A stretch of DNA of 64,000 nucleotides from Oscillatoria princeps RMCB-10. Its GTDB lineage: Bacteria > Cyanobacteriota > Cyanobacteriia > Cyanobacteriales > Oscillatoriaceae. The notes below the pieces were generated by a model. The model had not been told where the DNA came from. It saw only the letters and a program-made list of their open reading frames with translations, and did no database searches. Shown piece by piece: positions 1 to 64,000 of the stretch. Every line of letters begins with the position of its first letter. The first letter of the stretch is position 1. The DNA is taken from NCBI GenBank assembly GCA_019359235.1, contig JAHHHT010000036.1, forward strand, positions 24,245 to 88,244. Direction: 5' to 3'. The translations under genes were made by a program, and so were the position numbers.

Positions 1-797
1 AGCTCGCCAAATCGCTCAGCCGGCACCCCCCCCACAGCTTCCAGCACCCGATTATTTTCCGCAACCACATGACAAGCGCGACGCCGCAGCGGTTCGGGCA
101 ACCCTCCCACAGCTTCAACCTCTGCGATATCTCTGAGCGCCCTCACTCCCAGCAGACGCGCCGCCTCCTCACAGTCAGCGCGGCGCTCGTTGTAGCCGCT
201 CGCTGCTAGGGTGCGGGGTGCGCCGCTATCTATCACCGCAACTTCCGCGCCTCTCGGAAAAGGCACCACCCGGCATTCCAGCGTGCGGGTGTCGAGAAAT
301 AGCATGTGTTCGGTGTCGGCTAAGCTCGACGCCATCTGGTCCATAATGCCGCACTGCACGCCGGCATAGTGGATTTCTGCCTGCTGCGCTATCTGGGCGA
401 TTTGCACGTCATCGAGAGGCAGATTCAGCAGGGCTCGCAGTCCCCTGAGCGTGGCAACTTCCAGCGCCGCACTGCTAGACAAGCCCGAACCTATCGGCAC
501 CGAAGATTGGACGTAAAGATTCAGATGCGGTACAGTATAACCTTGCCGCTCTAACATCCGCACGCACCCCAATATATAACTCGCGAACCCAGACGGCTTG
601 TGCTCGCTTTCCAAAACAGTCACCTGTTCGTTTAACTGTTCCGAGTAGAAGTGGTGCAGGGCGTCGGCACTCAAACCCAGCCGCACGGTTGTGCGTTGGG
701 AAATCAGCAATCTCAGAAATCGGCTGTCTTTTGACTCTCTCGGCGAGAAACGCTCCTGCAGAGCCACTTCAAATTGCGGTATCTCCAGACCCGCAAT
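1..797 (-). CDS. galK: galactokinase-like GHMP kinase, partial (C-terminus beyond the window start); the N-terminus looks truncated
   Basis: The minus-strand translation reads ...SVPIGSGLSSSAALEVA...GVQCGIMDQ...SGYNERRADCEEA...ALRD. This contains the GHMP PxGSGLSSSAA motif plus galactokinase-type GIMDQ and G-YNxRRxxCE signatures. The reading frame is closed by an in-frame TAG at 798-800. There is no ATG before Met ~90, and the expected N-terminal GEHTDY motif is absent. Confidence 0.7.
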   Translation of the reverse strand, partial: MAGLEIPQFEVALQERFSPRESKDSRFLRLLISQRTTVRLGLSADALHHFYSEQLNEQVTVLESEHKPSGFASYILGCVRMLERQGYTVPHLNLYVQSSVPIGSGLSSSAALEVATLRGLRALLNLPLDDVQIAQIAQQAEIHYAGVQCGIMDQMASSLADTEHMLFLDTRTLECRVVPFPRGAEVAVIDSGAPRTLAASGYNERRADCEEAARLLGVRALRDIAEVEAVGGLPEPLRRRACHVVAENNRVLEAVGGVPAERFGE

Positions 798-848
798 CTA
801 GCAATGGCAAGGGGTTCAGAACACTAATAGAATTAACAGCAGGTACGC

Positions 849-1055
849 TCAGTGACTGAGAATGGGAGTTAACTGCTGGAGTTTGGTGCCAAGCCAATTA
901 TAGCCCTTCGCTACGCACTGGGGACAGAGTTCCCCGTAGCTTTCACCCCTATCGTTGCAGACAATCAGTCTCGCTTTCCTCATCTGAAACAGCTCCTGGC
1001 ACAGCAAGCATGTTTCTTGATTAAAGCTGCCGTTACACTCAATCTGTAATTGCAT
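849..1055 (-). CDS. small Cys-rich hypothetical protein (zinc-ribbon-like, C-x8-C-x2-C ... C-x10-C-x2-C)
   Basis: 68-aa ORF with six Cys arranged as CxxC-like pairs (CLLCQE, CPQC). No homology is recognised, so the call is tentative. Confidence 0.3.
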   Translation of the reverse strand: MQLQIECNGSFNQETCLLCQELFQMRKARLIVCNDRGESYGELCPQCVAKGYNWLGTKLQQLTPILSH

Positions 1056-2106
1056 ATATTCTTCTCATTTTTCCAAAAATTGCGCTATTTGTTTGGAGCG
1101 TTTAACTGCCTTAATAAAACCTTAAAAAGCCTGAATATCTCACCATTTACTGGGCGGCTGCACTGATAAGAAGGGATAGTCTTGAACTCTGGATCTGTTA
1201 ACTTGTCCGTTCGATAAAGCTTAGAAATAGTCCAGACTTTAGATCCACGAGTAACTTTCCATTTTCGCATACTGAAAAGCAGAATGGAGGGGCATTCCCA
1301 TCCCTTTCAATTCCATCCTTGACCGCCAGCTAGAACTCCGCTCCCGGTTAGAAAGCTCGTCTCCTGTCGTCTAGATGACATGTTCGGAACGTTCTTTAGC
1401 CAGCTGGTATAGTTCAGGAGGGAACTCTGCCGTTGCCGGTCGGAGGAAGTATTGGAGGTGAGAGGAGTGCGAGAGCCGGTGCGGATGTAGCGCAATCCAA
1501 AGCGCCTTAATCAGTTTAAGTCAGCCGTTCAGAATCCAAGTGGCAAATTTTTGAAATTCACCATCTTTTACAGGCTAGTTTATCACGGTTTCTTTCTCTA
1601 TCCTTCTACCTTTGGGAATGATTTAGTGTTAAGCAGGGGTGTGATAATTAATACAAAAATACCTGAGAAGCGGTCGGTGGCGGCGATGGAGTGCCGGTGG
1701 TGGAAGCTATTTGTCCCTTCACTCTTCCTGAAGACGTAAACCCGGAGGTTATTGTCTCCTACCATTGGTCTGTGCAGTGCTATCTCTGTCAGATCAGTAA
1801 CAAAAATCCCTGGCCGGCAGGTGGCTGACCGGCACATCAAAAGGATGAAACTGTAGGGGCAATCCCCCCGTGGAGCTCCCCTGCACTTCTGAGGGGGCAG
1901 GCACGGGGGCCTGCCCCTACAGACACTTTACCCTCGTTCCCAGCTCATGCTGGGAAAGAGGCTCGGTCGGCTGTGCCTCCTTTGTCCAACCAGCAGATTA
2001 AAAGCCTGACAGCTTAGCAATCAATCAACCGTAAATTTTATGAGAGGGGCGAGGGGTCTAACCCACACACCGGCTCAGGCCAGTGTCCCGCTACTCGACG
2101 AACTCT

Positions 2107-3471
2107 TCAATTATAGGAACTCAAAGCTGCCTTTCGACTTTCAAAAAGTTGCAGCACTCCTGAGACGATCGTCTCCACCACACGAGCGTCGCACTCGGAG
2201 AGAAATTCTTCCGACGAAATCGTTCCTGCAAAAAAGTCCTTGGCCGGCTTCAGCAGATTCCTCACCGAGTTAAACCCGATAGATTTGATGATAAAAGTAG
2301 TAGTAGGTGAATTTTTAATATCGTAAGTGGATTCCCGGATTCTGCCCTTTGACAGCAGCTCTAACACTTCGCTTTCCAAGGCATTTGCCAGCTGGTGTCC
2401 GTTCGCTATATCGGGCAGAAGGCGTTCCAACGCTGCGACCTTTCCGCCGGAACCCGGCAGCTCTCCCATCATCGTTGAAAGGGGGATATCCCGTCCCATC
2501 CGATACGAAAGCGCCTCCAGTATCGCGATCGCGACCAGCTTGCTCCCCAAATACAGCTTCGCCACTTCTATGTTCTTTTTCGTTCGCGCCACCAGCCTTT
2601 CGTAAGTCGCATCATCCGGCTCCCCCATGAACTGCTGGAACACCAATTCAGGTTTGAGGAAGTTCATAAACCCTTCCATCTTTTGCAGCGACCTGCGGAA
2701 GTCACGAACCGTGTAAGAATTGGTATTTAACAGCTCGTGGTTGGTTTCGGGCAGCAGATTCCAGGTATTGTCCAAAAAATCCGCCGAAATGGCGCAGGCA
2801 AAATTTTCTACGTCCCGGTTCGCTAATCGCACTGAGCGCTTCACCGCCGCACAGATTTGGGCATCTGTCCAGCCAAAGTCGAACTGCTGGTTCGCTGAGG
2901 TCAAGCGCTGGTACAGCGTGTCGCAAGCGGTCAAACCGGACGGTAGCGCGGGACGGAAGGGAATCGTGGCTTCGATACAGGCGGCTATCTGAGCGATGAT
3001 ATCAGGCTTGAGAAAAGGCTCTAGGGACTTCGCAGCAATCACAGCGCTGAGAAATTCGTTTTGCCCTGCGAATGGAGAGAGGGTAAGACCTGCAGCAAAC
3101 CCAAAGACCGCCGCCACAATCTCGAACATGAGGTCTTTTGGCAGTGCGGCGGCGTCTCGAATCACCAGCTGTCCGCGCACCTCCTTGACAAAAGGAGCGA
3201 TGTAACTGCCGATGTTGAGACTCACGCCCTGATCGACTTGCACGTACACGAGGTCGTGAAACAAAGCCGCCAAGACTTCTATGGCATCTTTTGACCCGCC
3301 GACCTCGAAAATGTGATCCGGAGTGTGAAAATAGCGCCACGGGCCAGTCATTGTTTGGATAATCAGCTCAGCCGTCGTCTCCAGTTGAGCCGGCTCGACT
3401 TGACCCTGTAGCTGCTTGATGGCCCACACCAAACTGTCCAAGCACCGTTGGCGATCGGCTTCCAAATCCAC
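2107..3471 (-). CDS. conserved hypothetical protein, possible HD-domain phosphohydrolase fold
   Basis: 454-aa ORF with coherent amino-acid composition. YFHTPDHIFEV ... AALFHDLVYV resembles an H...HD metal-binding motif. No closer assignment is possible. Confidence 0.7.
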   Translation of the reverse strand: MDLEADRQRCLDSLVWAIKQLQGQVEPAQLETTAELIIQTMTGPWRYFHTPDHIFEVGGSKDAIEVLAALFHDLVYVQVDQGVSLNIGSYIAPFVKEVRGQLVIRDAAALPKDLMFEIVAAVFGFAAGLTLSPFAGQNEFLSAVIAAKSLEPFLKPDIIAQIAACIEATIPFRPALPSGLTACDTLYQRLTSANQQFDFGWTDAQICAAVKRSVRLANRDVENFACAISADFLDNTWNLLPETNHELLNTNSYTVRDFRRSLQKMEGFMNFLKPELVFQQFMGEPDDATYERLVARTKKNIEVAKLYLGSKLVAIAILEALSYRMGRDIPLSTMMGELPGSGGKVAALERLLPDIANGHQLANALESEVLELLSKGRIRESTYDIKNSPTTTFIIKSIGFNSVRNLLKPAKDFFAGTISSEEFLSECDARVVETIVSGVLQLFESRKAALSSYN

Positions 3472-3859
3472 CGCAAGACCTCCCTTATTCCCTGATTCTT
3501 CCTTCTGTTTTGTAGCATAGTATCAAAGCAATGTCTAAAAATTCCATATCTCGCGGCCCCGCGCACCCTCCTTTCCGGCTCAAGTCCGACCATTGGCCAG
3601 CATTGCCATCTCTGAACACCCCCTCGCTCTTTGCGGTAACTCCTCAAACAGAAGCCCGAACTGTAGCCACCGCCAGCTGCTCTCCCCTGCTGTGGCTTCT
3701 TGCCGGCCCGACTGAGGATATCACTTTCGGTTAATTCCCCCTAATTAATTTCTCTCCCCGCTCCCGCAGCGTAACGCTCCAGCGCCCACCGAAATAACAA
3801 GTATTCAACCGAAATTAATATCAGCCGCACCCCCGCCGGCAGTGGCCAGCCGAACTCTA

Positions 3860-4421
3860 CTATTTCGTAACCTCCGGTGCAAACGCTGGCGTTGCTTGCA
3901 AAACCTCTGCAGCAATCTCATGTCCGGTGTCAAATTCAAGGTACTTGACCGCCACCCCCAGAGCCATTAAACTGTCCCGCGCCTGGTGAGCGGCGCTAAC
4001 GGAACAGTGTCTCGAATGCCTGTGCGGGAGCAAAACAGGTGGAACAGTTTTGCTTGCGGCGAGTTTTGGCGATCGAGTGCCAGTAGCCACTCAGACACAC
4101 CAACCCAGCCAAAGGCAATCTCAATCCCACACCCTTGCGCCATCGCCCCACCCTGAGAAAACCCCATCAAAACTGTGCGAGACAGGGGAGTGCCGGCAGC
4201 ATTCAGCTGTTTTCTAGCCTGTCTTGCTGCTCCCACCCGATATAGAAGTGGTGCAGCAAGTCAGTCGTCTCGCGCTCCGCCGGCATGACAGCCGGCTCAA
4301 CGAAATCCCGCACCAGCAGGTAAGGTTCTCGGCGCTTGATTTCTAACGCCGCAAAGCAGGCTCTGGGTTTAGCTTGCTTTTCGATGGCAGAGGATTTGCT
4401 CAGCGTCAGGGATTGCACCAC
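3860..4421 (-). pseudogene. alpha/beta-hydrolase (phospholipase/carboxylesterase family) gene split over three reading frames
   Basis: Three consecutive minus-strand ORF pieces (4421-4203, 4236-3967, 4090-3860) lie in different frames. The middle piece carries the nucleophile elbow LMGFSQGGAMA (G-F-S-Q-G-G). The last piece carries a C-terminal ...YLEFDTGHEIAAEVLQ segment typical of the catalytic His region of PF02230-type esterases. Confidence 0.5.
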
Positions 4422-4797
4422 AATACACTCTATCGAATCTGGGTAGTCGCGCTTGAGCGCGGTTTACAGACGAGACTTCCGCTCTCGAAAATGACTTCAC
4501 CCAAGCTTCTGAGATCAGGATGACAGCAGCCGGTAAAACTTGCCGCCCCCATTGCCGGTGGAACTCAGCGCCAACATTGATTAATATCTGCCGCCTGCCA
4601 GATGACCGGTTAAACTCTCTGTCGGGCGACAGAGGAAACATTTGCAATTTTTTGGTAGAATCCCAGACTTTAAAAATCGGGTGAATATTGCTGGGTTTTT
4701 CGTCCTGGCAAAAGTCTTTCAGCAGGTCGATCTCACTCCTGATTAGAGAGAGCAGCTCGGCATCGGTGACCGTCGAATTGTTAATGTTTTCTAGCAT
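4369..4797 (-). CDS. hypothetical protein (N-terminal 65 aa plausible, C-terminal part looks out of frame)
   Basis: 142-aa ORF whose 3' half overlaps the hydrolase-pseudogene region and has an Arg/Gln-rich junk-like composition. It is possibly the N-terminal part of the same decayed gene. Confidence 0.3.
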   Translation of the reverse strand: MLENINNSTVTDAELLSLIRSEIDLLKDFCQDEKPSNIHPIFKVWDSTKKLQMFPLSPDREFNRSSGRRQILINVGAEFHRQWGRQVLPAAVILISEAWVKSFSRAEVSSVNRAQARLPRFDRVYCGAIPDAEQILCHRKAS

Positions 4798-4809
4798 AAC
4801 CGGCTCCCT

Positions 4810-6363
4810 TTACTGCACCCAGTGTTTTGCTCTCTCAACCGCTTGACGCCACACGGCGAAATTCGCCTGCGCCAGGGAAGCGCCGTCTCCTGGCTGGAAA
4901 ATCCGGTCAATCTGGCGGCGGGCGATTAGGGCGGAATAGTCTTGCCAAAAACCAGCCGCTAAGCCCGCCGCAAAGGCGGCTCCCTGTGCCGAGGCATCTT
5001 TAACGACTGGACGCTCAACGGGTATTCCCAAAACATCCGCCTGAAACTGCATCAAAAAATCATTCGGGCAGGCTCCTCCGTCCACCTTCAGCAAGGCGAT
5101 ATCGGTGCCGGTATCGCGGTTAATCGCCTCTACGACTTCCTTCACCTGGTATGCGATCGCCTCCAGCACGGCTCGCACCACGTGTTCCCGCCGCACGGAG
5201 CCGGTGAGCCCGAAAAATGCCCCCCGCGCACTCATGTCCCAGTGGGGCGCACCCAAACCGCTGAAGGCGGGGACAAAATAAACGCCGCCGGTGTCAGCCA
5301 CCCGCTGCGCCATCTGTTCGGTATCAGCCGCCGCCGCAATCAGCTGAATGCCATCCCGCAACCACTGCACGCAGGCTCCTGTTGTGAAAATGCTGCCTTC
5401 TATGGCATAGCCGGCTCGCACCGCACCGCTCTCAGCCGCCTGTGTCCAGGCAATGGTGGAGAGGAGCTGGTGGCGAGAGCGCTGCAAGGTATCGCCGGTG
5501 TGAGCGACCAGAAAGCAGCCAGTTCCGTATGTACACTTCAGCAAGCCGGGGCGGTCGCAGCCGTGAGCGAACAGCGAAGCCTGCTGATCTCCCAGGATAG
5601 CAGTCACCGGCACCGGCACGCCCAGCAATTCTGGCTCAGTGCTGCCAAAGAACCCCAAACTCGGCTGAATAGAAGGCATCATAAAAGCGGGAATCCCAAA
5701 AAGCTCCAGGAGTGACGCATCCCACTCTCGCGAAGCCAGATTCATCAGCATCGTGCGGCTGGCGTTGCTGCAATCGGTGGCGTGCACAGCCCCGCCGGTC
5801 AGCTTCCAGAGAATCCAGGTGTCAATGGTGCCGGCTAGGACATTATCCAGATCCGCCGGGGAGTCTTGCTTCTGGAGATACTCCAGCAACCAAGCGAGTT
5901 TCGTGGCAGAAAAGTAGGCGTCGAGCACTAAGCCGGTGCGCTCCGAGATGTCTGGGGCGCAACCGCGCTCGGTTAATTGATGGCACAGGGGGGCGGTGCG
6001 CCGGTCTTGCCAAACGATTGCATTGTGCAGGGGTCGCCCTGTGGTTTTGTCCCACAGCAGGCAGGTTTCTCGCTGCACCGAGAGCCCAATCGCCGCCACC
6101 TCCGCTGCAGCTATCCCCGCTTTCTGCAAAGCAGTCCGCATCGCCCAACAGGTGTCGCGCCAAATTTCTTCGGGATCGTGCTCTAGCCAGCCGGGCTGGG
6201 GGTAATATTGAGTCAGTTCTCTGTAAGCAGAGCTGACCGTCCTCCCTTCCGCATTGAACAGCATCGCCCGGTTGCCGGTGGTGCCGAGGTCTAGAGCGAG
6301 AATGTAGCCTTGAGTAAATCCACTCATCGTCCGAGCAGCGTCAGTTATTAGTTGCTCTACCAT
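4810..6363 (-). CDS. glpK: glycerol kinase
   Basis: 517 aa; FGGY kinase N-terminus ALDLGTTGNRAML, PGWLEHDPEEIW and NAIVWQDRRTA are near-identical to the E. coli GlpK motifs PGWVEHDPMEIW and NAIVWQCRRTA. The likely start is Met13 (MSGFTQGYILALD). Confidence 0.95.
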   Translation of the reverse strand: MVEQLITDAARTMSGFTQGYILALDLGTTGNRAMLFNAEGRTVSSAYRELTQYYPQPGWLEHDPEEIWRDTCWAMRTALQKAGIAAAEVAAIGLSVQRETCLLWDKTTGRPLHNAIVWQDRRTAPLCHQLTERGCAPDISERTGLVLDAYFSATKLAWLLEYLQKQDSPADLDNVLAGTIDTWILWKLTGGAVHATDCSNASRTMLMNLASREWDASLLELFGIPAFMMPSIQPSLGFFGSTEPELLGVPVPVTAILGDQQASLFAHGCDRPGLLKCTYGTGCFLVAHTGDTLQRSRHQLLSTIAWTQAAESGAVRAGYAIEGSIFTTGACVQWLRDGIQLIAAAADTEQMAQRVADTGGVYFVPAFSGLGAPHWDMSARGAFFGLTGSVRREHVVRAVLEAIAYQVKEVVEAINRDTGTDIALLKVDGGACPNDFLMQFQADVLGIPVERPVVKDASAQGAAFAAGLAAGFWQDYSALIARRQIDRIFQPGDGASLAQANFAVWRQAVERAKHWVQ

Positions 6364-6424
6364 TGTGCCGGTGGGAGTGTGCTTAGAGGGTGTTTATAAA
6401 GTAATTGTTAAGCCTGAGTGGGGG

Positions 6425-6496
6425 CCAGAAACCGGGGTTCTTCTGTAGGAAAGCATAATTTTCCCGCTTCCCCACCACAAGAAACCCGGTTTCTTC
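6425..6496. repeat. two copies of the palindromic GAAACCCGGTTTC (AGAAACCSGGKTTCT) hairpin repeat
   Basis: Perfect palindromes lie between the hspA 3' end and the glpK start. The same element recurs at 14772-14866, 25658-25692, 29177-29262, 37921-37954 and 48644-48720. Confidence 0.8.
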
Positions 6497-6550
6497 TGAC
6501 TTCACCCACTCCTTCCCCGCCCCCCTGGGAACGAAAAAAACCCCCCTCTC

Positions 6551-6590
6551 CCTTGGCGCTCTTGGCCTCTTGGCGGTTCGTTCGCTCAAA
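6551..6590. repeat. CTTGGCG heptamer tandem repeat (STRR-like)
   Basis: cttggcgctcttggcctcttggcggtt. The same heptamer array occurs at 8121-8185, 29291-29330, 38240-38282, 50769-50830 (reverse complement), 52900-52945 and 54140-54170. Confidence 0.75.
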
Positions 6591-6718
6591 AAATTATCCG
6601 CGAGCGCAGTTTCACCGGCTGCGCTCGCGGTTGTGCTCTCGTCTCAGGCAGAGACGCACGCTCCGTCACGTCTCTACCGGCTTTTTTAGGAGGAATGCAC
6701 CCAAACTCACGGAATTGC

Positions 6719-7285
6719 TCAGGATGCCGGAGCGGGCTCAGAGGCAGGAGTGGGTTCAGTGTGACTCACGTCAGGAGCGTGTTGCTTGACTCCTTGGCTC
6801 TGAGCTTCTAGAGTCGGCGAAACTTCTGCCCCAGGGATTGCGCCAGAGCTTTCACCGAAATTAATCCTCACCACTCGGCGCTGCGCTTCTTGCACCTTAG
6901 GCAGCCTCAGCGTCAAGATGCCATTCTTGTAATCGGCTTCCACCCGCTCGTTCTGAACCGGCACAGGAAGAGAAATCGTCCGCTCAAATTTCCCGTAACG
7001 GAATTCCGACCGGAAATAACCTTTTTCTTCCGCCTTGTGTTCGGATCGGTGCTCGCCGGCAATATAAACGGCGTCCCGAGTGACTCGGATATCCAAATCC
7101 TTCGCTTCCATACCGGGGATTTGCGCCCGCAGGAAGAGCTGGTCATCCGTATCTTGAAGTTCAACCGCAGGGGCCCAAGTCATCTCGTACTCCCGCCTGC
7201 CGCCTGACAGTTCCTCAAACAGTTCGTCAAACTGACGGCGTAACGTTTCTATTTCACTGAATGGTTGCCAACGTATTAATGCCAT
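6719..7285 (-). CDS. hspA: Hsp20/alpha-crystallin family small heat-shock protein with C-terminal Pro/Ala/Ser-rich tail
   Basis: 188 aa; N-terminal MALIRWQPFSEIETLRRQFDELF, alpha-crystallin core WAPAVELQDTDD...GILTLRLPK. Confidence 0.9.
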   Translation of the reverse strand: MALIRWQPFSEIETLRRQFDELFEELSGGRREYEMTWAPAVELQDTDDQLFLRAQIPGMEAKDLDIRVTRDAVYIAGEHRSEHKAEEKGYFRSEFRYGKFERTISLPVPVQNERVEADYKNGILTLRLPKVQEAQRRVVRINFGESSGAIPGAEVSPTLEAQSQGVKQHAPDVSHTEPTPASEPAPAS

Positions 7286-8032
7286 ACGTTCAGTTCCCTC
7301 CGTTACAGTTTATGGGTTCTCAATCTTTCAGGATTGCAGCAGTCTATCAGCTTACAGCCTATTTGGCTGTAAGCTCAATTTCGAGAAACCAATCGACCGG
7401 ACGCAAGAAAACCAGTTCAGCTGTGAGAGTGGCTGCAGAGAACTCACGGATCAGCGTTGCTGAGATGAGCGCTACTGGTTTCCTCGCTCACAATTTCATT
7501 ATGTCTCGCTGCACAGTGCATTCAGTGGGGGAAACCCTACTGTGTCAGTGGTATTGCCCGCACCTTTTGTGAGAGACACTTCCGGCGGCGGCTTGACGCA
7601 AATCTCGGGCTATTGTTGGGTTAGGCAAAGCGGAAACTTTTGCCGGAGTCTCAGCTTATCGCACCCGTTTCGATAAGCCAGACAGCCCTTGTGCGGGGTG
7701 AGTTGCGCCGCAACGCAACCAGCAGTGCGGGGAATATTTCTTGGGAGTTTAATCTGTTCAGTCGTCTGCTGCGCGAAAATAAAGGAACAGCTTGCCGGCA
7801 GCCAGAAGCCCGGTTTTCCCCCCCGCTAGCTGCTTCATATTTTTTGCGACATCTTGCTAACTTGCTTGACCGGCCTTTTTCAGTGCCGGCCTGGGAAGCA
7901 TTTCTGAGATAAAATACAGGCAAGGAATCCAGCAGCAGCGCGTTGCCTGCCGAGCCGGTTTGGTCGATTTAGCCCTTGAACTTGATTCAAAGAAGTGCCG
8001 CCAGAGCGAACAAAAGTAGGGGCGGGCTCACT

Positions 8033-8690
8033 ATAAATCTCTCGGAAAAGCCGAGAATTTTTATAAACCCGCCCCTGCTCTAGCAGTTCTAAATGATTTG
8101 TGCGAGTCTCTCTTTTCTTTGCTTGGCGCTCTACCCAAGGGGCGAGCCGCTAGCGCGTCTATGGCGTCTTGGCGGTTTATTAAAAAAAATAATACTCACT
8201 AGCAATCTCTCGGAGAAGCCGGGGAGATTTACAAACCGGCCCCTACCACAAGGGTTCACCCCGAGGGGCGGGTTAGCTAGCAATGTGTCGGGGAAGCTGA
8301 GGAGATTTATAGCAGTGGACAGCTCAGTAATGGACAAGGCCGGAACGCTGCCCTTACAAAGCCGCTGTAAGCGCTCCGCACTTCCGTAGATTGGAACAAC
8401 CAAGATGCCTGTCCTGCGAGGTATATCCGCAGCCAGTTAGGTTAGGACGTAGGACAGGCGTCTCGCCTGTCCCTATCCCTACTAGCAAGTGAGATGCCCT
8501 GTCCTTAACTGACTGTCCCTTGCTATATATCCGCAGGGACTGCGTTTGGCCTGCCCTCAATGTCTAATGTCCTAACCAATTTGGCTAGTGCTATATAAAC
8601 CGGCCCCTGCCACAAGGGTTCGCCCGCAGGGGCCGGTTCGCGAGAAATCTCTCGGGGAAGCGGAGGAGATTGATCAACCCGCCCCTACAG
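8033..8690. repeat. cluster of three copies of a composite hairpin repeat (AAATCTCTCGGrGAAGCsGrGGAGATT + ATAAACCsGCCCCTrC)
   Basis: Copies lie at 8033-8088, 8203-8325 and 8590-8690. Each carries two perfect inverted repeats, for example aaccggcccctgccacaagggttcgcccgcaggggccggtt. Related ATAAACCCGCCCC elements lie at 56740-56830 and 58985-59140. Confidence 0.7.
8436..8520. repeat. GGACAGGCGAGACGCCTGTCC-type palindromic repeat
   Basis: ggacaggcgtctcgcctgtccctatccctactagcaagtgagatgccctgtcc. Copies lie at 32283-32330, 38100-38200, 43900-43985 and 51838-51985. A derivative lies inside a coding sequence at about 40290-40350. Confidence 0.75.
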
Positions 8691-10187
8691 CTAGTGGCTG
8701 GACTTTTCTCCTAATTTGGGCGTCCTCGGAGTCAGGAGGCCATCTTTTAGGGCAGCTTTTGCTTTGTCCTTCTGGAGTTGAGCCGGCAGAGAAACGACAG
8801 GTTGGAACTGGTCGCAACGGACTTCAGAGCGCCAGTCGCCTCGCTGTGGCGGCCCAGCTGTGATGGGGGAAGAGGGATTTATTTTATAGCTTATCTGGAA
8901 TTCAATAATTTTAGTAAATCTAAAAATTGCCAGGGGGAGAAAGCCGAACGTGGAGCGGCAGTATGAACCGCCCTGCCGAACGCAGCAGCCGGGTGGCTCG
9001 CTCTGTGCTGAGATGCGAAAAATCCCAGAGGAGTCACAAGAAACCAGGTTTGTGGGGGTGGCTCAAAGGAGTCAGCTGGGTTGTGGACAAGCAGAGAGCC
9101 GGCAGGCACGCCGGTTCTGGCAAACTTGGAGAGCCGTGCGCCTGCCGCCTGAGGGCGGTGGGGAGGGATGGGGCCTGTAGCAAGTGAATTTGCGCAAAGC
9201 CCGGGGCTTGCCTTTCTGTGATTTTTGCCAGAAAATATTGCAGCCGGCCATCCCAACCTTTTTACAGGCTGCTGGCCGGCTAGACAGTTTTAAAGAGCAA
9301 ATCCGTTAGTTGCTGTTGATTGCCGTCTCTGCTGGCAGACGACCGGCTTTCTTCAGATTGGCACGATTGCTTGACTTTTTGCACTTTTTGCCCATTGCCG
9401 CCGGCAGCATCTCATGCGGCGGCAGCCGCTTGTGGCAAGCTGGCACAATCGTATAGAGCGGTTCTCAGTTGCACAAACCGCCGGGAAAGAAACTTAACCC
9501 CCCTAGCAAAAGCAGTTGCTCCCCTCCCCTTGAAGGGGAGGGGTTGGGGGAGAGGTCAATCTGTACCGCATCACACTAAAAATCCCTGTATGCAGCAGCT
9601 GCCTTTCAGCTGATGCCCGCAATCAGCCCGAGAAAACTTCACTTCACACCGGCTGAAAGCCAGAACAGCCGAGCTTGGAAAAAGCCGGCGCTCCGCACCT
9701 GTAATGCCGCGTTCATAAAAGAGTTGTTTGCCGCACTCTGTGCGAGTGCGGCTGTGCGCGGATAGCGCCCAAGGCAATACGGGTGAGAGAAAGCATCGGG
9801 TGTGCGGTTGAACAAACCGCCAGTATAGCAGAGAGAAGAGCGGATTCGGCATCTTTCTTCATGCGAGCTTCCGCCCACAGAACTAGCGCTCCTCTCTGAC
9901 CAGAAAGGTTTGATGTCGTTTGATGCCGCCAGAGGTGTGCCCAACTTTTCGGTTGGCGACACACTCCGGCCATCCTCCGCGCTCGCCGCCTGAACTTCTA
10001 GGGAACCGGGCTGACATCTGCAAGTGAGAATTGTCGCGGTTCCCTGACAGAGAGTTGCAATGGTTTAGAGGGCCCGTCTGAAAGCGGGGTGGGGGGAATT
10101 TTTTCATCTGTCTTCCTCCCGGTCGCCCCCCCTGACAGGCCATCGCCTTAACGGGAAAGGAAAGGGAAGGCAAGGCTCGGGCGCTTC

Positions 10188-10610
10188 TCAAGCAACAGCA
10201 GCGGTTTCTTCTCCGGATTCCGACTCGTCAGGCACAGCGGATTCACCTACGTAGATGAGGTGAATGTGTTTGTACCCCAGGCGGATTTCAAACTGATCCC
10301 CTGGCTTGAGTCCCATCTCTTTAGTATAATTTGACCCAATTACCAGCTGACCATTTTTGTGGACACTGACGCGATAAGTCGCTTCTCGGCCCCGGCCATC
10401 TTTGGTTCCCGTTGGGTCTAAGGCAATGCCCTTAGCCGCCAGCACCGCGTCGTAAAAATCGGTGAGATTGACTTTGACATTGCCACTCGAGCTGGTGCTG
10501 TAGTATCCGCAGCGCTTTGCTGTTTCCCGGCGCGGCAGGTGGGAAAGCTCTTTGACTTTTTGCAGGAGCGCCTTCCCGGTAAGGGTTTGGTATTCTTGTT
10601 CTGGTGCCAT
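10188..10610 (-). CDS. AbrB-family transcriptional regulator, cyanobacterial cyAbrB (CalA-like)
   Basis: 140 aa; C-terminal AbrB/SpoVT swapped-hairpin domain YRVSVHKNGQLVIGSNYTKEMGLKPGDQFEIRLGYKHIHL and N-terminal region typical of cyAbrB proteins. Confidence 0.85.
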   Translation of the reverse strand: MAPEQEYQTLTGKALLQKVKELSHLPRRETAKRCGYYSTSSSGNVKVNLTDFYDAVLAAKGIALDPTGTKDGRGREATYRVSVHKNGQLVIGSNYTKEMGLKPGDQFEIRLGYKHIHLIYVGESAVPDESESGEETAAVA

Positions 10611-12579
10611 AGGTTCTCCGAAAATTGTTCTTGGATCTCACGACAATCTAATTTAAGCAAAAATAGGTGCTGTTTGACAATAGGGTTTTTCGGGAAAAGC
10701 CAAAAAAGCAGCCAGCCTTGAGGGGCAACGGGTCAAGTCAGACTCAGATTGCCCCCCTTTGCTTTCGCTGGCGGGGCATCCCAGGACTTATGCCGAGGAA
10801 AGTTGCGGCGGTTTTGCGTCCCCTCCCTGTTTTCAGCTCTCGCAACCAGGAGTTGCGCTTGTCCGGGGTTGCCGGAAGGAATTGTGAAGAAATTCTCGCT
10901 GTTTTAAACAAAGGCGCTCTCATGGGGAGCCCCTAAACTGTTGAAGTTGTCTGGAAGCGGTCGCCTTTTTAGGGGATGGAGAGCGCCACGCCTTTACCAG
11001 TGGCTTCAAGGGCGGGTTTACCCAATCGGGTGCGGGCCGGTGCGTGCGAAGTGGAGATGGGGTCTTGCCGCACGCCGGGCTCCTTGGAATTCCGTCGGGG
11101 GCGAGCCAACTGCTGCGCAGAGTGCCGGCGAGACTAGACTGTCCAAAAAAGGCTCCCCTTCCGCAATATCACGTCCAGTTGATTGTCCGGCGAGCGGGAT
11201 TGAGGGCGAGAGGGCGGCAGGGGGGAAGAGGATTGAGGGGCAGTGGCTGAGAGGGGGAGAGCAATTAATTGCGGTCAATTGACCGGACACTATATAAACG
11301 AGATAAACGAGCAATTCCGGGGAGACGGGGGAATGGGGGAGGAGAAATTTTCTTCCATTCCTGGCACGCTCAGACGCTTCCAACCCTGTCCTCCAGACGC
11401 GGCTATCTCAGGACAACTCCGGTTTCGGCACTCCCCACCGGCTCGCCACCTCCCCCGGAAGGCAGGTTTTTTTCCCCTTCAACAGCGCCCAAACAGCACC
11501 GATTGAGGGAGCCGAAAGGCAAGCGCCACAACGGCTGAATCCGCACAGCTTGCAGCGCACCGGCAGGGGATTGTCAGCCGGTGCTGACGCCCGCTCCCAG
11601 TCAGGTGCCGGTCAGACAATTCAAAGCAAGCAACGCGCTCACCTCGCAACGCGCAACCCCACGGGCAGCAAGCGTACTGGCTCCTGTTTAGCCGCACAGA
11701 AATGCCACATTTGAGGTGAGCTTCACCCGCCATACTGCCTCGCACACCCGGGCGGCACCGCTGGCAAAACTGGCTTTAAAAATCGCCTGCGTGGCCACGC
11801 TGTTCTATCGTCTCAGGTGAATTGACCTTAAAAAAGACCCTCACGCCCATCCCCATCCCCAAAATGGGAGAGGGGAGAAAAAATCCTGTCTTTTTCTCAC
11901 TCCCCCTCACCCCAAGTGGGAGAAGGGGGCTGGGGGTCCCCTCTGGGGATGGGGAGAGAGGGGGGTGTTGCAGTGTGAAGTGCCGGTCTGCCAGAGACAT
12001 GATATTAGATGAGTATTTTTTCTCGACGCTCCTCCCGTCAAGCGCCAAAGGAAATTGCTCTTGTGAAGCACGCAAAACTGGCAAGCGCTGTCGCCCCACA
12101 CAGGAGGCGATTTTGTCAGCCGGCAACAGACCGGGCCTTTCAAACGGTATCGAGCGCCGGCTTTGAGGATATCCTTTTTGCTAAAGTGCAGATTTAGGCT
12201 CCTCAGTCAGGCCGGCACTGTCGGGCCAGCAGCACTAATAATAGCAGCCGGTCACGCTGGCACCGGCATAAAGAAAGTCTTTATCTTAAGAAGTCACAGG
12301 CGCATATAATATTGATTGCGCCAACCGCTGCGCGCGCCCGAATGCGGCATTGCTCGCACAGGGGAATTCGCTCGCCACAGGGCGCAGATGTCCTGTTTCC
12401 ATTCAGCCGGTGTCGCAGACGGGCAGCACTTTCTGCGAGCCCCTGTTCCCGCAGGTGCGGCTTTTGCCACTGGCGAGCCCCCAAACGGGGAGAAAGCCCG
12501 TTTGGGTGGGGAGCGCTGTTGGATATCGCCCGCGCTCGCCGAAGGCTCGGGATCTCTGTGGTTTATATTTGGACTGGAG

Positions 12580-13164
12580 TCAGCCAGCCTGCGCTTTGCC
12601 CCCCTTTCCAGAGGTGGCTGCAGTCTTTTTCTCCGGTTCAGAATCGGCAAACGCCGGTTTGAGCAATTTCCAAGCCTCTTCTGCCTCTGGCAGCAACCTG
12701 TCGAAGTCTACTTTGGCCGCTGCCAAGCTACATAAGGTTTTAGCAAAAGCCTTATCTTGAGCTAGCTGGATTTGTTCAGGGGTTAAAGGAGTCATCGAAA
12801 AGACGGCTTCAATTAGCGCGATATATTCGCTCGCCTTTTTCTGCTGATCTTGCAAATCCGCTCTCTTTAAGGCGAATTCAGCTACGGTTCTGGCGGCCTT
12901 CTCTATAGGTGACAAGTCCTCGCCAGCATCGGCCTGCTGATTTGATGCGGTTTTCGGTGACTCTACGACGATCAGATCCTTGGCTCCCAGTCCGTCAGGA
13001 AAACTATTGCTGTCGATTTCAGAAGTCTCTTCGCTCATCATGCGCATCACCTCATCTAGCGCTAGCGCCCGCGTTTTTTCGCTATCTTCTTTACCCGGAA
13101 CCGTAATGGTTAGACCGGGATGGTCTTTGACTGTGTAGGTTACCGTTAATTTACGCCGGCCCAT
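12580..13164 (-). CDS. hypothetical protein (acidic, Ala/Lys-rich)
   Basis: 194-aa ORF with protein-like composition, and no competing long ORF on the other strand apart from GC-rich shadow ORFs. No domain is recognised. Confidence 0.45.
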   Translation of the reverse strand: MGRRKLTVTYTVKDHPGLTITVPGKEDSEKTRALALDEVMRMMSEETSEIDSNSFPDGLGAKDLIVVESPKTASNQQADAGEDLSPIEKAARTVAEFALKRADLQDQQKKASEYIALIEAVFSMTPLTPEQIQLAQDKAFAKTLCSLAAAKVDFDRLLPEAEEAWKLLKPAFADSEPEKKTAATSGKGGKAQAG

Positions 13165-14771
13165 AAGTTATCCTCGGGTTAGACTATTTGGTATTTTACA
13201 TTCTAACAAATTCTCTCGCAGGAAGTGCGCGTGTGAGTGGAAATCCGGGCTCGGTATCGGGTTGGTAAATGGTGGGGAACGCTTCCAGGATTCCGGAGGC
13301 CGGCCTCCTTTGTCAAGCACTTCCAGAAACTGCCGCCTATTTGATGCTAAGGCGATCGGGAGCATTCCATTTTTACATCTCCGGCACAGGCGGGACGCCT
13401 GTTGCGGGAGGCCCGGAACGCACGCGACTGCAAGCTTCTGTAAATTTTATCGCTTTTGGCCGGGCCCCTAATTTTATAATGGCTCTCTCAGAACCTGGTC
13501 TTTAGGCTTTGAGCGAGTCAAACACTGAGAGCGCCAGCGCTCCCTCCCAGCCTCTAGGCGTGCAGTCTTTTTCACCCCCCTCAAAAACCTGCCTAAAGCC
13601 ACTTTTAATGCTTGCTTCTGCAACGGGTGCCGGAAATTCCGGGATGACTCATGCTGCCGGTGCGTCGCCTGTCTTCCCGATTCCACCGGCACCAAAAACT
13701 GGCCCTTATCTACCCTCAACTGCGGATGTTTACCGCTCGACAAAGCAAGCCAGATGTGGGAATTCCTCTGTGAGTTCAAGCGGTTGAAATTGCGCCTCCT
13801 TAAAAGGCGCTTCCAGAAACACAGTGATGCCGGCGCTGCCCCGAATTCGTTGGGCGCAAGCCTTATCTTCCAGAACACTTGACCGTTCAAGGGTGGCGCG
13901 ATAGCCGCTGGTCTTCATCCAAAGCTTCGGCGAGGAAGCCAGTGAGAGCGTCAGCTAGCGCGCGCAGGTCAACGATTAAACATCAGCTGAATAACGCGGG
14001 TTTCTGTGCCTGGAAACACCGGTTTCTGGGATTGCCCCGAGCGGTTCTGTAGCGTGAGAGCCTGTCGAAAGGCGGCATGAGCTGCGCTCCTGAGAGCTGC
14101 CACCCACAAGTCACTAACCGAGCGCCAGCCTTGGGCGGGCGACTCTTCTGCGCCAGTCTTCTATGCCGGTGAGGGCACCGGCTACAGCCTCAACACTGAC
14201 CCGCCGAATTTTACCCCGATACCGGGCGGTTGCAACAGTAGCAACCCCGGTGGCAATCCAAGTCATCCTCAATCTGCGGTCAGCGATGCTCGTCTGAGGT
14301 TGAATGCCACACAGGAGAGCCCCGGTTGAAATCCTCACAGTTTGTCGCCCCACCGGCTCGGACAGTGGCACTCCGATCATTTTTGCTTGAACAATCATAA
14401 TATCTCTGAGGCGGGGCACTTGGCATTGGGCCTCGCGCATTGCCCATCCGCACCGCCCCGGCCATACTATAGATTAATCAACCGGACATAGTATCAGATA
14501 GCGCGGCGAGACATACCCCTCCCTCACCCGATGCCGGTGCATTTCCTTCCCCGCCCGGTCGCTCGGATTGCAGCACAAGCCGGTGGCTCCAGGGTTTTAT
14601 TATAAGCAATCTACAGGATTTTATATAATTTATTTAAAGAGAAAGAGTTGTGAAAGTGCCGGCTAGAGCGCCGGTCAAGTATTCTTCTGAAGCGGTGAGA
14701 AACCGGGGGCAGTCTCCGTGCCGGTAGCCGCCCTACGGCTATAAGACCCGAATTTAGGTGCTCCCATTCTA

Positions 14772-14866
14772 AGAAACCCGGTTTCTGGGAGAATAAGAAA
14801 CCGGGTTTCTTTGGGCTGAAACGCCCGAATTTACAGGCTCCCCTCCCAAGAAACCCGGTTTCTGGC
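14772..14866. repeat. three copies of the GAAACCCGGTTTC palindromic repeat
   Basis: aagaaacccggtttctgggagaataagaaaccgggtttctttgg...caagaaacccggtttctgg, immediately downstream of the recG 3' end. Confidence 0.8.
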
Positions 14867-15030
14867 ACAGCTGGGTTAAAAAGTTTAAAATTCGGTTAAT
14901 TGCTTATCATGTATCTCGGTCGGGGCGTCCTGCCGCACGGAAATTAGGGGCGCTCAACCGAACTGGATATGGCGCTGGCAGGGCCAGCGCCAAGCTGCAA
15001 AACCCCCACAAAAAACGTGGGGAGCCGCCG

Positions 15031-17565
15031 TCAAGTCCAAAGCGCCCCACCCATTAACTTTTGGTAGTGCAGCTCCAGATCCGCCTTCATCTGCGGCCAG
15101 CTGTCCAGCGTTGCGTCCACCTCCATCACCTTCTCAGCGGCATCCCTAGCCAAGATCAAAACCTCCTGATCGTCCACTAAACTGGCCAGCATAAAATCAG
15201 GCAAGCCCGACTGGCGAGTGCCCAGCACCTCACCGGGCCCGCGCAGGCGCATGTCCATCTCGGCAATAAAAAAGCCATCTTGCGACTGCGCCATTACATT
15301 TAGCCGGTGGCGGGCGTCCGCTGACGCCTTGGGACTGGCCAGCAGCAAGCAGTAGGACTTGTCAGCGCCGCGACCGACGCGCCCCCGCAGCTGGTGCAGC
15401 TGGGACAGCCCGAATCTCTCCGCATTTTCAATGAGCATGACTGTAGCATTGGGCACATCCACACCCACTTCCACCACCGTAGTTGCCACGAGAATTTGAG
15501 TCTTGCCAGAGCGGAATTTGCCAATAGCCGCCTCTTTCTCAGCTGAAGTCAGGCGTCCGTGGAGCAGCCCCACCTGGAATTCCGGGAAAACCACGTCCTG
15601 CAGCCGCTGGTACTCCTCAATGGCAGATTTCAAATCCAGCTTTTCCGATTCTTCCACCAGGGGCAGCACCACATAAACTTGACGGTTGCTGACAACTTCC
15701 CGGCGGATCAAGTCGTAGGCGTGGGTGCGCTCTTGACCCGAAAGTACCGTTGTTTGAATCGGTTTCCTTCCCGGCGGCAACTCGTCAATTTGACTGACAT
15801 CCAAATCGCCGTGCAGCGTCAGCGCCAGCGTTCGAGGGATGGGAGTGGCCGTCATCGTCAGCACGTGGGGCACCCCGTCAACGCCTTTTTGCTGCAATTT
15901 CGCCCGCTGCTCGACGCCAAACCGGTGCTGCTCGTCGATGACGATCAATCCCAGTTTGTGGAAGCTAACGGTTTCTTGAATCAGGGCGTGAGTGCCGACT
16001 AACACCGGCAGCTCTCCAGTTTGCAGCCCGGCGTGGATTTGCCGGCGCTTCGAGACTTTGGTCGAGCCGGTGAGCAGCTCCACCGGCAGGTGTAGCAAAT
16101 TTAACCAAGACACCAACTTTTTGTAGTGCTGCTCTGCCAGCACCTCAGTGGGAGCCATGAGCGCCGCCTGGTAGCCAGATTGAATCGCCGCCAGCATAGC
16201 CACCACAGCCACCACCGTCTTGCCGGCACCCACATCCCCCTGCACGAGCCGGTTCATCGGTTCCGGCTTTTGCAAGTCACTGAGGATTTCGTTAACCACC
16301 CGCTGCTGGGCATTAGTCAGCTTAAAAGGCAGCAGCTTGTAGAACTTGTCAATCAGCTTGCCTTTGGAGCGAAGCTTGCTGCTATTCTGGGCAGAGCGCT
16401 GGCCGTAGCGGCGGCTGAGCAGTCCCAGCTGCAGGTAGAAAAACTCGTCGAAGACCAGCCGGCGTCTCGCCTCTTGCAGGACTTCGCGCTCAGGTGGGAA
16501 GTGGATATTGGCGATCGCCTCGTGTAAGTTCATCAGCCCATAGCGATCGCGCACTTCCGCAGGCAGGGGGTCTTTGATGTGGCTGGCGGAGGGCAGCGCT
16601 GCGGAAATCGCCTTTCTCACCACCTCCGCCCCCACCCCTTCCGTCAGGGAGTAAACCGGCAGCAACCGCCCCACTGCCATCGATTCTATAGCGCCGTCGG
16701 CGTCGTCAAGGACTTCCAGTTGCGGGTCGTCCAGCGTTGTGCCGTATTTATTTTGTTTCACCAAGCCAGACGCCGCCACCGTAGCGCCGATTGGGTACAG
16801 GCGTTTTTGTTCCTCAAGCCAAGCGCGAGAGCTAAAGCGACCGGCGAAAAAGCGGCTTATTTTAAGTTGACCCGTGCGGTCGGTCAGAACCACCTCTAGA
16901 ATGGTTAATTTCTTATTGCGCGGGCTAGTAAAGCAGTTGCATCGCTTCACCGTTCCCACAACCGTCACCGTCTCTCCAGGCTCCAACTCGCGAATATTAA
17001 CCTGGCGGGCGTAGTCAACATGGTCGCGGGGGTAGTAGAAAAGCAGGTCGCGCACACTCAACAGCCCTAATTTGGCCAGACGCTCCGCATTCCTTGGCCC
17101 CACACCGGGCAAGCGGGTCAGGGCTTGCTCGAGGGTCACGGTCGGAGTGCAGCCTACCGGACTCAGGGGCGCAGTTCGCGGCTGTTTCCCATTGGAGGTT
17201 GGGGATTGAGGGTTGCTGCCGTTCTCCTCCGCTTTTGTGCTCTGCGGCTCCTTCTGTGCCTCAGAGCGGTCGCAAACCCGCTGCATCTGGAGGAGGAACA
17301 TGCGAGCGTCTGCTATCAAGCTCTCTCGCTCATCGAGATTCAGCTCGGGATAATTGGCAAATTGCGCCGCCATTTGTTGCCACCTGCGCCGGTAATGCGG
17401 CGACAGCCCGGAGGGCGGTCGGCTAAAGCTTTCGCCAAGAAACTCACTAAAGCGCTTTTCTTTGCCTACCAAATCCTTAAAGCCGCGTTCGGCTTCAATG
17501 GACAGCGCTTTTTGCAATCGCACCCAATCTGGTAATTCTGTTCCCACAGCGTTTCTCCTACACAA
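15031..17565 (-). CDS. recG: ATP-dependent DNA helicase RecG
   Basis: 844 aa; superfamily-2 helicase motifs LVQGDVGAGKT, DEQHRFGV and the TATPIPRT/QLHQLRGRVGRG C-terminal domain. The size and wedge-domain N-terminus fit cyanobacterial RecG rather than Mfd. Confidence 0.92.
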   Translation of the reverse strand: MCRRNAVGTELPDWVRLQKALSIEAERGFKDLVGKEKRFSEFLGESFSRPPSGLSPHYRRRWQQMAAQFANYPELNLDERESLIADARMFLLQMQRVCDRSEAQKEPQSTKAEENGSNPQSPTSNGKQPRTAPLSPVGCTPTVTLEQALTRLPGVGPRNAERLAKLGLLSVRDLLFYYPRDHVDYARQVNIRELEPGETVTVVGTVKRCNCFTSPRNKKLTILEVVLTDRTGQLKISRFFAGRFSSRAWLEEQKRLYPIGATVAASGLVKQNKYGTTLDDPQLEVLDDADGAIESMAVGRLLPVYSLTEGVGAEVVRKAISAALPSASHIKDPLPAEVRDRYGLMNLHEAIANIHFPPEREVLQEARRRLVFDEFFYLQLGLLSRRYGQRSAQNSSKLRSKGKLIDKFYKLLPFKLTNAQQRVVNEILSDLQKPEPMNRLVQGDVGAGKTVVAVVAMLAAIQSGYQAALMAPTEVLAEQHYKKLVSWLNLLHLPVELLTGSTKVSKRRQIHAGLQTGELPVLVGTHALIQETVSFHKLGLIVIDEQHRFGVEQRAKLQQKGVDGVPHVLTMTATPIPRTLALTLHGDLDVSQIDELPPGRKPIQTTVLSGQERTHAYDLIRREVVSNRQVYVVLPLVEESEKLDLKSAIEEYQRLQDVVFPEFQVGLLHGRLTSAEKEAAIGKFRSGKTQILVATTVVEVGVDVPNATVMLIENAERFGLSQLHQLRGRVGRGADKSYCLLLASPKASADARHRLNVMAQSQDGFFIAEMDMRLRGPGEVLGTRQSGLPDFMLASLVDDQEVLILARDAAEKVMEVDATLDSWPQMKADLELHYQKLMGGALWT

Positions 17566-17580
17566 CTTTAAAATCCACCA

Positions 17581-17624
17581 TTAAAAATTAAAAATGCGCC
17601 GCTTATAACATTTTTAATTTTTAA
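17581..17624 (-). terminator. AT-rich perfect inverted repeat (TTAAAAATTAAAAATG-loop-CATTTTTAATTTTTAA), likely intrinsic terminator
   Basis: 16-bp perfect stem with a 12-nt loop, located between the 3' end of the hypothetical gene (17639) and the recG start. Confidence 0.5.
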
Positions 17625-17638
17625 TCTTTACTTGTTAA

Positions 17639-18463
17639 TTATTCATCCGCCCAGCTAGATCGCCACGCCGACTCAGCTTCAGCAACTGCCCGCTCCCGCT
17701 GCTTTTTCTGATACTCGCGCACAAGCTTGCTAACCCGGACTGAAAGCTTGCGAATCTGCGAGCGCCACGAGCCCAGCTGCGAGTCGGAAAATTCAATCTC
17801 AGACAAGCGCAGATGTATGGCGAGCAACTGAGTTACGGTCGAGCCTGAGGAATCCTCAGAACCCTCGGTTTCGATCAATAAGTTTAATAGGTTGGGCGGT
17901 CCTGGCACAGTCTCTGCGGCGGCTTCTGCTTTTGCCGCCGCTTCCAGAACTTGTTCTGGCAATTTTTTCGGTAAAATGCCAGTTTGTTGCAATAAGCGAT
18001 TCGCTCGGCGAGAGGCTGCTTGCAGGATTTTTGCCAGCGACAAATCCAGGTTTTCCTGCCACTGCGCCAGTTGCTCTGGGTTATTCAGCTGGCTGCTTTG
18101 AGCGTCTTCCTGCCGGGTGCGCCCCAGTCGGAGCTCTGACTCCGGACTCTCCAACTGCAACTGTTGGGCTTTCGGCTCCGCATGTCCTCCGCCCGGTGAG
18201 TGCAGCATTTCCTGCAGCTGTTGCTGAGCAGAAGTTGCGAGGAGCCGCAGCTCTTGCTGCAGCTGTTTCCGCTGGCTGTAAGACAGCTTGAGAAACGACT
18301 CCGGATACCCCTGGCTGCAAATATGATAGCTGGCCAAGATTAGCTGCTGCCGCATCGCTTGCCCCAAGGCGGTCAAATAACTGGAGTAGGTGCTGTGTAA
18401 TTCTTGGGCTAGCGCTAATGTCTCCCGCTCCAGACCTGCAATTTCCTGCTCAATTTTCTTCAC
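17639..18463 (-). CDS. hypothetical coiled-coil protein (Gln/Leu-rich)
   Basis: 274-aa ORF framed by the two AT-rich inverted-repeat terminators. Heptad-like QQLQ/LAQEL repeats are present. Confidence 0.55.
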   Translation of the reverse strand: MKKIEQEIAGLERETLALAQELHSTYSSYLTALGQAMRQQLILASYHICSQGYPESFLKLSYSQRKQLQQELRLLATSAQQQLQEMLHSPGGGHAEPKAQQLQLESPESELRLGRTRQEDAQSSQLNNPEQLAQWQENLDLSLAKILQAASRRANRLLQQTGILPKKLPEQVLEAAAKAEAAAETVPGPPNLLNLLIETEGSEDSSGSTVTQLLAIHLRLSEIEFSDSQLGSWRSQIRKLSVRVSKLVREYQKKQRERAVAEAESAWRSSWADE

Positions 18464-18484
18464 GGCGATGCCCCACTTTCTATC

Positions 18485-18546
18485 GGGAAAAATTAAAAAT
18501 TAAAAATCAACAGTATTGCCTGCTAATTTTTAATTTTTAATTTCCC
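18485..18546 (-). terminator. AT-rich inverted repeat (GGGAAAAATTAAAAATTAAAAAT-loop-AATTTTTAATTTTTAATTTCCC) downstream of tsf
   Basis: About 22-bp stem lying 9 nt after the tsf stop codon. It is a sequence relative of the 17581-17624 element. Confidence 0.5.
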
Positions 18547-18554
18547 GGTTTTAA

Positions 18555-19214
18555 TTATTTGCTACCCATCTGTGCGGCTACTTCCTCGGCAAAGTTGCTC
18601 TCTTGTTTTTCAATCCCTTCGCCCAACACAAACCGCACGAAGCGACGCACCTGGATGTTTTCACCCAGCTGGGCGATGGCTTGCTTCACCAACTCCTCAA
18701 CCGTGATATTTTGATCGCGAATGTAGGGCTGATCAATCAGAGACAGCTCTTTCAAACGCTTCTCAATCCGCCCTTGCACGATCTTTTCCCGGATGTTCTG
18801 GGGCTTGCTAGCCAGGTCATCCCGCCCCATTTCAATCGCTTTTTCCTTTTCGACGATTTCAGCTGGGATGTCTGCAACCTTCACGTACTCCACATTCGGG
18901 CAAGCCGCAACTTGCATGGCAATATTCCGCACCAGAGCGTGGAACGCTTCATTGCGGGCAACAAAATCGGTTTGGCAGTTCACTTCTACCAGCACGCCAA
19001 TTCGCCCGCCGGTGTGAATGTAGCTATCCACCAACCCTTCTGCTGTCACCCGCCCCGCTTTTTTCTCCGCCGAGGTGATCCCCTTTTGCCGCAGCCATTC
19101 CGTAGCTTTGGTCATGTCACCGTCGTTTTCCGCGAGTGCCTTTTTGCAGTCCATCATCCCCGCGCCGGTTTTGTCGCGCAGCTCTTTGACAGCTTTTGCA
19201 GATATTTCCGCCAT
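18555..19214 (-). CDS. tsf: translation elongation factor Ts
   Basis: 219 aa; [27 protein letters not shown]...TEWLRQKG is the canonical EF-Ts N-terminus. The gene lies directly downstream of rpsB. Confidence 0.95.
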
Positions 19215-19349
19215 CTTGCCTTATTCCTTCCTTGAATCAGTTTACAGGTGCCTCAATCCTCGGAAAGTCTGAAGTATGAAGTCTGCTGTGCGAACTGTAA
19301 AATTAGTTTCCCCAACATGCCTTCATCCTTCATCCTTTCTGACTACTTT

Positions 19350-20150
19350 CTATTCCTCAGTTGGCTCGTCGTCGGTATACGAGTCGCTGTCATCCATCTC
19401 CTCGTAGTCGAACTCCTCTTCAGCAGCTTCGTACTCTTCGTAGTCTTCTTCAGATACGGCGTCGAGTTGACCGTGACGCCCTTCATAAATGGCATCAGCC
19501 AGTTTCCCCAATATTAGCTTAATCGAGCGGATGGCATCGTCATTCGCCGGAATCGGGATATCCACCAAATTGGGATCGCAATTGGTGTCCAGCAGCGACA
19601 CGATTGGAATATCTAGCTTCTGGCACTCTTGCACCGCGTTGTACTCCCGCCGCTGGTCTACGATGACCACTATATCGGGCACTTTCCGCATGCTTTTAAT
19701 GCCGCCTAAATATTTTTGCAGTTTGCTCATCTCGCGGCGCAGCATTGAGCCTTCTTTTTTGGGCCGCAGCTCCAGAGCGCCGGTTTCCTCCATGCGCTCC
19801 AGTTCTTTCAACCGCTCCACCCGGCTTTTGATCGTGGCCCAGTTCGTCAGCATTCCGCCCAACCAGCGCTGGTTGACGTAGTAGGCACCGCACCGCAGCG
19901 CTTCTTGCGCGATAATGCCAGCGGCTTGGCGCTTGGTGCCGACAAACAGAACCTTCTTGCCCTGCTCAGAGGCTGTCCGCATGTACTCATACGCCTCCTC
20001 CATCAGCTGGGCGGTCTGCACCAAGTCGATGATGTGAACGCCGTTGCGTTCCGTGAAGATGTACCGGGACATCTTGGGATTCCACCGGCGGGTCTGGTGA
20101 CCGAAGTGTACCCCTGACTCCAAAAGCTGAGCCAATGAAACAACTGGCAT
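19350..20150 (-). CDS. rpsB: 30S ribosomal protein S2 with acidic C-terminal extension
   Basis: 266 aa; [19 protein letters not shown]...[10 protein letters not shown] is the classical S2 sequence, followed by an Asp/Glu-rich tail. Confidence 0.95.
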
Positions 20151-20307
20151 ATTTTTCCTTCTCCTGATTCGGGTTACCCTTCCATCCAGGCGTATTTCCC
20201 TGCGGAAACACCCGAACCCCTGGATGTGTGAGTTTAGACAACTTTACTAGAGTAGCACAAGTGCGCCCCTTGCAAGCAGAAAATTTTCCCTCGCTAGGGC
20301 AAGCGTT

Positions 20308-20841
20308 TCAGGTTCCCAGGCGGCGCTCGCTCTCCGCAATCCCACCGGCTCTCAGCCATTCTATCGGTTCCTCCTCTGGTCTATCTGGGTTGACCCACAC
20401 AATATCTCGGATTTCCAGCACATGTCCGGCAGCTTGGCCAAAAAGTCTCCTCACTCTCTCATCCAGAGAGATTACGGTCTTGTCTGTTGCCAGTGCCGCC
20501 TCAATCAGGCGGAAATCCTTAAACATCGCTTCCCTCTCGCTGTCGCTAGCGGCAGTGCCTTCGATTTGCTTCCATAATTCTTCATTTGTTTCAATACCAG
20601 CTTGATATTCCAGCTTCTTCTTTGCGACCATACGGCGTCGCCATGTACGAGCAAAGTTTGATTCGTGTTCAGTCCACTCATCTCTGATATCGGGTGTCAT
20701 AACAACTCTGTGACATATATCCAGGACAGCTAGGAGAAAATCGCGGCAGCGTTTCGATGTTGGGTGCGTTGCTTCCTCTCCACCTGCTGAATGCGCAACA
20801 GAAGCATCTATCACTAAAAGTTGGGAAACTTTTGCTGCCAT
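20308..20841 (-). CDS. PIN-like domain protein (putative nuclease partner of the upstream ATPase)
   Basis: 177 aa. Its start codon lies 1 nt after the stop of the ATPase gene. It has an N-terminal hhhDxS strand (LLVIDASVA, D12), acidic E55/E58 and ALATDKTVISLDE (D120, D127), matching the four-acidic-residue layout of PIN folds. Confidence 0.55.
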   Translation of the reverse strand: MAAKVSQLLVIDASVAHSAGGEEATHPTSKRCRDFLLAVLDICHRVVMTPDIRDEWTEHESNFARTWRRRMVAKKKLEYQAGIETNEELWKQIEGTAASDSEREAMFKDFRLIEAALATDKTVISLDERVRRLFGQAAGHVLEIRDIVWVNPDRPEEEPIEWLRAGGIAESERRLGT

Positions 20842-20842
20842 A

Positions 20843-22222
20843 TCAGCCGTTTAACAGGCGAGCCTCCGCAGCGTCCAAATAGCGGCTTTCTAGTTTCAAA
20901 GACACATCCCCAAAGTCTTCAGGCCAGTCTCCAAACGCTCCCGCCTCATCCAGATCCGCGCTGCTGACTTCTGTAACACCATCCTCTCGCCGTGTGAACC
21001 AATGAAGTTTTACTTCCTCTGGCAATATCTTCCCCTCTGCGACTAGAGATTGAACCGCCAGCAGCAGCACTTCGCTGTGGGTTTCCAGAACGACTCGCAC
21101 ACCCCGAGAAGCCGCCTCGGCTAATACCTCTGCCAAAGCAGCTTGAGCGCGAGGATGCAGGTGAATTTCTGGCTGTTCTATGTAAACTAATTGCCCTGGT
21201 TCCGCTACGAGAAGGGCAACAAGCACCGGCAAAACCTGAGACACTCCGAACCCAACGTCAGCAATACTCACCATATCTATTACCCCACCGCGACGTGGCA
21301 AACGACCCACCTGCAGTTCAACTTGCGTGTCATCTACCTGTTTGGCCCCCACTTTACAAGTCAGTCCCAGCGTTTCCAGAAAACGGCCCAAGTCTTGCAG
21401 ACGGTTATCTTTATTTTTTTGCCATTGATTGACCACACTAGCAACGTAATTTTCAAACGTTCCCTGAAAGTCGCTGCCAACCGCTGTTATTTTGTAAGTT
21501 CGTTCTGGATTCCCTCGCAGTCCGGGAACGTGTATTACCTTGCGTATGTGATGTTCAAACAACTCAGATGGACTGCTATTAATGAGGCTCACTGACGGCT
21601 CGGCAAACTTTTCTTTACCTGTGCCTAATGCAAATTCCAAAAAACACCGATTTCTCCTCACACACCACTGGATTTCACTTTTTATTTCTTCGGAAACATT
21701 AGATTTTTCTATAAAGGTTAATAAGCTTGTATAAAATACTCCAAGCCTCGTCGGTTTGAGAAAATTTCTAATATCCTCCTGAGTCATATCCTCCGAAATA
21801 TTAATAGATTTACCCTCCTTATTATACGCCATCTCAACGAGTTCAATCTTTTTGGTTGGACGCTTCTTAAAAACATTGCTGATAGATTGATGCTTGTGGA
21901 TTTCAATTTTAACAGTAAAGCTATCACTACTGTTCTTCTCAGACAGCCGAGAAAATAACTGTCCCGCTAAAGTAAACCGAACATTGGGCCCGTCCAGCAG
22001 CAGCGGGCCCGGATCGTAAGTCGCTTCCAACGTTTGCTTGAGTAACAGCAGCGGCTGCATGATGCTAGATTTACCGGAACTGTTGGCACCGGCAAGAATC
22101 GTCAGCGGACGGATTTCCACACTGCACTCTTCGTACAGAGACTTGTACCCCCGTACTGAAATGCCCGTAATTCCTTGGGCAGAATCTTTCTTCTGACTTT
22201 TGGCATAGGTAGCTTTACTCAT
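20843..22222 (-). CDS. ABC/AAA_21-type ATPase with a DUF3696-like C-terminal module
   Basis: 459 aa; Walker A LTILAGANSSGKSS, Walker B/D-loop VYIEQPEIHLHP, H-loop LETHSEVLL and a C-terminal ...GDWPEDFGDV tail. A large insertion separates Walker A and Walker B, as in OLD/AAA_15/AAA_21 ATPases. The local GC is far below the genome average. Confidence 0.8.
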   Translation of the reverse strand: MSKATYAKSQKKDSAQGITGISVRGYKSLYEECSVEIRPLTILAGANSSGKSSIMQPLLLLKQTLEATYDPGPLLLDGPNVRFTLAGQLFSRLSEKNSSDSFTVKIEIHKHQSISNVFKKRPTKKIELVEMAYNKEGKSINISEDMTQEDIRNFLKPTRLGVFYTSLLTFIEKSNVSEEIKSEIQWCVRRNRCFLEFALGTGKEKFAEPSVSLINSSPSELFEHHIRKVIHVPGLRGNPERTYKITAVGSDFQGTFENYVASVVNQWQKNKDNRLQDLGRFLETLGLTCKVGAKQVDDTQVELQVGRLPRRGGVIDMVSIADVGFGVSQVLPVLVALLVAEPGQLVYIEQPEIHLHPRAQAALAEVLAEAASRGVRVVLETHSEVLLLAVQSLVAEGKILPEEVKLHWFTRREDGVTEVSSADLDEAGAFGDWPEDFGDVSLKLESRYLDAAEARLLNG

Positions 22223-22262
22223 GGTCTTGGCTCCGGCTCATCTCCTCTCAGCATATCAATTT

Positions 22263-23216
22263 TTACGCCTGCAGTTCAGCATAAGCTGAGTATACTCCCC
22301 TCACATTATACCAGTTCAGGAAAATTCGCGCAATCTCCAGAGCTAACTGAGATTTACCCCTGTCAATCAGCCACTGTAACAGAGGAGCCATTGTCCGCTC
22401 GTTCAGTCTTCCCCCCAGGGAGAGCGCCCCCCAAAGCAGCCGGTGCAGCCAAGTCATTTGAATCATCATTCGCACCTCCCAGGTGGGATGCTTTTGGTAG
22501 AACAGCACCCCCATGCGACCGCGCTGAATTTCTTTATCAATCAGCGCCGGCAGCTGCTCCAAGTCAAAGGGGGGATGCCAGTGGTAGCCGGCAGCTGCTG
22601 GGCATTTAATCAGTTTCAGCCCCAGCTGCTTTAGCCGCACGCCCAGTTCCAGGTCTTCCCAGCCGTAAAGTTGAAACCTCGTGTCAAACAGACCGGCTTT
22701 TTCTAACCATTTGCGGGGAATAGCGACATTCCCTGTAGCGAAATAAGCCGCTGAAAAATCGGTGATCTTGTAGGGCTCAGCCGTGGGGTTATCGAAGTTC
22801 GCCGTGTTGATAACGCGACCGTATGTGAACACCCGATCCCCTCCCCACTCCTGAAATCCCCGCAGCAGCGCCTCCGCGTGCGCCCCGATAAAATTCTCCG
22901 TGACAACTAGATCGCTGTCAATAAAAATAATAGTGTCACCGGCAGCCTTTTGTATTCCTAGATTCCGGGCGGCAGCTGGCCCAGTGTGGTCTTGACAGAA
23001 CCGGCGCAGGTGGGGAAACTCAGCTGAGTGTTCCTCCAACCACTCCATCGTACCATCCGTAGAGCCATCATCCACCAGCACCACCTCGTAGCCGGTGACG
23101 GCGCTCTCACCCCCCAGCTGCTGGCGTTCCAGCGCTCGGAGGCACTTTTCCAGAATCGCCCTGCGATTGTAAGTTGGAATCACGACACTGAAAAACACTT
23201 CTTCCCCCCGCAGCAA
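22263..23216 (-). CDS. family 2 glycosyltransferase
   Basis: 317 aa; VVIPTYNRRAILEKCL...VVLVDDGSTDGT and a DxD-type motif FIDSDL. Confidence 0.85.
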   Translation of the reverse strand: MLRGEEVFFSVVIPTYNRRAILEKCLRALERQQLGGESAVTGYEVVLVDDGSTDGTMEWLEEHSAEFPHLRRFCQDHTGPAAARNLGIQKAAGDTIIFIDSDLVVTENFIGAHAEALLRGFQEWGGDRVFTYGRVINTANFDNPTAEPYKITDFSAAYFATGNVAIPRKWLEKAGLFDTRFQLYGWEDLELGVRLKQLGLKLIKCPAAAGYHWHPPFDLEQLPALIDKEIQRGRMGVLFYQKHPTWEVRMMIQMTWLHRLLWGALSLGGRLNERTMAPLLQWLIDRGKSQLALEIARIFLNWYNVRGVYSAYAELQA

Positions 23217-23497
23217 ACCTTCTGAGCGGACGCACTTGACATCAAACCGCTAAATCGACTATTTAGTTGAATATTCTTGAGAGAGTTAATCTTCGCGCTT
23301 CTCACTGTGAACCCTCCAGCCAAAGTTCCCACACACGCCCTCGATCGGGCTGCCCACACCTGCGCTTCCCTTGACTGTCGGGCGGAGGGGATACTTTCCT
23401 CCGCCTCTCCGCACCGGGTGGGGGAGTTGGGGGGGGTGAGGTTTGTTCCCTTGTTAAGCTGACAGCCTCGTTTTTCCAGGCAATGGAAGTGTGCGAC

Positions 23498-24400
23498 TCA
23501 AGGCGTGCCATCTCTGCCATCCCGTACCGCCCGCACAAAGCAGTCAAGTTCTTTCTCAAGGCATAGTAACCTATTTCGGCGCTGCCCAGCAGTGGGCGGA
23601 ACCCCACCCCCAACCCCCTTCCCGCTTGCGGGGAGGGGGCTAAGAGTGGGGTGTGGTTGGAAAACGTTTGAATCGTCCCGGTGCGATGCCGGTATGTCGC
23701 TCAAGTTATGGTTAAAGTTCAGGTTATTTCGCTCCACCGGCTTGATTCCCTGTTTCCACTCCGGATTGCCACCGAAACCGCCCTTGACAGTCGAGTTAGA
23801 AAGGCAGCTCTTAATGATGTAGCGCTCAGTTTTATTCAAGCTGTCTCTCCCCGGCGCTCTGTTCCAGTTTATACCCAGCCGTTTCAAAGGCTCAGCAATT
23901 CCTTTAATTTTCGGCTTTACCTTGACTGACAGCCCTCTCCCCTTCTGGGAATTATTCCACTCTTTGAGAGCTTTTAAAAGTTTGTCATTGCGACTCAAAT
24001 ATCCCCCCTTACTTCCAGCGCCCATCCCCAAATTCTCCCGCCTTAAATCGAGTGCTAACGCCATGTTTGTGCCTGACTGCTTTGGGTGAACTGAGCGCTC
24101 ACAGACCTCTCCTCCGATTTCGGCTCTCCTGTACTTGACGTGGAAAACCCCGTTTTTTGGGCGCAGGGCACAGGTGCTAGGGGAGACAAAACACCGGCCA
24201 CCGCATGCCTTTGAGTCAATTAATAAGTTTCGCTTATCGCCAGAAGTCAGGGAGTTTTCCATTTTTAATAAATGAACCTTGTCTGTGGGGCGTTGCGGCG
24301 CGTAAGGGTTTTTTGCTATTCTTGCCATCGGCGGAGTGGGAGCCGGCGGGGATGAATCGCCCCTGGTGGGTGGAATTCTGTCAGACATTATAGAATACAA
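23498..24400 (-). CDS. orphan Lys/Gly/Asn-rich hypothetical protein
   Basis: 300-aa ORF with no competing ORF over 130 aa. The N-terminal part contains CGGRC...C...C. The composition is odd (Pro-rich N-terminus, then K/G/N-rich), and the region is dotted with small hairpins. The gene may be decayed. Confidence 0.35.
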   Translation of the reverse strand: MYSIMSDRIPPTRGDSSPPAPTPPMARIAKNPYAPQRPTDKVHLLKMENSLTSGDKRNLLIDSKACGGRCFVSPSTCALRPKNGVFHVKYRRAEIGGEVCERSVHPKQSGTNMALALDLRRENLGMGAGSKGGYLSRNDKLLKALKEWNNSQKGRGLSVKVKPKIKGIAEPLKRLGINWNRAPGRDSLNKTERYIIKSCLSNSTVKGGFGGNPEWKQGIKPVERNNLNFNHNLSDIPASHRDDSNVFQPHPTLSPLPASGKGVGGGVPPTAGQRRNRLLCLEKELDCFVRAVRDGRDGTP

Positions 24401-24978
24401 GATTGCACAGGTTTTTGCAGAGGCGACAGATTACTCTTATGCCCCCGACATTCAGAGGCGGCTAAGCCTCTCAAGCGGTTTTTGGGAGTGGGGAGCATTG
24501 AATTCTGGAATCCATTGGCGTCATTATACCACAGACTTGGGCATTCATCTCTCACCGGCAGATATTGTGAGAGTGTCCTGCCGGATGCAGGAGCTAACGA
24601 CGGCTTCCCCAGCGGCGAGCGCGAGGGAAGGGCGAGGCCGGTGCCGCCGGCGCAGAAGTTTTCCGCCTGAAAACTCTCTATTTTGCTTTTCCCCCTCTCC
24701 GTCTATCTATTAACCGCATCGCTCAGCTATCCAGACTTCTTTGAGCGGAAGTATTTTTCGGGCGTTGCAGGTTGGCGGGATGATCGTGCAGGTAGGGGCA
24801 GGCCACCCACGGAGACTGCCCTGTCCGAAGTGCGAGGGAGCCCCACGGGGGGATTGCCCGTGCAGTTTCATGCCAGCACTGTGCAACGCCATTTTTCGAG
24901 TGGGGGCGGGCTGATTGCGCTGCCCAGTGTGCTGGCCTATCCGGCTCGCCCGCCCCGGAGCGCCGGCGAGCCGGAACC

Positions 24979-25596
24979 TCACAGCTTTTTAGGGGCAGCA
25001 CGCCCCAGCAAGCGAATCAGGGCAACGCCGGTCAGAGCGGAAACGGCAAGCCAGGTCACAGCCAAACCCACTAACTCGCCGAGGAACAGGCGCGTGGACA
25101 GGCGAACAGCCCAGCCCACAGCCCAGCCCAGGGGCAGCCCCAACGCCCAGCTGGCGGCACTGGCAAAGATCCAAGTCCCATCTTTGGCGACCTGCTTTTG
25201 GATGGTCAGCCACTGCGCCAGTCCAGTCAAAGCCCCCACTAGCGCCCCGTCGAAAACCCCATGCACCAGCCTGAATGCGATATTTTCGTTTGTTGGTGCC
25301 ATCCAGCCCAGGGCACCCAGGCTGCTCGCCCCGATTAAGCCCCAGCTGAGGGCACTCGCTAATATCCACCGGCTCGCTTGGGGGAAGAGCTGTCTGAGGA
25401 CAGCCCACTGCGCCAAGCCAATCGCCGCACCGCCGGCCAACCCCTGCACCACCCCCACATAAGGTCTGACACCGATTTCAATAAACAGCAGACTCACCAA
25501 AAAGCCCACCAGCGTGAGAAACACCCACTGCAACCAGAAACTCCGTTCCTTGCTGGCGAGTTTTACAGGGGCATAGTAATAGAACGTTGCTGACAT
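24979..25596 (-). CDS. hypothetical integral membrane protein with internal duplication
   Basis: 205 aa with about 6 hydrophobic segments. It contains the repeated motifs GxAxGLAQWxxL and WxxxxALSWGLIG / WIFASAASWALGL. Confidence 0.6.
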   Translation of the reverse strand: MSATFYYYAPVKLASKERSFWLQWVFLTLVGFLVSLLFIEIGVRPYVGVVQGLAGGAAIGLAQWAVLRQLFPQASRWILASALSWGLIGASSLGALGWMAPTNENIAFRLVHGVFDGALVGALTGLAQWLTIQKQVAKDGTWIFASAASWALGLPLGWAVGWAVRLSTRLFLGELVGLAVTWLAVSALTGVALIRLLGRAAPKKL

Positions 25597-25657
25597 TGGC
25601 GTTAAAAAAGTTCCGGGTAAAAGTGACGCAATCGAATGTGAGACCTCTGTGCGGGGC

Positions 25658-25692
25658 CAGAAACCGGGTTTCTTTCAGAAACCCGGTTTCTA
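25658..25692. repeat. two copies of the GAAACCCGGTTTC palindrome
   Basis: ccagaaaccgggtttctttcagaaacccggtttcta, located at the 3' end of the GHL10-like gene. Confidence 0.8.
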
Positions 25693-25726
25693 CGCTCTCA
25701 CAACTCAAATATAAACGCTATAGATT

Positions 25727-27076
25727 CTATCCCGCAGTCGCTGACTTTTGCAAAAGCTTCGGTCGTGTGGCACGGTCAGAAAAAATTTCCTGGAATGCCG
25801 CTCGGCGCTCCGGTGGCGACTCGGGTGCGATATAGCCCCACAAGCTCTCCCAGTAAAAGAAAGAGACGCCGTTAAAGCCGCGCTCGCGAGCCACCTGCAC
25901 TTGCTTCTCGATCTGCTCGATAGCAACAGGACGCCCCCAGGTTCCGGTTGATATCCCCACGCCCACTGGAATCTTGCTGCGAGCCGCCGCCAGAGCCGGT
26001 TTTTGCAATTCAGCCAGAAAAGTTGTGATGTCATCTCGATACACCTGCACCACCAATTCCTCTACCAAACCGCGCTGCACCCACGTCTGCCAGTCTTGCA
26101 GATAGAGTCTGTAGGAAAAATCTTGCGAGTTGGGAGACAGGGATATAACGCAGTTGGGGCTGACTGTTTTGACAGCCTGGTAGACCTTTTGCATGAAATC
26201 CGTAATTTTGTCGGCTCGCCAGCGCATCCACTCGGCGTCTCTGGGATTGTCCGGAGGGCTTTTTCCAGCGTGCTCTTGCTGGTAAAGCCGGACTGTGAAG
26301 GGATCGTAACCGAATTCCACCGGCATGGCAAAGTGATCGTCGAGCTGAATGCCGGCGACTCCATATTTACTGACAACTTCCACCATCAAGTCGAGCATGA
26401 ACTTCTGCACTTCCGGGTGGAGAGGGTTGAGCCAGACTTGGTTGCTGGCAACCTGCTTGAGGATGAACTGCCTCACGTTTTGCCAGACCGGCTTGCCGGT
26501 GGAATCGCCAGAGTCGATGCCGTTCTGTTCGTCGGCAATCTCCTTGAGAATCTGGCTGTTGTTGCGGCGAAAAGTCAGCCACTCCGGGTGCCGGCGAACC
26601 AGTTCTGAAGTAGCAGGTGCCATGAAGCCATACTCAAACCACGGGATGACGTCCATCTGGTAGCGGTATCCCTGTTTGATGATCTCCGCCAGCGAATCCT
26701 GCCCCAGCCGCATCAGCCCCAGCAGTGGCGCTCGATCTCGCCCCGTCACCTGTTTCGCCACCTCGCTCGGGTAAAAGGTGTGCCCCCGGTTCCACACGAC
26801 CGGATATACGGTGTTAAAGTTTAGTTGCGACAGCTGCCGCATCGCTCGGTTCACGCCCCACGGGGCAAATAGGACTCCGCTGGCAACATTGGTCAGCCAC
26901 ACGCCCCGCACCTCCGCTCTAGCCGGCGCGGCTGGGGAACGGACTTGCACCGGGCTGCCAAACCCTGAGAGCGCGTTGGGGTTGCGAACGCTAACTTGCC
27001 ACAGCGCCGCCAGCAGCGCCAGTCCCAGGCATAGCAGGTACACCAGCCATCTCTTCTCAAATTTCTTCTTGCCCAT
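25727..27076 (-). CDS. glycoside hydrolase-like family 10 (GHL10/YddW-type) secreted protein
   Basis: 449 aa; signal/anchor MGKKKFEKRWLVYLLCLGLALLAAL, then GVWLTNV...FNTVYPVVWNRGHTFYPS and a (beta/alpha)8-like layout characteristic of the YddW/GHL10 family. Confidence 0.7.
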   Translation of the reverse strand: MGKKKFEKRWLVYLLCLGLALLAALWQVSVRNPNALSGFGSPVQVRSPAAPARAEVRGVWLTNVASGVLFAPWGVNRAMRQLSQLNFNTVYPVVWNRGHTFYPSEVAKQVTGRDRAPLLGLMRLGQDSLAEIIKQGYRYQMDVIPWFEYGFMAPATSELVRRHPEWLTFRRNNSQILKEIADEQNGIDSGDSTGKPVWQNVRQFILKQVASNQVWLNPLHPEVQKFMLDLMVEVVSKYGVAGIQLDDHFAMPVEFGYDPFTVRLYQQEHAGKSPPDNPRDAEWMRWRADKITDFMQKVYQAVKTVSPNCVISLSPNSQDFSYRLYLQDWQTWVQRGLVEELVVQVYRDDITTFLAELQKPALAAARSKIPVGVGISTGTWGRPVAIEQIEKQVQVARERGFNGVSFFYWESLWGYIAPESPPERRAAFQEIFSDRATRPKLLQKSATAG

Positions 27077-27782
27077 CGTCCCTCAATAGCTGTGTTTACT
27101 GCTGTCAGAACGTTTGAGTAACTCACCCCGCCTTTGGTTCCAAGTCTCGCTTACCTGTCCGGCAGGCACCCAGGCGGTAAAAGCGCTTTCAAACCGGGCG
27201 CTTCTGGAATTCTAGGGCGTTCGCCCTATTACCTAAATCCCCCACTTGTCCCCTCTTTTTATAAATTTTGTTAATCTCCCTGGCCGGTCGAAAACAAGCT
27301 TGTCAATCGGTGAAATTATAAAACGCGCTCTCAATCCGCTGCAACTGCGAGCGCGGCACCCTGAACCGGCACCGGCTTGAAACGCTGAAAGAATCCCCGC
27401 CAGAGCCTGACTTCCCGCCCCTCGACCGGCTGGCAGCGCCGCTTTCTTAAACAAACCTCACTTTCCCCGCTCCCCCACTCGCGTTTTTTAAACAAAATCT
27501 TAACAATCGCTCCTCGCGCCAGACTCACAGCTATTTCCACTGGCCGGTCGCGACAGTTCGTATCCCGCCCGCCAAGCCGCGCACTTCTCTAAAAACTTGC
27601 CTGCCCTCTAAAGAATGGTGCGGAAATTAGCTGCCTAACCTTTAATTTTTTTTTTCGGTTACACTGGCGCAGTTTGTCCCCGGCTTCTCTTGACGCGCAT
27701 CCGGAGCGTTTTGTACAATTAAGAGCTTTCCTCCCTCTCCCGCTCCCTCAAAAAGAAGCAAGAAAGAAGAAAAGTTGACCTT

Positions 27783-27835
27783 GGCTCCAGAAGCTCCCCT
27801 GCTCCAGAAGCTCCCCTGCTCCAGAAGCTCCCCTG
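27783..27835 (+). repeat. 3 x 17-nt perfect tandem repeat (GCTCCAGAAGCTCCCCT)
   Basis: ctccagaagctcccctgctccagaagctcccctgctccagaagctcccctgc, about 130 nt upstream of the argG start. Confidence 0.85.
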
Positions 27836-27961
27836 CCGCGCTCGGCGCTGACCTTGCAGCCCGGAGGAGCAAATCGTTAAGAATATCGGTAATTTTTGCT
27901 GTCCCTTGGGGAAAAGGGGTTAATAATACAAGCTTGGTAGTTTTAGGAAATATACATATCA

Positions 27962-29164
27962 ATGGGTCGCGCTAAAAAAGTTGTTCTGGCATATTCCGGC
28001 GGAGTCGATACCTCGGTCTGCATTCCCTACCTGAAGCAGGAGTGGGGTGTTGAGGAAGTGATTGCCCTGGCCGCCGATCTCGGGCAAGGAGAAGAACTCA
28101 AGCCGGTACAGGAAAAAGCGCTCAAATCGGGTGCTGTTGAATCCCTGGTGGTGGACGCCAAGGAAAGCTTTGTCAAAGACTACGGATTTCCAGCGATTCA
28201 GGCGAACGCCCTCTACGAAAATCGCTATCCGCTCTCGACTTCCCTCGCCCGCCCGCTGATTGCCAAGCTTTTAGTAGAAGCCGCTGAGAAATACGGCGCT
28301 GATGCGGTGGCTCACGGCTGCACCGGCAAGGGCAATGACCAAGTGCGCTTCGACGTTTCGATTGCGGCGCTCAACCCCAACCTGAAAGTCCTGGCACCGG
28401 CACGGGAGTGGGGGATGAGCCGGGAGGAAACCATCGCCTACGGGGAGAATTTTGGCATTCCCGCGCCGGTGAAGAAATCTTCTCCCTACAGTATAGACCG
28501 CAACCTTTTCGGGCGCAGCATTGAGGCTGGCCCGCTGGAAGATCCGGCGACGGAACCGCTCGAAGAAATTTATGCCATGACTAAGGCAATCGCCGACACT
28601 CCTGACGAGCCTGAATACGTGGAAATTGGCTTTGAGGGCGGCATCCCGGCCAGCCTCAATGGCCAAGTCCTGCCGGCGGTGGCGCTCGTCGAGCAGCTCA
28701 ACCAGGTGGTTGGCAACCACGGCTTCGGGCGCATCGATATGGTGGAAAACCGGCTCGTGGGCATCAAATCCCGAGAAATCTACGAAACACCGGCACTGCT
28801 GGTGCTGATCCTGGCTCACCGCGACTTGGAGAGCCTCACCCTCACCGCAGATGTCACCCACTACAAGCGCGGTCTGGAAGAAACCTATGGCCAGCTAGTT
28901 TACAATGGCCTTTGGTACAGTCCCCTCAAGGCTGCTTTGGACGCTTTCATTCAGCAAACCCAACAGCGGGTGTCGGGGACAGTGCGGGTTAAGCTGTTCA
29001 AAGGCAGCGCCACGATCGTCGGTCGCCGGTCTGACTATTCCCTGTACAGCCCCGATTTGGCCACCTACGGCGCTGAAGACCAGTTTGACCACAAAGCCGC
29101 TGAAGGCTTTATCTATGTCTGGGGGCTGCCCACTCGCGTCTGGTCGCAAAAAACTAGGGGCTAG
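27962..29164 (+). CDS. argG: argininosuccinate synthase
   Basis: 400 aa; N-type ATP-PPase motif [13 protein letters not shown], then ...[14 protein letters not shown]... and a canonical ArgG C-terminus. Confidence 0.95.
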
Positions 29165-29176
29165 AACGCCTGTGAC

Positions 29177-29262
29177 AAAAAACCGGGGTTCTTGAAAACC
29201 CGGTTTCTTAGAGGTGACAAGAAACCGGGGTTCTTGAAGAACCCCGGTTTCTGGCCCCCATT
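29177..29262. repeat. four copies of the GAAACCCGGTTTC-family palindrome directly after the argG stop
   Basis: aaaaaccggggttcttgaaaacccggtttctt...gaaaccggggttcttgaagaaccccggtttctgg, followed by a CTTGGCG heptamer array at 29291-29330. Confidence 0.8.
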
Positions 29263-29384
29263 CCATGACTTTGTTTGTGAGAGCCCTCTCTTTTTTCTTT
29301 TCTTGGCGCTCTTGGCGTCTTGGCGGTTTATTTAAGAAGTAATTTTCACAAATCAAATAGAACCGCCACAGCACCCCGCAACCG

Positions 29385-30014
29385 CTAATCCCCACTCTCC
29401 AGTTCCTTGTTGCGAGACTCCAGCCACAGGGGAACGGCAATCCACGCTGTTGCCAGAAGTAAGGCAACAGCAGCAAATCTGGCTGCTAAGCTGACTAACT
29501 GCTCCAGCGGCAAAATTCGCCCCGCAAAGAAGGACAGCGTGACCATCACTGACGCCCACGCTGCAGCCCCTGCCAAGTTGTAGGCCGTAAATTTGAGGTA
29601 GGGCATTTCCGCAACGCCGGCTAGGGGGCTAGCAAAAATCCGCAGTAAGGCAATGAACCTGCCCACAAATACGGTCTTGCCAGCGTTTTCGCTAAACCGA
29701 GTTTTGAGTTTTTGGAGCTGTTCTTCCGGAACGCGGAAAATTCGCCCCGCACTCAGCAGAAAGGGCCAGCCGCCATACCTGCCTATCCAATAGCCGAAGT
29801 TCCCGCCCAAGGCTGCGCCCAGGATGGCGCTCCCCAGGACGAACCAGTAACTCAGCTCGCCGCTACCTGCCAGAAAGCCCCCGGCTAGGGTGATGGTCTC
29901 ACCGGGTAGCGGCACTCCCAGGTTTTCTAGCAAGATTCCCAGAAACACTGCCCAGTAGCCGTATTGATGGGCAAGTTCCTGAATGGTATCCAGCGATACA
30001 AATTCCAATGACAT
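29385..30014 (-). CDS. DedA/SNARE-associated (TVP38-like) membrane protein
   Basis: 209 aa; AVFLGILLENLGVPLPGETITLAGGFLAG and GRFIALLRIFASPLAGVAEMPY are the conserved DedA motifs. Confidence 0.88.
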   Translation of the reverse strand: MSLEFVSLDTIQELAHQYGYWAVFLGILLENLGVPLPGETITLAGGFLAGSGELSYWFVLGSAILGAALGGNFGYWIGRYGGWPFLLSAGRIFRVPEEQLQKLKTRFSENAGKTVFVGRFIALLRIFASPLAGVAEMPYLKFTAYNLAGAAAWASVMVTLSFFAGRILPLEQLVSLAARFAAVALLLATAWIAVPLWLESRNKELESGD

Positions 30015-30367
30015 TTAACACTGCCTTTATAATGCCTTAGTATTTTGTAACATATTGGCGTGCCGGTGGGAGTGGCGTCAGCCGGTGCGGCTTTAGGCCA
30101 ACGGCAGCCCGTGGGGCTAAAAGCCCAGCTGCAACCGGCCCACCGGCACATCCGCTGCCGGTGCCGGTGCTCTGGCGGCGGGGAGAGCCGAAAAGCGTTT
30201 CCGGCAGAATGGCACCTTTTCCACCTGTTTTGCAGTTACATTAATAACACCGCCCCCACACCCAAACGGGGAAACTTATTTCTTCCCTGGAGCATCTGAA
30301 TAATGTTACTGTTTTGTTTCATTAAGCAGCAATCCGCACTTGCAAGTCTATTCAGTGAAAACCGATT

Positions 30368-30727
30368 ATGATGGCCAGACAAGTCAGTCAACTCATCCTG
30401 CTTCAGCCCAAACAGCGTCTGGATTCAGAAGGCGGCTGCGCCCTCCAGCAAGAGATTGCTGCCATCGCTCCTCAGTCCCACCAGGTCTGGGTCATTGATA
30501 TGAGCCACGTCGATTTCCTGGACAGCTCGGGGCTTTTTGCCCTGGTAGCCGGTCTTTCTAGCGCTCGCCAGCACGGATGTCGCCTGGTTCTGTGCAATCT
30601 CAAAGCTACGGTCAGGCTGGTCTTTGAAATCTCTCAGCTCGATACGGTCTTTGAAATTTTTGACAGGTACGATACCGTTTTAGTTTCCCTGGATCGAGAT
30701 GCCGCCTCCTTCATGAAGGCGGCTTGA
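30368..30727 (+). CDS. STAS-domain anti-sigma-factor antagonist (SpoIIAA-like)
   Basis: 119 aa; VIDMSHVDFLDSSGLFALVAG... is the typical STAS phosphorylatable-Ser region (DSSGL). Confidence 0.8.
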   Translation: MMARQVSQLILLQPKQRLDSEGGCALQQEIAAIAPQSHQVWVIDMSHVDFLDSSGLFALVAGLSSARQHGCRLVLCNLKATVRLVFEISQLDTVFEIFDRYDTVLVSLDRDAASFMKAA

Positions 30728-30821
30728 GTTTATTTATTCTTGACTGAAAGCGCCCACTGTGCTAAGGGGTGCATTTGTTGAGTTCAAAATTGAAAGTTAA
30801 AAAAAGGGCTTTCCCCTCGCT

Positions 30822-31601
30822 CTAGGAATGCAGCTGGCACTCTGCTGAGTGAGGAACTGTCAAATCCAAGATCGGTCTGCCGGTCAGGCAGTACCAGTGA
30901 CAGCTAAATAAATCCGGATCTTGCACGCCGATGCTGGCCACCGCCGGCTCGGCTGGATATGGCCACAAACGGTCAAAGCAAATCAGCTCCCCTTGAAATC
31001 CAAATTGCACCAAATAGGCCGCCGGCGGGGCGTCTAGGGAGCGCAGCAGCCGGTACGCAAACTCGTACAGCTGCTGCCGCCAACTGTCCGAGACGTGCGC
31101 CGGCTGCCTGTATTTTTTACAATCTCCGGATATAGCATTTATTCTCTCGCCTCCTGCTTGCTGGGGTTGTGGCGATATTTTTGCTGAGTAATAATCCGGA
31201 TTGCATATCACTTCGCCATACAGGGGCCCCCTGGCGGTGAGGACAGCCGGCAGCCAGTGCTCGCCGGCACCCGTGGCATATCCCAGTTGCTCGACGTGCC
31301 GGCGAAGTCCGGGGACATCGCGGCAAGTTTGGTAGGTGCGCTGAGCGGGAAATGAGACAGTATCCGGCAAATTAAGGGTTAAAGGGCAGAGGAGCGCCTC
31401 ACCGGCACGGAGGGCGCTGGCAATTCCCGGTTGCGTGAGGGAACTGGCGGAAATAGCGCGGACGGGTGCCGGTGGGGCGGGGGGTGAAGCGGAGATAGCC
31501 TGCGTGAGAGCAGAAACCATTTGAGCTGTCGCCGGCGATGCGAGGGTGAGTTCGCCAGAGTTCTCAGCTTCAGCATCGATTGCGATCAGGATTTCAGGCA
31601 T
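30822..31601 (-). CDS. hypothetical protein
   Basis: The ORF 30822-31667 is probably initiated at the internal Met (MPEILIAIDAEAEN), which limits the overlap with the upstream coiled-coil gene. No domain is recognised. Confidence 0.45.
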   Translation of the reverse strand: MPEILIAIDAEAENSGELTLASPATAQMVSALTQAISASPPAPPAPVRAISASSLTQPGIASALRAGEALLCPLTLNLPDTVSFPAQRTYQTCRDVPGLRRHVEQLGYATGAGEHWLPAVLTARGPLYGEVICNPDYYSAKISPQPQQAGGERINAISGDCKKYRQPAHVSDSWRQQLYEFAYRLLRSLDAPPAAYLVQFGFQGELICFDRLWPYPAEPAVASIGVQDPDLFSCHWYCLTGRPILDLTVPHSAECQLHS

Positions 31602-32175
31602 TGCCAAACGAGGGCAAGTTGATAGGAGAGTTAGAAGGGGAGAAGCTGGGCAGATCCAGCTGGCCATTCCCGCGACGGGTGCGGACGGCGAGCCGGTAGT
31701 TGAGACTTTGCAGTTCGGCGTGAAGCTGGCGATTTTCGCGCTGCAGCATGGCCACTTTCTCTTTCACCGGCTCCATGCGCTCAGCAAACTTCTCGCGATA
31801 GACGATCGGCAGTTCTTGCACGACTTGTTCCAGCATGCGGCTGCGGTCAGTCAATTCTTGCACGGACTGGCGCAGCTGGAAAAGCTCGGCATCGCGCTGG
31901 CCAACTTGCTCTTGGTAGAAGGCCAGCTGCTGCTCCAGACCTTCTAGCTGTTCGCGTATCGCCTTCATTTGGGCGGTGTTGCGTTCAGGCGCAGCCGGCT
32001 GCTGGGGCGGGACAAAGTTATTATTTTTGCCCTTGACCAGGCGGAACAGTTCCTGAGACAGCTGCTGGACGAGTTGGTCTTTCATCAGCAGTTCTTCCCG
32101 CAGCTGGGCGTTTTCGCTTTGCACGGATTGGAGGGATGGGAGTTCTGTTTGGCTCACGGTGGGTTGCAGCTCCAA
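31594..32175 (-). CDS. hypothetical coiled-coil protein
   Basis: 193 aa with long heptad-like LxxELxxL segments and a Pro/Ser-rich tail. Confidence 0.5.
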   Translation of the reverse strand: MELQPTVSQTELPSLQSVQSENAQLREELLMKDQLVQQLSQELFRLVKGKNNNFVPPQQPAAPERNTAQMKAIREQLEGLEQQLAFYQEQVGQRDAELFQLRQSVQELTDRSRMLEQVVQELPIVYREKFAERMEPVKEKVAMLQRENRQLHAELQSLNYRLAVRTRRGNGQLDLPSFSPSNSPINLPSFGNA

Positions 32176-32282
32176 AGATCAATAATGATTATGCCAGGAA
32201 TGGGAGGCGGCGGCTGCCGGCTCTTCTATTCCTTATATTAGTTTTTCGGCTAATTTACCACTGGTGGCGGGTTTTGACCATT

Positions 32283-32400
32283 CTGACGCCGGACAGGCGT
32301 CCCGCCTGTCCTCCCGCCTGTCCGGTGCGCAGGCGGGTGCGCAGGCGAGTGCGCAGGCGAGTGCGCAGGCGAGACGCCTGCGCTACGCCTTTTTGGGGCT
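32283..32400. repeat. GGACAGGCG-family palindrome followed by 4-5 x 12-nt tandem repeat (GCGCAGGCGRGT)
   Basis: ggacaggcgtcccgcctgtcc...gtgcgcaggcgggtgcgcaggcgagtgcgcaggcgagtgcgcaggcgagacgcctgcgc, lying right where the Uma2-like gene loses its 3' end. Confidence 0.8.
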
Positions 32401-32458
32401 TCTGAGGCTCTGTTTCAATCCCGTTGCCGGGATTCAGCTGGCCAAAAATCTTCTCCTC

Positions 32459-32917
32459 CTACCCCCTGCTGAAGTCATTGTCGCATTCTTTTGGGCTTCT
32501 TTGCACAACCGGGATGCTCTCTTCCGGTGCGCCTTCCACATACCCGTCATCGCTGAGCCGCGACTGTCCGCCGGCACTGGGTTCCAGTCGCAGGAGGGCA
32601 TCTGGTTGGGGTTCGTTGTCCACATCCAGGCGCACTGTGGCATTGTCGCCCAACCGAACGCCTGGTGTGGCAGTACGGTAGACCCACAGCCAGCCGATTA
32701 TAGTGCTGTGCGGTTCAGCGTGAGGCTCAAAACGTAACGGCGACGCCATATGCACCACTCCTTCAATCAGTTCAGCTTTCTTAATGTGCGGCATAGCTTG
32801 GTAGCGCCGCTCGAATTCATATCGAGTCAGCCGATCTCCATTCTCTAGGGGCGGCAATTTTTTTGGATCTCTCGCCGGCAATTGCTCTGGGTTGCGCACT
32901 AATTTTTCGACTGTCAT
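32459..32917 (-). pseudogene. Uma2/DUF820 family (putative restriction-endonuclease-like) protein, 3'-truncated
   Basis: The N-terminal 125 aa match the DUF820 layout (LTRYEFERRYQAMP...KAELIEGVVHMASP...NEPQPDALLRLEPSAGGQSRLSDDGYVEGAPE). No frame supplies the expected continuation of roughly 60 aa. The gene instead abuts the repeat block at 32283-32400. Confidence 0.55.
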
Positions 32918-33049
32918 AAGATATTCCCTTTGCCTACCTGCTTCCAGTTTACCGGCTGGGGGGGAAACCGGGAGATGTCACCTCCTGTAGAGACGCGACA
33001 CCGGCATTCGCACAGCAGGGGCGGTGAGCGGGGCCGCCGGCTCTAAATG

Positions 33050-33900
33050 TGCCGGTTGTGTGTGACAGAAATTTTCGCAAAAATTGCACAAATTTCTGGA
33101 TTTATGCTAACCTAAGGATAATGGAAAAGGTGCGGCAATATCAGGTCACTAATGGGCCACATTCCATCAACTTCCTTCCCCGACAATCGCCTCGCATTCC
33201 CGTGGTATTCCCCTTGTTCCCAGCATCTGTAGGGTGCGTTCCGCGTGAGTGTACTCCTTATTTGTGTGCGTAAATTGATAAGGCGGAACGCACCCCCCGG
33301 TTGCGGTGCGTTCCGCGTGCGAGCCGGCACCATTCTGCGTGCGAGAATGGATTACGCGGAACGCACCCTACTTTCTACAGCTAGTTCCCCGGCGATTAGC
33401 CAGGTTCCTGGCGATTGGAAAGATGTTGTTGGCGCTCTCCGTGAGGGGTTAGACCTACAGCTAGTTCCTCCGAGATTAGCTAGGTTCCTGGCGATTGGAA
33501 AGATGTTGTTGGCGTTCTCCCTGAGGGGTTAGACGTTCTCTCTGGGAAGTAAAGAACGGCGTTGCATTGGCGAAGCGAAATTTCGGGCGCAGTCGTAAAG
33601 ATCCGCGCCGCCAATGCTTCGCCCCTACATCGGATCTTGTGTAGGGGCGAAGCATGAGCGCGACTGTTTCTGCAATCGGTGAAAAGATTACATCCGCTCA
33701 TGCTTCGCCCTTCCCCCTAGCGCTAGCTACATATAACCTTTAAAAAACCAAGCCAAAAAGGGGGTATAGGGTGGGTAAGACCCTACATCAATTCGCCAAC
33801 AGCTTCTTTCCAATCGCCGGAGAACTAGCAAAATCGCCTGGGAACTAGCTGTAACAGCTGAATATGCAACGCCATCCTCAATGCGCTCAAATGCGCTCAT
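33050..33900. repeat. non-coding repeat island (TAGGGTGCGTTCCGC hairpins, 2 x ~75-bp tandem unit, GGGGCGAAGCATGAGCG hairpins)
   Basis: 33225-33370 carries inverted gtagggtgcgttccgc/gcggaacgcaccctac units. 33360-33540 carries two tandem copies of ctacagctagttcc..gattagc.aggttcctggcgattggaaagatgttgttggcg.tctcc.tgaggggttagac. 33590-33720 carries cgaagcatgagcg palindromes also found at 62290-62430. Confidence 0.75.
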
Positions 33901-36284
33901 GCAAACCACCGGCGAATTAACTCGACCTGGAAGCGGAAACCGTCACCGGCATGTTCAATGAGTTCGCGGCGCAAAAGCAGGTTGAGGGTGCTGTCGAGGC
34001 TGTCGGGAAACTGGCGGGAGAGAAATTGCCGGCTGGCTGTTGCGCGTTCCCCCTGTGCGGCGATGCGGCGCAATACGGCTAACCCACCGGCATCTATTTG
34101 GTTGCGTTCGATGTCGGAGAAAAAGAAACTGCCACTTTCTAAAGCACGCGGCACTGCAGCTTCTATATCGGCCAAGGTGGCAAACCGGCGCACCGAGGGA
34201 TCTTGCTCGTTTTTGAGAATCACAATCTCGTTGCAGAGGAGTTGCACCAAAAAGGGGTGATGGCGGGTTAAATCTAGAACTCGCTGAACCGCATCGGGTT
34301 CATAGCGCAGGGTAAAATCTTTGATGGGGCGCTCTATCAGCTGACGCGCTTCGGGTTCTCTCAGGTAGCTGATATGCACGACTTGCACGTTGATCAGGTA
34401 GCTCGCCCAGCGCTGAAATTCCTCTATCGTGTGGGAGCCGGCTAGCAGCACTTTGAAGCGGGGGCGGTGCTGGATTAAGTGGCGCAGCATTCCCAAAATG
34501 CGCTCTTCATCAAAGCGTCCTTTCCTGATGGCGCTGTCTAAAGCCTCGAATTCATCCAAGGCAAGCAGGGCGGTATTTTGTTCGAGTGTCTTTTCGACCT
34601 GATCTAGCCATTCGTCGAAGCCGGTGAAGGGATCTGCTGCTAGGGTTTCGCGGGGGAGGGGCGGCAGATTCAATTCGCTTTTTCGCTTGGCTGAGTTGAT
34701 CATGCCTTTAGCGAGGTTGTAGAGAAAACCTGCCGGGTCACTCGCCTGTGATGCCGGTCCTTGCAAGTCCACAAACATGGGGATGATACTGTTGGGGAGC
34801 AGGCGTCCGAGGTTGTTGAGAAGGGAGGTTTTGCCCATGCGCCGCTGACCGTAGAGTAGCAAAGGGGGGCGACGCCGGTCTAGCAGTAATTGCTCGATGC
34901 GCTTGCCGATCTCAGTGCCGCTGATATCAGCGGGTTTAACAAAGATTTGCTGCTGCTCATTCAGGGGAATGCCAGTGATGTAGGGGTTGTCAATCTCTTG
35001 GCGGAGTTCAGCTTCTTTTGCCAGTTCGGACACACGCTCGGCAAGAATTTGATGCCAGCGGAGGGCGATGGGCTGAAACCGAACCGCGTATTTGTCGCTG
35101 CTGCGGGTTAAGTCCTGCAACTTAACATATAAATGAGTTGCAACAGCGCTGAGCGCTAGACGCTGGTTATAAGCACTTTCCTGATTGAGAGCAGCGTCTG
35201 CATCCTCGCTGGTGCCACTGAAGATGCGCAGCACTGCGCGGGCTGGGCTTTGCAGTTCGCTAACAACCAGAGTGCGGTGAGCGTTACGGATGGCTTCCAC
35301 ATCCGAACAGCGTTCTAAACTCCATGCGTCCAGTTCAATTTGTGTCGGCTGTGCCGCCCAGCGCTGCCGGCTGGCGATCAGGTATTCGATGGCAGCTTTT
35401 CCCTCAGTTGGGTTGCGCTCCATCACTAAGAGGAGGTGCTTGTCCAAGTCATATAGGGGAATGCGCTGCCACTTATACCAAAAGGCAGAATGCCAGCGCA
35501 ACAGACTGGGTTGAGTGCCTGTACGTTTTTTGTCCAGTTCATACAGGAGGATATTCCATACGGCTAGGAAGGGATAGAGTACCGCTGGCAGCCACAAGTT
35601 TACAGTTACTGCCACGCCCGACGCCACGCCGAACGCCACGCCGAACGCCACGCCCCACACCACGCCCCACACCACGCCCCACACCACGCCGAACGCCACG
35701 CCGAACGCCACGCCCAACGCCACGCCCCACGCCACGCCGAACGCCACGCCGAACGCCACGCCGAACGCCACGCCCAACGCCACGCCCCACGCCACGTCCG
35801 ACGCCACGCCCCACGCCACGCCCCACGCCACGCCCGACACCACGCCCAACGCCACGCCCACCCCCACGCCCCACGCCACGCCCGACACTACGCCCAACGC
35901 CACGCCCAACTCCACGCCCAACGTCACGCCCCCCGCCACGCCCCCCGCCACGGCCCACGCCACACCCCACGCCAGGGCAGGAAAAATTTTGTCAGCTGAC
36001 TCGCCTAAGCCCCACAGTACCAATCCGAGAAGTGAGTTAACTAAGATAGGCGAGAGTAGATATCCTTGGAACAGCAGCCGCCACACAGCGGGGTTCCGCC
36101 AGCGCCCCTGTCTCATCAACAAAATCAGAGAGGAGTCAGGCTTCAAATTGGGGTGAATCCTGGTTAGGTGATTGCGGAAAGCTGTGGGGCGGAAGAAAAC
36201 CCAGAACAGCAGTTGCAGCGTGCCCAGAATTAGGTTGGGGTGCTGCTTAGGTGCGTGGGTGTAGGCGTTGCGCGGGACGTTCAT
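33897..36284 (-). CDS. three-domain protein: N-terminal glycine-zipper (GxxxG-repeat) membrane domain, conserved middle domain and C-terminal AAA-like (NPYITG...GKTSLL) ATPase
   Basis: 795 aa. Residues ~100-230 read ...GVAWGVALGVAFGVAFGVAFGVAWGV...GVVWGVVWGVVWGV... Then comes a middle domain shared with the 494-aa paralog. The C-terminal ATPase has NPYITGIPL, Walker A LLLYGQRRMGKTSLL and Walker B LALDEFEALD. Confidence 0.85.
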   Translation of the reverse strand: MNVPRNAYTHAPKQHPNLILGTLQLLFWVFFRPTAFRNHLTRIHPNLKPDSSLILLMRQGRWRNPAVWRLLFQGYLLSPILVNSLLGLVLWGLGESADKIFPALAWGVAWAVAGGVAGGVTLGVELGVALGVVSGVAWGVGVGVALGVVSGVAWGVAWGVASDVAWGVALGVAFGVAFGVAFGVAWGVALGVAFGVAFGVVWGVVWGVVWGVAFGVAFGVASGVAVTVNLWLPAVLYPFLAVWNILLYELDKKRTGTQPSLLRWHSAFWYKWQRIPLYDLDKHLLLVMERNPTEGKAAIEYLIASRQRWAAQPTQIELDAWSLERCSDVEAIRNAHRTLVVSELQSPARAVLRIFSGTSEDADAALNQESAYNQRLALSAVATHLYVKLQDLTRSSDKYAVRFQPIALRWHQILAERVSELAKEAELRQEIDNPYITGIPLNEQQQIFVKPADISGTEIGKRIEQLLLDRRRPPLLLYGQRRMGKTSLLNNLGRLLPNSIIPMFVDLQGPASQASDPAGFLYNLAKGMINSAKRKSELNLPPLPRETLAADPFTGFDEWLDQVEKTLEQNTALLALDEFEALDSAIRKGRFDEERILGMLRHLIQHRPRFKVLLAGSHTIEEFQRWASYLINVQVVHISYLREPEARQLIERPIKDFTLRYEPDAVQRVLDLTRHHPFLVQLLCNEIVILKNEQDPSVRRFATLADIEAAVPRALESGSFFFSDIERNQIDAGGLAVLRRIAAQGERATASRQFLSRQFPDSLDSTLNLLLRRELIEHAGDGFRFQVELIRRWFA
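35611..35973 (-). repeat. intragenic 12-nt minisatellite (about 30 copies of GCCACGCCSMAC) encoding the GV(A/V)(W/F) glycine-zipper units
   Basis: Near-perfect tandem 12-mers gccacgccgaac/gccacgccccac/gccacgcccaac lie on the plus strand inside the 795-aa gene. A more degenerate version lies at about 38950-39500 inside the 494-aa paralog. Confidence 0.9.
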
Positions 36285-36300
36285 GCTAATTCTTTACCTG

Positions 36301-37392
36301 TCACTCCAACAAATGTTTGAAGGGCTGTATCTGCTGTAACCCTTCTTTGCGCCAGCCGTCTCCAGTTTGCCCATGTTCAAAACTAACCCATCGCTCTTGA
36401 CAGAGGATTTGCACCAGAAGTGGCCATCGTCCGCTTTGGGTCAAAATCCACTCTACATCCTCATCTGGGAAGGTCATCGGCGAACCGGCAATCAACTCAC
36501 GCGCCTCTGCCTCTGTCAGCGGCCCCAAAGTCGCGCTATATCCGAAAATGTTGAAAAAGGGAGAACTGTGCCCGGTGTTGTGAGCCAGTTCAACCGGCGA
36601 TTCCGGCGCTGCCAGCACAAACGCCAGATTTCCACCGGCATAATTGGTTGCCCAAGATCGCAAGCACTCCCAGAACCCATCATCTAATTCTGGACAGCGT
36701 TGCAGTGCGACGCCTATCTCATCCAGCAGGATAACTGTGGGCGAGTGCAGCTTGTCGCCAACCGCATCCATGAAGCGATCCAAATCGCAGGGGTTGGGCA
36801 CCGGCACACCCAGGCACTCTAATATATAGCGCAGCAGCCCCTCCCGGCTGTGCCGGCGGGTATCTTGGAAGTCTGCGAAAATCCAGCGATAGCGTTCTGG
36901 ATGCGGCAGCCAGTCGGACTTTTGGCCAGGGCGCAACTCTGCCGGTGGGGTGGTGGTGATGTTTTTCAGGTAGTGCAGCAGGGAAGTCTTGCCGGTGCGC
37001 TTCTTGCCGATAATGGCGGCGTTTTGCAGCGGGTGGCGTTTCAGCAAGCCGAAAATGCGTTGAAGTTCGTAGTTGCGCCCAAAGAAGTGGCGAGGGTGGG
37101 TGATGGGGTTGCCGGTGATGAAGGGCGAGAGTTCCTCAATGGGTGCCGGTGGAGGTTGTGGATCTTCCTCTTCTTTACAGGCGATTTCTTGCCAGTCAAA
37201 CCCCAGTTTCTTGCTGAGTTCTACAAAATTCAGATAATCAACGGGTTGGCCATTGAGGAAGTTCTTGACGGTAGACAGAGATGGTTCTACTGCGTCAGCC
37301 AAAGCTTGCTGGCTGGGATAGCCGTTACGCTTGAGGGCCAATTTTACTTTATTGATGTACTCTGGGGCAACCCTGATCGACCGCGACATCAC
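36301..37392 (-). CDS. XRE-type HTH domain fused to AAA-like ATPase (paralog of the ATPase domain of the downstream 795-aa gene)
   Basis: 363 aa; N-terminal HTH QQALADAVEPSLSTVKNFLNGQPVDYLNFVELSKKLG, then SPFITGNPITHPRHFFGR...AIIGKKRTGKTSLLHYL (Walker A) and VILLDEIG (Walker B). The C-terminal WPLLVQILCQE parallels HPFLVQLLCNE in the 795-aa protein. The stop lies 17 nt before the next start. Confidence 0.85.
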   Translation of the reverse strand: MMSRSIRVAPEYINKVKLALKRNGYPSQQALADAVEPSLSTVKNFLNGQPVDYLNFVELSKKLGFDWQEIACKEEEDPQPPPAPIEELSPFITGNPITHPRHFFGRNYELQRIFGLLKRHPLQNAAIIGKKRTGKTSLLHYLKNITTTPPAELRPGQKSDWLPHPERYRWIFADFQDTRRHSREGLLRYILECLGVPVPNPCDLDRFMDAVGDKLHSPTVILLDEIGVALQRCPELDDGFWECLRSWATNYAGGNLAFVLAAPESPVELAHNTGHSSPFFNIFGYSATLGPLTEAEARELIAGSPMTFPDEDVEWILTQSGRWPLLVQILCQERWVSFEHGQTGDGWRKEGLQQIQPFKHLLE

Positions 37393-37545
37393 TGTTCCCA
37401 GGAAGGACTATCCGATTATAGAGCTTTTTTCCAGCCCAACCACAAGTCATCCCTAAGTCATCTCAAAGTCACCTGTTTCCCACCCCGCATCTCAACCTGC
37501 GCCAGGTTTAGATGGAATTGTAGAGTTCAAACCGACTAAAACGCC

Positions 37546-37866
37546 ATGTTGAATGAAACCCAAAACACCAACCAGACGTTACCCTCTACTTCTGAACCTG
37601 ATGGCGCTGTTCTGGACATGGAGCGAGAGTTCATGGAAGAACGCTTTCGTCAAGCTCGTCTCAGCTTCAACCTGACTCTCGGACTGACAGCAGTGAGTGC
37701 TTTCATCAGTGTTGTGGGTGTCGGACTTTTGTTTGCGGGGAAAGTTCCAGAAGGAAGCGTCACGACAGCTGGGGGGTTGAGTTCAAATCTTGTCAGCGTG
37801 CGCTTATTAAGGCTGACTAAGGAAACCAATGACCGGCTGGACAAAATGGCTCACGAGAGAATGTAG
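37546..37866 (+). CDS. small hypothetical protein with one predicted transmembrane helix
   Basis: 106-aa ORF divergent from the HTH-ATPase gene. It has a hydrophobic segment LTLGLTAVSAFISVVGVGLLFAG and is followed by GAAACCCGGTTTC palindromes. The call is tentative. Confidence 0.3.
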   Translation: MLNETQNTNQTLPSTSEPDGAVLDMEREFMEERFRQARLSFNLTLGLTAVSAFISVVGVGLLFAGKVPEGSVTTAGGLSSNLVSVRLLRLTKETNDRLDKMAHERM

Positions 37867-38290
37867 GGTGGGTTCCGCGCTATCTATTATCGCACATAAT
37901 GGGTTGGGTGAGAAACCGGGTTTCTTGAAGAAACCCGGTTTATTGGGGGCAGGGGGGTGGGTTCCGCCTTATGGATTTCCGCACACAAATCAGGGGTGCG
38001 GTCAGGCGGAACCCACCCTACTTACTATTGTAACCTGTATCGCGTGCCGGTGGCAAGAAAGCCGATTATTATAGCAATAGACAGTCAGTTTAGGACACTG
38101 GGACACGAGATACAAGGTATAGGCGTAGGGCAGGCGTCTCGCCTGCCCTTAAGGTCTCTGGGACAGGCGAGACGCCTGTCCTACGTCCTAACCTAAGTGG
38201 CTGCTGCTATATAGATTTTAGGAGGCAGAGCCTCCTTATTGGCGCTCCCAACCTTGGCGTCCTTGGCGTCTTGGCGGTTCCTCATTAATC
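37861..38290. repeat. intergenic cluster of dispersed repeats (GGGTGGGTTCCGC hairpin pair, GAAACCCGGTTTC palindromes, GGACAGGCG palindromes, CTTGGCG heptamers)
   Basis: Inverted gtagggtgggttccgc (37865) pairs with ggcggaacccaccctac (38005). The other elements are agaaaccgggtttcttgaagaaacccggttt (37921), gggcaggcgtctcgcctgccc / ggacaggcgagacgcctgtcc (38130-38190) and ccttggcgtccttggcgtcttggcggtt (38250). Confidence 0.8.
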
Positions 38291-38317
38291 CCAAATCACT
38301 CCCAAATTTCCTGCCAC

Positions 38318-39802
38318 TCATTCAGCGCCTGTGATGTGGGGGCTGCCGGCTTGTTGTTCAACTTCTGCCGCCAGTTCGCGGACACAACCGGCTACAATGT
38401 CATACCAGCGAAGGGCAATGGGGTAAAAACGAAGGGCGTCTTTATCGCCACAGGCGGTTAACTCCCGCAAGAAGTTATCCAGATTCTGCGCGACAGCGCT
38501 GAGGGCTAGCAGCCGGTTAAAGGCACTCTCCTGACTCACACCGGCATCTACTTCTTGGCTAATCTGGCCAAAGCTGATCAGCCAAATACCGGCAGGGCTT
38601 TCTAAATCACCGGCACCCAATTTTTGGTGTGCGTTACTGATATCTCGCACGCCGGCACAGTTTTCTAAACTCCTGGCGTCTATTTCAATCTGCGCCGCCA
38701 GCGCCGCCCAGCGCTGCCGGCTGGATTTCAGGTAGTTAATTGCGGCTTTGGCTTCATCGGGATTGCGCTCCAGTATCAAAATCAGGTGCTTGTCTAATTT
38801 AGGGAAAGGCAAAAACTGCCACTCATGCCAGAATGCAGAGTGCCGGTGCAACAAACTGAATTGACTCCCTGCAAATCGTTTGTCCAGTTGATAGAGGAGG
38901 ATATTCCACACTGCTAACAGAGGATAAAATACCACCGGCAGCCAATAGTTGACAGACACTCCCAGAGCGAACGCCACCCCCGACGCCACCCCCGACGACA
39001 GGCCAAATGCTAGACCCAAGGTGACAATCGACGCCAAGCGCCACCCGACGCGCCACGCGATGTCGGGCGAGACGCCGGGAACCACGCCCGACACCACGCC
39101 CAACACCACGCCCAAGGTGACGCCGGACATCACGCCCAACACCACGCCCAAGGCAAGACCGGATGCCAAACTGGACACCAGACCGGAGGCCACGTGAAAC
39201 GCGACGCCCAGCCCGACGCCAAACACCACGCCCAATCCGACGCCCCACCCCACACTCCGCTTGGCGCTAAACCCCGGACTCAAGGTGACGCCCAGGACTG
39301 CGCCCGACGCCGCGCCCAACCCGACGCCCCACCCGACGCCCCACGCGAACCCCAACGCCAAATTGAGCGCCACGCCCAGCGCCGCAGTCAGCCCGACGCC
39401 CAAGGTGACAGCTAGGGCCACGCCTGAGGCCACACCCCACTGCACGCCCGACGCCACCCACGATGTCAGCCCCCACCGCACGCCCGACGCCACGCGCCAG
39501 AAAATGATTTCTTTTGACTCGCCCAGTACCGACAGCACTAAACCCAGGATTGAAAATGCCAGGAAAGGTAAGATCAAATATTCCTGTATTAGCAGTCGCC
39601 ACAAAGCGCAGTTGCGCCACCGCAAACGGGTGCCCTGTTGCCCATTGGGGGTTAAGGCGGGGTCAATGCGGGTGAGGTGATTGCGCCATGCTGAGGGGCG
39701 GAAGAAAAGCCAGAACAGCAGTTGCAAACTGCCCAGAATAATATTGGGGTGCTGTTCGGGCGCATCTGTGTAGCTGTTGGGTGGAACAGTGGGAGAGGTC
39801 AT
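38318..39802 (-). CDS. paralog of the 795-aa gene with glycine-zipper membrane domain and middle domain but no ATPase domain
   Basis: 494 aa. The N-terminal 95 aa are highly similar (NIILGSLQLLFWLFFRPSAWRNHLTRI vs NLILGTLQLLFWVFFRPTAFRNHLTRI). The GxxxG-rich region is degenerate. The middle domain is conserved (WLPVVFYPLLAVWNILLYQLDKR...). The protein ends at ...PHITGAE, exactly where the ATPase starts in the paralog (NPYITGIPL). Confidence 0.8.
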   Translation of the reverse strand: MTSPTVPPNSYTDAPEQHPNIILGSLQLLFWLFFRPSAWRNHLTRIDPALTPNGQQGTRLRWRNCALWRLLIQEYLILPFLAFSILGLVLSVLGESKEIIFWRVASGVRWGLTSWVASGVQWGVASGVALAVTLGVGLTAALGVALNLALGFAWGVGWGVGLGAASGAVLGVTLSPGFSAKRSVGWGVGLGVVFGVGLGVAFHVASGLVSSLASGLALGVVLGVMSGVTLGVVLGVVSGVVPGVSPDIAWRVGWRLASIVTLGLAFGLSSGVASGVAFALGVSVNYWLPVVFYPLLAVWNILLYQLDKRFAGSQFSLLHRHSAFWHEWQFLPFPKLDKHLILILERNPDEAKAAINYLKSSRQRWAALAAQIEIDARSLENCAGVRDISNAHQKLGAGDLESPAGIWLISFGQISQEVDAGVSQESAFNRLLALSAVAQNLDNFLRELTACGDKDALRFYPIALRWYDIVAGCVRELAAEVEQQAGSPHITGAE

Positions 39803-39914
39803 TTCTCTTCTGGTTGATTCACCTTAATAATGAACCGCCAAGAGGGTAGGGTGCGTTCCGCTAAGCGGAACGCACCCTACTCAATTTTAAAGGAGGGAAA
39901 GGGAGAAAGGGCTG

Positions 39915-41738
39915 CTAAGCGCTGACAAAGGAAACGGCGACGCGAAATCCGAAGCGGTTATTGCGAATTTCCGGCACTACTCTGCAGCGGAAAGCGGAAC
40001 GGCAATCCCTGGGGTTGCTGAACCAAGAACCCCCGCGCAGCAACCGGCGATATTGATTTCCACCGGCATCCCAAACACCCCCATCAGCTAGCGCACCTGT
40101 GTAATTATCATGCCACGGATCGGCGCACCACTCCCAGACATTCCCGTGGGTGTCGTACAAACCAAAAGTGTTGGCTGGAAAACTCCCCACATCCGCTGTC
40201 TGTTTGCTATAGATTCCTTTGGGTTCAGAAGCGTAAATATAGTGACCGTGATAATTAGCTAATTCAGTCGTAACTGTCTCGCCAAAGTGGAAAGGTGTAG
40301 TGCAGGCGTCCTCGCCTGTACCTATTTTATAGGCGTCCTCGCCCGCACACGCGCGACAGGCGTATTCCCATTCCGCCTCGCTGGGTAAGCGGTAGTTGCG
40401 CCCGGTTGCTTGGGACAGTCGCGCACAAAATTCGGCAGCCTCGTTCCAGGATACATTCTCCACCGGCCTGTTTGCGCCTTTGAAATAAGACGGATCGGGA
40501 TTTAAATCCAGGTACACCTTGGGTAAAGCTGCGACAGCTTTCCACTGCGCCTGAGTTATGGGATATTTCCCCATAAAAAAGGGTTGCACTTTTACCAGGT
40601 GCTGCGGGCTTTCCTCATTATATCGCCCTGACTCAGTTTTTGGGGAACCCATCAGGAAAGTTCCCCCCGGAATTGACACCATTTCCAGGTTCAACCCGCC
40701 TCCCAAGTCATGGGCAAAGTATTCCGCTTGCCGGCGCGTGCGGTTGATTTCTCGCCCGTGCGCGTCTACCGTGATTGCGTCGAAGGCAAAAAACTGCAAG
40801 GGTGTTTTGCCTGAGGGGGGAGAGGTGCTAACCGAAATGGGCAATCCCGACGTGACGAATCCAATCCCGACAAAACCGGCTGCTTTAAAAAGTTGCCGGC
40901 GCGTTGGGGAATCCTCTTTCATCAGGGAGGAAACAGCTTGCAGCGCTTCCACTGCAGACGGGTAGCGCAGGCGAGAGTCACAGCGCACCATTGTGTCTAA
41001 AATCTTTGCCAGCTGGGGGCTAACTTGCACTTTGTTGCGCCAGATAATGTCACCCGTCTGGGGATTTTCTGGCAATCGCCGGGGAAAGATGCCGGTGAGC
41101 GCTTGTATTGCAGTCATTCCCAGCGCGTAAACATCGCTGCTAAACTGGGGTTTGCCCTTCGCTTGCTCACCCGGCATGTATCCGGGGGTGCCAATCCCAA
41201 CGGTCAAACTCGTCTGAGCTGGCGCATTTGCCACTTGGGTGCAGACTTGCTTAATTGCGGCAAAGTCTATCAAGACGATTTTACCATCTTGGCGGCGTCG
41301 GATTAAGTTTGCCGGTTTGATATCGCGGTGGATGACACCTTCTTTATGCGCGTGAGAAAGGACTGTCAGCACATCCAGCAAAAAGGCAATCGTCCGTTCT
41401 TCAGTCCACCGGCATCCCGGTTTGATTTCCGCAGACAGGTTCTCTCCTTCTATAAATTCTCGCACGAGATAGAACTCTTGATTCTCCTCGAAGTGAGCCA
41501 AAAATCCGGGAATTTGGTCGTGTTCGCCCAATTTCTGGAGGAGTTTAGCTTCCGTGTCGAATAGGGTTCTGGCAATCTCCAACGCGGACAGATTGTTGGA
41601 CAGGGGTTTGAGCTGTTTGACGACGCACGCAGGACTATCTGGTAACTGGGTGTCTGAGGCGAGGAAAGTTGACCCAAATCCTCCGCCTCCCAAGTGTTTG
41701 ACGATCTTATAGCGCCCCGCAAGGGTTGTTCCCAACAT
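39915..41738 (-). CDS. Ser/Thr protein kinase fused to C-terminal FGE-sulfatase (formylglycine-generating-enzyme-like) domain
   Basis: 607 aa; kinase subdomains GGGGFGSTF...VVKQL, HRDIKPANL, DFAAIK. The C-terminal FGE fold has RLPSEAEWEYACRA, HGNVWEWCADPWH and RGGSWFSNPRDCRSAFR. Confidence 0.9.
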   Translation of the reverse strand: MLGTTLAGRYKIVKHLGGGGFGSTFLASDTQLPDSPACVVKQLKPLSNNLSALEIARTLFDTEAKLLQKLGEHDQIPGFLAHFEENQEFYLVREFIEGENLSAEIKPGCRWTEERTIAFLLDVLTVLSHAHKEGVIHRDIKPANLIRRRQDGKIVLIDFAAIKQVCTQVANAPAQTSLTVGIGTPGYMPGEQAKGKPQFSSDVYALGMTAIQALTGIFPRRLPENPQTGDIIWRNKVQVSPQLAKILDTMVRCDSRLRYPSAVEALQAVSSLMKEDSPTRRQLFKAAGFVGIGFVTSGLPISVSTSPPSGKTPLQFFAFDAITVDAHGREINRTRRQAEYFAHDLGGGLNLEMVSIPGGTFLMGSPKTESGRYNEESPQHLVKVQPFFMGKYPITQAQWKAVAALPKVYLDLNPDPSYFKGANRPVENVSWNEAAEFCARLSQATGRNYRLPSEAEWEYACRACAGEDAYKIGTGEDACTTPFHFGETVTTELANYHGHYIYASEPKGIYSKQTADVGSFPANTFGLYDTHGNVWEWCADPWHDNYTGALADGGVWDAGGNQYRRLLRGGSWFSNPRDCRSAFRCRVVPEIRNNRFGFRVAVSFVSA

Positions 41739-42019
41739 GTGTTTTATGCAGTTTATGGCAAGTTTCTATCCAGGATAGAGCCTTTGGGCACAAATGTCAA
41801 TCCCCCTGGGTTTTCTAATTTTGTTTATCTCGCTACATTTAGGGTTTATTATACTGCATATCGGCGCGGATAAATGCAGCCGTTTCTGAAAATTATCGGC
41901 GTCCATCTGCGTTCATCTGCGGTTAAACTTTCTAAAAAAAAAATCGCGGTTCGCTTACGCGAGAGTGAAGAGGGAAGAGGGAAGAAGGGTAAAGGGCAAA
42001 AGGGGAAGAAGATAAAGGG

Positions 42020-43873
42020 TTAAGGAGTCCTCGCCAAAGAAAAGGCTACGCGAAAACCGCAGTTATTCTTGCGATGGTCTGGCCCAACCCCGCTACGGTA
42101 AGCCGAACGGCAACGCCAGGGTATGTTCTCCCAAGAAGCTCCAGGCGCCACAAAATGTTTTAGATCGGCTTCCCAGACACTCCCATCAGACGGCGCACCA
42201 ATATAATTACCGTGCCACGGATCGGCGCACAATTCCCAGACATTCCCGTGCATCTCGTATAGCCCAAAGGCGTTCGGCGGAAACCTGCCCACATCTGTTG
42301 TCCCTCCGTTATTGTGTAAATAGTTAGCCAAATCGGGGGTAATCGTCTCGCCGAAGTGGAATGGAGTTGTGGTTCCTGCGCGACAGGCGTATTCCCACTC
42401 CGCCTCGCTGGGGAGTCGGTAGTTGCGCCCGGTTGCTTGGAAAAGTCGGGCACAAAATTCCACCATCTCGTTCCAGGATACTTGCTCCACCGGCCTATTT
42501 GCGCCTTTGAAATAAGAAGGTTCGGGATTTAAGTCGCGGCTGACTTTGGGTAAAGAGGCGACAGCTTTCCACTGCGCCTGAGTTACAGTATATTTGCCCA
42601 TAAAAAAGGGTTTCACTGTTACCCAGTGCTGTGGTTTTTCACGGTTTTCGTCGTCTTCGCTTGGCGGGGAACCCATCAGAAAGGTTCCCCCCGGAATCGA
42701 CACCATTTCTAAAATCACTCCGTCTCCTACGTCATGGGGAAAGAATTCAGCTTGCTGGCGCGTGCGGTTGATTTCTCGCCCCCCCGCGTCTACTGTGATT
42801 ACATCGAAGGTAAAAGTTTGCAAAGGGGAAACCTCAACAATTGTGGAAGAGGGAGAAGTCGTGAAAACCTGACGGGCGAATACCGACGCCACAAATCCCC
42901 CACCGGCAAATCCCGCCAGCTTGAAAACTTGCCGGCGCGTCAGGGGGGAATTCGGTTTTGTCAAAGAAGAAACCGCTTGCAGCGCCTCAGATGCTGACGA
43001 GTAGCGCTGGCGGTAATCATAGCGCACCATTTTATCTAAAATGTTTGCCAACTTCGGACTAACTTGCGCCCTGTTGCGCCAGAGAATTTCACCCGTCTGC
43101 GGATCTTCTGGCAATTGCCTCGGGGGGATGCCGGTGAGGGCTTGAATTGCCGTGATTCCCAGGGCGTAAACATCGCTGCTCAACTGGGGTTTGCCCTGAG
43201 CTTGCTCACTCGGCATGTATCCGGGGGTGCCAATCCCAACTGTCAAACTCGTCTGACTCTGCTGCGCATTGGGCACCTGCGTGCTGACTTGCTTAATTGC
43301 CCCAAAGTCTATCAAGATGATTTTCCCATCTTGGCGGCGTCGGATTAAGTTTGCCGGTTTGATATCGCGGTGGATGACACCCTCCTGATGGGCGTAAGAA
43401 AGGGCTGTCAGCACCTCCAGCAAAAAGGCAATCACCCGTTCTTCTGCCCACTTGCATCCCGGTTTGATTTCCTCGCACAGACTGTCGCCCTCGATGAATT
43501 GCTGCACTAGATAGAATTCTTGATTTTCCTCAAAGTGAGCCAAAAGGCTGGGAATTTGGTCGTGTTCGCCCAATTTCTGGAGAACCCTAGCTTCGGTGTT
43601 GAATAACCGTCTGGCAATCTTCAGGGTAGACGGATCGTTCGACTGGGGTTTGAGCTGTTTAACGACGCACACAGGATTGTCTGGTAGCTGCGTGTCTGAG
43701 GCTAGGAAAGTTTGGCCAAATCCCCCGCCTCCCAGATATTTGACGATTTTATAGTGCCTCTTAAGGGTTCGTCCCAACATGGCTTTGATGCAGTGTCTGG
43801 CAAGTTTTTCTCCAGCATACAGCCTTTTGCCACAAATGTCAATCCCCTTTTTGGCAAAAGTTTTCACCCTCAC
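42020..43873 (-). CDS. Ser/Thr protein kinase::FGE-sulfatase fusion, tandem paralog (likely start at internal Met, coordinate 43780)
   Basis: 617-aa ORF. The sequence from MLGRTLKRHYKIVKYLGGGGFGQTF onward is collinear with the downstream paralog (about 70% identity by eye). The 31 aa before it are probably not translated. Confidence 0.9.
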   Translation of the reverse strand: MRVKTFAKKGIDICGKRLYAGEKLARHCIKAMLGRTLKRHYKIVKYLGGGGFGQTFLASDTQLPDNPVCVVKQLKPQSNDPSTLKIARRLFNTEARVLQKLGEHDQIPSLLAHFEENQEFYLVQQFIEGDSLCEEIKPGCKWAEERVIAFLLEVLTALSYAHQEGVIHRDIKPANLIRRRQDGKIILIDFGAIKQVSTQVPNAQQSQTSLTVGIGTPGYMPSEQAQGKPQLSSDVYALGITAIQALTGIPPRQLPEDPQTGEILWRNRAQVSPKLANILDKMVRYDYRQRYSSASEALQAVSSLTKPNSPLTRRQVFKLAGFAGGGFVASVFARQVFTTSPSSTIVEVSPLQTFTFDVITVDAGGREINRTRQQAEFFPHDVGDGVILEMVSIPGGTFLMGSPPSEDDENREKPQHWVTVKPFFMGKYTVTQAQWKAVASLPKVSRDLNPEPSYFKGANRPVEQVSWNEMVEFCARLFQATGRNYRLPSEAEWEYACRAGTTTPFHFGETITPDLANYLHNNGGTTDVGRFPPNAFGLYEMHGNVWELCADPWHGNYIGAPSDGSVWEADLKHFVAPGASWENIPWRCRSAYRSGVGPDHRKNNCGFRVAFSLARTP

Positions 43874-43899
43874 CCCCTACCTCTTTCTCCCTAGTTCGG

Positions 43900-43985
43900 A
43901 TAGGGTGTCCTTGGGTTAAGACGTAGGACAGGCGTCTCGCCTGTCCCTATCCTTACTAACAAGTGAGATGCCTTGTCTGGGAAGG
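43900..43985. repeat. GGACAGGCGAGACGCCTGTCC-family repeat
   Basis: gacgtaggacaggcgtctcgcctgtccctatccttactaacaagtgagatgccttgtctgg is near-identical to the copy at 8436-8520. Confidence 0.8.
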
Positions 43986-44005
43986 TGTTCCCTTCTGCAA
44001 TAAAT

Positions 44006-45649
44006 CTACAGGCTCTTAATGCTCAAATCCACATCTGCCGGGGTAAAATATAACTGGGCGCTGCCCTCGCTCAAGGCGGCAATGGCATCCTGTTTCCGCA
44101 AAGTATTAAAAATCGCCAGCTTGTCCGATTTTGACATGCCATTACCCAACCCGTCAAAGAACGCCCTGACGCGAATTGCCTCCGCCTCACCGGCAGTTAG
44201 CGCTTCGGTTTGCGCGTGCTCCCGGCGCAAGTCCAGCAGCTGTCCCTTCTGCCGCTCAACTTCAATCTCCCCCTCTATCTCCTTAAGTTTAACATCATTA
44301 TCGCCCTCCTGTTTCTGCAGCCGGTTCAGCCGGTTCGTCGTCTCCTGAATAATCTCTATCAAAATCCGCTGCGTGTCCGGATCTTTGCAAGCGACTGAGC
44401 GCACTTCCACCGCATGAAGCGCCACCCCACGATCGGCATAAAAGCTGTCCTCCACCCCCAGCACCGCTTGTCTGACTATGGCATTAAACCCCGCCAGAAA
44501 TCTTTCCAGCGATACCTGCGATACGGACTGAATAATCAGGCTGCGGACGTGGGCGCAAATCGCGCCGCTGGTATCGTCTGTCGCCTGCACCATCGCCGCC
44601 ACATCCACAATCTGCCAGAAGAAGGTCAAGCCGATAATTAATTCTACATTATCCTGCGTTCGCGTTTCAAATTCGTACCACATAAACTTGGGTCGCCCGT
44701 CAATGTGGGTGAAGATGAGATTTTTCTCGTCTTTGTGCAGCCCGCTGGCCCACCGGAATTCCACCAGCTCCTCATACGGCTGCAAAAAGAAAGACCGTTC
44801 GGCGTCAGTTCCCTGTTTTATGCTATAATCGCCAAAGCGGTCTTTGACGACGACCGTTTCGTGATTCTCCAGCAAGATGCGCCGGCGCACTTCTACGATT
44901 TTTTGATTCGCCTCCGGAGAGAAAACCTGCGGTTCTGTTATCAATTCTAGGGTGCCGGTTTGCGTGTCTCGCACCAGCACTGCCGTGTGTTCGTCAATAT
45001 TGACCCCTTCCCCGATGCTGCCTAAAATCTCTTCCGCCGGATTGAGGTAGAAACTCCTCTCGCCCCGCTCAACGCGAATCATGCCGGTGCTTTTATCAAT
45101 CACCTTGACATATTGATTTTGCTGCAGTAAAATAGGCTTGCGGAGTTCGACAATTTCCTGATTGGCAGCTGGAATGAACACTTGGGGTTGGGAAATCAGC
45201 TGCAGCTGGCCGGTGGAAATATCTCGCACCAGCACCGCTGTTTGCTCATCAATATTGACTCCCTCCCGCACCGGCTCCAAAATCTCTTCAGTGGGGTTGA
45301 GACAGACACTGCGATCGCCCCTTTCCACCCGAATCGCGCCGGTGCGCTTGTCAATCAGCCGGATGTACTGGTTGCTCTTCAGGGGAATGGCGGACCGCTG
45401 TTCCAGGATTTCCTCACTCGCCGCCGGGAAGAACAGCTTGGGGCCAAATTCGTTGCGCAACTCGCCGGTGAGGGTGTCGCGCAGGCGCAGGTAGTCCGTA
45501 GGGCCAAGGGTTTTGGCCTTGCGGCGCTGCACCCGCCACCAGGGCTGGGAGTAAAACACGGCGGGTCCATTCACTGTCCACCGGCGCGTGAAGCCCTCGA
45601 CGATCAGCTGTTCGTCTTCTTTGAGATAATAGATCCAGGGCAAAAACAT
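44006..45649 (-). CDS. major-vault-protein (MVP) repeat / SPFH (band-7)-like domain protein
   Basis: 547 aa. It has three tandem repeats of about 55 aa (QYIRLIDKRTGAIRVERGDRSVCLNPTEEILE.. / QYVKVIDKSTGMIRVERGERSFYLNPAEEILG.. / ETVVVKDRFGDYSIKQG..ERSFFLQPYEEL), as in MVP shoulder repeats. These are followed by an SPFH-like core and a coiled-coil tail. Confidence 0.65.
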   Translation of the reverse strand: MFLPWIYYLKEDEQLIVEGFTRRWTVNGPAVFYSQPWWRVQRRKAKTLGPTDYLRLRDTLTGELRNEFGPKLFFPAASEEILEQRSAIPLKSNQYIRLIDKRTGAIRVERGDRSVCLNPTEEILEPVREGVNIDEQTAVLVRDISTGQLQLISQPQVFIPAANQEIVELRKPILLQQNQYVKVIDKSTGMIRVERGERSFYLNPAEEILGSIGEGVNIDEHTAVLVRDTQTGTLELITEPQVFSPEANQKIVEVRRRILLENHETVVVKDRFGDYSIKQGTDAERSFFLQPYEELVEFRWASGLHKDEKNLIFTHIDGRPKFMWYEFETRTQDNVELIIGLTFFWQIVDVAAMVQATDDTSGAICAHVRSLIIQSVSQVSLERFLAGFNAIVRQAVLGVEDSFYADRGVALHAVEVRSVACKDPDTQRILIEIIQETTNRLNRLQKQEGDNDVKLKEIEGEIEVERQKGQLLDLRREHAQTEALTAGEAEAIRVRAFFDGLGNGMSKSDKLAIFNTLRKQDAIAALSEGSAQLYFTPADVDLSIKSL

Positions 45650-45963
45650 GGTAAAATCTGTTAAAGAACTACAGATATTCTGCCCGTTTGCTTGCCGCCA
45701 GTTTGCAGCGCCGTCACCGGCACAGGGGAAACCAGCCGGTGGGGGCGCAGAATTTTCAAGCGCTGTTGCGGCGCGATACTAAAATAGCCAAGTTCCCAGT
45801 TACAGGTCATTGCAATCCAGATCCCCCCAAACCCCCCTTAAAAAGGGGGGCTTTGACGGTGTTCCCCCCCTTTTTAAGGGGGGGCTAGGGGGGGATATCG
45901 CCTGAGTCACTTGTATCTAGCAACTTAAGTTAAAATGTAGAGGGTTTAAGGTTTTGTGAGAAT

Positions 45964-46584
45964 TTGATGATGATTTCCGGGTTGCGGTTGGTGAAAAGTT
46001 TTGTCGCGGGTGCGGGATCGGGCTGCCGGTGGCGGCGGGCTGTGTCGAGCTTCCTGCTGGCGCTCGTCGCGGCGGTGAGTTTCCTGCTGCTGGTGGGCGC
46101 ACCGCCGGCACTGGCCGGTATAAACGATGACAAATTCGACGGCAATATTTTCGTTCTCTATGCCGGCAATGGCTCTCTGGTGCCGCCGAGAGTGAAGCTG
46201 GCAGATTCCCTCAAGCAAAGCAAGCCGGCCATCCTGACATTCTATGTCGATGACAGCAGCGACTGCAAGAAATTTGCCACCGTCGTCTCCCGACTGCAAG
46301 AGTTCTACGGGCGGGCGGCTGACATTATCGCCGTGAATGTGGATGCCATTCCGCCCAAATCCAGTTATGATAAGACGGAACCGGGCTATTACTACGAAGG
46401 CGTCGTCCCCCAAACCGCGATAATTGACCAGTCGGGCAACGTGGTGTTTAACGCCAAGGGGCAAGTGCCCTATGAGGAAATAGACGACGTATTGCGGAAA
46501 GTATTTGATTTGCTGCCCCGTTCCGAATCCGCTGAGCTGAAGCGGCGGTCGTTCAACGAGTTTAACAGCGAGTTGAGTAAGTAG
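45964..46584 (+). CDS. thioredoxin-fold (TlpA/TxlA-like) membrane-anchored protein without CxxC
   Basis: 206 aa; N-terminal anchor AVSSFLLALVAAVSFLLLVGA, then ILTFYVDDSSDCKKFATVV...TAIIDQSGNVVFNAKG, a thioredoxin-like beta-alpha-beta layout. Confidence 0.55.
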   Translation: MMMISGLRLVKSFVAGAGSGCRWRRAVSSFLLALVAAVSFLLLVGAPPALAGINDDKFDGNIFVLYAGNGSLVPPRVKLADSLKQSKPAILTFYVDDSSDCKKFATVVSRLQEFYGRAADIIAVNVDAIPPKSSYDKTEPGYYYEGVVPQTAIIDQSGNVVFNAKGQVPYEEIDDVLRKVFDLLPRSESAELKRRSFNEFNSELSK

Positions 46585-46708
46585 GCAGAAAAAAAAGCCC
46601 TTCCGGGCACCCCTTCCTTCCCCGCCGGCTGTGAAAAATCAGCATTTCCTGACAGCCGGCGCTTAATTGTGCGCTCGCAGACAGAATTGAAAATCTCCCC
46701 TGCCGATA

Positions 46709-47392
46709 ATGTCCGGAACTTACATAGCAGCCACCGGCATACAGAGGTTAAACTATCCGAAACTGCGACCAGATGGTGTTCTGATGACAAAATACAGCAC
46801 GCAGGAGCTAATCAAAATCTTGGCTGACGAGCGCCGCGCCTGCCTGAAGGGACAGCGCCTTAACCTGGCTGCGGCTCCTTCTACAGGCAACCCTGTAATC
46901 GACAAGTTTCTCAAAGCGGAGGGGTTCCAAAAGTTCACAGCCTATCAAGATTTTAAAGCCACCGTCCACCGCTACCAGATCGAGCATCAGGTATCGGGGA
47001 TTGTCTGGCGTCAGCTGACGCTCAAGGGCAAGACTGTGGGCATCCCCCAAGTGGACGACCAGCTGATTGCCCTCCCCAGCGACATCCAGACGCTGAAGAA
47101 GGCTAAGCCTAAAATCCTGGCATTCTGGAATCAAGTGACAGCGGGGATGGACTTGTACCTGAGCGTTCACGGCGGCAAAGATTACCGGCAAGTCCAGCTG
47201 GCTGATGTAGACCAGATAGCCCTGGGCACGGAATGGGCCTGCTTGTGCGCGTGGGAGAACAGACATTTCCTGGAAATCGTCTTGCAGCTGGCATGGGGAA
47301 AGCCAGAGGAAGCCGCTTACCGGCGGGGGTGGCCAGATTCTGGCAGCGAGTATATCCATGCCGTAAATCCAGGCTGCCGGCCCATTTGTTAA
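46709..47392 (+). CDS. hypothetical protein (likely start at internal Met, coordinate 46784)
   Basis: 227-aa ORF with coherent composition (MTKYSTQELIKILADERRACLKGQ...). No domain is recognised. Confidence 0.5.
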   Translation: MSGTYIAATGIQRLNYPKLRPDGVLMTKYSTQELIKILADERRACLKGQRLNLAAAPSTGNPVIDKFLKAEGFQKFTAYQDFKATVHRYQIEHQVSGIVWRQLTLKGKTVGIPQVDDQLIALPSDIQTLKKAKPKILAFWNQVTAGMDLYLSVHGGKDYRQVQLADVDQIALGTEWACLCAWENRHFLEIVLQLAWGKPEEAAYRRGWPDSGSEYIHAVNPGCRPIC

Positions 47393-47491
47393 TATCAATA
47401 TTTAACTCTCTCGTTCCCAGAGGTAGGGTGCGTTCCTTGAGTCCCGCATAGAATCACGGTGCGGAAAAAGCGCGGAACGCACCCTACTCCA

Positions 47492-48535
47492 TCAGGACAA
47501 ACGCTGGCACAGCAGCACGCCAAACCACCGCTGCGGGTCAGTCCAAACTCGCACCGGCACCAACCCTCGCCCTTCCAGGTACTCCTGCATCTCATCCAAA
47601 TCGAACTTGCGCGAAATTTCTGTTAAAATCGTCTCCCCGGCACCCAACTCAACACTTAAATCCAGAGCCCGTAAATAAACCGTTTGCTCTCCCAAACTCC
47701 GCAAGTGCATCTCAATTTGGCGCTGAACTTCATTATAAAAAGCCCAGTGCTCAAATTGCGAAGTATCGAAATTTCCCTCAAAGCGCCAGTTCAGGTGGCG
47801 CAGCATATTCAGATTAAACTCAGACGTCACCCCTTGAGCGTCACTGTAAGCCGGCTCCAGCACCTCCTTTGATTTGTGCAAGTCAATCCCCAGCAGGAAA
47901 AAATCGCCCGCCTGCAGAGCGCCGGCAATTTGCGAGAAAAACACATCGCACTCCTGGCGGTTCAGATTCCCCAAAGTGCTGCCGAGAAAACAAATCATCC
48001 GCGCCGCCAGGGGCGAAGGAGTCAGTTTTGACAGCGCCAGCTCGTAAGTGCTCACCAACCCGTGAACCTCCAGCGACGGATAATCCGCCAGCAGTTCGCG
48101 TGCGCTACTTTCCAGGATGCCGGCACTGACATCAATTGGCAGATAGCGCAGCGGGCAGCCCAACTCGCTGTAAGCGTCCAAAATAATCCGAGTTTTCGTC
48201 GAACTTCCGCTGCCCAGTTCCGCGATTTCGCACTCGCCTGTCAGTTCGGCAATCTCGCCGGCACACCGGCGCAAAATCGCCGCCTCCGTGCGCGTCAAGT
48301 AATATTCCGGCAACTCGCAAATCCGCTCGAACAGCATCGAGCCCCGGTCATCGTAAAAATAGCGCGGCGGCAGAGATTTCGGACTCTCACTAAGCCCGCT
48401 GACGATATCGCTGCCCAGGGTCAATTCTGTTTCCAAAAGCGCAGTCGGACTGAGCAGATGCTCTATGCGCAAACGTTCCTCAGTGGTGCCCGGTTTGCGG
48501 ATACCGGTAGAAGTTAAATTGTTTGGCGATTGCAT
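47492..48535 (-). CDS. egtD: L-histidine N-alpha-methyltransferase (ergothioneine biosynthesis)
   Basis: 347 aa; EgtD hallmark YFYDDRGSMLFERICELPEYYLTRTE plus the SAM-binding GSGSSTKTRIIL. Confidence 0.9.
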   Translation of the reverse strand: MQSPNNLTSTGIRKPGTTEERLRIEHLLSPTALLETELTLGSDIVSGLSESPKSLPPRYFYDDRGSMLFERICELPEYYLTRTEAAILRRCAGEIAELTGECEIAELGSGSSTKTRIILDAYSELGCPLRYLPIDVSAGILESSARELLADYPSLEVHGLVSTYELALSKLTPSPLAARMICFLGSTLGNLNRQECDVFFSQIAGALQAGDFFLLGIDLHKSKEVLEPAYSDAQGVTSEFNLNMLRHLNWRFEGNFDTSQFEHWAFYNEVQRQIEMHLRSLGEQTVYLRALDLSVELGAGETILTEISRKFDLDEMQEYLEGRGLVPVRVWTDPQRWFGVLLCQRLS

Positions 48536-48643
48536 GATAATTCTGCTAGACGCACCAGCGGCTATACAACACAGCCTTTCCCGTCACCCTCACAAGCGTG
48601 ATTTTCCAGGCTGCTCTATTCTCCCACACCGTAATGGGGATTC

Positions 48644-48720
48644 TACAGAAACCCGGTTTCTTGGAGAAACCGGGTTTCTTGGCTGGTTTCTTGGCAGTTT
48701 CTTGGCAGCCCTCCTACCTA
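48644..48720. repeat. GAAACCCGGTTTC palindromes followed by GGTTTCTTGGC tandem units at the egtB 3' end
   Basis: cagaaacccggtttcttggagaaaccgggtttcttggctggtttcttggcagtttcttggcag. Confidence 0.8.
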
Positions 48721-50039
48721 GCGCAGCGAAAACCGGCAAAAAGCTGCCTCACCCAAGGCTGATACCAGTTGCGGAAGCTCCCTCGCAGCGCCCTGGGGCG
48801 AGTCGCCCAGCTCCCCCCTTTGAGAACCCGGTGCTGCCGGTCAAAATACGCCTGGGAATAACCGGCATAGGGGTAGAGCTCAAACCCCTCATACCCCTCA
48901 AACCAGCTGGATGTCCACTCCCAAACATTCCCCAAAGCGTCGCACACGCCCCAAAAGCTCGCCCCCGCAGGGAAAGCACCGGCTGGCGTCGTCTGAGCGT
49001 ACAGATTGTCGTGATTGCACCGGCTGGCGTCGGGAGGCTCTTCCCCCCAGGGGTAGGTGCGCCGGCTTCCAGCACTCGCATCCCAGCAGACGGCTTTTTC
49101 CCACTCCGCCTCCGCCGGCAGTCGCTTGCCGGCAAACCGCGCAAAGGCGTCCGCTTCGTACCAGCTCACCCCGCACACGGGATGGCTGTCGAAACGCGAG
49201 TCATCCGACCAATATAAAGGCTGCCTTATCGAATTATTTTGCCGCCACTCCCAGCCCTCGCTTGACCAAAAGCTGGAATTGTGATATCCTCCCGCCGCGA
49301 TAAACTGCCGGTACTGCCCGCAAGTGACGGGATAGCGGTCAATCCAGTAGGTGTCCAAATAGTGCCGGTGAGCCGGTCGCTCGTTGTCGAGGGCGTCGGT
49401 GGAGTCGGAACCCCGCTCAAACTCGCCTGCTGGGATTTCAATCATTTCGCTAAGGGCACCGGGCACTGGGCGTGGGGCATCGGGTGCGAGAATTCTCCCC
49501 TGTTGCGAAGAAATCCCCTGCCAGCCGGCCAGCCTGCTCAGGAAAGTAACCGTTTCGCAGTGCTGGCTTTCGTGCTGGACAATAAAGCTCCAAAGGCGTT
49601 CTTGCTCCTGAACCGGCGCGATTTCCAGATAGTCCAGCACTTTTTCGCGAACCGTGTCCTGATAGTGGCGCAGCTCAGCCAGATTTGGCAGACGCACCCG
49701 TTCCGCTTTGGGCAAGCCATCCGCTGCCAACAGCCTGTGATATTCTGGAAACACCGGCGGATAGCCGGCGCTGCGCTGCAGCAACCAAAGCGCCTCCGTA
49801 TAGGCGATGTGCCCCAAATGCCAGCCGGGGGGGCTGAAGTCGGGATGGGCTTGCTGGCGGAAGGTGGCGTCATCCATGCCTTCAAACAGTTTTAGGGTGC
49901 CCGTGCGGCACTCCTGCAAGGCGTTGCGGATGGCGTCTCTAGAGTTGATAGATTTGAATGTCAAGGTTCTCTCCCACACTGATAATACTCTGTTCTGGGC
50001 AGCGGTTCCAGCTGCCGGCGAACAAAGGTTCAGAAGCAA
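48714..50039 (-). CDS. egtB: ergothioneine sulfoxide synthase (DinB_2 + FGE-sulfatase domains)
   Basis: 441 aa; N-terminal DinB-like [13 protein letters not shown]...HESQHCE iron-binding motifs and a C-terminal FGE fold ([24 protein letters not shown]). The first ~33 codons overlap the egtC 3' end. Confidence 0.9.
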
Positions 50040-50721
50040 TTATGACGGCATTCGGGAAAGTTGGGTCATCGCGCAGCCAGTATAAAGAAGGCACCGCCGC
50101 CCGAGTGGCAAACCTGCTGGCAACCAGCTTGTGTCCGTCACTGAGGAGCAGGTTTGCTGAAACGCATGTTTGATGGTATTTTGCCAATTCTCCCAGGACT
50201 TTCAGTGTTTCTCGCAAGGCGTTTTCTAGGGTGCCGGCGGCTGTTAATTCGTCAGTCAGCAAGGCGAAAATGTGCTCCGAATCGGTAGTGCCCTCAATCC
50301 GCTGGTAGGCTGTCTCGCTGAGACGCTCGCGAATTGGCCGGTAAAGACTAAAGCGGAAGTTTTGAATGAAGCCGTTGTGAGTGCCTAATATCTTGCCGTG
50401 GCGAAAGGGCTGGCAGTTGCTCAAATCTACTGCTTGTCCGGGGGTGGCGCTGCGGACATTAGCGATCGCGCACCCTGACTCAATGTACCGGCTCAGTTGG
50501 GGAAGGTTAATATCGCTCCAGATGGGCAGGGTGTTTTTGTAGGTAAAGGGATCTGTGTCTCGCTGGGGGTGATACCAGCCTATGCCAAAGCCATCGGCGT
50601 TGAGCAAGCCGGCTGTCATTTCGCGGGGCTGGTAGCTTTGGGCGATCAGGGAGTGTTCGGGTTTGTACAGCAGATAGTCTAGCTGGATGGGCGGGCCAAG
50701 GTAGCCAAGTAAGCGGCACAT
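49939..50721 (-). CDS. egtC: class II (Ntn) glutamine amidotransferase, EgtC-like
   Basis: The mature N-terminus [11 protein letters not shown] has Cys2 as nucleophile, and the upstream in-frame 21 codons are unlikely to be translated. [10 protein letters not shown] and HNGFIQNF motifs are present. Confidence 0.8.
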
Positions 50722-50962
50722 GTTTTGGGGGTTTGTTTGTGGGTTTTGTATCCGTGTTATTTGGGATTTTATTTTAACCGCCAAGACGCCTTAGACGCGC
50801 CAGCGGCTTCCCGCTTTCTTAGAGCGCCAAGGAATAAGATGTGGCTGCTTTTGTGGTGCGGTGCTAGTTTTGCTGTCTATTTCTGGAGATAGATGCCAAG
50901 TTTATAACTGTAGCAGTTATCATAGGATTAGTCAAGTAATTTCCGGTTTAGCGGAGGAAAAA

Positions 50963-51301
50963 ATGAGAAGCTTTCTCAGCCAGATTTTCCCCAAGTTTCC
51001 TAGAAGCTCAGCACAGGCGCTGACAGGAGTTGCGCTACTGTGTGTCGCCACCTCGGCAATCCCGCCCCAGCGATCGATCAACGGCTTGTATTATCCGACA
51101 AGCGCCCAATACTTTTTTAGGGAAGGACAGCAGAAGTTTGACAGGGAAATTGAAACGCTCACCCAGCGCCGGCTTTCCTCTCCCGAGCGTCTGCTTGAGA
51201 TTAATGAGGAACTGCGGAAACATAAAGATATATTGCAACTGGAACATCCCGAGCGCCCACCGGGGGGTGCCGGGAAATCTGGCTCGCAGGAATACAGGTG
51301 A
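50963..51301 (+). CDS. small secreted hypothetical protein
   Basis: A Met inside ORF 50861-51301 begins a signal peptide MRSFLSQIFPKFPRSSAQALTGVALLCVATSA, giving about 112 aa. No domain is recognised. Confidence 0.4.
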   Translation: MRSFLSQIFPKFPRSSAQALTGVALLCVATSAIPPQRSINGLYYPTSAQYFFREGQQKFDREIETLTQRRLSSPERLLEINEELRKHKDILQLEHPERPPGGAGKSGSQEYR

Positions 51302-51393
51302 GGTGTCAGGTGGTGGGGTGTTTTTTCGTAACGCCGATTGGGTGCGTTGGGAGCATCCTGAAGTTAGGTGGGTGACGCTTCGCGTCACCCACC

Positions 51394-51775
51394 CTACTTG
51401 AAACTGAAAGCTGCAGCCGCCAGACAGCCCCAGCCAATCATAAATGCGGCTCCCCCCACCGGCGCGAGCGCACCCAGCCACTTGATGCCGGTGAGGCTGA
51501 GAGCGTACAAACTACCCGAAAAAATCGCCACACCGGCAATAAAAGCAACCCCCGCCGCTACGAGGGCCGGCGGTGCCGGCGATGAGCGTGCGAGTTAACA
51601 GCAAAGCTACGGCTAGCAGGGCTAAGGCGTGGTACATTTGATAGCGAGCGCCGGTTTCAAAAATGGACAGCTCGCTAGCAGTGAGCTTTTCCTTCAAAGC
51701 GTGAGAGGCAAAAGCACCGCCAGCCACAGACAGTCCGCCGAGAATTGCCGCAATTGCCAAAAAAATCCGCATCAT
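51394..51775 (-). pseudogene. DUF423 family membrane protein with a frameshift near 51545
   Basis: MMRIFLAIAAILGGLSVAGGAFASHAL...YQMYHALALLAVALLLTRTLIAG is DUF423-like. A shifted frame continues with ALVAAGVAFIAGVAIFSGSLYALSLTGIKWLGALAPVGGAAFMIGWGCLAAAAFSFK*, the expected C-terminus. The annotated frame instead ends in ...GTAGPRSGGGCFYCRCGDFFG. Confidence 0.55.
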
Positions 51776-51837
51776 ATTGCCAATTTCCAAAGAATTGTAG
51801 GGTGCGTTACGCTTCGCGTAACGCACCCCAGAAACTG

Positions 51838-51985
51838 TCTGAAAGGGACAGGCGGGACGCCTGTCCTACGTCTCTATGGCGTAGCACAGGCGTCTCGCCT
51901 GTGCCTGGATGTCCAGCGTCTCTATGGCGTAGCACAGGCGTCTCGCCTGGGAGGTCTGGGGACAGGCGGGACGCCTGTCCTACGC
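51838..51985. repeat. four tandemly arranged GGACAGGCG/GCACAGGCG palindromic units
   Basis: gggacaggcgggacgcctgtcctacg...ggcgtagcacaggcgtctcgcctgtgcc...ggcgtagcacaggcgtctcgcctgg...ggacaggcgggacgcctgtcctacg, between the DUF423 gene and chlM. Confidence 0.8.
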
Positions 51986-51996
51986 CTGGAAAAGCT

Positions 51997-52686
51997 CTAG
52001 CGGCGAGTTGCTTCCAGAAGGCGCGAGAAATAAAAGCGAGTGCTGGTCATCGAATGCCGGCCAATGGAAAAACCATTGCTTTCCAGAATTTTGACAATAT
52101 CGGCTTCGCGATGCTGGTAGGCGCGGGTTGCTTTGCTCGGTCCGGGGAAAAACTCCCCGACTTTCTTGAGCAAACTCAGAGCAAAAGTCTTCGGCGCAAA
52201 ACTGAGAATCACGCGCGACTCCGCCATAGAGCAGAGGTGCCCGATCATCTCAGCAGCCTTATCTTGCGGGTAGTGAATCAGCACGTCCAGGCAAATCACC
52301 GTGTGGTAGCGACCGCTTAAGGTTTCCAAATCCTGCGCCATGAACGTGACATTATTATTAGCGCCCAGAACTCCCCGCGCTCTCTGGTAGGCTTCTGCAA
52401 CCATCTTTTCCGAAATATCGCTCCCGTAGACGATTGACCCCGCTTGAGCCAGGGGAATGCTCAGACTGCCAACACCGCAACCGGCGTCACACACCGACAG
52501 CCCCCGCAAATTGCCATCAGCACTCAGCCAGCTGATGACCGTATCTACCGTCCGCTGGTGTCCGGAACGGATGTCCAGCTGGACTTTATTCACCTCGCCA
52601 TCGCCATAAATCCGCCGCCAGCGCTCAAAGCCGGTGGCGTTGAAATACTCCCTGACGATGCTTTTGTCATCAACTGCGTTCATCAA
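51997..52686 (-). CDS. chlM: magnesium-protoporphyrin IX O-methyltransferase
   Basis: 229 aa; FNATGFERWRRIYG and the SAM-binding VCDAGCGVGSLSIPLA are ChlM/BchM signatures. Confidence 0.9.
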   Translation of the reverse strand: MMNAVDDKSIVREYFNATGFERWRRIYGDGEVNKVQLDIRSGHQRTVDTVISWLSADGNLRGLSVCDAGCGVGSLSIPLAQAGSIVYGSDISEKMVAEAYQRARGVLGANNNVTFMAQDLETLSGRYHTVICLDVLIHYPQDKAAEMIGHLCSMAESRVILSFAPKTFALSLLKKVGEFFPGPSKATRAYQHREADIVKILESNGFSIGRHSMTSTRFYFSRLLEATRR

Positions 52687-52934
52687 TCTGCCTGCGGTTC
52701 AACTGTTTCCAACTTTTCAACTTACCACGTCCAGTCCCCTTTCCCCTCAGACGCCGGTGAAACCCACCCGGCTTCCCCTCTTTGTTGGCGCTCCTTCACG
52801 GGGGCGGTTAGGCTAATAATGCTGCTTGTTGAAGAAAGGAGGCTCTGCCTCCAGAGCAGCGTTCCCAGCCTGAGGCTGGGAACGAGGGGACAACCGGCTT
52901 CCCCTGTTTCTTGGCGTCCTTGGCGTCTTGGCGG

Positions 52935-54116
52935 TTATAATTTCAACCTCTGCCAGCTCAACTCTCCTGTCGCCTCATCCAAATGCCAGCGCAACAAATG
53001 AGCCGGCTGCCCTGCAGCCATTGCCGGCAAGCCAATCGCGCGTCTGGGCGCTTCCGTAGCGAGCGCAATCGCACGCTCCGCCCCACAAATGCCCCACTTT
53101 ACCAGATTTTCGACCCCAGCCAGCAGAGGTAAGGCCGTGCCGGCAAGGGTTCCGTCCTCCAGCCGGCAGGTGCCGCCCCGAACCTCCATCTGCCTGGTGT
53201 CCCAAGGATAAACCCCATCCGGCAATCCCACCGGCGCTAGGGCGTCGCTGACCAGAAACACCCCTTTCTCGTAGAAACTCGCCCGCAGCAGCAAATCCAT
53301 CACGGTCGGGCAAACGTGCTCCCCATCCGCAATCAAGCCGCACCAGACATCCGGATGGACAATTGCCGCACCCAGCAATCCGGGGTGCCGGTGGTGCAGC
53401 GCCGGCATGGCATTAAAAGCGTGAGTCACCATCGACGCCCCCCGCGCAAAGGCTTCCCCGGCTCCCTCAGCTGTGGCCATAGAGTGGCCCAGACTGACCG
53501 TAATTCCCAGAGAGCGCAAATAGGAAATCGCCTCGCCGGTGGGATCTAGTTCCGGCGCTAGGGTGACGACTTTCACAATGCCGGCGTAATCTCCCAAAAC
53601 CCTCTTGACGTTTTCAACGGTAAGCGGTAAAATGTACTCCGCCGGGTGAGCGCCGCGCTTTTCAGGATTGAGAAAAGGCCCTTCCAGGTGGACGCCGAGA
53701 ATCCTGGCTGCCGGTGCGCCGGCACGCTGCGACGCGGCAAAATCAGCCAAGACAGCGAGGGCGCGGTGAATCTTCCCCACAGAAGTGGTGACAAGAGTGG
53801 GCAAAAATCCATCCACACCCTGATTCCAGAGGAACTCGCAGATTGCCGGCAGCCGGTGGCCACTGTCGGGGCCGAGGTCGGGAAAGGCCAAACCCAGCGC
53901 CCCATTAATTTGAACATCCACCCCACCGAGAGAAATCCAGTCCCCCGCAACATCCACAGCCGCAGACGGTGCGGGCTCTTCCGATTGCCCGCCGGCATTG
54001 CCAGCCGGCGCTATCGACCGAATCACCCCAAGGGCATCAATCCGAATGCGGTGCCTGCCTTCCCAACCGGGCACCCGAGCGTTGATAATATCCATCGCAG
54101 CAGCAACTAATGGCAT
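52935..54116 (-). CDS. nagA: N-acetylglucosamine-6-phosphate deacetylase
   Basis: 393 aa; [28 protein letters not shown] and HAFNAM metal-binding motifs of NagA amidohydrolases. Confidence 0.88.
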
Positions 54117-54177
54117 AGTTAATCAAGTCAATTATTCCTTCTTGGCGCACAGGCGCGTCTTGGCGGTTCAAATCCAG

Positions 54178-54696
54178 ATGACTCAACCAGAAATCGGCAT
54201 CATCATGGGCAGCGACTCCGACTTGCCCACCATGCAGGGCGCGATCGCCATCTGCGAAGAATTCCAAATCCCTTGCGAAGTGGCGATCGTCTCCGCCCAC
54301 CGCACGCCCGAACGCATGGTGGAATACGCCCAGCAAGCCCACCTGAGGGGCATCAAAGTAATTATTGCCGGTGCTGGCGGGGCAGCCCACCTGCCCGGGA
54401 TGGTGGCTTCCCTGACGCCCCTGCCTGTGATTGGAGTGCCGGTGCCCAGCCGCCACCTCCAGGGTGTGGATTCGCTCTATTCGATTGTGCAAATGCCCGC
54501 AGGGGTGCCGGTGGCTACCGTGGCCATCGGCAGCGCCACCAATGCTGGACTTTTAGCCGTGCGGATTCTGGCGACTCATAAGCCAGACTTATTAGAGCGC
54601 GTGCGGGTGTATCAGGCTTCTTTAGCTGAATCTGTAATGCAAAAGCAAGCGCGTCTCGACAGTTTGGGGTATAAGGAATACTTATCACAGATGTGA
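54178..54696 (+). CDS. purE: N5-carboxyaminoimidazole ribonucleotide mutase
   Basis: [19 protein letters not shown]...[13 protein letters not shown]...[16 protein letters not shown] is the classical PurE sequence. The ORF-track entry starts 180 nt upstream, inside nagA, and is trimmed here to the conserved Met. Confidence 0.92.
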
Positions 54697-54777
54697 CTCG
54701 CATCCGTACCGGCAGCCGCTGCCGGTCGGGCGTGCGGACGGCAACTTTGTTAAAACAATTGGAAGGCGGCGGCTAAC

Positions 54778-54793
54778 TGTAGTCTGGTATACA
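54778..54793 (+). promoter_or_regulatory. NtcA-type binding motif TGTA-N8-TACA upstream of the first amt gene
   Basis: tgtagtctggtataca matches GTA-N8-TAC with the flanking T/A, about 215 nt upstream of the amt start. The downstream -10 spacing is not canonical. The perfect palindrome ttgttaaaacaa lies at 54748-54759. Confidence 0.4.
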
Positions 54794-55009
54794 GAAAGGT
54801 TATTTTATTCTTGCTGGAATCGTTGTGAATCCTAGCTGGTTGATCTATATGTAGTCTTTTGCGCAATTGCCGGGCATGGGGCATGGGGCATTGGGCATGG
54901 GATTTTCATGCTTTCGTTGCGCCCAATGGGGTGTGGGGGGCTGACTGGCAGTTTCTCAAATAGAACCGTTTGGTTGTGTTTGGAGCGTCGGGGGAAAATC
55001 ATCGAGGTT

Positions 55010-56674
55010 ATGTCTAATCTAACGCAAAAAAAGTTAAAAGGTAGAAACAAGCGGCTGTATCCCAGGTGGGGCGCTGCGACAAACCTGGCGTTCCGAACTG
55101 TCAAGCGGTTGAAAATTGCTATTGGCCGGCTTTCTCCGAGCTGGCAAGCTTGCGTACCCCTGGCGACGCTAATTTTGCTGGCTTGGGGTTGCGCAGCAGT
55201 TGCCCAGATGGAGAGCGCACCTGCTCCGCTACCGGCACCGATTCCGGAAGCTGTGCCGGCACCGGCAGCGGCAGCAGTACCGACGGTGGCAGAGCTAAAA
55301 GTAGCGCTGGACACGTTGTGGGTAACGATTGCCGCCTTCCTGGTGTTCTTTATGAACGCTGGGTTTTGCATGCTGGAAACGGGGTTGTGCCGGCAGAAAA
55401 ACGCCGTCAACGTGCTGTCAAAGAACTTAATTGTGTTCGCTCTCGCCACCGTCGCCTTCTGGGCGATTGGGTTTGGCTTGATGTTCGGAGATGGGAATGA
55501 TTTAATTGGGCTGAATGGGTTTTTTCTGACCGGCGCGGACAACAGCCCCGCCACAGGATCGGCTTACGATGGGGTTTTTGACGCGCTCAACTGGACGGGC
55601 GTGCCGCTGAGCGCCAAGTTTTTGTTCGAGCTGGTTTTTGCCGGCACTGCAGCCACAATTGTGTCTGGGGCGGTGGCGGAGCGAATTAAGTTTGTTAACT
55701 TCTTAATTTTCAGCCTTTTACTGGCGGGGATTTCCTACCCGATCACCGGTCACTGGATCTGGGGCGGTGGCTGGCTGCACAAAGCGGGATTCTACGATTT
55801 TGCCGGCTCAACTGCGGTACACTCAGTCGGTGGCTGGGCGGCTTTGATGGGAGCAGCTTTCCTGGGTCCCCGCTTGGGCAAGTATGAAGACGGGCAGTCT
55901 TTTGCCATGCCCGGGCACAACATGAGTATTGCCACTTTGGGCTGTTTGATTCTGTGGTTTGGCTGGTTTGGCTTCAATCCGGGCTCGGTAATGGCGGCCA
56001 ATCCGGGGGCGATCTCCCACATCGCTCTGACAACTAACATGTCGGGTGCGGTGGGCGGAATTGCTGCTACGATTGCATCTTGGCTGTATCTTGGCAAGCC
56101 GGATCTTTCGATGATTATCAACGGCATTTTGGCGGGGCTGGTTAGCGTCACAGGTTCCTGCGCTTACATTAAGATTGGCAGCGCTTTTGCGATTGGCTTG
56201 ATTGCCGGTATTCTGGTCGTTTTCGCCGTGACTTTCTTTGACCGGCTGAAGATTGATGACCCAGTGGGGGCTACTTCGGTTCACCTCGTCTGCGGCATCT
56301 GGGGCACTCTGGCTGTGGGTCTTTTCAGTGTTGGCCCGGGTGGGTTTCCTTGGATGTTTGACCTGGAGGGCAAGCCAATTGGTCCGCACGGTTTGTTTAT
56401 GGGGGGTGGTTTGGAAACCCTGCTCGCTCAGATTGTTGGCATTGTATCAGTGGGAGGCATGACTGTTCTGCTGAGCACTCTGTTTTGGCGGGGGCTGAAA
56501 GCGACTCTCGGTATCCGAGTTTCTCCACAGGAGGAATTCGCAGGTTTGGATATTGGGGAGCACGGGATGGAAGCTTACAGCGGGTTCGTTAAGGAAGCCG
56601 GTGCGGGCGGTTTTATTCCCGAACGCCCCAGTGGGATAGGGGGTAGCAGTGGGGGAATGGCTAAACGTCCTTAG
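55010..56674 (+). CDS. amt: ammonium transporter (Amt family)
   Basis: Amt signatures DTLWVTIAAFLVFFMNAGFCMLETG, VFAGTAATIVSGAVAERIKF, GGWAALMGAAFLGPRLGKY and an N-terminal signal-like segment. The start was chosen at MSNLTQ within ORF 54908-56674. Confidence 0.9.
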   Translation: MSNLTQKKLKGRNKRLYPRWGAATNLAFRTVKRLKIAIGRLSPSWQACVPLATLILLAWGCAAVAQMESAPAPLPAPIPEAVPAPAAAAVPTVAELKVALDTLWVTIAAFLVFFMNAGFCMLETGLCRQKNAVNVLSKNLIVFALATVAFWAIGFGLMFGDGNDLIGLNGFFLTGADNSPATGSAYDGVFDALNWTGVPLSAKFLFELVFAGTAATIVSGAVAERIKFVNFLIFSLLLAGISYPITGHWIWGGGWLHKAGFYDFAGSTAVHSVGGWAALMGAAFLGPRLGKYEDGQSFAMPGHNMSIATLGCLILWFGWFGFNPGSVMAANPGAISHIALTTNMSGAVGGIAATIASWLYLGKPDLSMIINGILAGLVSVTGSCAYIKIGSAFAIGLIAGILVVFAVTFFDRLKIDDPVGATSVHLVCGIWGTLAVGLFSVGPGGFPWMFDLEGKPIGPHGLFMGGGLETLLAQIVGIVSVGGMTVLLSTLFWRGLKATLGIRVSPQEEFAGLDIGEHGMEAYSGFVKEAGAGGFIPERPSGIGGSSGGMAKRP

Positions 56675-56971
56675 GCGTTGGGAAGGAAAGGGGGAGAGGG
56701 GGAGAGAAAAAATGTTGACGCGAGATTTATACCGGTCTGCTGTAGGGGCGGGTTCACCCGACATATTTGTGGCATTGCCAAGGGTATTAATAAACCCGCC
56801 CCCGCCCCACCCCTAATAAATACCACATAGGGCCGCAATTATATGAGGGGTGAGCGAAAGTTTTTCAGGTGATTTGCAAGGATTTGCAGTGAATTGTTCG
56901 AGCTGCATCTCAAGATGATAAATTGCTGTAATGGCATTCATTGATTTGTTGAAATCAGAGGGCAAAATTAA

Positions 56972-58660
56972 GTGCTGAAGAAAGTTCTGATTGCCGGGAT
57001 AGTATCGCTGTGTCTGCTGAGTGGCCTGCTGATGGGCAGGGTGGTGGCTCAAGACGAGTCCCCTTCCCCAGCTCCTTCTCCTGAACTGAGCGCACCGGCA
57101 GAGGTTGCTCCCGAGGGGGCTGCGCCGGCAGAGGGTGCTGGGCAACCGGCTGCGCCGATAGAGGTTTCTCCGCAACCGGCTGCGCCGATAGAGGTTTCTC
57201 CGCAGCCGGTTGCGCCACCGGCAGAGATGTCTCCGCAACCTGTCGCGCCGGCAACGGGTGTGTCTCCGCAACCGGTGGCTCCCGCACCGGTGTCTCCGGA
57301 ACCTTTCGTTGCACCGGCAACAGGGGAAGATACGGCTGCAGCGGCTGCGGTTTCTGCGATTGACACCGGCGATACCGCCTGGATGCTGATCTCGTCAGCG
57401 CTGGTGCTGCTGATGACTCCGGGGCTGGCATTCTTCTACGGGGGATTGGTGCGATCGCGCAACGTCCTCAACACGATGATGATGAGTTTGATTTTGATGG
57501 CGGTTGTCGGCGTCATCTGGGTGCTGTGGGGCTACAGTCTGGCTTTTGCGCCGGTTTCAGTAACGCCGCCTGCGGCTCCGGGAGAACCGGCGACCTTCGA
57601 TGCCAATCCGATTATTGGCAGCTTGAACTGGATGTTTTTGAACGGCGTCGCTTTTGACCAGCCCGATCCGGTGGGCTACGCCCCAACGATTCCCCACGAG
57701 GTGTTTATGGTTTACCAGATGATGTTCGCCATCATCACACCGGCGCTGATCTCTGGGGCGATCGTGGAGCGGATGAGCTTTAAGGCGTATTTCTGGTTCA
57801 TCCTGATTTGGGCGACGTTTATCTACGCCCCCCTGGCGCACTGGGTTTGGGGCAAGGGCTGGATTCAGACGATGGGAGCGCTGGACTTTGCCGGCGGCAC
57901 GGTTGTCCACATCAGTGCTGGGATTTCGGCTGTGGTAGCGGCTTGGATGATTGGCCCGCGCAAGACGTTCATGGTGCAGCCGGCGGCTCCCCACAATGTG
58001 CCCTATGTGTTGCTGGGGATTGGCGTGCTCTGGTTTGGCTGGATGGGCTTCAATGCCGGCAGCGCTTTGGGCGCGGGCTCTGTGGCGGCGGTGGCGTTTG
58101 TGGCCACAACGGTGTCTCCAGCGGCAGGGGGTCTGACTTGGGTGATTTTGGAGTGGGTGCTCCGGGGCAAACCAACAGCGATTGGCATTGCTAGCGGCTT
58201 CCTCGCCGGTTTGGGAAGCGTTACCGCCGCAGCGGGATTCGTGACTCCCATCGGGGCGCTCCTGATCGGATCGATCAGCTCTGTGTGCTGTTTCTTTGCG
58301 GTGAGCTGGCGAGCCAAACTGCAGTTTGACGATTCGCTGGACACCTTCCCCGTCCACGGCGTCGGCGGTACGGTGGGGATGCTTCTCACCGGCATCTTTG
58401 CCACGAAAGAGGTCAACGCGTTGGGGAATAATGGTTTGCTGTTCGGCAACTCGTCGCTATTGCGATCTCAAATCGTCGCTGTGGTTGCTACCTACATTTT
58501 TGCAGGGGCGGGCACGTTTATTATCCTGAAAGCCCTCGGAGCGATTATGGACCTGCGTGTGAAGCCGGAATCGGAAGACCAGGGTTTGGATATCAACGAG
58601 CACGGCGAAGAGGGTTACGGCGAGGAGTTCGCTTCTGGGCTGAGTTTTCCTGGGAAGTAG
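56972..58660 (+). CDS. amt: ammonium transporter with signal peptide and Pro/Ala-rich repeat linker
   Basis: 562 aa; GTG start; [62 protein letters not shown]. The linker has [10 protein letters not shown] repeats. Confidence 0.93.
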
Positions 58661-58736
58661 GGGTAGCTTGCCGGTTCGAGGGAGGGAGAGTCCCGGCACC
58701 CCAACTCCCTCCCCGCTTTTCGGCTGCCGTTTACAA

Positions 58737-58913
58737 GCAACTCTCGGCATCCGCGTTTCGCAACAGGAGGAATTTGCCGGTTTGGATATTGGCGAACACG
58801 GGATGGAAGCTTACAGCGGGTTCGCTCTGTTGCCGGTGCAGGCGGTTTTATTCCCGAGCGCCCCAGTGGGATGGGGGCGGGCAGTGGGGGAATGCCTAAA
58901 CGTCCTTAGACGT
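58737..58913 (+). pseudogene. duplicated 3'-end fragment of the first amt gene
   Basis: 58737-58825 reads ctcggcatccgcgtttcgcaacaggaggaatttgccggtttggatattggcgaacacgggatggaagcttacagcgggttcg, which encodes ...[27 protein letters not shown]. It matches 56497-56590 of amt1, then diverges with an indel. Confidence 0.6.
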
Positions 58914-59298
58914 TCGCTTCGCAGAGGGGAAGAGAAAAAATGCTCGCCCGATATCTGCCGGTGTGCTGCCTGGGTTCCCCCAACCTATTGGTGCAGCACC
59001 GGCAAGGGGATTAATAAACCCGCCCGCGTGCCGGCAGCATGGGGCCAAGGTGAGTGGGGGCCGGCTCACCGGACATATTTGTCGCATAGCGAAGGAGATT
59101 AACAAACCCGCCGCCGCCCCCGCATGAGCGCAAACCGCCTGGAAGAGTATCACCTATTGCTGCAATTTTATCAGCGTTGAGCGAAAGTTTTTAACGGGAT
59201 TGGCGAGGATTTGCAGTGAATTGTTCAAGCTTCATCTCAAGATGATAAATTTTTCTAATGGCATTCATTGATAGTTTCAAATCAGAGGGCAACAAGAC

Positions 59299-60951
59299 GT
59301 GCTGAAGAAAGTTCTGATTGCCGCGATTGTATCGCTGTGTCTGCTGAGTGGCCTGCTGATGGGCAGGGTGGTGGCTCAAGACGAGTCCCCTTCCGCAACT
59401 CCCTCTCCTGAACTGAGCGCACCGGCAGAGGTGTCTCCGCAACCGGCTGCACCGGCAGAGGTTTCTCCGCAACCGGCTGCGCCGATAGAGGTTTCTCCGC
59501 AACCGGCTGCACCGGCAGCAGTTTCTCCGCAACCCGTCGCGCCGGCGGGTGCGTCTCCTCAACCTGTTGCGCCGGCGGCGGGTGCGTCTGGGCAACCCGT
59601 GACTCCCGCACCGATGTCTCCGGAACCTTTCGTTGCACCGGCAACAGGGGAAGACACGGCGGCGGCTGCTGCAGCTTCTGCGATTAAAGACGGCGATACC
59701 GCCTGGATGCTGATCTCGTCAGCGCTGGTGCTGCTGATGACTCCGGGGCTGGCATTCTTCTACGGGGGATTGGTGCGATCGCGCAACGTCCTCAACACGA
59801 TGATGATGAGTTTGATTTTGATGGCGGTTGTCGGCGTCGTCTGGGTGCTGTGGGGCTACAGTCTGGCTTTTTCGCAGGCGTCTGATATCAATGTCAATCG
59901 GATTATTGGCAGCTTGGACTGGATATTTTTGAACGGCGTCGCTTTTGACAAGCCCGATCCGGTGGGCTACGCCCCAACGATTCCCCACCAGCTGTTTATG
60001 GTTTACCAGATGATGTTCGCCATGATCACACCGGCGCTGATCTCTGGGGCGATCGTGGAGCGCGTCAGTTTTAAGGCTTATTTTTGGTTCATCATCATTT
60101 GGGCGACGTTTATCTACGCCCCCCTGGCGCACTGGGTTTGGGGCAAGGGCTGGATTGGGGCGATGGGAGCCTTGGACTTTGCCGGTGGCACTGTTGTCCA
60201 CATCAGTTCTGGGGTTTCGGCAGTGGTAGCGGCTTGGATGATTGGCCCGCGCAAGACCTTCATGGTGCAGCCGGCGGCTCCCCACAATGTCCCCTATGTG
60301 TTGCTGGGGATTGGCATGCTCTGGTTTGGCTGGATGGGGTTCAATGCCGGCAGCGCTTTGGGCGCGGGATCTCTGGCGACTGTGGCGTTTGTGGCCACAA
60401 CGGTTTCTGCAGCAGCAGGAGGTCTAACCTGGGTGATTTTGGAGTGGGTGCTTAGAAGCAAACCAACGGCGATTGGCATTGCTAGCGGCTTCCTGGCCGG
60501 TTTGGTGGGCGTTACCCCCGCAGCGGGATTCGTGACTCCCATCGCGGCGATTCTGATTGGGTCAATTACCTCGGCGTGCTGTTTCTTTGGGGTTAGCTTG
60601 CGAGCCAAACTGCAGTTTGACGATTCGCTGGACACCTTCCCCGTCCACGGTCTCGGCGGTACGGTGGGGGCGATTCTCACCGGCATCTTTGCCACGAAAG
60701 AGGTCAACGCGGCGGGGAATAATGGCTTGCTGTTCGGCAACCCGTCGCTATTGGGAGTTCAAATCGTCGGTGTGGTTGTCACCTACATTTTTGCGGCGGT
60801 GGGCACTTTTATCATCCTGAAAGCGCTGGGAGCGATTATGGAGCTGCGGGTGAAGCCGGAATCGGAAGACCAAGGGTTGGATATCAACGAGCACGGCGAA
60901 GAGGGTTACGGCGAGGAGTTCGCTTCAGGGCTGAGTTTTCCTGGCAAGTAA
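59299..60951 (+). CDS. amt: ammonium transporter, near-identical tandem paralog of the preceding gene
   Basis: 550 aa; collinear with 56972-58660 at roughly 90% identity by eye. It has a longer PQPAAPAEVS repeat linker, and its upstream 110 nt (59190-59298) match 56860-56971. Confidence 0.93.
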   Translation: MLKKVLIAAIVSLCLLSGLLMGRVVAQDESPSATPSPELSAPAEVSPQPAAPAEVSPQPAAPIEVSPQPAAPAAVSPQPVAPAGASPQPVAPAAGASGQPVTPAPMSPEPFVAPATGEDTAAAAAASAIKDGDTAWMLISSALVLLMTPGLAFFYGGLVRSRNVLNTMMMSLILMAVVGVVWVLWGYSLAFSQASDINVNRIIGSLDWIFLNGVAFDKPDPVGYAPTIPHQLFMVYQMMFAMITPALISGAIVERVSFKAYFWFIIIWATFIYAPLAHWVWGKGWIGAMGALDFAGGTVVHISSGVSAVVAAWMIGPRKTFMVQPAAPHNVPYVLLGIGMLWFGWMGFNAGSALGAGSLATVAFVATTVSAAAGGLTWVILEWVLRSKPTAIGIASGFLAGLVGVTPAAGFVTPIAAILIGSITSACCFFGVSLRAKLQFDDSLDTFPVHGLGGTVGAILTGIFATKEVNAAGNNGLLFGNPSLLGVQIVGVVVTYIFAAVGTFIILKALGAIMELRVKPESEDQGLDINEHGEEGYGEEFASGLSFPGK

Positions 60952-61071
60952 AGGAAGCTTGCCGGTTTTAACCTCGACGGCGCAGGCACCGGCGTCGAGC
61001 CTGCGCACACCTGCCGGTTTTCAGCCGGATGCTCCGCAGCGGAGATTGCCGGCGAGCGTTCGGAATTAAGA

Positions 61072-61917
61072 TTGGATTCAAACACTGTTGAATTTGATCT
61101 CGTGCTGACTCGCTTTAAGACTGTTCCGGCTTGGGCGTTAGTTGCCCTGGCTTCCAACGTGTTACTGATGCTGGCAGTTTTCGTGGTGCTGCAGCGGGAG
61201 GAAAGGTTGCTGGGGGCTGCCCGAGCCGGTGCCACGGCGGCGCAGCCAACACCGGCACCCACCTTAGGGCCACGCCTCCAGTGGTCTTACGACCAGTGGG
61301 TGGCTCAGCTGAAGCGGGAGGCGGATGCTGCAGCCGAGAAGAAACCCCAGCGGTTGAGCGTCCTCGCTGGGGATTCCATCAGTCTGTGGTTTCCGCCGGA
61401 ACTGTTGCCCCCGGGGCGCGTTTGGCTGAACCAGGGGATTTCTGGAGAAACGTCCGAGGGGCTGCTCAAGCGGCTGACGCTGTTTGACCGCACTGATCCG
61501 GAGACGGTTTTTGTGATGATTGGGATTAATGACTTGATCCGGGGGGTGGGGGATGATACGATTCTCAATAACCAGCGGCTGATTATTCAGGATTTGCGCT
61601 CGGTTCATCCCTACACGCAGATCGTAGTCCAGTCGATTTTGCCCCACAGTGCCAGTAAGGCAACCTGGGAGGGGCGAGAGCGTTTGCTGGCAATTCCTAA
61701 CGAGCGCATTCGCCGGCTGAACAAGGAGCTGGCTGCGATTGCGGCGGAACAAGGTGTGGAGTATTTGGATTTGTATCCTTTGTTTGCCGACGCCCAAGGC
61801 AATCTGCCGATGTCATTCAGTACGGATGGCTTGCATTTGAATTCTCAAGGCTATTTGGTCTGGCGTTCGGCGCTGCTGCTTTTCAGCCAGCTGAGGCTGG
61901 AGGAGCCGGCTTTTTAG
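61072..61917 (+). CDS. SGNH/GDSL-family hydrolase, membrane anchored
   Basis: 281 aa; N-terminal anchor, block I VLAGDSISLW, block III GINDL, block V DGLHLNSQGY. Confidence 0.8.
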   Translation: MDSNTVEFDLVLTRFKTVPAWALVALASNVLLMLAVFVVLQREERLLGAARAGATAAQPTPAPTLGPRLQWSYDQWVAQLKREADAAAEKKPQRLSVLAGDSISLWFPPELLPPGRVWLNQGISGETSEGLLKRLTLFDRTDPETVFVMIGINDLIRGVGDDTILNNQRLIIQDLRSVHPYTQIVVQSILPHSASKATWEGRERLLAIPNERIRRLNKELAAIAAEQGVEYLDLYPLFADAQGNLPMSFSTDGLHLNSQGYLVWRSALLLFSQLRLEEPAF

Positions 61918-61929
61918 GGGTTGACAAAT

Positions 61930-62910
61930 TGTAATTTCTATGCTAATAAGACTAGGCAAATTAGGTTAGTTTCCAGGCGATAAGCTAGTTTCCGGGCGAT
62001 TGGAAATCGCGGCTATACAAACGAAGTCCGCCTGCGCGGACTTAAGAGCTAAAAGTAGGGTGCGTTCCGCGTGCTTCTGACTGCTACTTCTAGGGAATAC
62101 TGTGAACGCGGAACGCACCACCGGCACTCGTTGGGGCGGGTTTATTCAGATGTTGAGTTGTGTGGCTTTGAGTTCGGGCGAATCCGCCCCCACCGGCATT
62201 ATATCACGGAGGTGCCGGTGCGTGCGAGATGCCGGCTGCGCGCGGTGCCGGGCGGGTTTTTTGGAGGTTGTCTGTGGGTGGCACAGGTGTTAGGGCGAAG
62301 CATGAGCGTTAGCGAAGCGGCTGCGTCAGCAGCTATATAATCCTTCCTTGGGTGGCAAAAATAGTCGCGCTCATGCTTCGCCCCTAAGCTGGAATTCCTC
62401 TAGGGGCGAAGCATGAGAGTGAGGAGCTTTCCTGGGCATTCCTGGTGCCGGGCGGGTTTATTCAGATGTTGAGTTGTGTGGCTTTGAGTTCGGGCAAATC
62501 CGCCCCCACCGGCATTATATCACGGAGGTGCCGGTGCGTGCTTTGATGCCGGGTTTCGTGGGGTGGGGGCGGGTTTATTCAGATGTTGAGTTGTGGGGCA
62601 AATATTTCGGGCAAATCCTCCCCTACAGGCATTCTATCACAGAGGTGCCGGTGCATACAAGACACCGGCACTCGCGGGGCGCTAAAAGTAGGGTGCGTTC
62701 CGCGTGCTTCTGACTTCTACTTCTAGGGAATACTCTGAAGGCGGAACGCACCCCCGGCACTCGTAGGGGCGGGTTTATTCAGATGTTGCGTTGTGTGGCA
62801 AAGATTTCGGGCGAACCCGCCCCTACAGGCATTCGTGGGGGCGCTGGGAACACGGTGCGTTCCGCAGAAGCGCGACTTCTACTTCTGCGGAATCCTCTCA
62901 AGGCGGAACG
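61930..62910. repeat. repeat island: four copies of a ~95-bp composite MITE-like unit (GGGCGGGTTTATTCAGATGTTGAGTTGTGTGGC...GAATCCGCCCC + CACCGGCA..TGCCGGTG), TAGGGTGCGTTCCGC hairpin pairs and GGGGCGAAGCATGAGCG palindromes
   Basis: Units start at about 62136, 62451, 62567 and 62768. Inverted gtagggtgcgttccgc / gcggaacgcaccctac pairs lie at 62055-62125, 62690-62760 and 62850-62920. cgaagcatgagcg palindromes lie at 62290-62430. The interval has no credible ORF. Confidence 0.75.
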
Positions 62911-62914
62911 CACC

Positions 62915-64000
62915 CTACTCTTCGAGCAAGCGCTTCAGTTCCTCATCCGTGAAGGGATTATTCCCCGCTTTCAGGGCGTCAACCCAGCGCTGCCTTTGCG
63001 ATTTTTCCTTCTTATAAAAATCCTTACTCCCAGAAGGTAGATTGTCAATCCAAGCGATGTATGCCTGAAAGTCCTCAATCGCGCCTTTTGGGTTGCCGGT
63101 GAGCGCCCGGGCAATGCCGCGACTGTCGCGATACCTTTCATTATAAGGAGCGAGGGCTACGGCTTTCTCGCAGGCAAACATCACGTCTTTGGCGTGCCGG
63201 TGCAAACTGCCGTACCTGCAGAGAGTATTCCAAGACTCCGCATAAATCTCAAAGTTTGGGTCGAGCTTTTGGGCTTGTGCGTAAGCGGCGATGGCTTCCC
63301 TCACCTTGCCTTCCTTGACAAGCTCTTCTCCCTTTTTCACTATAACGGTTGCCGGCTCAACGTTAGGGTCGAGTTGCAATGCCTTCTGAAATTCCGCCAC
63401 CGCAGCTTCAATATTGCCCTCTTCGGCAAGCTGTTCGCCCTTCTTAATTCGTTCGGAAGCTTCTGCTAATTGCTTGGCTTTGGTTTCTGGATTGAGGGGT
63501 AAGCTGGGATTCCACTTTAAGGCGGTGCGGAAAGTAGCAACTGCTCCATCAACATTGCCTCCTCTCGCTTCCTCCTCCCCTTCCTTAACCAGAAATGGCG
63601 CGGCGTCCCGCCGATTGGATTGGGTTTGGCACACTTCTAGTTTTTCCAAGTCTTTGGGATGGGTGATAAGGTAATCGTTGAGCCAGTTGCAACCCCTCAC
63701 CAGCAGTTCGTCTAAGCTGTAAACCCGCCACACCCGGGCTGTCATATCAGAGGAGGCGGTGACGATGCGCTTTCCGTCGGGGCTGAAACTGGCGCTGTAG
63801 ACAGGACTCTGATGCCCTTTTAGCTCGTACAGCTGCTTGCCGGTGCTGTCCCACACCCGGGCTGTATTGTCAAAGGAGGCGGTGACGATGCGCTTTCCGT
63901 CGGGGCTGAAACTGGCGCTGTTGACAGCATCCTGATGCCCTTTTAGCTCGTACAGCTGCTTGCCGGTGCTGTCCCACACCCGGGCTGTTCTGTCAGAGGA
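62915..64000 (-). CDS. WD40-repeat protein with C-terminal TPR-like domain, partial (N-terminus beyond window end)
   Basis: Repeated ...DSTGKQLYELKGHQDAVNSASFSPDGKRIVTASFDNTARVW units are present. The reading frame stays open to position 64000. The C-terminal half has TPR-like AxxxFxxALxxNP repeats. Confidence 0.8.
   Translation of the reverse strand, partial: SSDRTARVWDSTGKQLYELKGHQDAVNSASFSPDGKRIVTASFDNTARVWDSTGKQLYELKGHQSPVYSASFSPDGKRIVTASSDMTARVWRVYSLDELLVRGCNWLNDYLITHPKDLEKLEVCQTQSNRRDAAPFLVKEGEEEARGGNVDGAVATFRTALKWNPSLPLNPETKAKQLAEASERIKKGEQLAEEGNIEAAVAEFQKALQLDPNVEPATVIVKKGEELVKEGKVREAIAAYAQAQKLDPNFEIYAESWNTLCRYGSLHRHAKDVMFACEKAVALAPYNERYRDSRGIARALTGNPKGAIEDFQAYIAWIDNLPSGSKDFYKKEKSQRQRWVDALKAGNNPFTDEELKRLLEE

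Follow-up and report, generated by a model that had tools for sequence, protein, structure and literature searches.

A 12-nt coding minisatellite in the hydrophobic N-terminal module of a cassette NTPase of Oscillatoria princeps RMCB-10, with signs of unit turnover and GC-biased renewal

Introduction

In-frame VNTRs of bacterial surface and membrane proteins, as well as contingency loci, shift their copy number by slippage or unequal recombination. The cyanobacterial short tandem repeats known as STRR have heptanucleotide units and are mostly intergenic. In addition, the highly conserved WD40, TPR and ANK repeats of NLR-like STAND proteins from fungi and multicellular bacteria evolve by shuffling. 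As for modules acting on membranes, the TM effectors of CBASS and Pycsar couple a switch to a small hydrophobic module which depolarises or permeabilises the membrane, and the CRISPR effector Cam1 is reportedly a TM effector of the abortive-infection type. The glycine-zipper motifs of TelE are required for its membrane-damaging activity (PMC10434224), and the article lists CdzC/D, Tse4 and VacA among the pore formers with glycine zippers.

Here we analyse a 64,000-nt stretch of contig JAHHHT010000036.1 of Oscillatoria princeps RMCB-10 (the window), in which a tandem array of 12-nt units lies inside the gene of an NTPase, hereafter the host gene. The literature searched yielded no description of such a membrane-array NTPase family or of a GxxxG-encoding minisatellite, and the architecture was not found in Kaur et al. 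2020 (PMC7159879) or Kaur et al. 2021 (PMC8195603). Our main reading, to which we give a probability of about 0.6, is that a turnover-prone coding minisatellite lies in the membrane module of a cassette NTPase, is renewed with a GC bias and, with lower confidence, may provide the zipper effector of a conflict system.

The host protein and its cassette

The features of the window on which the analysis is based are listed by position.

33897..36284, minus strand: host gene, 795 aa (open reading frame list; at least 1928 homologs)
34818..34850, minus strand: Walker A motif GQRRMGKTSLL (aa 479-489), invariant in alignments of 30 and 109 homologs
34995..35600, minus strand: post-array domain (aa 229-430), consisting of the last hydrophobic helix (WLPAVLYPFLAVWNILLY) and then an all-helical cytoplasmic domain
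35611..35974, minus strand: 12-nt coding minisatellite of about 30 units (Tandem Repeats Finder, TRF), encoding aa 104-225 of the 795-aa host
36301..37392, minus strand: partner gene, 363 aa, with an N-terminal domain of about 95 aa and a P-loop NTPase (weak Pfam matches to AAA_22 and AAA_16)
37546..37866, plus strand: small divergent gene, 106 aa, with a CyanoTRADDas_TM 2-TM domain (PF20712, E=1.6e-20)
38318..39802, minus strand: truncated paralog, 494 aa, with N-terminal membrane region, degenerate array and helical domain

The host protein begins with a conserved membrane region (aa 1-100), continues with the array (aa 104-225) and with the last hydrophobic helix and helical domain (aa 229-430), and its C-terminal part is a P-loop NTPase with a winged helix (aa ~461-795). 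Pfam matched it to AAA_22 (32.3 bits) and to nSTAND1 (22.7 bits, under the 27.1 cut-off); the homolog P0016 scores 29.3 bits with nSTAND1 (PF20703), and several homologs are named 'nSTAND1 domain-containing NTPase' by NCBI. NCBIfam gave no informative match, the Pfam glycine-zipper families (Gly-zipper_Omp, _OmpA, _YMGG) gave none at E<=0.1 for either the host or the paralog, and PDB sequence searches with the family profile and with the partner returned nothing significant. The Walker B motif reads ..LLALDEFE (D577, E578), and its columns did not vary in either homolog alignment (30 and 109 homologs). Behind the P-loop NTPase, which carries both Walker motifs (GKT(S), hhhhDE), comes a helical and winged-helix module, the STAND-type arrangement. 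The chain stops at aa 795, directly behind the winged helix, and neither Pfam nor AF2 revealed C-terminal sensor repeats (TPR, WD40, LRR). Identity of the NTPase part across orders is 60-73%, unusually high for an immune sensor.

An AF2 model built from 109 sequences had a mean pLDDT of 77 and was good throughout except in the array, with values of 88-98 for the post-array domain; another model, built from 30 sequences, was too poor for use (pLDDT 56.8). Foldseek related the host model to NRC3/NRC4 resistosomes, ORC/Cdc6, RuvB and NLRP9 (E from 3.8e-6 to 3e-4). Searched against 1.84 billion proteins, the post-array domain matched no more than 296 representatives at E<=1e-3. Among the best 150 of these 296 matches, the full-length proteins place the domain upstream of an NTPase-sized region, and the others are short fragments. 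The NTPase, an uncharacterised protein with the AAA+/STAND fold, is encoded by the second gene of the cassette, and its hydrophobic N-terminal module consists mostly of the array.

The divergent CyanoTRADDas_TM gene, the 363-aa NTPase and the membrane-array NTPase form a conserved cassette of filamentous cyanobacteria and some Anaerolineae. The stop codon of the partner lies 17 nt upstream of the host start codon, and in 72 of 82 loci a partner precedes the host gene on the same strand, mostly with 61-75% identity and with lower values in three Chloroflexi-type loci. Both proteins have in common a P-[FY]-ITG-x-P motif and the P-loop (27% identity over 93 aa, E=2e-4). A CyanoTRADDas_TM gene stands upstream of the partner on the opposite strand in 20 loci; the domain owes its name to its association with TRADD-N. 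Beyond the cassette the flanking genes differ, being kinase-FGE genes and a Uma2 gene in the window and an inserted PIN-domain gene pair in Nostoc loci. PADLOC-DB v2 gave no defence-system match, but only matches of P-loop length to PDC-S01 and PDC-S27 (E ~1e-3).

Sequence and reading frame of the array

TRF delimited the array at 35611-35974, with a period of 12, 30.3 copies, 87% matches, 0 indels and a score of 462; the plus-strand consensus was GCCACGCCCAAC. An earlier sequence-only reading had set the limits at 35611-35973, which agrees to one base. On the coding strand the unit is GGC GTG GCG NNN, giving Gly-Val-Ala-x where x is mostly W, F, L or S, and 30 units (GVAW, GVAF, GVAL, GVAS, GVVW, etc.) follow each other in frame at 35607-35966 within the minus-strand ORF 33897-36284, so that the GVA(F/W) translation proposed for that strand was correct. 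The same reading had spoken of roughly 30 near-perfect copies; the number stands, but 'near-perfect' was somewhat generous, as 14 of the 30 units fit its pattern GCCACGCC(G/C)(A/C)AC exactly and 19 of the 30 fit GCCACGCCNNNC. Exact self-matches inside the array are up to 53 nt long at an offset of 60 and up to 34-35 nt long at offsets of 12, 108 and 120.

With at least 1928 homologs, the minus-strand ORF 33897-36284 is, as judged from homology, the true gene frame. The unit is thus a multiple of 3 nt, repeated head-to-tail and in frame within a real gene, as in a coding minisatellite. Two further candidates were rejected as genes, namely the plus-strand 'PRPT' ORF at 35324-36040 and an alternative minus-frame ORF at 35539-35970, given that homologs were found only for the GVAx frame. 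Both ORFs are by-products of a coding strand that is nearly devoid of A (A4 C65 G217 T78, i.e., 4 A in 364 nt). On the coding strand, three candidate G-quadruplex motifs (G3+ x4) lie at the array's 5' end.

Synonymous codons and GC bias

Synonymous codons are almost uniform along the array: GGC 27/31, GTG 34/35, GCG 22/23, TTG 6/7, TCG 4/4 and TTC 7/7, against background fractions of 0.38, 0.45, 0.35, 0.23, 0.16 and 0.42, respectively. With respect to local codon usage, this uniformity has a log10 P of -48. The third codon positions of the unit are invariant in 29 of 30 units, codon 4 being the variable one, and the variation between units is restricted to nucleotides 8 and 10-12. Because synonymous sites are almost uniform, the array was amplified at the DNA level; the earlier proposal of an in-frame minisatellite existing in the DNA, beyond a repeat at protein level, is therefore borne out.

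The bias was measured as GC3 of the four-fold Gly/Val/Ala codons, which replaced the GC content of the whole array; the latter was rejected as evidence of codon bias since these codons are GC-rich at positions 1-2 regardless. In every one of the 32 loci with a regular array, the GC3 of the array exceeded that of the remaining gene (medians 0.78 vs 0.36; Wilcoxon p = 4.7e-10), whereas for 21 irregular arrays the medians were 0.38 and 0.33, not a significant difference. The GC3 excess correlates with the regularity of the array (Spearman rho = 0.75). Regular arrays across genera share GC-rich GGC-GTG-GCG codons against host codon usage, and simple neutral drift of the array consensus is no explanation for this. 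These data raise the question of which force holds GC-rich synonymous codons in AT-rich genomes, biased slippage or recombination on the one hand or selection for mutability on the other.

Turnover between relatives

Close relatives were obtained solely from a genome scan: protein-database searches returned no relative above 73% identity and lacked the ortholog of Oscillatoria PCC 10802 too, and a metagenome scan for close relatives gave only 3 distant loci, without copy-number information. The closest genome is that of PCC 10802, whose flanks are 95.9% identical at nucleotide level and 96.4% at four-fold sites (565 flanking codons). Its array has 28 units instead of the 30 of the window, in reshuffled order, and its F, W, L and S unit types are encoded by the same codons as in the window. 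Nostoc DedQUE03 and DedQUE02 showed 0 mismatches over 14,262 bp, their sole difference being a 60-nt tandem duplication (5 units) in the array, which could be an assembly effect. Array alleles differ by +20 aa and -36 aa, and the array-equivalent segment spans 40-272 aa across 70 family loci. These differences match the earlier suggestion that the unit number may vary between strains.

Copy number thus differs in unit multiples between close relatives, with the caveat that assembly versions of the same strain disagree. Two versions of the same Nostoc strains encode products of 717 and 753 aa, and of 753 and 773 aa, which indicates that part of the apparent variation may be assembly error. Many database entries begin directly after the array, and we read them as contigs breaking there. 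Given these truncated entries and the length altered by re-assembly of the same strain, array copy numbers in short-read assemblies should not be trusted. One MAG contig lacks aa 68-231; it has 3x coverage and is only 2.2 kb long, and it was left out of the evidence. No array indels appeared in 7 sets of near-identical full-length alleles (90% clusters), and the length differences within additional 90% clusters mostly came from start-codon calls or fragments and not from array indels. The 7 unchanged sets argue against very high rates and point to a moderate instability, not one of the contingency-locus kind.

The truncated paralog ends at the P-x-ITG motif and lacks the NTPase, of which no remnant was found anywhere in the window. 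Outside the array it is 57-61% identical to the host. Its degenerate array (aa 101-290, ~38933-39502) had been placed at about 38950-39500 from the sequence alone; in it the TRF output is limited to short sub-arrays with periods of 12, 24 and 36 within 38971-39359, and its codons are mixed. In PCC 10802 the paralog is intact (498 aa, ~92% aa identity) and its array is colinear with 0 array indels. Colinearity between the same two Oscillatoria genomes fits the earlier view of it as a degenerated copy.

Taken together, the comparisons show an array in which 12-nt units, and blocks of several units (e.g., 60 nt), are duplicated, deleted and reshuffled, the frame always being kept. In DNA-regular arrays this turnover outpaces point substitution in the flanks; no turnover was seen in the single degenerate array compared.

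Proposed mechanism and alternative explanations

On our main reading, replication slippage or unequal recombination would turn the units over, and a bias to GC-rich, G-skewed units, or selection at DNA or RNA level, would keep regenerating the array. The following steps are put forward with lower confidence. The Gly-Val-Ala-x array may form a membrane-embedded, self-packing glycine-zipper surface, oligomerisation of the NTPase may gather several of these surfaces so that the membrane is perturbed or permeabilised, and the module would then be the effector of a system of the conflict or abortive-infection type. Unit number might drift because array length is only loosely constrained. The membrane-perturbing role is inferred by analogy with known effectors. 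Considerations against the effector view are that PADLOC matches do not go beyond P-loop noise, that sequence identifies no solved homolog, and that the NTPase is 60-73% conserved across orders and lacks C-terminal sensor repeats.

The alternatives concern the reality of the array, its structure and its function. An artefact in which mis-assembly made the repeat or its copy number seems very improbable. The discordant lengths in assembly versions of the same Nostoc strains, the many entries starting after the array and the 3x-coverage contig entirely without it could be read in that way; nevertheless, an 8.63-Mb JGI contig agrees with the window without a single difference along 22,388 nt, and two further contigs on record encode exactly the same 795-aa product. 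These exact matches make gross collapse unlikely, against the artefact that the sequence-only reading had named as what would refute it. Moreover, the independently sequenced PCC 10802 has a comparable array of 28 units, and arrays occupy the same position in dozens of genomes. As for structure, the array satisfies the glycine-zipper pattern (G/A/S)xxxGxxxG with 26 GxxxG steps at aa 114-223, and Kyte-Doolittle windows >=1.6 tile nearly all of aa 112-248, with E125 and D163 as the only charged residues inside the array. The hydropathy agrees with the transmembrane zipper that had been proposed, but AF2 gives the array helices at a pLDDT of just 33-41 (109 sequences). We consider it rather improbable, although less so than an artefact, that the array is not an alpha-helical TM zipper and forms a beta structure of the silk or amyloid type, or an interfacial hydrophobic polymer, in either case with a freely variable length. 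An extended G-V-A-x chain would alternate small (G, A) with bulky (V; W, F or L) residues, AF2 fails to place the array, the segment lengths are continuous from 40 to 272 aa with no helical-hairpin quantisation, and indels of 20 and 36 aa would gain or lose whole spans under a strict multi-pass model. Against this, both AF2 models give helices, with low confidence, for most of the segment, its unbroken hydrophobicity adjoins clear TM helices as fits membrane insertion, and some homologs carry a helical 2-TM T4SS-pilin-like module in place of the array.

With regard to function, an adaptive contingency locus, the diversification mechanism thought possible in the sequence-only reading, would keep the repeat mutable because changes in the number or make-up of its units are useful, perhaps by tuning or diversifying the membrane module against phage inhibitors or in kin/non-self discrimination within filaments. 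The GC-rich unit maintained against host codon bias in 32/32 regular arrays fits this proposal, as do unit differences that are nearly all non-synonymous (codon 4 and the middle base of codon 3) with synonymous sites fixed, the same codons for the F, W, L and S types in PCC 10802 and the link of the cassette to a domain named for TRADD-N association. However, the 7 near-identical allele sets are unchanged, a mechanistic bias by which GC-rich units slip or recombine more could mimic the pattern without selection, and many family members function with fully degenerate arrays or another membrane module, and the proposal is in our opinion unlikely. Its widest form, in which a self-renewing, frame-preserving contingency array, maintained across cyanobacterial orders for its mutability, continually alters the size and make-up of the zipper effector of an undescribed two-NTPase conflict cassette, is equally doubtful. 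We give the same low credence to a housekeeping membrane NTPase, for example in membrane or septum organisation, where the array would be a tolerated low-complexity anchor with no conflict role. Such a protein would be expected to be as conserved across orders as the NTPase and partner are (60-75%) and as widespread in filamentous cyanobacteria and Anaerolineae, and no known defence system was matched; on the other side are the unconserved neighbourhood beyond the cassette (window vs Nostoc loci), the paralogous and truncated copies inside single genomes, the linkage to CyanoTRADDas_TM and the existence of database fragments and an array-less variant.

If the main reading holds, this would be a clear coding minisatellite building a membrane-embedded segment and not an exposed surface domain. 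Its variants offer a natural length series for glycine-zipper packing, with which it can be asked whether unit number matters for membrane activity.

Comparison with known systems

The nSTAND1/STAND conflict systems (PMC7159879, PMC8195603) likewise combine a P-loop NTPase with a helical and winged-helix module in filamentous multicellular bacteria. The host resembles nSTAND1 systems in its weak to borderline PF20703 matches, in the nSTAND1 names given by NCBI and in the adjoining CyanoTRADDas_TM gene. It is unlike them in having no effector-associated, Death-like or TRADD-N domains and no C-terminal sensor repeats, and in belonging to a two-NTPase cassette.

By analogy, the TM effectors Cam1, CBASS and Pycsar would share with the proposed host model an oligomerisation or signalling switch together with a hydrophobic membrane module. 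In the host, switch and membrane module are predicted to be fused in one polypeptide, and the module to be a long variable repeat. High DNA identity, gain, loss and reshuffling of units, and variation at few codons are common to this array and to the WD40, TPR and ANK repeats of STAND proteins, but the latter are C-terminal ligand sensors with units of ~100-126 nt, whereas here the unit has 12 nt and builds an N-terminal membrane module.

In TelE, CdzC/D, Tse4 and VacA, too, a hydrophobic segment carries GxxxG repeats whose glycines are separated by small or hydrophobic residues, according to PMC10434224, where the motif is said to drive helix packing and membrane damage in these proteins (Kim et al. 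2005, as cited there). The known zippers have 2-6 glycines per helix, while this array runs through up to 26 GxxxG steps in succession, covers ~120 aa and is encoded by a minisatellite; between these pore formers and the array there is no sequence homology.

The array does not match STRR repeats, having a period of 12 and being coding. It resembles in-frame coding VNTRs and contingency loci, with which it shares DNA-homogeneous head-to-tail units and a copy number that changes between close relatives while the frame is kept. Known coding VNTRs build an exposed adhesin or antigen, whereas this one builds a hydrophobic, probably membrane-embedded glycine-zipper segment of a cytoplasmic NTPase and, unlike them, has a GC-rich unit that persists across genera against host codon usage.

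The 12-nt array and its codons

Tandem Repeats Finder identified one strong array at 35611-35974, with a period of 12, 30.3 copies, 87% matches, no indels and a score of 462, whose consensus on the plus strand is GCCACGCCCAAC. It is enclosed by a minus-strand ORF of 795 aa (33897-36284), in whose frame 30 Gly-Val-Ala-x units follow one another at 35607-35966, x being W in 9, F in 7, L in 6, S in 4, G in 2 and V in 2. These 30 consecutive in-frame units confirmed the minus-strand minisatellite that a sequence-only reading had described; calling its copies near-perfect was slightly overstated, as the pattern proposed there is exact in only 14 of them. The longest exact self-matches were of 53 nt at an offset of 60 and of 34-35 nt at offsets of 12, 108 and 120.

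Table. Codon choice in the array, and background fraction in 19 long ORFs of the window
Gly GGC: 27/31; 0.38
Val GTG: 34/35; 0.45
Ala GCG: 22/23; 0.35
Leu TTG: 6/7; 0.23
Ser TCG: 4/4; 0.16
Phe TTC: 7/7; 0.42

Against the codon use of these 19 ORFs, the joint probability of the synonymous choices of the array is about 1e-48. The third positions of the Gly, Val and Ala codons are each invariant in 29 of the 30 units, and unit-to-unit differences fall at nucleotides 8 and 10-12, nearly all of them being non-synonymous. The array is a repeat at the DNA level, beyond the repeat in the protein. Spurious ORFs open in other frames because of the composition of its coding strand (A4 C65 G217 T78; GC skew +0.54).

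Array variation between relatives

The segment matching aa 101-228 of the host protein spans 40-272 aa in 70 loci, and GxxxG steps range from 0 to 31 among 120 homologs. The closest relative, Oscillatoria sp. PCC 10802, shows full synteny with the window and, over 565 flanking codons, identities of 93.6% (amino acids), 95.9% (nucleotides) and 96.4% (four-fold sites); its array comprises 28 units, in an order clearly different from that of the 30 units of the window and with the same codons. Over 14,262 bp, the loci of Nostoc sp. DedQUE03 and DedQUE02 are free of mismatches, and they are set apart solely by a tandem duplication of 60 nt (5 units) within the array. All four alleles of this 90% cluster differ solely by in-frame array indels (+20 and -36 aa), the shorter ones coming from alternative assemblies of these two strains. 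Units of 12 nt and multi-unit blocks were shown to be gained, lost and reshuffled in frame, and replication slippage or unequal recombination would be the cause.

Two rival explanations bear on this variation, namely that the repeat is an assembly artefact and that it is an adaptive contingency locus. Against the former, 22,388 nt of the window are identical to an 8.63-Mb JGI contig, and identical entries for the 795-aa product exist on two further contigs. On the other side, many database entries start directly after the array, and an uncultured Oscillatoria MAG contig (2231 nt, about 3x coverage) holds an ortholog, 92% identical, with an in-frame absence of aa 68-231, that is, one membrane helix and the entire array, which may reflect either a natural deletion or an assembly error. 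These observations, together with the length conflicts between assembly versions, indicate that short-read assembly of such arrays is unreliable. As for a contingency locus, no array indels were found in seven further groups of full-length, near-identical alleles. The instability of the array is real over evolutionary timescales, but not extreme; the variation in unit number suggested from the sequence is supported to this extent by the PCC 10802 and DedQUE differences.

The slot of the array is also occupied otherwise. In a Microcoleus ARI1 cluster (P0063, P0178-P0181) arrays consist of other 8-aa (24-nt) units, such as GGVASNFM and GVVRNVVW / GVVVVVW, and several gene calls begin within the array. 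Among the longer homologs, some have a T4SS-pilin-like 2-TM module here: in P0052, P0059, P0062, P0064 and P0078 (886-914 aa) a T4SS_pilin (PF18895) match, checked for P0052 and P0062 and taken from precomputed annotations for the other three, replaces the Gly-zipper array. Therefore, the variable slot takes different self-associating membrane modules.

The truncated paralog

The more degenerate copy noticed in the paralog was found in the minus-strand ORF 38318-39802, at aa 101-290 (about 38933-39502), with mixed codons. This paralog lacks the NTPase and stops precisely at the conserved P-x-ITG motif. Both Oscillatoria genomes retain it intact (494 aa, and 498 aa at 2769-4262 of the PCC 10802 locus; about 92% identity), which suggests a functional stand-alone membrane and helical-domain protein rather than a decaying pseudogene. 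Its array is colinear between the two, without indels; in this pair, turnover tracks DNA-level regularity.

Composition of the unit

A GGC-GTG-GCG unit is common to regular arrays of different genera, and most of these genomes are AT-rich. The GC3 of the array, computed from four-fold Gly, Val and Ala codons alone, exceeded that of the remainder of its own gene in 32/32 regular-array loci (medians 0.78 vs 0.36; Wilcoxon p = 4.7e-10), and did not differ significantly from it in the 21 loci with irregular arrays (medians 0.38 and 0.33). Regularity correlated with GC3 excess (Spearman rho = 0.75), and the GCG fraction of Ala codons was 0.78 in arrays vs 0.13 elsewhere. Neutral concerted evolution should move the array consensus to host composition, like other synonymous sites; therefore, either GC-rich, G-skewed units would be mechanistically favoured in the slippage or recombination by which arrays are repeatedly rebuilt, or the DNA or RNA sequence would be under selection. 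This conservation across genera despite host codon usage is the most interesting part of the analysis.

Protein architecture and cassette

Features of the host protein and its neighbours
Host aa 1-100: conserved N-terminal membrane region
Host aa 104-225: array
Host aa 229-430: last hydrophobic helix and all-helical domain
Host aa ~461-795: P-loop NTPase and winged helix
36301-37392, minus strand: partner gene, 363-aa NTPase, 17 nt upstream of the host gene
37546-37866: small divergent gene with a CyanoTRADDas_TM domain, recurring in 20 loci

In Pfam, AAA_22 was over threshold and nSTAND1 slightly under (22.7 vs 27.1 bits); the homolog P0016 clears the nSTAND1 threshold, and several others are named nSTAND1 NTPases at NCBI. 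Walker A (GQRRMGKTSLL, aa 479-489) and Walker B (D577 and E578) are invariant in 109 sequences. The AlphaFold2 model built with 109 sequences (mean pLDDT 77, pTM 0.60) is confident throughout except at aa 121-222, in the array (pLDDT 33-41), and its C-terminal half resembles NLR resistosomes (NRC3, NRC4), ORC/Cdc6, RuvB and NLRP9. The domain directly after the array is family-specific: a search of 1.84 billion proteins gave 296 representatives at E<=1e-3.

A scan with one genome per species gave 295 relatives, in Nostoc, Microcoleus, Oscillatoria, Calothrix, Scytonema, Brasilonema, Tychonema, Mastigocoleus, other cyanobacteria and several Anaerolineae. The partner, which has a P-[FY]-ITG-x-P motif and the P-loop in common with the host protein, lies upstream on the same strand in 72/82 loci (identity mostly 61-75%); outside the cassette genes the neighbourhood varies from genome to genome. 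In the Nostoc DedQUE loci (5112-5722), a 73-aa and a PIN-domain gene, VapBC-like, are inserted between the partner and the array NTPase. Calothrix sp. PCC 7103 scaffold KB217480.1 carries two cassette copies about 280 kb apart, with the same values in every locus-survey statistic, suggestive of a recent duplication. Immediately upstream of the paralog is a tandem pair of genes, both of the Ser/Thr-kinase plus FGE-sulfatase type (39915-41738 and 42020-43873, minus strand), the first syntenic in PCC 10802 and the second matching PADLOC PD-T4-6 kinase models (E = 3e-104).

In toxins such as TelE, CdzC/D, Tse4 and VacA, helix packing and membrane damage are driven by glycine zippers (PMC10434224). 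Otherwise, the domains encoded in the cassette are limited to two NTPases and one 2-TM protein. The simplest model, proposed with lower confidence, is that an NTP-dependent oligomerisation switch would gather the Gly-zipper modules, that these may then perturb the membrane, and that zipper length would be under loose constraint. The array is hydrophobic without interruption, E125 and D163 being its sole charged residues, and clear membrane helices lie on both sides; a non-helical structure, beta or interfacial, is a rival for this segment of low model confidence. A housekeeping role of the cassette is another alternative to the membrane-perturbing switch. PADLOC, NCBIfam and PDB sequence searches gave no informative match, and the host family was found neither in conflict-system papers nor in wider literature searches.

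Other repeats and comparison with known systems

Repeats elsewhere in the window
57118-57216, 57228-57308, 59419-59534, 59524-59601: 30-nt and 33-nt tandem repeats, 3-4 copies, 76-89% matches
33375-33534: two copies (92%) of a direct repeat of 80 nt, located a few hundred nt past the stop codon of the host gene
27784-27836: perfect 17-nt repeat, 3.1 copies
32325-32373: 12-nt repeat, 4.1 copies (97%), overlapping ORF 32264-32737 and directly upstream of the Uma2-family ORF 32459-32917
29179-29209, 37911-37945, 48647-48682: recurring palindrome resembling AGAAACCCGGTTTCTTGG, perhaps a hairpin repeat of dispersed type; one of its copies is directly downstream of the paralog
63728-64000: 123-nt (41-aa) repeat, 2.2 copies, 92% identity, running past the window end

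The 30-nt and 33-nt repeats form, besides the host array, another set of coding minisatellites read in frame; they lie within N-terminal extensions of about 135 aa of two of three tandem ammonium-transporter paralogs (54908-56674, 56972-58660 and 59299-60951, plus strand; Pfam Ammonium_transp, E about 1e-120). A 547-aa major-vault-like protein with Vault_3, MVP_shoulder and Band_7/SPFH matches is encoded at 44006-45649 (minus strand). The 123-nt repeat lies in the minus-strand ORF 62915-63979, a WD40 and TPR protein, and therefore represents WD40 units of high DNA identity, as likewise found in NLR-like proteins. The array of the host gene is itself an in-frame VNTR, a known kind of repeat, and in this case encodes a predicted membrane glycine zipper in an AAA+/STAND-fold NTPase.

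Follow-up and report, generated by a model that had tools for sequence, protein, structure and literature searches.

The short gene analyzed here lies in a window of 64,000 nucleotides (the whole stretch of DNA that was analyzed) and encodes a functional, selectively maintained protein from which the ATPase present in its full-length paralog was lost long ago. The truncation is older than the split of at least four lineages of Oscillatoria similar to Oscillatoria sp. PCC 10802; since then, purifying selection has acted on the gene as far as about codon 483. Both paralogs belong to a family in which a glycine-zipper membrane module is joined to a STAND-like ATPase, with an HTH-ATPase as a conserved neighbor, and the short form is a case of architecture variation in an uncharacterized, probably conflict-related cyanobacterial system.

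The short protein (the short form hereafter) and the long form, its 795-residue paralog, are joined by one collinear BLASTP alignment (residues 5-492 to residues 2-438, 51% identity, E=8e-121), in which the C-terminus of the short protein, ...EVEQQAGSPHITGAE*, pairs with ...ELRQEIDNPYITG of the long protein, a stretch that sits just upstream of the Pfam ATPase matches of the latter. Viewed over a longer stretch, the short protein ends as ...AAEVEQQAGSPHITGAE*, and the long protein runs on as ...ELRQEIDNPYITGIPL... into the P-loop ATPase. The stop of the short form falls six residues into the ATPase module (SPHITGAE* vs NPYITG), at the P-Y-I-x-G motif which, together with the later ATPase motifs, is nearly invariant in the 89-sequence family alignment; the Walker A motif GQRRMGKTS comes after this point. 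BLASTP and the family alignment thus bear out the proposal of an earlier note on this DNA, namely, that the short paralog is collinear with its sibling and ends where the ATPase begins.

Upstream of the junction, the characteristic features of the family are all recognizable (Table 1). The N-terminal motif block YT[DN]APEQHPNLILGSLQLLFW..F.P.A.RNH is found as YTDAPEQHPNIILGSLQLLFWLFFRPSAWRNH, residues 96-285 show the composition of the family membrane region (21% Gly, 20% Val and 23 GxxxG motifs), and the motifs of the cytosolic, all-helical middle domain, HSAFWDEWQ and QRWAAQA.QIELDA, are represented by HSAFWHEWQ and QRWAALAAQIEIDA, respectively. The P-loop ATPase (Walker A GQRRMGKTS, Walker B LDEFE) and the C-terminal FQVELIRRWF tail are absent. 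The N-terminal and middle domains are confidently predicted by AF2 to be helical (pLDDT of about 90 for codons 1-95 and above 90 for codons 286-483), and the confidence is low for the glycine-zipper-like region between them. Searches of Pfam, NCBIfam and PADLOC with the short form gave no match, including no Pfam match to an ATPase.

Table 1. Features of the analyzed locus, in the coordinates of the window
Feature	Position	Strand	Description or basis
Long paralog, 795 aa	33897..36284	-	Same membrane and middle module, STAND-like ATPase (borderline assignment), C-terminal winged-helix-like tail
ATPase of the long paralog, from about codon 431	33897..34994	-	
HTH-ATPase, 363 aa	36301..37392	-	Weak AAA_22 and AAA_16 matches; conserved neighbor of the long form
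CyanoTRADDas_TM (2-TM) gene, 106 aa	37546..37866	+	PF20712 at E=1.6e-20; missed in the first reading
Intergenic stretch with dispersed palindromic repeats	37867..38317	.	Inverted repeats; copies elsewhere in the window
Short paralog, 494 aa	38318..39802	-	Membrane module and helical middle domain, without ATPase; ORF and translation
Unconstrained tail with vestigial ATPase motif SPHITG, codons 484-494 and stop	38318..38353	-	Tails of orthologs, dN/dS
Last membrane helix and all-helical middle domain, codons 286-483	38354..38947	-	HSAFW.EWQ and QRWAA.AAQIEIDA motifs
Glycine-zipper-like Gly/Val/Ala-rich membrane repeat region, codons 96-285	38948..39517	-	Composition
N-terminal region, YTDAPEQHPNIILGSLQLLFWLFFRPSAWRNH and first hydrophobic helices, codons 1-95	39518..39802	-	Nearly invariant family columns
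Ser/Thr kinase-FGE-sulfatase gene	39915..41738	-	Pkinase and FGE-sulfatase matches; directly upstream of the short form

A phmmer scan of 1.84 billion cluster representatives retrieved 687 relatives at E-values up to 1e-3, most of which are 890-960 amino acids long and contain the ATPase; the family comprises several hundred clusters at 50% identity, mostly from filamentous cyanobacteria. Literature searches found no description of this family or of the gene cassette around it. Among the relatives, the junction at which the short form ends recurs. The 585-residue protein P0075 ends at the same boundary (...AAAEARDRG*), with no ATPase following, and its gene shares 4 nt with the end of an upstream 875-residue NACHT gene, the product of which has a glycine-zipper-rich C-terminus of its own (34 GxxxG motifs); P0032 shows a precise, in-frame loss of exactly the ATPase; and in P0122 (contig L025), the gene is split at the same junction and the ATPase continues downstream. 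The decayed copies in L010, L016 and L017 map to this junction as well. Given these several events, the junction is a true domain boundary, and the membrane and middle module can exist alone.

Could the truncation be an artefact? Split or frameshifted versions do occur in metagenome contigs (P0122 on L025, P0132 and possibly P0182, which is followed by a 373-aa ORF), but the probability that a sequencing or assembly frameshift, or a split gene with the ATPase in an adjacent ORF, accounts for the short form is practically negligible because the gene ends at the same junction, its stops no more than about 11 codons apart, in assemblies made independently (two MAGs, a draft genome of an isolate and one contig each from JGI and Logan), and there is no ATPase-like coding potential downstream in any frame.

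Database and genome scans identified orthologs of the short form with about 90-93% nucleotide identity which, together with the window, represent four lineages, all with open reading frames: the window itself (494 amino acids); a Logan contig and the MAG 'uncultured Oscillatoria sp.' (L001 and L003, 494 amino acids); a JGI contig and the MAG Oscillatoria sp. Prado101 (L002 and L004, 489 amino acids); and Oscillatoria sp. PCC 10802 (L005, 498 amino acids). A metagenome scan for further close orthologs added none. Pairwise NG86 dN/dS values among the four lineages are between 0.21 and 0.34, with 48.8 synonymous and 48.2 nonsynonymous differences between the window and L003 (binomial P=9e-8 against neutrality), and 62.3 and 40.7, respectively, between the window and L005 (P=6e-14). 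The lineage-private changes yield a w of about 0.19-0.29 on every branch, and a simulated neutral copy with 100 substitutions stayed open in only about 2% of the runs. The dS among the four sequences is 0.14-0.23, so that they are not one recently spread allele. Constraint extends over the three parts of the protein upstream of the tail: in the comparison with PCC 10802, pN/pS is 0.24 for codons 1-95 and 0.19 for codons 286-483, and dN/dS is 0.22 for codons 96-285. For the complete short form compared with PCC 10802, dN/dS is 0.23, similar to the 0.20 obtained for both the flanking MVP-like gene and the flanking methyltransferase gene. The short form also keeps 68 of the 81 columns that are conserved in at least 90% of the long forms, compared with 69-81 in the long forms themselves, and four of the 13 columns at which it deviates are located at the junction.

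These observations bear on the suspicion, voiced in the earlier note, that the short gene is decaying. Decayed members of the family do exist, namely, L010 from Tolypothrix tenuis PCC 7101, which is frameshifted and has no ATPase, L016 and L017, with internal deletions, and L013, with an insertion, in addition to L025, which is split at the same boundary. The short form, however, is intact in four lineages, is constrained on each terminal branch, has a dN/dS similar to that of its flanking genes and preserves the family motifs, so that a decaying pseudogene fragment produced by a recent deletion of the ATPase is very improbable, and this candidate was rejected. The alternative that had been offered to decay, architecture variation with the short form widely conserved as a standalone protein, holds in its first part: the standalone form is conserved, but so far within one genus-level clade only.

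Constraint stops at about codon 483 and the last 11 codons show a dN/dS of 0.77; the tails of the orthologs are of three kinds, QAGSPHITGAE* or ETGSPQIAGAE*, SL*, and QAGSPHMLPDTQRPL*. The vestige SP[HQ]I[TA]G matches the SPYIIG motif of the family, which implies that the ancestor possessed the ATPase and that the loss preceded the split of the four lineages. In a neighbor-joining tree built from 293 shared columns, the short forms comprise a deep, monophyletic clade (100% bootstrap), and the local long form comes out as the sister group of this clade in only 22% of the bootstrap replicates. A six-frame tblastn search of positions 37393-38420 with the ATPase half of the long form and the HTH-ATPase detected no remnant (best E=0.4, 17.7 bits, which is the chance level), as had been expected from inspection of the sequence, and there is no ATPase-coding ORF directly downstream on the same strand, where repeats and then the convergent CyanoTRADDas_TM gene are found instead, in PCC 10802 as well as in the window. 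The initial proposal that the ATPase was lost by deletion is supported, as far as the loss goes, by the presence of the ATPase in nearly all of the several hundred relatives, the SPHITG vestige and the lack of a remnant.

The hairpin-rich DNA next to the stop codon, which had been suggested as the possible breakpoint, is unconnected with this event. The interval of 37.4-38.3 kb had been taken to be intergenic, but part of it is occupied by the CyanoTRADDas_TM gene (PF20712 is the cyanobacterial TRADD-N-associated 2-TM domain), which is convergent with the short form and divergent from the HTH-ATPase, with homologs at the equivalent position in L005-L008, L019 and L021; the hairpins are confined to the stretch that follows it. 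They are members of two families of dispersed palindromic repeats, which number 9 and 13 copies at intergenic sites across the window (fewer than 0.2 copies are expected by chance), and window positions 38024-38334 are replaced by about 30 nt in PCC 10802. Given this dispersal and the absence of the segment from PCC 10802, the repeats are later insertions, unrelated to the loss of the ATPase, rather than a deletion scar. A scan for promoters and terminators gave nothing above the shuffled expectation.

The long form yields Pfam matches to AAA_22 (residues 471-622; 32.3 bits against a cut-off of 27), ATPase_2 (461-620) and nSTAND1 (537-716), the last one, at 22.7 bits, below the Pfam threshold of 27.1, which is exceeded by the relative P0012 (29.3 bits), so that the assignment of the long form to the STAND class is borderline. 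A sequence search for solved relatives of its ATPase gave only spurious neuroserpin matches. In the single pairwise comparison on which the values for the long form rest, that between the window and PCC 10802, pN/pS is 0.45 for the N-terminus, 1.08 for the middle domain and 0.17 for the ATPase, with a significant difference between the middle domain and the ATPase (P=0.0005). The middle domain is also far less constrained in this paralog than in the short form (1.08 vs 0.19; Fisher P=0.0013): the truncated copy is the conservative one of the two. Gene conversion between the short and long genes, in the manner of a donor cassette, was considered and rejected: the two are 69% identical at the nucleotide level and share no word longer than 23 nt.

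If the ATPase function is supplied to the short form in trans, the HTH-ATPase is an obvious candidate, and it was the one named in the earlier note. It lacks a membrane module, its ATPase opens with a motif of the same type (SPFITGNPI), and it is encoded close to the short form in the window and in PCC 10802, where the gene order is the same (kinase-FGE, short form, CyanoTRADDas_TM on the opposite strand, HTH-ATPase, long form); conceivably, it could dock on the middle domain of the short form and so replace specifically the lost ATPase. The distribution of the gene argues otherwise. Of the 16 informative genome loci from other cyanobacteria, 14 encode an HTH-ATPase about 70% identical to that in the window, in the same orientation as a long form and upstream of it; these are from Microseira, Kamptonema, Nostoc, Scytonema, Coleofasciculus, Aerosakkonema and Pelatocladus, among others, and several of them also have a detectable divergent CyanoTRADDas_TM gene. 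In none of these informative loci was a second, short-form copy detected. The same pair is found in the metagenome loci L026, L027 and L029; the two genes are 17 nt apart in the window and roughly 0.5-2 kb apart elsewhere. Because the HTH-ATPase accompanies the long form where no short form is detected, it is older than the truncation, and its presence is explained without the short form: it belongs to the ancestral cassette of the long form, and its usual partner is the full-length copy. Furthermore, the HTH-ATPase represents a family that is old and conserved in its own right, rather than an ATPase split off from the short form, and its identity to the ATPase of the long form is only 27% over 93 residues. 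Between it and the short form lies the CyanoTRADDas_TM gene, in the opposite orientation, and the HTH-ATPase is deleted in Prado101, where the short form persists. A specific replacement of the lost domain by the HTH-ATPase is therefore improbable, and the proposal is not specifically supported. Supply in trans by some NTPase remains plausible, considering that P0075 follows a NACHT gene with a 4-nt overlap.

A different possibility is that the short form acts without any NTPase, as an autonomous membrane protein, which might then serve the upstream genes on the same strand (the MVP-like gene and two kinase-FGE genes), perhaps as part of the same transcript. Prado101 is pertinent here. This MAG has an intact short form and lacks the CyanoTRADDas_TM gene, the HTH-ATPase and nearly the entire long form, of which 157 nt of the P-loop region are left, with a stop codon in them and 94% identity to the window. 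On the Prado101 branch, the short form has 22 synonymous and 13 nonsynonymous private changes; this reading has to allow for the nature of the assembly as a MAG, for a deletion of any age and for further copies elsewhere in the genome. The survival of the short form after the loss of the ATPase cassette and the tight constraint on it, especially on the middle domain, which suggests a role distinct from that of the long form, are the reasons why NTPase-independent activity has to be considered. With the kinase-FGE gene ending 112 nt upstream of the short form, and the two in the same order in L001, L003 and L005, co-transcription is possible, but synteny among such close relatives is weak evidence and a hairpin repeat lies between the two genes. 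Elsewhere, the module is almost always fused to an NTPase or encoded beside one. On balance, an NTPase-free role appears unlikely.

The reading favored here, with reasonable but limited confidence, is that the short form, a glycine-zipper membrane module without an ATPase, cooperates with an NTPase supplied in trans, which is probably the full-length paralog. As judged from the sequences, the membrane and middle module would be autonomous and would probably act at the membrane as the effector or adaptor end of the system; it is fused to the NTPase switch in most of the relatives and could also pair with a separately encoded NTPase. The most likely partner in this locus would be the full-length paralog two genes away, with the short and long forms co-assembling through the shared glycine-zipper helices, the middle domain or both. 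The short form might then be an extra pore or membrane subunit, that is, a co-effector, or a regulator of the assembly of the long form, and the HTH-ATPase, as a member of the ancestral long-form cassette, would not be a dedicated substitute for the lost domain. A more elaborate and decidedly tentative version of this scheme, with a rather low probability, is a division of labor within an uncharacterized cyanobacterial membrane conflict system, whereby the conserved short form would be the membrane executioner or scaffold and the long form, with a pN/pS of about 1 in its middle domain, a diversifying sensor and switch that recruits it through glycine-zipper contacts. Should that be the case, the short form would be a bacterial, membrane-embedded counterpart of the effector-only partners of NLRs, and the P0075-NACHT pair an independent invention of the same split.

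As an observation on a single gene, the truncation is of modest interest because the loss of a domain in one of two paralogs is common. Its significance comes from the combination of a maintained ATPase-less paralog with independent standalone and split cases, which indicates that the membrane and middle module is an independent functional unit. The domain boundary is thereby defined for experiments, with the short form as a natural 'effector-only' construct, and the paralog pair could be used to test the control of membrane effectors by NTPase switches in multicellular bacteria.

The closest known proteins are the cyanobacterial 'AAA family ATPase' or 'nSTAND1 domain-containing NTPase' proteins of about 750-960 amino acids, annotated and uncharacterized, for example, P0003 of Microcoleus sp. 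MON1_C1 and P0076 of Calothrix sp. NIES-2098. They share with the short form the N-terminal motif block, the Gly/Val-rich region and the middle domain (39-55% identity, 100% query coverage), whereas the short form is lacking about 365 amino acids, namely, the entire ATPase together with the winged-helix-like tail at the C-terminus. Bacterial STAND/NLR-like defense NTPases (NACHT, Avs and nSTAND clades) carry N-terminal effector domains, some of which are transmembrane (PMC13581612; PMC8195603; PMC7159879). The long form resembles these in that a membrane or effector-like module at the N-terminus precedes a P-loop NTPase, and is located among genes of the type found in conflict systems (CyanoTRADDas_TM, kinase-FGE and MVP-like), but it has no C-terminal repeat sensor, its nSTAND1 match is below the Pfam threshold, and a defense function would be putative. 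Searches against the PADLOC-DB 2.0 defense models gave no match for the short form and only P-loop-level matches, at E-values of about 1e-3, for the long form and the HTH-ATPase.

Effector-only paralogs are a familiar theme among NLRs and inflammasomes, with CARD-only and pyrin-only proteins encoded beside their parent genes, and TIR-only or truncated NLRs in plants. The short form may be analogous to these, being a truncated paralog near a full-length gene, in which the N-terminal assembly or effector part is kept and maintained by selection. The folds and kingdoms are unrelated, however, the duplication is old in this case (51% identity), and a regulatory or decoy activity of the short form would be hypothetical. 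A nearer parallel is provided by P0075 and its NACHT neighbor on the metagenome contigs L023 and L024, where the module likewise stands alone, ends at the same junction and has an NTPase encoded separately; in this pair, unlike the short form, the NACHT partner is upstream, and P0075 is a member of a different subfamily, in which the membrane region is longer; the phylum, too, is probably a different one.

Compared with its counterpart in Oscillatoria sp. PCC 10802, the N-terminal half of the long form (the 795-aa paralog with an ATPase) is fast-evolving, unlike the ATPase, which is 97.5% identical between the two; the middle domain has a pN/pS of 1.08, against 0.17 for the ATPase and about 4 for the Gly/Val repeat, where the alignment is doubtful. 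In the neighboring HTH-ATPase gene, compared with the same strain, the N-terminal HTH region shows a pN/pS of about 1.1 (15 nonsynonymous and 4 synonymous changes), and the ATPase part 0.57. The dS of both genes (0.06-0.08) is below that of the flanking genes (0.15-0.20), which hints that this two-gene cassette was recently exchanged.

The architecture of the family is altered in several relatives. The JGI metagenome protein P0032 (457 aa, encoded on a contig of 27280 nt) has lost the whole ATPase by a precise in-frame deletion and keeps the C-terminal tail (...LNLLLQRELIEDSGCGYCFQVELIRRWFA...), so that it represents an ATPase-less architecture of a second type. In two other JGI metagenome contigs, L023 and L024, a NACHT gene overlaps by 4 nt with the gene after it, which encodes P0075, a 585-aa standalone membrane-plus-middle module of the same family; the NACHT protein (875 aa) carries TM helices at its N-terminus and has a long C-terminal region rich in glycine zippers. 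In [Scytonema hofmanni] UTEX 2349, an insert of about 1.7 kb, which may be a mobile element, breaks the ATPase of the long-form ortholog; in the query alignment, it falls between residues 628 and 623.

The MAG Oscillatoria sp. Prado101 retains an intact short form (the ATPase-less paralog) upstream of a deletion that removed CyanoTRADDas_TM, the HTH-ATPase and the long form, except for 157 nt from the P-loop region of the long form; this remnant contains a stop and is flanked by palindromic repeats. Short dispersed palindromic repeats of two families, with the cores GGCAGGCGTCTCGCCTGCCC and GGGTG[GC]GTTCCGC, are also observed in the intergenic regions of the window. Because the presence or absence of both varies among close relatives, these repeats behave like mobile MITE/REP-type elements.

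Coordinates of the compared genes, altered loci and neighboring features
Feature	Window	Other locus	Remarks
Long form	33897-36284	PCC 10802 (L005) 13233-15596
HTH-ATPase	36301-37392	L005 12125-13216
NACHT gene and P0075		L023 69-4450
Insertion in ATPase		UTEX 2349 (L013) 11652-13345
Prado101 deletion		L004 1738-2300
Palindromic repeats, first group	8453, 32292, 32363, 38128-38180, 43927, 51846, 51960
Palindromic repeats, second group	33232-33368, 37866-38018, 39849-39877, 47472, 62058-62915
Ser/Thr kinase-FGE-sulfatase genes, tandem pair	39915-41738, 42020-43873
MVP-like protein, 547 aa	44006-45649		Weak matches to Major Vault Protein repeat, MVP shoulder and SPFH/Band 7

The window carries two kinase-FGE-sulfatase genes in tandem, compared with one in PCC 10802. 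This single gene shares 90% identity with the 607-aa copy and 66% with the 617-aa copy. In cyanobacteria, diversity-generating retroelements are known to target FGE (C-type lectin fold) domains (PMC10907252; PMC7159879). Upstream of the pair, on the same strand, lies the gene for the MVP-like protein (93% identity to PCC 10802, dN/dS 0.20).

Follow-up and report, generated by a model that had tools for sequence, protein, structure and literature searches.

Repetitive extragenic palindromes (REPs) that bear a GTAG tag, and the related REPINs, are reportedly mobilised by RAYT transposases (Y1, IS200-like). Rickettsia palindromic elements (RPE) are said to occur in frame in conserved protein genes; these elements are long, at ~100-150 bp, and belong to Rickettsia. 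Small dispersed repeats of 21-27 nt (SDR1-8) have reportedly been described in Nostocales. The SDRs form hairpins, are nested in their own copies and are embedded in short tandem arrays, and STRR heptamers are found in cyanobacteria as well. MITEs (typical representatives are Nezha in cyanobacteria and Correia in Neisseria) span ~100-400 bp and possess terminal inverted repeats (TIR) and target-site duplications (TSD). In-frame intragenic GTAG/CGTC REPs, often dimers or grouped units, are known (Di Nocera et al. 2013, PMC3733652), and RPEs are cited in the same paper (PMC3733652); Group 4 RAYTs are common in Cyanobacteria (PMC5581495).

We analyzed a 64-kb stretch of an Oscillatoria princeps RMCB-10 contig (hereinafter, the window), in which a Ser/Thr kinase gene carries extra codons that resemble a palindromic repeat dispersed between the surrounding genes. 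The reading that we favor, with a probability of roughly 75%, is that a REP of the lineage's own family became inserted in frame in the CRAGT/TTPF motif of this kinase, where it exists in two length states and is carried as a tolerated passenger. The case is a cyanobacterial addition to the in-frame intragenic REPs already described, with no new mechanism. The likeness to the REP/RAYT systems includes the ~25-nt hairpin (stem of 6-9 bp, short loop, GTAG at one end), the many dispersed, mostly intergenic copies with inverted pairs and grouped arrays, the occasional in-frame intragenic copy, and the adjacency of this hairpin type to a RayT gene in another contig (L242); the difference is the loop of the kinase copy, which is 4 nt compared to 3 nt in the resident family. 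The hairpin stem sequence was not found in a literature text search, and the stem and the encoded peptides are absent from the table of intragenic REPs in PMC3733652.

The other systems are more distant. An RPE is likewise an in-frame palindrome in a protein that remains functional, the extra peptide being thought to occupy a loop, but RPE-1 is longer and Rickettsia-specific, whereas the element described here is a 25-nt REP (42 nt when doubled) in a cyanobacterium; membership among the RPEs was considered and rejected given that size and host differ and only the in-frame behavior is common to both. By their description, the SDRs are similar in being very small hairpin repeats of filamentous cyanobacteria; here too, 12-nt arrays flank REPs (at 32300-32373) and the long form of the insert resembles one copy nested within another, but the SDRs come from Nostocales and this element from the Oscillatoria lineage. 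Like MITEs, the element is a small non-autonomous repeat able to enter genes, sometimes in frame, and an initial reading made from the sequence alone (the sequence-only reading) had called it MITE-like. However, the unit comprises one GTAG-tagged hairpin of ~25 nt, and neither TIRs nor TSDs could be discerned in the intergenic copies or at the insertion site in the kinase, so we label it a REP and not a MITE.

A derived insertion in the FGE-sulfatase motif of kinase 1

The insertion involves one of two tandem kinase genes:

39915..41738, minus strand: kinase 1, the insertion host (MBW4497112.1, Oscillatoria princeps RMCB-10), from the ORF list and Pfam
40302..40349, minus strand: extra segment of 16 codons, TGT...TGC, C464-C479 (CAGEDAYKIGTGEDAC), from the alignment with the paralog and the codon view
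42020..43873, minus strand: kinase 2, the tandem paralog and empty-site reference with the motif CRAGTTTPF unbroken, from DNA alignment and Pfam

Kinase 1 is a 607-aa Ser/Thr kinase with an FGE-sulfatase domain at the C-terminus (Pfam: Pkinase, 2.6e-30; FGE-sulfatase, 5.9e-56). The match to the latter (PF03781; 190 bits) extends over profile positions 4-254 of 255 and thus covers the whole domain, and the nearest solved relative of this FGE-like domain is PvdO (5hha, E 3e-35). The dN/dS values for kinase 1 are 0.15-0.24 at dS 0.17-0.20, indicative of purifying selection; by this measure, the gene is functional with its frame intact, in agreement with the original proposal of an insertion that did not break the frame.

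The kinase 1 peptide reads EWEYACRA-CAGEDAYKIGTGEDAC-TTPFHFG and the corresponding kinase 2 peptide is EWEYACRAGTTTPFHFG, just as the sequence-only reading had reported, and the DNA string that it quoted is indeed located there, on the minus strand. The 16 codons (residues 464-479) occupy the place of two paralog codons, GGA ACC (Gly-Thr), and the net gain in the DNA alignment with kinase 2 is 42 nt, that is, 14 codons rather than the 15 counted originally. The extra codons interrupt the near-invariant FGE-sulfatase motif CRAGT/TTPF, for which the column counts in a 71-sequence alignment are R 71/71, A 69, G 60, T 67, T 59, T 68, P 70 and F 71. The motif is unbroken in 118 of the best 120 homologs (from Oscillatoriales, Nostocales and others), among which the only carriers of the insertion are kinase 1 and its 90% cluster; it is also unbroken in the orthologs of kinase 2 in three related genomes or contigs (L002, L246 and L247), and the PvdO sequence shows a gap at the insertion site. 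Judging from these alignments, the extra segment of kinase 1 is a derived insertion. The sequence-only reading had itself raised the alternative of an ancestral loop, which would have to be lost everywhere else. We found no point in support of this scenario and the ortholog check did not reveal the pattern that it predicts; with the near-invariant motif unbroken in nearly all homologs, in the tandem paralog and its orthologs, and in PvdO, we consider it extremely improbable.

P0024 contains an unrelated heptamer-repeat insertion at the same site of the motif, which suggests that the CRAGTTTPF site is permissive.

The GTAG-tagged REP family and the two units of the insert

The window contains the following intergenic members of the palindrome family:

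8446..8475, plus strand: intergenic REP (model R1, 45.3 bits)
13378..13407, plus strand: degenerate intergenic REP without the GTAG tag (model R1, 25 bits)
32285..32389, no single strand: two REPs linked by 12-nt tandem arrays of REP half-sites (repeats and model)
38122..38187, no single strand: inverted, REPIN-like pair of REPs downstream of the neighboring gene (model, 43.2 and 44.5 bits)
43920..43949, plus strand: intergenic REP just upstream of kinase 2 (model R1, 45.3 bits)
51843..51986, no single strand: four clustered REP copies, two belonging to a 48-nt tandem duplication (family D14; repeats and model)

Thus, the dispersed family noticed originally is real but larger than the six other sites then listed: the intergenic core CAGGCG-N3-CGCCTG is present at 11 sites in 64 kb, with 0 expected, and every one of the 12 matches to CAGGCG-N3/4-CGCCTG in the window (12/12) represents either a member of the REP family or the kinase copy. 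With up to 3 mismatches allowed, the 21-mer is found at 8 sites, compared to 0 expected from 100 shuffles. The family has the format GTAG-NN-CAGGCG-loop-CGCCTG-NN-C, the hairpin being GGACAGGCG-(AGA/GGA)-CGCCTGTCC, and an exact GTAG is located two bases ahead of CAGGCG in 9 of the 11 intergenic copies. The outer three stem pairs covary (family variants GGA/TCC, GCG/CGC, GCA/TGC and GGG/CCC), as do those of the 9-bp stem in the 'collapsed' form GTGCGGGCG-AGGA-CGCCTGCAC-TAC, and single-strand DNA folds of the family yield z scores of -5 to -10, with the pair at 38122-38187 forming a single long hairpin (-33.4 kcal/mol, z -9.9). Based on the short palindrome, the GTAG tag, the dispersed, mainly extragenic copies, and the inverted dimers and arrays, the palindrome family of the window is a GTAG-tagged REP. 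A search of Rfam over the window detected no family at threshold, and a comparison of eight ORFs flanking the REP clusters of the window with Pfam revealed no transposase.

The REP upstream of kinase 2 has a counterpart at the orthologous site of four related genomes, which indicates that the family is old in this lineage; copies identical to the one at 43920-43949 lie at 2014-2043 in L002, 9840-9869 in L245 and 7764-7793 in L246. Additional family copies are present in four related genomes or contigs.

Within the insert, two units can be delineated:

40294..40324, plus strand, antisense to the gene: unit 2, a full-format REP, GTAG-TG-CAGGCG-TCCT-CGCCTG-TA-C (model R1)
40297-40300, plus strand: GTAG tag of unit 2, spaced as in the intergenic copies
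40303-40318: exact core of unit 2, CAGGCGAGGACGCCTG (sequence match)
40321..40333, no single strand: spacer palindrome CCTAT-TTT-ATAGG between the units (sequence; a small hairpin in the 91-nt fold)
40331..40349, plus strand: unit 1, a partial tagless copy, AGGCGTCCTCGCC followed by CGCACA (2-mismatch match)

A covariance model built from the intergenic copies only (R1) matched unit 2 along model positions 1-30 with 28.4 bits and E 4.9e-6, the next non-family match having E 0.09, and the unit 2 hairpin folds with z -4.8 through a 6-bp perfect stem and outer pairs. The exact 6+6 stem, the spacing of the GTAG and the E value of ~5e-6 place unit 2 in the family, so the derivation of this kinase unit from the dispersed intergenic palindromes, as claimed in the sequence-only reading, is supported. 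The tandem pair described there is only half apparent: the core of unit 2 is exact, whereas unit 1 is tagless and partial, with the core CGGGCGAGGACGCCTA at 2 mismatches from CAGGCGAGGACGCCTG, and yields no match to model R1 at E values up to 10. The best local match of unit 1 is the REP copy at 32366 (flank-shuffle p 0.05). On the sense strand, unit 1 is the first copy of an 18-nt direct repeat, GT(G/A)C(G/A)GGCGAGGACGCCT, with 16/18 identity and a period of 27 nt. Within the window, the kinase copy is the only one that resides inside a confidently coding gene.

The loop of the kinase copy consists of 4 nt, and neither the 64-kb window nor the ~76 kb covered from related Oscillatoria loci yielded another copy with such a loop. 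A scan of genome contigs for the 16-mer CAGGCGAGGACGCCTG yielded at least 120 matches, all of those listed non-cyanobacterial, and a scan of metagenomes for the longer tagged form CAGGCGAGGACGCCTGYCCTAC also yielded at least 120, in contigs that are GC-rich and look non-cyanobacterial. Among the genome matches listed, 91 of 130 have TAC, TCC or CAC at +4..+6, and the full GGA...TCC stem is present in 40 of the metagenome matches listed. The same 16-mer is the core of a tagged repeat in many genomes and, as far as these matches indicate, REPs of this type naturally include a variant with the 4-nt AGGA loop, which is abundant in other phyla. In L242, a copy with the AGGA loop is located ~105 nt from a RayT gene (NF047646, 83.8 bits against a cutoff of 80). 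A search initiated with this RayT protein returned 4431 matches, of which the best 120 included none from Oscillatoria and the named proteins were Verrucomicrobia-like.

These observations bear on an origin of the insert in situ, by local slippage or template switching, with the likeness to the intergenic family reflecting convergence of GC-rich palindromes. The native flanks do contain CGCCTGT (TAC GCC TGT) and CTAC, the two 27-mers are identical at 19-20/27 positions and the flanks at 7/14 (binomial p ~0.04-0.09), which fits a local tandem duplication, and an identical 4-nt-loop source copy is missing nearby, that is, in the 64-kb window. Nevertheless, convergence would have to account for an exact 12-base stem, the GTAG spacing and a trailing C that together produce the full-length model match, as well as for the use of the 16-mer as a tagged repeat core in many genomes, and the initial gain of 15 nt would lack a local template. 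We therefore regard an in situ origin as unlikely.

Length states, decay and proposed history of the insert

In at least four related lineages, the insertion is shorter, with +5 codons compared to +14 codons in the long form of RMCB-10, which is the sister to all short-form lineages. The two forms differ by a single 27-nt indel bounded by the 18-nt direct repeat. The short-form peptides are of the type RA[H/S/L][A/V]GEDTRTAP, with the tag and the stem decayed, and model R1 gave no match in any short-form ortholog; in these genes, the REP origin could not be detected without the RMCB-10 copy. Given that the long form is known from one assembly only (the NCBI and JGI records represent the same 8.63-Mb contig), the true state of RMCB-10 might be short, the 27-nt repeat being a consensus error at the hairpin. 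We deem such an artefact very improbable: the additional 27 nt preserve the frame, they include a 9-nt AT-rich filler that is no simple copy, and the repeat copies differ at 2/18 positions, unlike a stutter error.

The long and short inserts differ at 11/36 aligned bases, compared to ~7% over the whole gene, and the first codon of the insert is TGT, CAT, TCT or CTT among near-identical lineages. Because the insert diverges at a near-neutral rate and has lost the hairpin while the protein is under purifying selection, it looks like a tolerated passenger and not the domesticated element that the sequence-only reading proposed. A domesticated loop would add a function to the sensor domain, for example, metal binding by an acidic Gly-Glu-Asp or a Cys464-Cys479 disulfide. 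Indeed, GGC GAG GAC (Gly-Glu-Asp) is retained in all five lineages and in both unit copies, which could reflect some constraint on the insert; furthermore, the host gene is under purifying selection, and the insert has persisted since before the lineages split. Yet both cysteines are found in RMCB-10 only, the other lineages having H, S or L in place of the first and R in place of the second, the extra length varies from 5 to 14 codons, the divergence exceeds that of the gene, and AlphaFold offers no ordered structure; hence we assign a low probability to this possibility. The fold mapping suggested originally does put the insert in a stretch of low confidence (pLDDT <50 for residues 465-477 of kinase 1), but the canonical paralog P0005, without the insert, is modelled just as poorly after the EWEYACRA helix (pLDDT 46-64), so the low pLDDT is not specific to the insert. 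Among the matches listed, a Foldseek search with the kinase 1 model retrieved kinase domains only.

Under the tolerated-passenger reading, the REP would have entered after the duplication that produced kinase 1 and kinase 2 and before the split between RMCB-10 and the PCC 10802-like lineages, and would lengthen a permissive loop without recruiting a functional module. The 27 nt of the indel might have been gained in RMCB-10, by duplication or by nested insertion, or else lost from the sister clade through repeat-mediated deletion. The locus provides a datable example of a REP in a highly conserved protein motif, with two length states and a decay series in close relatives, and calls for caution in annotation, since a 'loop insertion' that a conserved domain shows in one lineage only can be the fossil of a mobile repeat.

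Two routes of entry can be envisaged: RAYT-type single-strand transposition beside the GTAG formed by the native Thr-Thr codons (ACT ACA), or microhomology-guided copying of a REP from elsewhere. The uninterrupted motif reads AGGTGTAGTTGTACC in antisense DNA, and the native antisense site GTAG-T-TGTACC is already similar to the ends of the REP, GTAG...TGTCCC; a GTAG present natively at the junction points to a possible way in which REPs select where they insert. When two blocks, one of 27 nt and one of 15 nt, are removed, the exact canonical RAGTTTP reappears, which favors two clean insertions around the native GGT ACA. However, the REP homology extends through both GGT ACA and ACT ACA, so that the insertion boundaries are ambiguous and the two clean insertions, once considered as the firm history, were demoted to one option. 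Another reason is that, in the frame of the insert, the left arm of the REP, GTRCR, fairly easily gives x-Thr/Ala codons.

In a broader alternative, REP hairpins and heptamer repeats would repeatedly colonise a single stretch of this kinase family and cause regular in-frame loop variation. The native Gly-Thr-Thr-Thr codons (GGN ACN ACN ACN, with CTAC/GTAG) might mimic the tag and ends of the repeat, and tag- or microhomology-directed insertion might be followed by repeat-mediated changes in length. We view such recurrent colonisation as doubtful.

For the favored insertion of a resident REP, a hypothetical intermediate that contains GT and unit 2 only can be written as RAGTGEDACTTP. The extra loop base was considered as a frame-restoring mutation, and this idea was rejected because a core with a 3-nt loop, being 15 nt long, itself preserves the frame.

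The REP family of the window and its copy in kinase 1

The GTAG-tagged repetitive palindromes (REPs) of the window share a CAGGCG-N3-CGCCTG core that is found at 11 intergenic sites within the 64-kb window of Oscillatoria princeps RMCB-10; the sequence-only reading correctly described the family as dispersed but counted only six sites besides the insert. A 21-mer of the family occurs at 8 window sites versus 0 in shuffles. Read head first, the copies follow the consensus G(A/G)C-GTAG-NN-CAGGCG-TC(T/C)-CGCCTG-NN-C, with the exact GTAG tag in 9 of the 11 intergenic copies and with covarying outer stem pairs (GGA/TCC, GGG/CCC, GCA/TGC, GCG/CGC). This anatomy matches that of the GTAG-tagged REPs surveyed by Di Nocera et al. 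2013 (PMC3733652), unlike a MITE, the label originally attached to the family. Two multi-copy arrangements are present:

38122-38187: inverted REP pair, which folds at -33.4 kcal/mol
51843-51986: four-copy REP cluster, including a 48-nt tandem duplication

The PCC 10802-like genome GCA_000332335.1 and 3 metagenomic relatives carry the family as well, and 4 genomes share one identical, orthologously placed copy upstream of the kinase locus; hence, the age of the REP family is at least that of these lineages. At window 32300-32373, two REP copies are separated by two 12-nt tandem arrays derived from REP half-sites (TCCCGCCTGTCC x2 and GTGCGCAGGCGA x4.1), and half-site arrays are arranged in the same way between REPs at 19580-19670 of the PCC 10802-like locus (L245). 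The 21-mer with the 3-nt loop was additionally detected on two viral-class contigs from IMG/VR (L003, 10221-10241; L004, 4543-4591), on the latter as an inverted pair.

The insert resides in the first of two kinase genes identified from the ORF list and a domain search:

39915-41738, minus strand: kinase 1, Ser/Thr kinase with a C-terminal FGE-sulfatase domain
42020-43873, minus strand: kinase 2, Ser/Thr kinase with a C-terminal FGE-sulfatase domain, in tandem with kinase 1

The kinase 1 site reads CGC GCG TGT GCG GGC GAG GAC GCC TAT AAA ATA GGT ACA GGC GAG GAC GCC TGC ACT ACA CCT, and DNA alignment places it opposite CGC GCA GGA ACC ACA ACT CCA in kinase 2. In kinase 1, Gly-Thr is replaced by 16 codons (residues 464-479, window 40302-40349), a net gain of 42 nt, that is, 14 codons and not the 15 initially proposed. 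The extra codons had been described as a tandem pair of one unit; the second copy is indeed exact CAGGCGAGGACGCCTG, but the first carries 2 mismatches, and the true direct repeat is 18 nt long, GT(G/A)C(G/A)GGCGAGGACGCCT, with 16/18 identity and a period of 27 nt.

Antisense to the gene, the second unit (40297-40322) reads GTAG-TG-CAGGCG-TCCT-CGCCTG-TA-C, which is the format of the intergenic family with one additional loop base. A covariance model trained on 13 intergenic copies, with the kinase copy left out, finds 40294-40324 at full length (28.4 bits, E 4.9e-6) as its best match apart from the training copies, against E 0.09 for the next unrelated match; the proposed derivation of the insert from the intergenic palindromes is thus supported. 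The first unit (40331-40349), which the same model does not match, is a tagless partial copy. The "collapsed" sequence that joins the left arm of the first unit to the right arm of the second, GTGCGGGCG-AGGA-CGCCTGCAC-TAC, amounts to a complete REP on its own, whose stem spans 9 bp and includes the covarying outer pairs GTG/CAC.

Origin of the insert and its long and short forms

An uninterrupted motif of the RAGTTTPF type is present in all of the best 120 homologs except two, kinase 1 itself and P0001, which represents the 90% cluster of kinase 1; the case of distant orthologs carrying the same segment without repeat-like sequence was accordingly not encountered among them. The split motif is nearly invariant in an alignment of 71 sequences (R 71/71, A 69, G 60 and T 67 before the break; T 59, T 68, P 70 and F 71 after it), kinase 2 and its orthologs on 3 related contigs retain it without interruption, and PvdO (5hha), the nearest relative with a solved structure, has a gap at the insert site. 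These comparisons show that the insertion in kinase 1 is derived. A second indel polymorphism of the FGE-like domain lies 3' of the split motif, where the loop is shorter, ANYLHNNGGTTDVG, in kinase 2 of RMCB-10 (window 42160-42300) and in the L246 and L247 orthologs of this kinase than in kinase 1 and the L002 ortholog of kinase 2 (compared over 2090-4057), which have ANYDGNYIYASAPKGIY... instead. At L245 8128-13653, the kinase 1 ortholog stands alone, the kinase 2 paralog being absent between an MVP-like gene and kinase 1.

The 90% protein cluster of kinase 1 has ten members, and the long form is found only in RMCB-10. The cluster includes 4 distinct short forms, RA[H/S/L][A/V]GEDTRTAP (for example, CGT GCA CAT GCC GGC GAG GAC ACC CGC ACT GCG CCC), which correspond to the long form minus 27 nt between direct repeats, plus substitutions. 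Nucleotide distances are 0.067-0.081 from the short forms to RMCB-10 and 0.018-0.065 inside the short-form clade, and RMCB-10 kinase 1 is slightly nearer to the kinase 2 outgroup than the short forms are; RMCB-10 is the sister of the short-form clade. A single event, on either branch, explains the length difference.

Two readings of the insertion itself remain. There might have been two clean insertions, of 27 nt and 15 nt, given that taking these blocks out leaves exactly the canonical RAGTTTP, in which GGT ACA would be the native Gly-Thr codons. Alternatively, a single REP might have replaced Gly-Thr and later acquired a nested 27-nt partial duplicate, which would consist of 18 nt of REP and the filler ATAAAATAG. 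REP homology continues across GGT ACA and ACT ACA, and the flanks of the two 27-mers show weak similarity (p 0.04-0.09). Under both readings, the antisense of the native site, GTAG-T-TGTACC, resembles REP ends, which suggests that REP entry could have been directed by the tag or by microhomology.

Consequences for the kinase

Comparison of the long form with the short-form orthologs gives a dS of 0.17-0.20 and a dN/dS of 0.15-0.24 (0.15-0.17 in the FGE domain). The kinase 1 gene has remained functional, in agreement with the unbroken frame noticed originally. In the insert region, 11 of 36 aligned bases differ, versus ~7% over the whole gene. In the short forms, the tag and some of the stem are gone, and the covariance model of the intergenic copies does not match them; GGC GAG GAC is the sole part of the insert conserved throughout. 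This pattern fits a tolerated passenger rather than the domesticated module of the sequence-only reading. The first codon of the insert (window 40347-40349, and the orthologs in L002, L245, L246 and L247) is TGT, CAT, TCT, CTT or CAT; across five lineages with a gene divergence of only 2-8%, this position at the hairpin foot is hypervariable.

In the predicted structure, the EWEYACRA helix (residues 454-462) precedes the insert, whose pLDDT is < 50, and the corresponding region of the canonical paralog P0005 is likewise poorly modelled. Another FGE-kinase, P0024, encoded on an AT-rich, cyanobacterium-like contig (L249, gene 6001-7965), contains an unrelated insertion of ~20 residues at the identical position, CRS[VNSDQLSVISEELTVEEWNEKYNQ]PFHFG (7495-7541), whose coding sequence is a tandem array of heptamers (consensus TCAGTTA) similar to the STRR repeats of cyanobacteria. 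P0024 is independent evidence that this site tolerates insertions.

The 4-nt-loop hairpin, known intragenic REPs and other repeats

Neither the rest of the window nor ~76 kb of related loci contains a further copy with an AGGA/TCCT loop. The exact 16-mer with this loop has at least 120 matches in genome contigs, and the tagged 22-mer form at least 120 in metagenomes; the genome matches listed come from Verrucomicrobia, Acidobacteria, Chloroflexi, Planctomycetes and other phyla. Among the genome matches listed, TAC, TCC or CAC occupies +4..+6 in 91 of 130 copies (chance alone would give ~2 each), and complementarity of the 3-nt stem extension amounts to 1.63/3 positions versus 0.75 for random sequence; of the metagenome matches listed, 40 have the complete GGACAGGCG...CGCCTGTCC stem, as the cyanobacterial family does. 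A loop of 4 nt belongs to the natural variation of the REP hairpin. On contig L242, the hairpin (971-986) is located ~105 nt downstream of a RayT-type gene (158-865) that passes the NCBIfam model of the REP-associated tyrosine transposase (83.8 bits, cutoff 80) and belongs to a large family named RayT by JGI; this adjacency means that the hairpin type is a full-fledged REP in at least one genome, with the RAYT link coming from L242 and not from this Oscillatoria genome. Two explanations suggest themselves for a near-identical REP in different phyla: a RAYT may have spread horizontally with its REP, or convergence may have been strong. The (GGA)CAGGCG-AGGA-CGCCTG(TCC)-TAC hairpin is common in MAGs and metagenome contigs (loci L005-L244) of unrelated phyla, Hydrogenedentes included, often as inverted pairs and in several copies per genome.

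In-frame intragenic GTAG and CGTC REPs, often dimers or groups coding for 20-30 residues, have been documented (PMC3733652), and group 4 RAYTs are common in Cyanobacteria (PMC5581495). The exact hairpin of the kinase 1 insert was not found in the searchable literature text; the insert is a neat, datable case of a known phenomenon, and the mechanism is not new.

Rfam search yielded no family match anywhere in the 64-kb window. Further hairpin families, D9 and D12, with arms GGGGCGGG...CCCGCCCC, are clustered in intergenic regions at 8018-8686 and 62134-62858, and the ~5 kb at 7300-12500 is repeat-rich, lacks ORFs of at least 150 aa and contains the REP at 8446-8475. Two additional dispersed short repeat families, D16 and D20 (palindrome AGAAACCGGGTTTCTT...AGAAACCCGGTTT; motif CTTGGCG(T/C)CCTTGGCGTCTTGGCGGTT), have sites at 25654, 29215, 37906 and 48642, and at 6543, 29293, 38244 and 52901. 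Two large ORFs, 33897-36284 and 38318-39802, contain long arrays (35539-36042 and 38937-39400) whose period is 12 nt (62 copies) and which code for Gly/Val/Ala/Ser-rich repeats.

What the first reader, a model, noticed from the sequence alone, without database searches (positions are those of the whole stretch)
54700..60960. Ammonium-transporter array built by segmental duplication, with a duplicated promoter and a stranded gene fragment
Three amt genes lie in tandem. The second and third are near-identical, including 110 nt of upstream sequence (56860-56971 vs 59190-59298). Between them lies a roughly 180-nt copy of the 3' end of the first gene (58737-58913) that retains ...[27 protein letters not shown] but has lost frame. 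This records an unequal-crossover or duplication event that copied [amt1 3' end - spacer - amt2] to generate amt3. Each unit is followed by the same ATAAACCCGCCCC-type hairpin repeats, which may have served as recombination substrates.
Basis: seen in the sequence. Interest (0 to 1): 0.5.

Follow-up and report, generated by a model that had tools for sequence, protein, structure and literature searches.

The report
Tandem-duplicated ammonium transporter with gene relic
A filamentous cyanobacterium gained a third ammonium-transporter gene through an ordinary tandem duplication of about 2.7 kb, which left a decaying scrap of the neighbouring gene between the two copies; this is a clean textbook case, not a new kind of system.

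Summary
Three same-strand Amt genes (55010-56674, 56972-58660, 59299-60951) lie between purE and a GDSL lipase gene. A 175-nt frameshifted relic of the first gene's 3' end (58735-58909) sits between genes 2 and 3.

Genes 2 and 3 are 91% identical in DNA and 87% in protein, so they are similar but not near-identical. The 117-nt upstream block is 85% identical.

The closest genome, Oscillatoria sp. PCC 10802, and all more distant relatives carry only two amt genes at this locus. At least five other assemblies carry the three-gene array, one of them 100% identical to the window, so this is not an assembly artefact.

Relatives L084-L087 keep a longer junction. The original unit was about 2.7 kb, joined at a GGCTT microhomology. 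The window's 58734/58735 boundary is a later deletion scar of about 0.4 kb. The relic has been eroded differently in each lineage.

The GGGGCGGGTT...AACCCGCCCC hairpin repeats lie inside the unit, not at its ends, so they did not mediate the duplication.

Both copies are under purifying selection (dN/dS about 0.3), and the upstream copy has diverged faster in protein sequence. A conserved NtcA-type box lies only upstream of the first gene.

This is ordinary evolutionary genomics and of low interest.

The parts
54779..54792 (.). NtcA-type box GTAGTCTGGTATAC, about 218 nt upstream of the first amt gene's ATG. It is the likely nitrogen-regulated promoter of the array.
   Evidence: It is one of only 3 perfect GTAN8TAC matches in the 64 kb window. 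A GTAN8TAC-AG(A/T) box sits at the equivalent place upstream of the orthologous gene in L001, L002, L004, L005, L006, L008, L009, L044 and L081. NtcA ChIP places a GTATTAACTAATAC box upstream of Anabaena amt4 (PMC3898017). Binding here is inferred; the -10 hexamer 22 nt downstream (TGGAAT) is imperfect.
55010..56674 (+). First ammonium-transporter gene (554 aa). It was not duplicated as a whole; its 3' part is the parent of the relic.
   Evidence: PF00909, E = 1.5e-121. The start at 55010 is supported by an in-frame stop in PCC 10802 upstream of MSNVTKKK and by conservation of MS(N/K)LT..KK in relatives. Orthologs lie next to purE in most relatives.
56200..56498 (+). Part of the first gene that was inside the original duplicated unit. 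Its copy has since been deleted from the window's relic.
   Evidence: In L084-L087 the relic begins at the equivalent of 56200, joined to gene 2's downstream tail at a GGCTT microhomology. In L086 the relic runs in frame for at least 376 nt.
56499..56674 (+). 3' end of the first gene; the parent sequence of the surviving relic.
   Evidence: 88% identical to 58735-58909.
56675..56971 (+). Spacer A. It contains one palindromic dispersed repeat (56742-56808) and the conserved upstream block (56855-56971) with a TGATAAATT extended -10-like motif at 56916-56924.
   Evidence: Alignments. Compared with spacer B and with PCC 10802, spacer A has lost about 86 nt carrying the first hairpin element. Promoter function of the block is inferred only.
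56972..58660 (+). amt gene 2 (562 aa): the upstream duplicate and the faster-evolving protein.
   Evidence: PF00909, E = 5.6e-120. Pore residues equivalent to E. coli AmtB F107, W148, D160, H168, W212, F215, S219 and H318 are conserved. There are 13 fixed nonsynonymous changes on its stem against 1 for gene 3.
57047..57286 (+). 30-nt tandem repeats encoding a Pro-rich decapeptide array ([10 protein letters not shown]) in the periplasmic N-terminal extension of gene 2. The counterpart in gene 3 is at 59374-59643.
   Evidence: the repeat finder family D1; protein alignment. Repeat number and sequence differ between paralogs and strains.
58661..58723 (+). Remaining start of gene 2's downstream tail, including a GGGAGGGAG...CTCCCTCCC hairpin.
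   Evidence: Homologous to the PCC 10802 tail. The fold is not better than shuffled sequence (z = -0.5).
58724..58734 (+). 11-nt filler (CTGCCGTTTAC) at the secondary deletion scar.
   Evidence: Identical in the window, L081 and L082. Absent from the L084-L087 junction type, which keeps the roughly 0.4 kb missing here.
58735..58909 (+). Relic (pseudogene fragment) of the first gene's last 58 codons. It is frameshifted after ...SGF, and the former stop codon is at 58907-58909.
   Evidence: In 11 of the 20 sites where it differs from the functional 3' end and the state can be assigned, the relic keeps the PCC 10802 state and the functional copy carries the change. It is cut to 76 nt in L081/L082.
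58910..59298 (+). Spacer B. It carries two palindromic dispersed repeats (58996-59028 and 59054-59120) and the duplicated upstream block (59182-59298).
   Evidence: It is collinear with the single spacer of PCC 10802, so it is the more ancestral version. The upstream block is 84.6% identical to 56855-56971.
59299..60951 (+). amt gene 3 (550 aa): the downstream duplicate. It retains mostly ancestral residues and has a window-specific 11-codon deletion in the first periplasmic loop.
   Evidence: PF00909, E = 5.3e-126; alignments. The loop deletion is absent from L081, L082 and L084 gene 3.
60952..61020 (+). Tail of copy B up to the inferred original right breakpoint (...CTGCCGGTTT|TCA).
   Evidence: The right breakpoint was mapped on PCC 10802 at position 11861 (CTGCCGGCTT|TCACC) from the L084-L087 junction. 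The window's tail has its own internal deletion or replacement at 60968-61003.

Best explanation
The ancestral arrangement in this Oscillatoria/Kamptonema lineage was purE - amtFirst - amtX - GDSL lipase.

**The event.** A single tandem duplication of about 2.7 kb took place. The unit ran from inside amtFirst (window equivalent 56200) to about 185 nt past the amtX stop (window equivalent about 61020). The two ends were joined by illegitimate recombination at a 5-nt microhomology (GGCTT). The result was amtFirst - spacer - amt2 - tail | 475-nt 3' relic of amtFirst - spacer - amt3.

**What the new gene inherited.** The whole intergenic spacer was copied, so the new gene has the same upstream context as the old one: the hairpin elements, a conserved roughly 117-nt block with an extended -10-like motif, the Shine-Dalgarno sequence and the GTG start.

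**What happened afterwards.**
- The functionless relic was eroded by different deletions in different lineages. In the window lineage, one deletion of about 0.4 kb removed the rest of the tail and the first 300 nt of the relic. This left the 175-nt frameshifted piece and the scar at 58724-58734.
- Both transporter copies stayed intact and under purifying selection. The upstream copy (amt2) accumulated most of the fixed amino-acid changes.

**Expression.** It is most likely nitrogen-regulated through the conserved NtcA box upstream of the first gene, possibly supplemented by internal promoters in the duplicated block.

**Shown:** the repeat structure, the relic, the two-copy state in outgroups, the shared orthologous copies, the junction series and the selection statistics.

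**Inferred:** the recombination mechanism, the order of the deletions and everything about expression.
For: **Repeat structure.** Shown.

**Gene identity.** All three genes are Amt family members with conserved pore residues.

**Copy number in relatives.** PCC 10802 (about 90% DNA identity) and all more distant relatives have two amt genes in this context. Of 82 loci surveyed, only L081 and L082 carried two copies of the gene-2 type.

**Other assemblies with three genes.**
- L083 is 100% identical to the window over 14 kb on an 8.63-Mb contig.
- L081, L082 and L084 also carry the array.
- L085-L087 are short contigs that carry the same junction type as L084.

**Single event.** Gene-2 orthologs form a clade with 100% bootstrap support. 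The diagnostic residues of each paralog are shared across the window, L081, L082 and L084.

**Junction series.** A predicted ancestral inter-copy segment, built from PCC 10802 (tail + amtFirst 3' part + spacer), explains every observed variant as a simple deletion derivative. The window-type scar is identical in the window, L081 and L082.

**Age and selection.** Between the paralogs dS is 0.16-0.20 and dN/dS about 0.3. Between window and PCC 10802 orthologs dS is 0.16-0.27. Fixed changes are 13 N: 9 S on the amt2 stem and 1 N: 6 S on the amt3 stem.

**Regulation.** The NtcA box is conserved upstream of the first gene.
Against: - The position of PCC 10802 relative to the duplication is unresolved. 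Polarised shared-derived sites number 6 (gene 3 + PCC), 4 (gene 2 + PCC) and 2 (gene 2 + gene 3), and NJ rooting is unstable because outgroup synonymous sites are saturated. Whether the duplication happened after the split, or before it with later loss in PCC 10802, cannot be decided.
- The 'single event plus secondary deletion' reading rests on parsimony and orthology of the copies. L086 and L087 are short contigs, so the full-length relic is seen only up to a contig end.
- The N:S asymmetry is suggestive, not significant (Fisher p = 0.08).
- Gene conversion between copies occurs in some lineages: the L082 5' parts are identical, and L082 and L084 paralogs are about 91.5% identical. This blurs dating.
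- There is no expression data. No canonical NtcA box or sigma-70 match lies upstream of genes 2 and 3.
Confidence: 0.85

Rival explanations
1. The duplication is older than the split from PCC 10802. That strain secondarily lost one copy by homologous recombination between the repeated units, for example between amtFirst's 3' end and the relic or between amt2 and amt3. Such a loss restores a two-gene locus without leaving a trace. This changes only the timing, not the nature of the event.
For: - Paralog dS (0.16-0.20) is as large as window-PCC 10802 ortholog dS (0.16-0.27).
- At fixed paralog differences, PCC 10802 matches gene 3 at 22 sites and gene 2 at 7.
- At two amino-acid sites (FAI/FAM and HGV/HGL), gene 3 and PCC 10802 share a state that differs from all three outgroups.
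- The PCC 10802 spacer resembles spacer B.
Against: - The 22:7 excess is mostly nonsynonymous change specific to amt2. The synonymous counts (9 vs 6) fit a star tree.
- The sequence just downstream of the PCC 10802 stop matches copy A's tail, not copy B's.
- Polarised synapomorphies are few and conflicting (6/4/2).
- Spacer A's difference from PCC 10802 is explained by a later deletion in spacer A.
Confidence: 0.3
2. Two independent tandem duplications with different breakpoints occurred. One, in the window/L081/L082 lineage, had its left breakpoint at 56499. The other, in the L084-L087 lineage, had its left breakpoint at 56200. On this reading 58734/58735 is an original junction.
For: The two junction types share no junction sequence. 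An 11-nt filler at the window junction would also fit an original illegitimate join.
Against: - Gene 2 and gene 3 of L084 carry the same paralog-diagnostic residues as the window's genes. Each is closer to its window counterpart (94-95% aa) than to its own neighbour (about 91.5%).
- The gene-2 clade has 100% bootstrap support.
- The window type is derivable from the L086 type by a single deletion.
Confidence: 0.08
3. The repeat is an assembly artefact: a mis-join or mis-resolved repeat in a metagenome-assembled genome.
For: The window comes from a MAG, Oscillatoria princeps RMCB-10, on an 88-kb contig.
Against: - The copies differ at about 10% of positions and by several indels, so they cannot be a duplicated read pile.
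- A separate 8.63-Mb contig is 100% identical across 50000-64000.
- The same array occurs in four more divergent assemblies.
Confidence: 0.01
4. The three genes are an ancient paralog cluster like Anabaena amt4-amt1-amtB, kept similar by concerted evolution, rather than a recent duplication.
For: Three-gene amt clusters exist in Nostocales. Gene conversion between the copies is seen in L082.
Against: - Non-coding relic, spacer and tail sequences are duplicated too and still align.
- Relatives beyond this narrow clade have two genes in the same context.
- One other locus (L039) has three amt genes, but there the first-gene type is doubled.
Confidence: 0.03

Closest known systems
amt4-amt1-amtB gene cluster of Anabaena sp. 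PCC 7120 (Paz-Yepes et al. 2008, J Bacteriol 190:6534, cited in PMC3898017 and bioRxiv 10.1101/2020.07.17.206227)
   Same: Three same-strand Amt-family genes in a row in a filamentous cyanobacterium. A canonical GTAN8TAC NtcA site lies upstream of the first gene: Anabaena amt4 has GTATTAACTAATAC-AGAA, and the window has GTAGTCTGGTATAC-AGAA at 54779.
   Different: The second and third genes here are young duplicates (dS about 0.18, 87% aa identity) with a relic of the first gene between them, and close relatives have only two genes. From recollection rather than any test here, the Anabaena genes are older paralogs.
Tandem segmental duplication by illegitimate, microhomology-mediated recombination in bacterial chromosomes (general mechanism; established knowledge)
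   Same: Head-to-tail units, a junction at a 5-nt microhomology (GGCTT) preserved in L084-L087, a truncated gene copy at the junction, and later decay of the non-functional part by deletions.
   Different: Nothing essential. The only unusual point is that several natural lineages preserve different stages of relic erosion.
AmtB/Amt-1 ammonia channels with solved structures (A. fulgidus Amt-1 2b2f; E. coli AmtB 1xqe/9cs5)
   Same: Full-length homology (E = 6e-98 and 4e-89). The Phe gate, twin His, Trp148, Asp160 and Ser219 equivalents are conserved in all three genes.
   Different: Genes 2 and 3 carry a signal peptide followed by a Pro/Ala/Ser-rich N-terminal extension of about 105 residues built from decapeptide repeats. 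This is absent from the crystallised proteins.
Short palindromic dispersed repeats and MITE-like elements of cyanobacterial intergenic regions
   Same: Elements of about 65-90 nt with terminal inverted repeats GGGGCGGGTT...AACCCGCCCC, scattered in intergenic DNA. There are 13 core matches in the window against 0.5 expected, and a cluster at 62134-62858.
   Different: The family was not identified. There is no Rfam match, and the folds are only marginally better than shuffled sequence (z = -1.6 to -2.0). They do not coincide with the duplication breakpoints.

Membership tests
Amt/MEP/Rh ammonium transporter family (PF00909) | Full-length match to the family HMM above the gathering score | tested here: met
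   All three genes score 401-421 bits against a cutoff of 23.2, covering profile positions 1-2 to 399 of 399. The relic ORF gives no match.
Amt/MEP/Rh ammonium transporter family (PF00909) | Conserved pore and recruitment residues (E. coli AmtB F107, W148, D160, H168, W212, F215, S219, H318) | tested here: met
   The residue-level alignment of gene 2 to E. coli AmtB (9cs5) shows all of them conserved. The same motifs are present in gene 3 and in the first gene's translation. Assigning these residues to their roles rests on established knowledge.
Amt/MEP/Rh ammonium transporter family (PF00909) | Ammonium or methylammonium transport activity | not testable with these tools
   Requires uptake assays or complementation.
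Tandem segmental duplication | Two contiguous head-to-tail units with similarity extending beyond coding regions | tested here: met
   The similarity covers the relic, spacer, upstream block, CDS and start of the tail: 56499-58676 vs 58735-60967, 89% over aligned bases.
Tandem segmental duplication | Single-copy state in outgroups with the same flanking genes | tested here: met
   PCC 10802, Phormidium R1S1, Argonema and others have purE-amt-amt-lipase. Microcoleus and Tychonema have purE-amt-lipase-amt.
Tandem segmental duplication | Identifiable novel junction joining the end of the unit to its start | tested here: met
   The junction is preserved in L084-L087: the tail (...TGCCGGCTT) is joined, through a short filler GAGCT, to amtFirst sequence (GATTGCCGG...). 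In the window it is replaced by a secondary deletion scar.
   The hairpin elements are at 56742-56808, 58996-59028 and 59054-59120, all inside the units. The boundaries are at 56200 or 56499 and at 58734 or about 61020. Both elements pre-exist in the PCC 10802 spacer.
NtcA-activated (class II) cyanobacterial promoter | GTAN8TAC box upstream of the gene, conserved in orthologous loci | tested here: met
   Met for the first gene at 54779-54792, conserved in 9 related loci. Not met for genes 2 and 3 in the window clade, although L004 has GTACTTTTTGATAC upstream of its gene-2 ortholog.
NtcA-activated (class II) cyanobacterial promoter | -10 hexamer TAN3T about 22 nt downstream of the box | tested here: inconclusive
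   The hexamer at a 22-nt spacing is TGGAAT (54815-54820), with G instead of A at position 2.
NtcA-activated (class II) cyanobacterial promoter | NtcA binding and induction on nitrogen step-down | not testable with these tools
   Needs ChIP or EMSA, plus 5'-RACE or RNA-seq.

The most novel reading that the evidence does not exclude
The duplication is being exploited rather than merely tolerated. The upstream copy (amt2) carries 13 fixed amino-acid replacements against 1 in amt3. Several lie next to pore-lining residues: FAI vs FAM beside the Phe gate, HISAGIS vs HISSGVS after the first pore His, and HGVGGTVGM vs HGLGGTVGA after the second. It may therefore have acquired altered transport kinetics or regulation, for example a change in affinity or capacity. 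That would give this terrestrial Oscillatoria a three-tier ammonium uptake system that arose within the last 0.2 synonymous substitutions per site.
Probability: 0.25. Interest if true: 0.35.

Novelty: new member of a known kind. Interest (0 to 1): 0.2.

Why it matters
The locus gives a well-resolved natural example of how a bacterial transporter family grows. One microhomology-mediated tandem duplication copied a gene together with its complete upstream region. Sister lineages then preserve different stages in the decay of the leftover gene fragment, and the two copies diverge asymmetrically in protein sequence. This is useful as an annotation note: the relic should be flagged as a pseudogene fragment, and the long N-terminal forms of genes 2 and 3 are probably the real ones. 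It could also start a comparison of transport properties between very young Amt paralogs. It does not reveal a new mechanism or system.

Tried and rejected
- **Rfam scan.** A permissive-threshold scan of 52000-64000 gave only two sub-threshold chance hits: CRISPR-DR28 at 62020 (E = 0.2) and COG2908 RNA at 59067 (E = 0.85). There is no known RNA element in the spacers or upstream blocks.
- **Promoter and terminator scan.** Counts were no higher than in shuffled sequence, and there was no plus-strand promoter hit upstream of genes 2 and 3.
- **Folding of the hairpin elements and post-gene tails.** None is convincingly more stable than shuffled sequence (z = -0.5 to -2.0), so no terminator claim is made.
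- **NtcA boxes upstream of genes 2 and 3.** One-mismatch hits exist but are not shared between the copies or with relatives.
- **Rooted NJ trees to place PCC 10802.** These were unstable because outgroup synonymous sites are saturated. The hypothesis that the PCC 10802 gene is a 5'-amt2/3'-amt3 chimera was considered because unique differences cluster spatially. It was dropped because the sequence downstream of its stop matches copy A and the polarised sites conflict.
- **The 158-nt stretch 57390-57547.** It is almost identical between genes 2 and 3. Gene conversion was considered, but PCC 10802 and even distant outgroups are also unusually conserved there, so constraint is the simpler reading.
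- **Exact-protein look-up of gene 3.** It found nothing. The public records use shorter start calls, and gene 2's long form is on record.
- **PF27998.** It is listed for some homologs' N-termini in precomputed data but is not in the local Pfam copy.
- **Paz-Yepes et al. 2008.** The paper is not held in the library, so it is cited only through papers that cite it.

Full report
**Source and context.** Gene 2's exact protein is on record on an 88,244-nt NCBI contig. The same contig carries proteins named 'MAG: ammonium transporter [Oscillatoria princeps RMCB-10]': MBW4497126 and MBW4497128, both called with shorter starts. That MAG comes from a survey of terrestrial cyanobacterial cultures (PMC8354539). 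The window's 50000-64000 stretch is 100% identical to a JGI 8.63-Mb contig (L083). The local gene order is a nagA-like amidohydrolase (minus strand), purE, three amt genes, a GDSL lipase, a field of dispersed repeats, and a WD40/nSTAND gene.

**Checking the observation.** Self-blastn of 54001-62000 gives two strong off-diagonal matches:
- 56742-58676 vs 59054-60967, 87.5% over 1950 nt, E = 0.
- 56499-56804 vs 58735-59028, 79% over 308 nt, E = 6e-71.

The repeat finder and global alignments give the same picture. All three long ORFs are full-length Amt family members (PF00909, 401-421 bits).

The segment 58735-58909 is 88% identical to the last 176 nt of the first gene. It still reads [29 protein letters not shown], then loses the frame through a 1-nt deletion, and keeps a recognisable former stop codon at 58907-58909.

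Two details are overstated:
- Genes 2 and 3 are 91% identical in DNA over aligned bases and 87% in protein, with an 11-codon loop deletion in gene 3. The upstream block is 84.6% identical.
- The hairpin repeats do not follow every unit. They occur only in the spacers upstream of genes 2 and 3.

**Two or three copies ancestrally?** A scan of one genome per species with gene 2's protein returned 80 loci.
- The closest, Oscillatoria sp. PCC 10802 (L001; named Kamptonema formosum in protein records), is about 88-90% identical in DNA across the region. Its gene order is purE-amt-amt-lipase, with both window copies mapping to its single second gene.
- A tblastn census of all loci found purE-amtFirst-amt2type-lipase, or the variant with the lipase between the two amt genes, in dozens of Oscillatoriales. 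A doubled gene-2 type appeared only in two metagenome contigs fetched separately, L081 and L082.
- Cluster look-ups then gave L083 (identical to the window), L084 (a 68.9-kb contig at about 92%) and three short contigs, L085-L087.

Two copies are therefore ancestral, and three copies mark a narrow clade around O. princeps. This also rules out a collapsed or misjoined assembly.

**One event, and the real unit.** In the window, L081 and L082, the sequence between gene 2's stop and the relic is identical apart from a few substitutions...CTCCCTCCCCGC(TTTT/AAG)CGG-CTGCCGTTTAC-AAGCAACTC.... L081 and L082 carry an additional 187-nt deletion that cuts the relic to 76 nt.

L084-L087 look different:
- Gene 2 is followed by a longer tail that aligns with the PCC 10802 tail down to ...CTGCCGGCTT.
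- After a short filler (GAGCT), first-gene sequence follows, starting at the equivalent of window 56200.
- The join sits at a GGCTT microhomology: tail TGCCGGCTT|TCACC, gene ATTGGCTT|GATTGCC.
- In L086 this relic runs in frame for at least 376 nt, to the end of the contig.
- In L084 and L085 it stops after about 110 nt at a roughly 640-nt deletion.

I built the predicted ancestral inter-copy segment from PCC 10802: 187 nt of tail, 475 nt of first-gene 3' end, and the spacer. Every observed variant aligns to it as a deletion derivative.

L084's gene 2 and gene 3 carry the same paralog-diagnostic residues as the window's genes. Each is closer to its window counterpart (94-95% aa) than to its own neighbour. 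The gene-2 copies form a clade with 100% bootstrap support.

The most economical history is one duplication of a unit of about 2.7 kb (PCC 10802 coordinates 9137-11861, 2725 nt), followed by independent erosion of the relic. The window's 58734/58735 boundary is then a secondary scar. About 0.4 kb was lost, with a possible GCGG microhomology and an 11-nt filler. It is not the original junction.

**Role of the hairpin repeats.** The elements have terminal inverted repeats GGGGCGGGTT...AACCCGCCCC and are dispersed through the window: 13 core matches against 0.5 expected, with a cluster at 62134-62858. Both spacer copies are already present in the single spacer of PCC 10802. Spacer B is collinear with it, whereas spacer A has since lost about 86 nt that carried one element. 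The elements lie inside the unit, far from both the original and the secondary breakpoints. They were passengers, not substrates.

**Age and selection.**

| Comparison (Amt core unless stated) | dS |
|---|---|
| Gene 2 vs gene 3 (paralogs) | 0.16-0.20 (dN/dS about 0.3) |
| Either paralog vs PCC 10802 | 0.15-0.19 |
| Flanking orthologs, window vs PCC 10802 | 0.16-0.27 |
| Flanking orthologs, window vs L081 | 0.10-0.16 |

The duplication is thus about as old as the split from PCC 10802. The three-way relationship is effectively a star. Site patterns in the core are 49 unique to copy A, 50 unique to copy B and 34 unique to PCC 10802, and polarised shared-derived sites conflict at 6/4/2. I cannot tell whether PCC 10802 never had the third gene or lost it.

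Fixed differences between the paralog clades are asymmetric: 13 nonsynonymous and 9 synonymous on the gene-2 stem, against 1 and 6 on the gene-3 stem (Fisher p = 0.08). Of 14 nucleotide changes derived only in gene 2, 12 are at first or second codon positions.

All pore and recruitment residues known from E. coli AmtB are intact in all three genes. Some gene-2 replacements sit next to them. Both copies therefore look functional. The upstream one has evolved faster in protein sequence, which fits relaxed constraint or specialisation but proves neither.

Gene conversion between the copies is evident in L082, where the 5' parts are identical and the overall identity is 91.7%.

**Regulation.** A perfect GTAN8TAC box (GTAGTCTGGTATAC, 54779-54792) lies upstream of the first gene and is one of only three in the window. 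A box followed by AGAA or AGTT occurs at the corresponding place in nine related loci. It resembles the ChIP-supported NtcA site upstream of Anabaena amt4 (PMC3898017). The -10 element at the canonical spacing is imperfect.

Upstream of genes 2 and 3 there is no conserved NtcA box in the window clade, although the more distant L004 has one. The 117-nt block conserved among all copies and PCC 10802 contains TGATAAATT, an extended -10-like motif. Whether it works as a promoter is unknown. The phrase 'duplicated promoter' should therefore read 'duplicated conserved upstream block'.

**Comparison with what is known, and verdict.** Three tandem amt genes are known from Anabaena PCC 7120 (amt4-amt1-amtB; Paz-Yepes 2008, cited). 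Microhomology-mediated tandem duplications with truncated junction genes are standard bacterial genome dynamics (established knowledge). I found no paper describing this particular locus.

The finding is correct in substance and has been refined on three points: a larger original unit, a secondary scar, and no role for the hairpin repeats. It is an ordinary event, a new member of a known kind, and of low interest.

Noticed in passing
56972-57340 and 59299-59664 (30-nt repeats at 57047-57286 and 59374-59643): Genes 2 and 3 encode a conserved signal peptide ([28 protein letters not shown]) followed by a Pro/Ala/Ser-rich extension of about 105 residues made of decapeptide repeats ([10 protein letters not shown]). 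The repeat content differs between paralogs and strains, giving proteins of 540-564 aa. NCBI records start these genes at an internal Met (433 and 422 aa). Conservation of the GTG start, the signal peptide and in-frame indels across relatives argues for the long form.
   Followed up: partly
54872-54902: A G-rich heptamer tandem repeat (GGGCATG x4) lies in the presumed 5' leader of the first amt gene. It resembles the cyanobacterial STRR class of heptamer repeats, a resemblance recalled from memory. It was read directly from the sequence shown.
   Followed up: no
62048-62915: The intergenic field downstream of the lipase gene is packed with dispersed repeats. There are four copies of a 92-nt element carrying the same GGGGCGGGTTTATT core in the opposite orientation, plus 153-nt and 42-nt repeat families. 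A weak, sub-threshold CRISPR-DR28 hit lies just upstream at 62020-62043. PCC 10802 has an even larger cluster at the same place.
   Followed up: no
63728-64000 (continues beyond the window end): 123-nt tandem repeats encode 41-residue WD40 units of a very large nSTAND/WD40 protein, 1909 aa in the identical contig L083. Repeat copies are 85-93% identical.
   Followed up: no
57390-57547 vs 59714-59871: A 158-nt stretch encoding TM1 differs at 1 of 156 compared positions between genes 2 and 3, with no third-position differences against about 12% elsewhere. It is nearly as conserved in PCC 10802, and third-position divergence is also reduced in distant outgroups. This suggests nucleotide-level constraint rather than gene conversion.
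   Followed up: partly
L082:253-4086 and L084:7716-11514: In the related contig L082 the 5' parts of genes 2 and 3, including the whole Pro-rich region, are identical, and the paralogs are 91.7% identical overall against 87.5% in the window. L084 paralogs are 91.5% identical in protein. This indicates ongoing gene conversion between the copies in some lineages.
   Followed up: partly
56499-56598 vs 58735-58834: The non-functional relic keeps the PCC 10802 state, for example VSQQEE, at 11 of the 20 sites where it differs from the functional 3' end of the first gene and the state can be assigned. The functional copy has changed, mostly at synonymous sites, with one Gln-to-Pro change. PCC 10802 itself has only one unique difference in this stretch.
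   Followed up: partly
L039:6662-11302: One unrelated metagenome bin (L039) has three amt genes in tandem of a different make-up: two genes of the first-gene type followed by one of the gene-2 type. Amt arrays have therefore expanded independently more than once.
   Followed up: no
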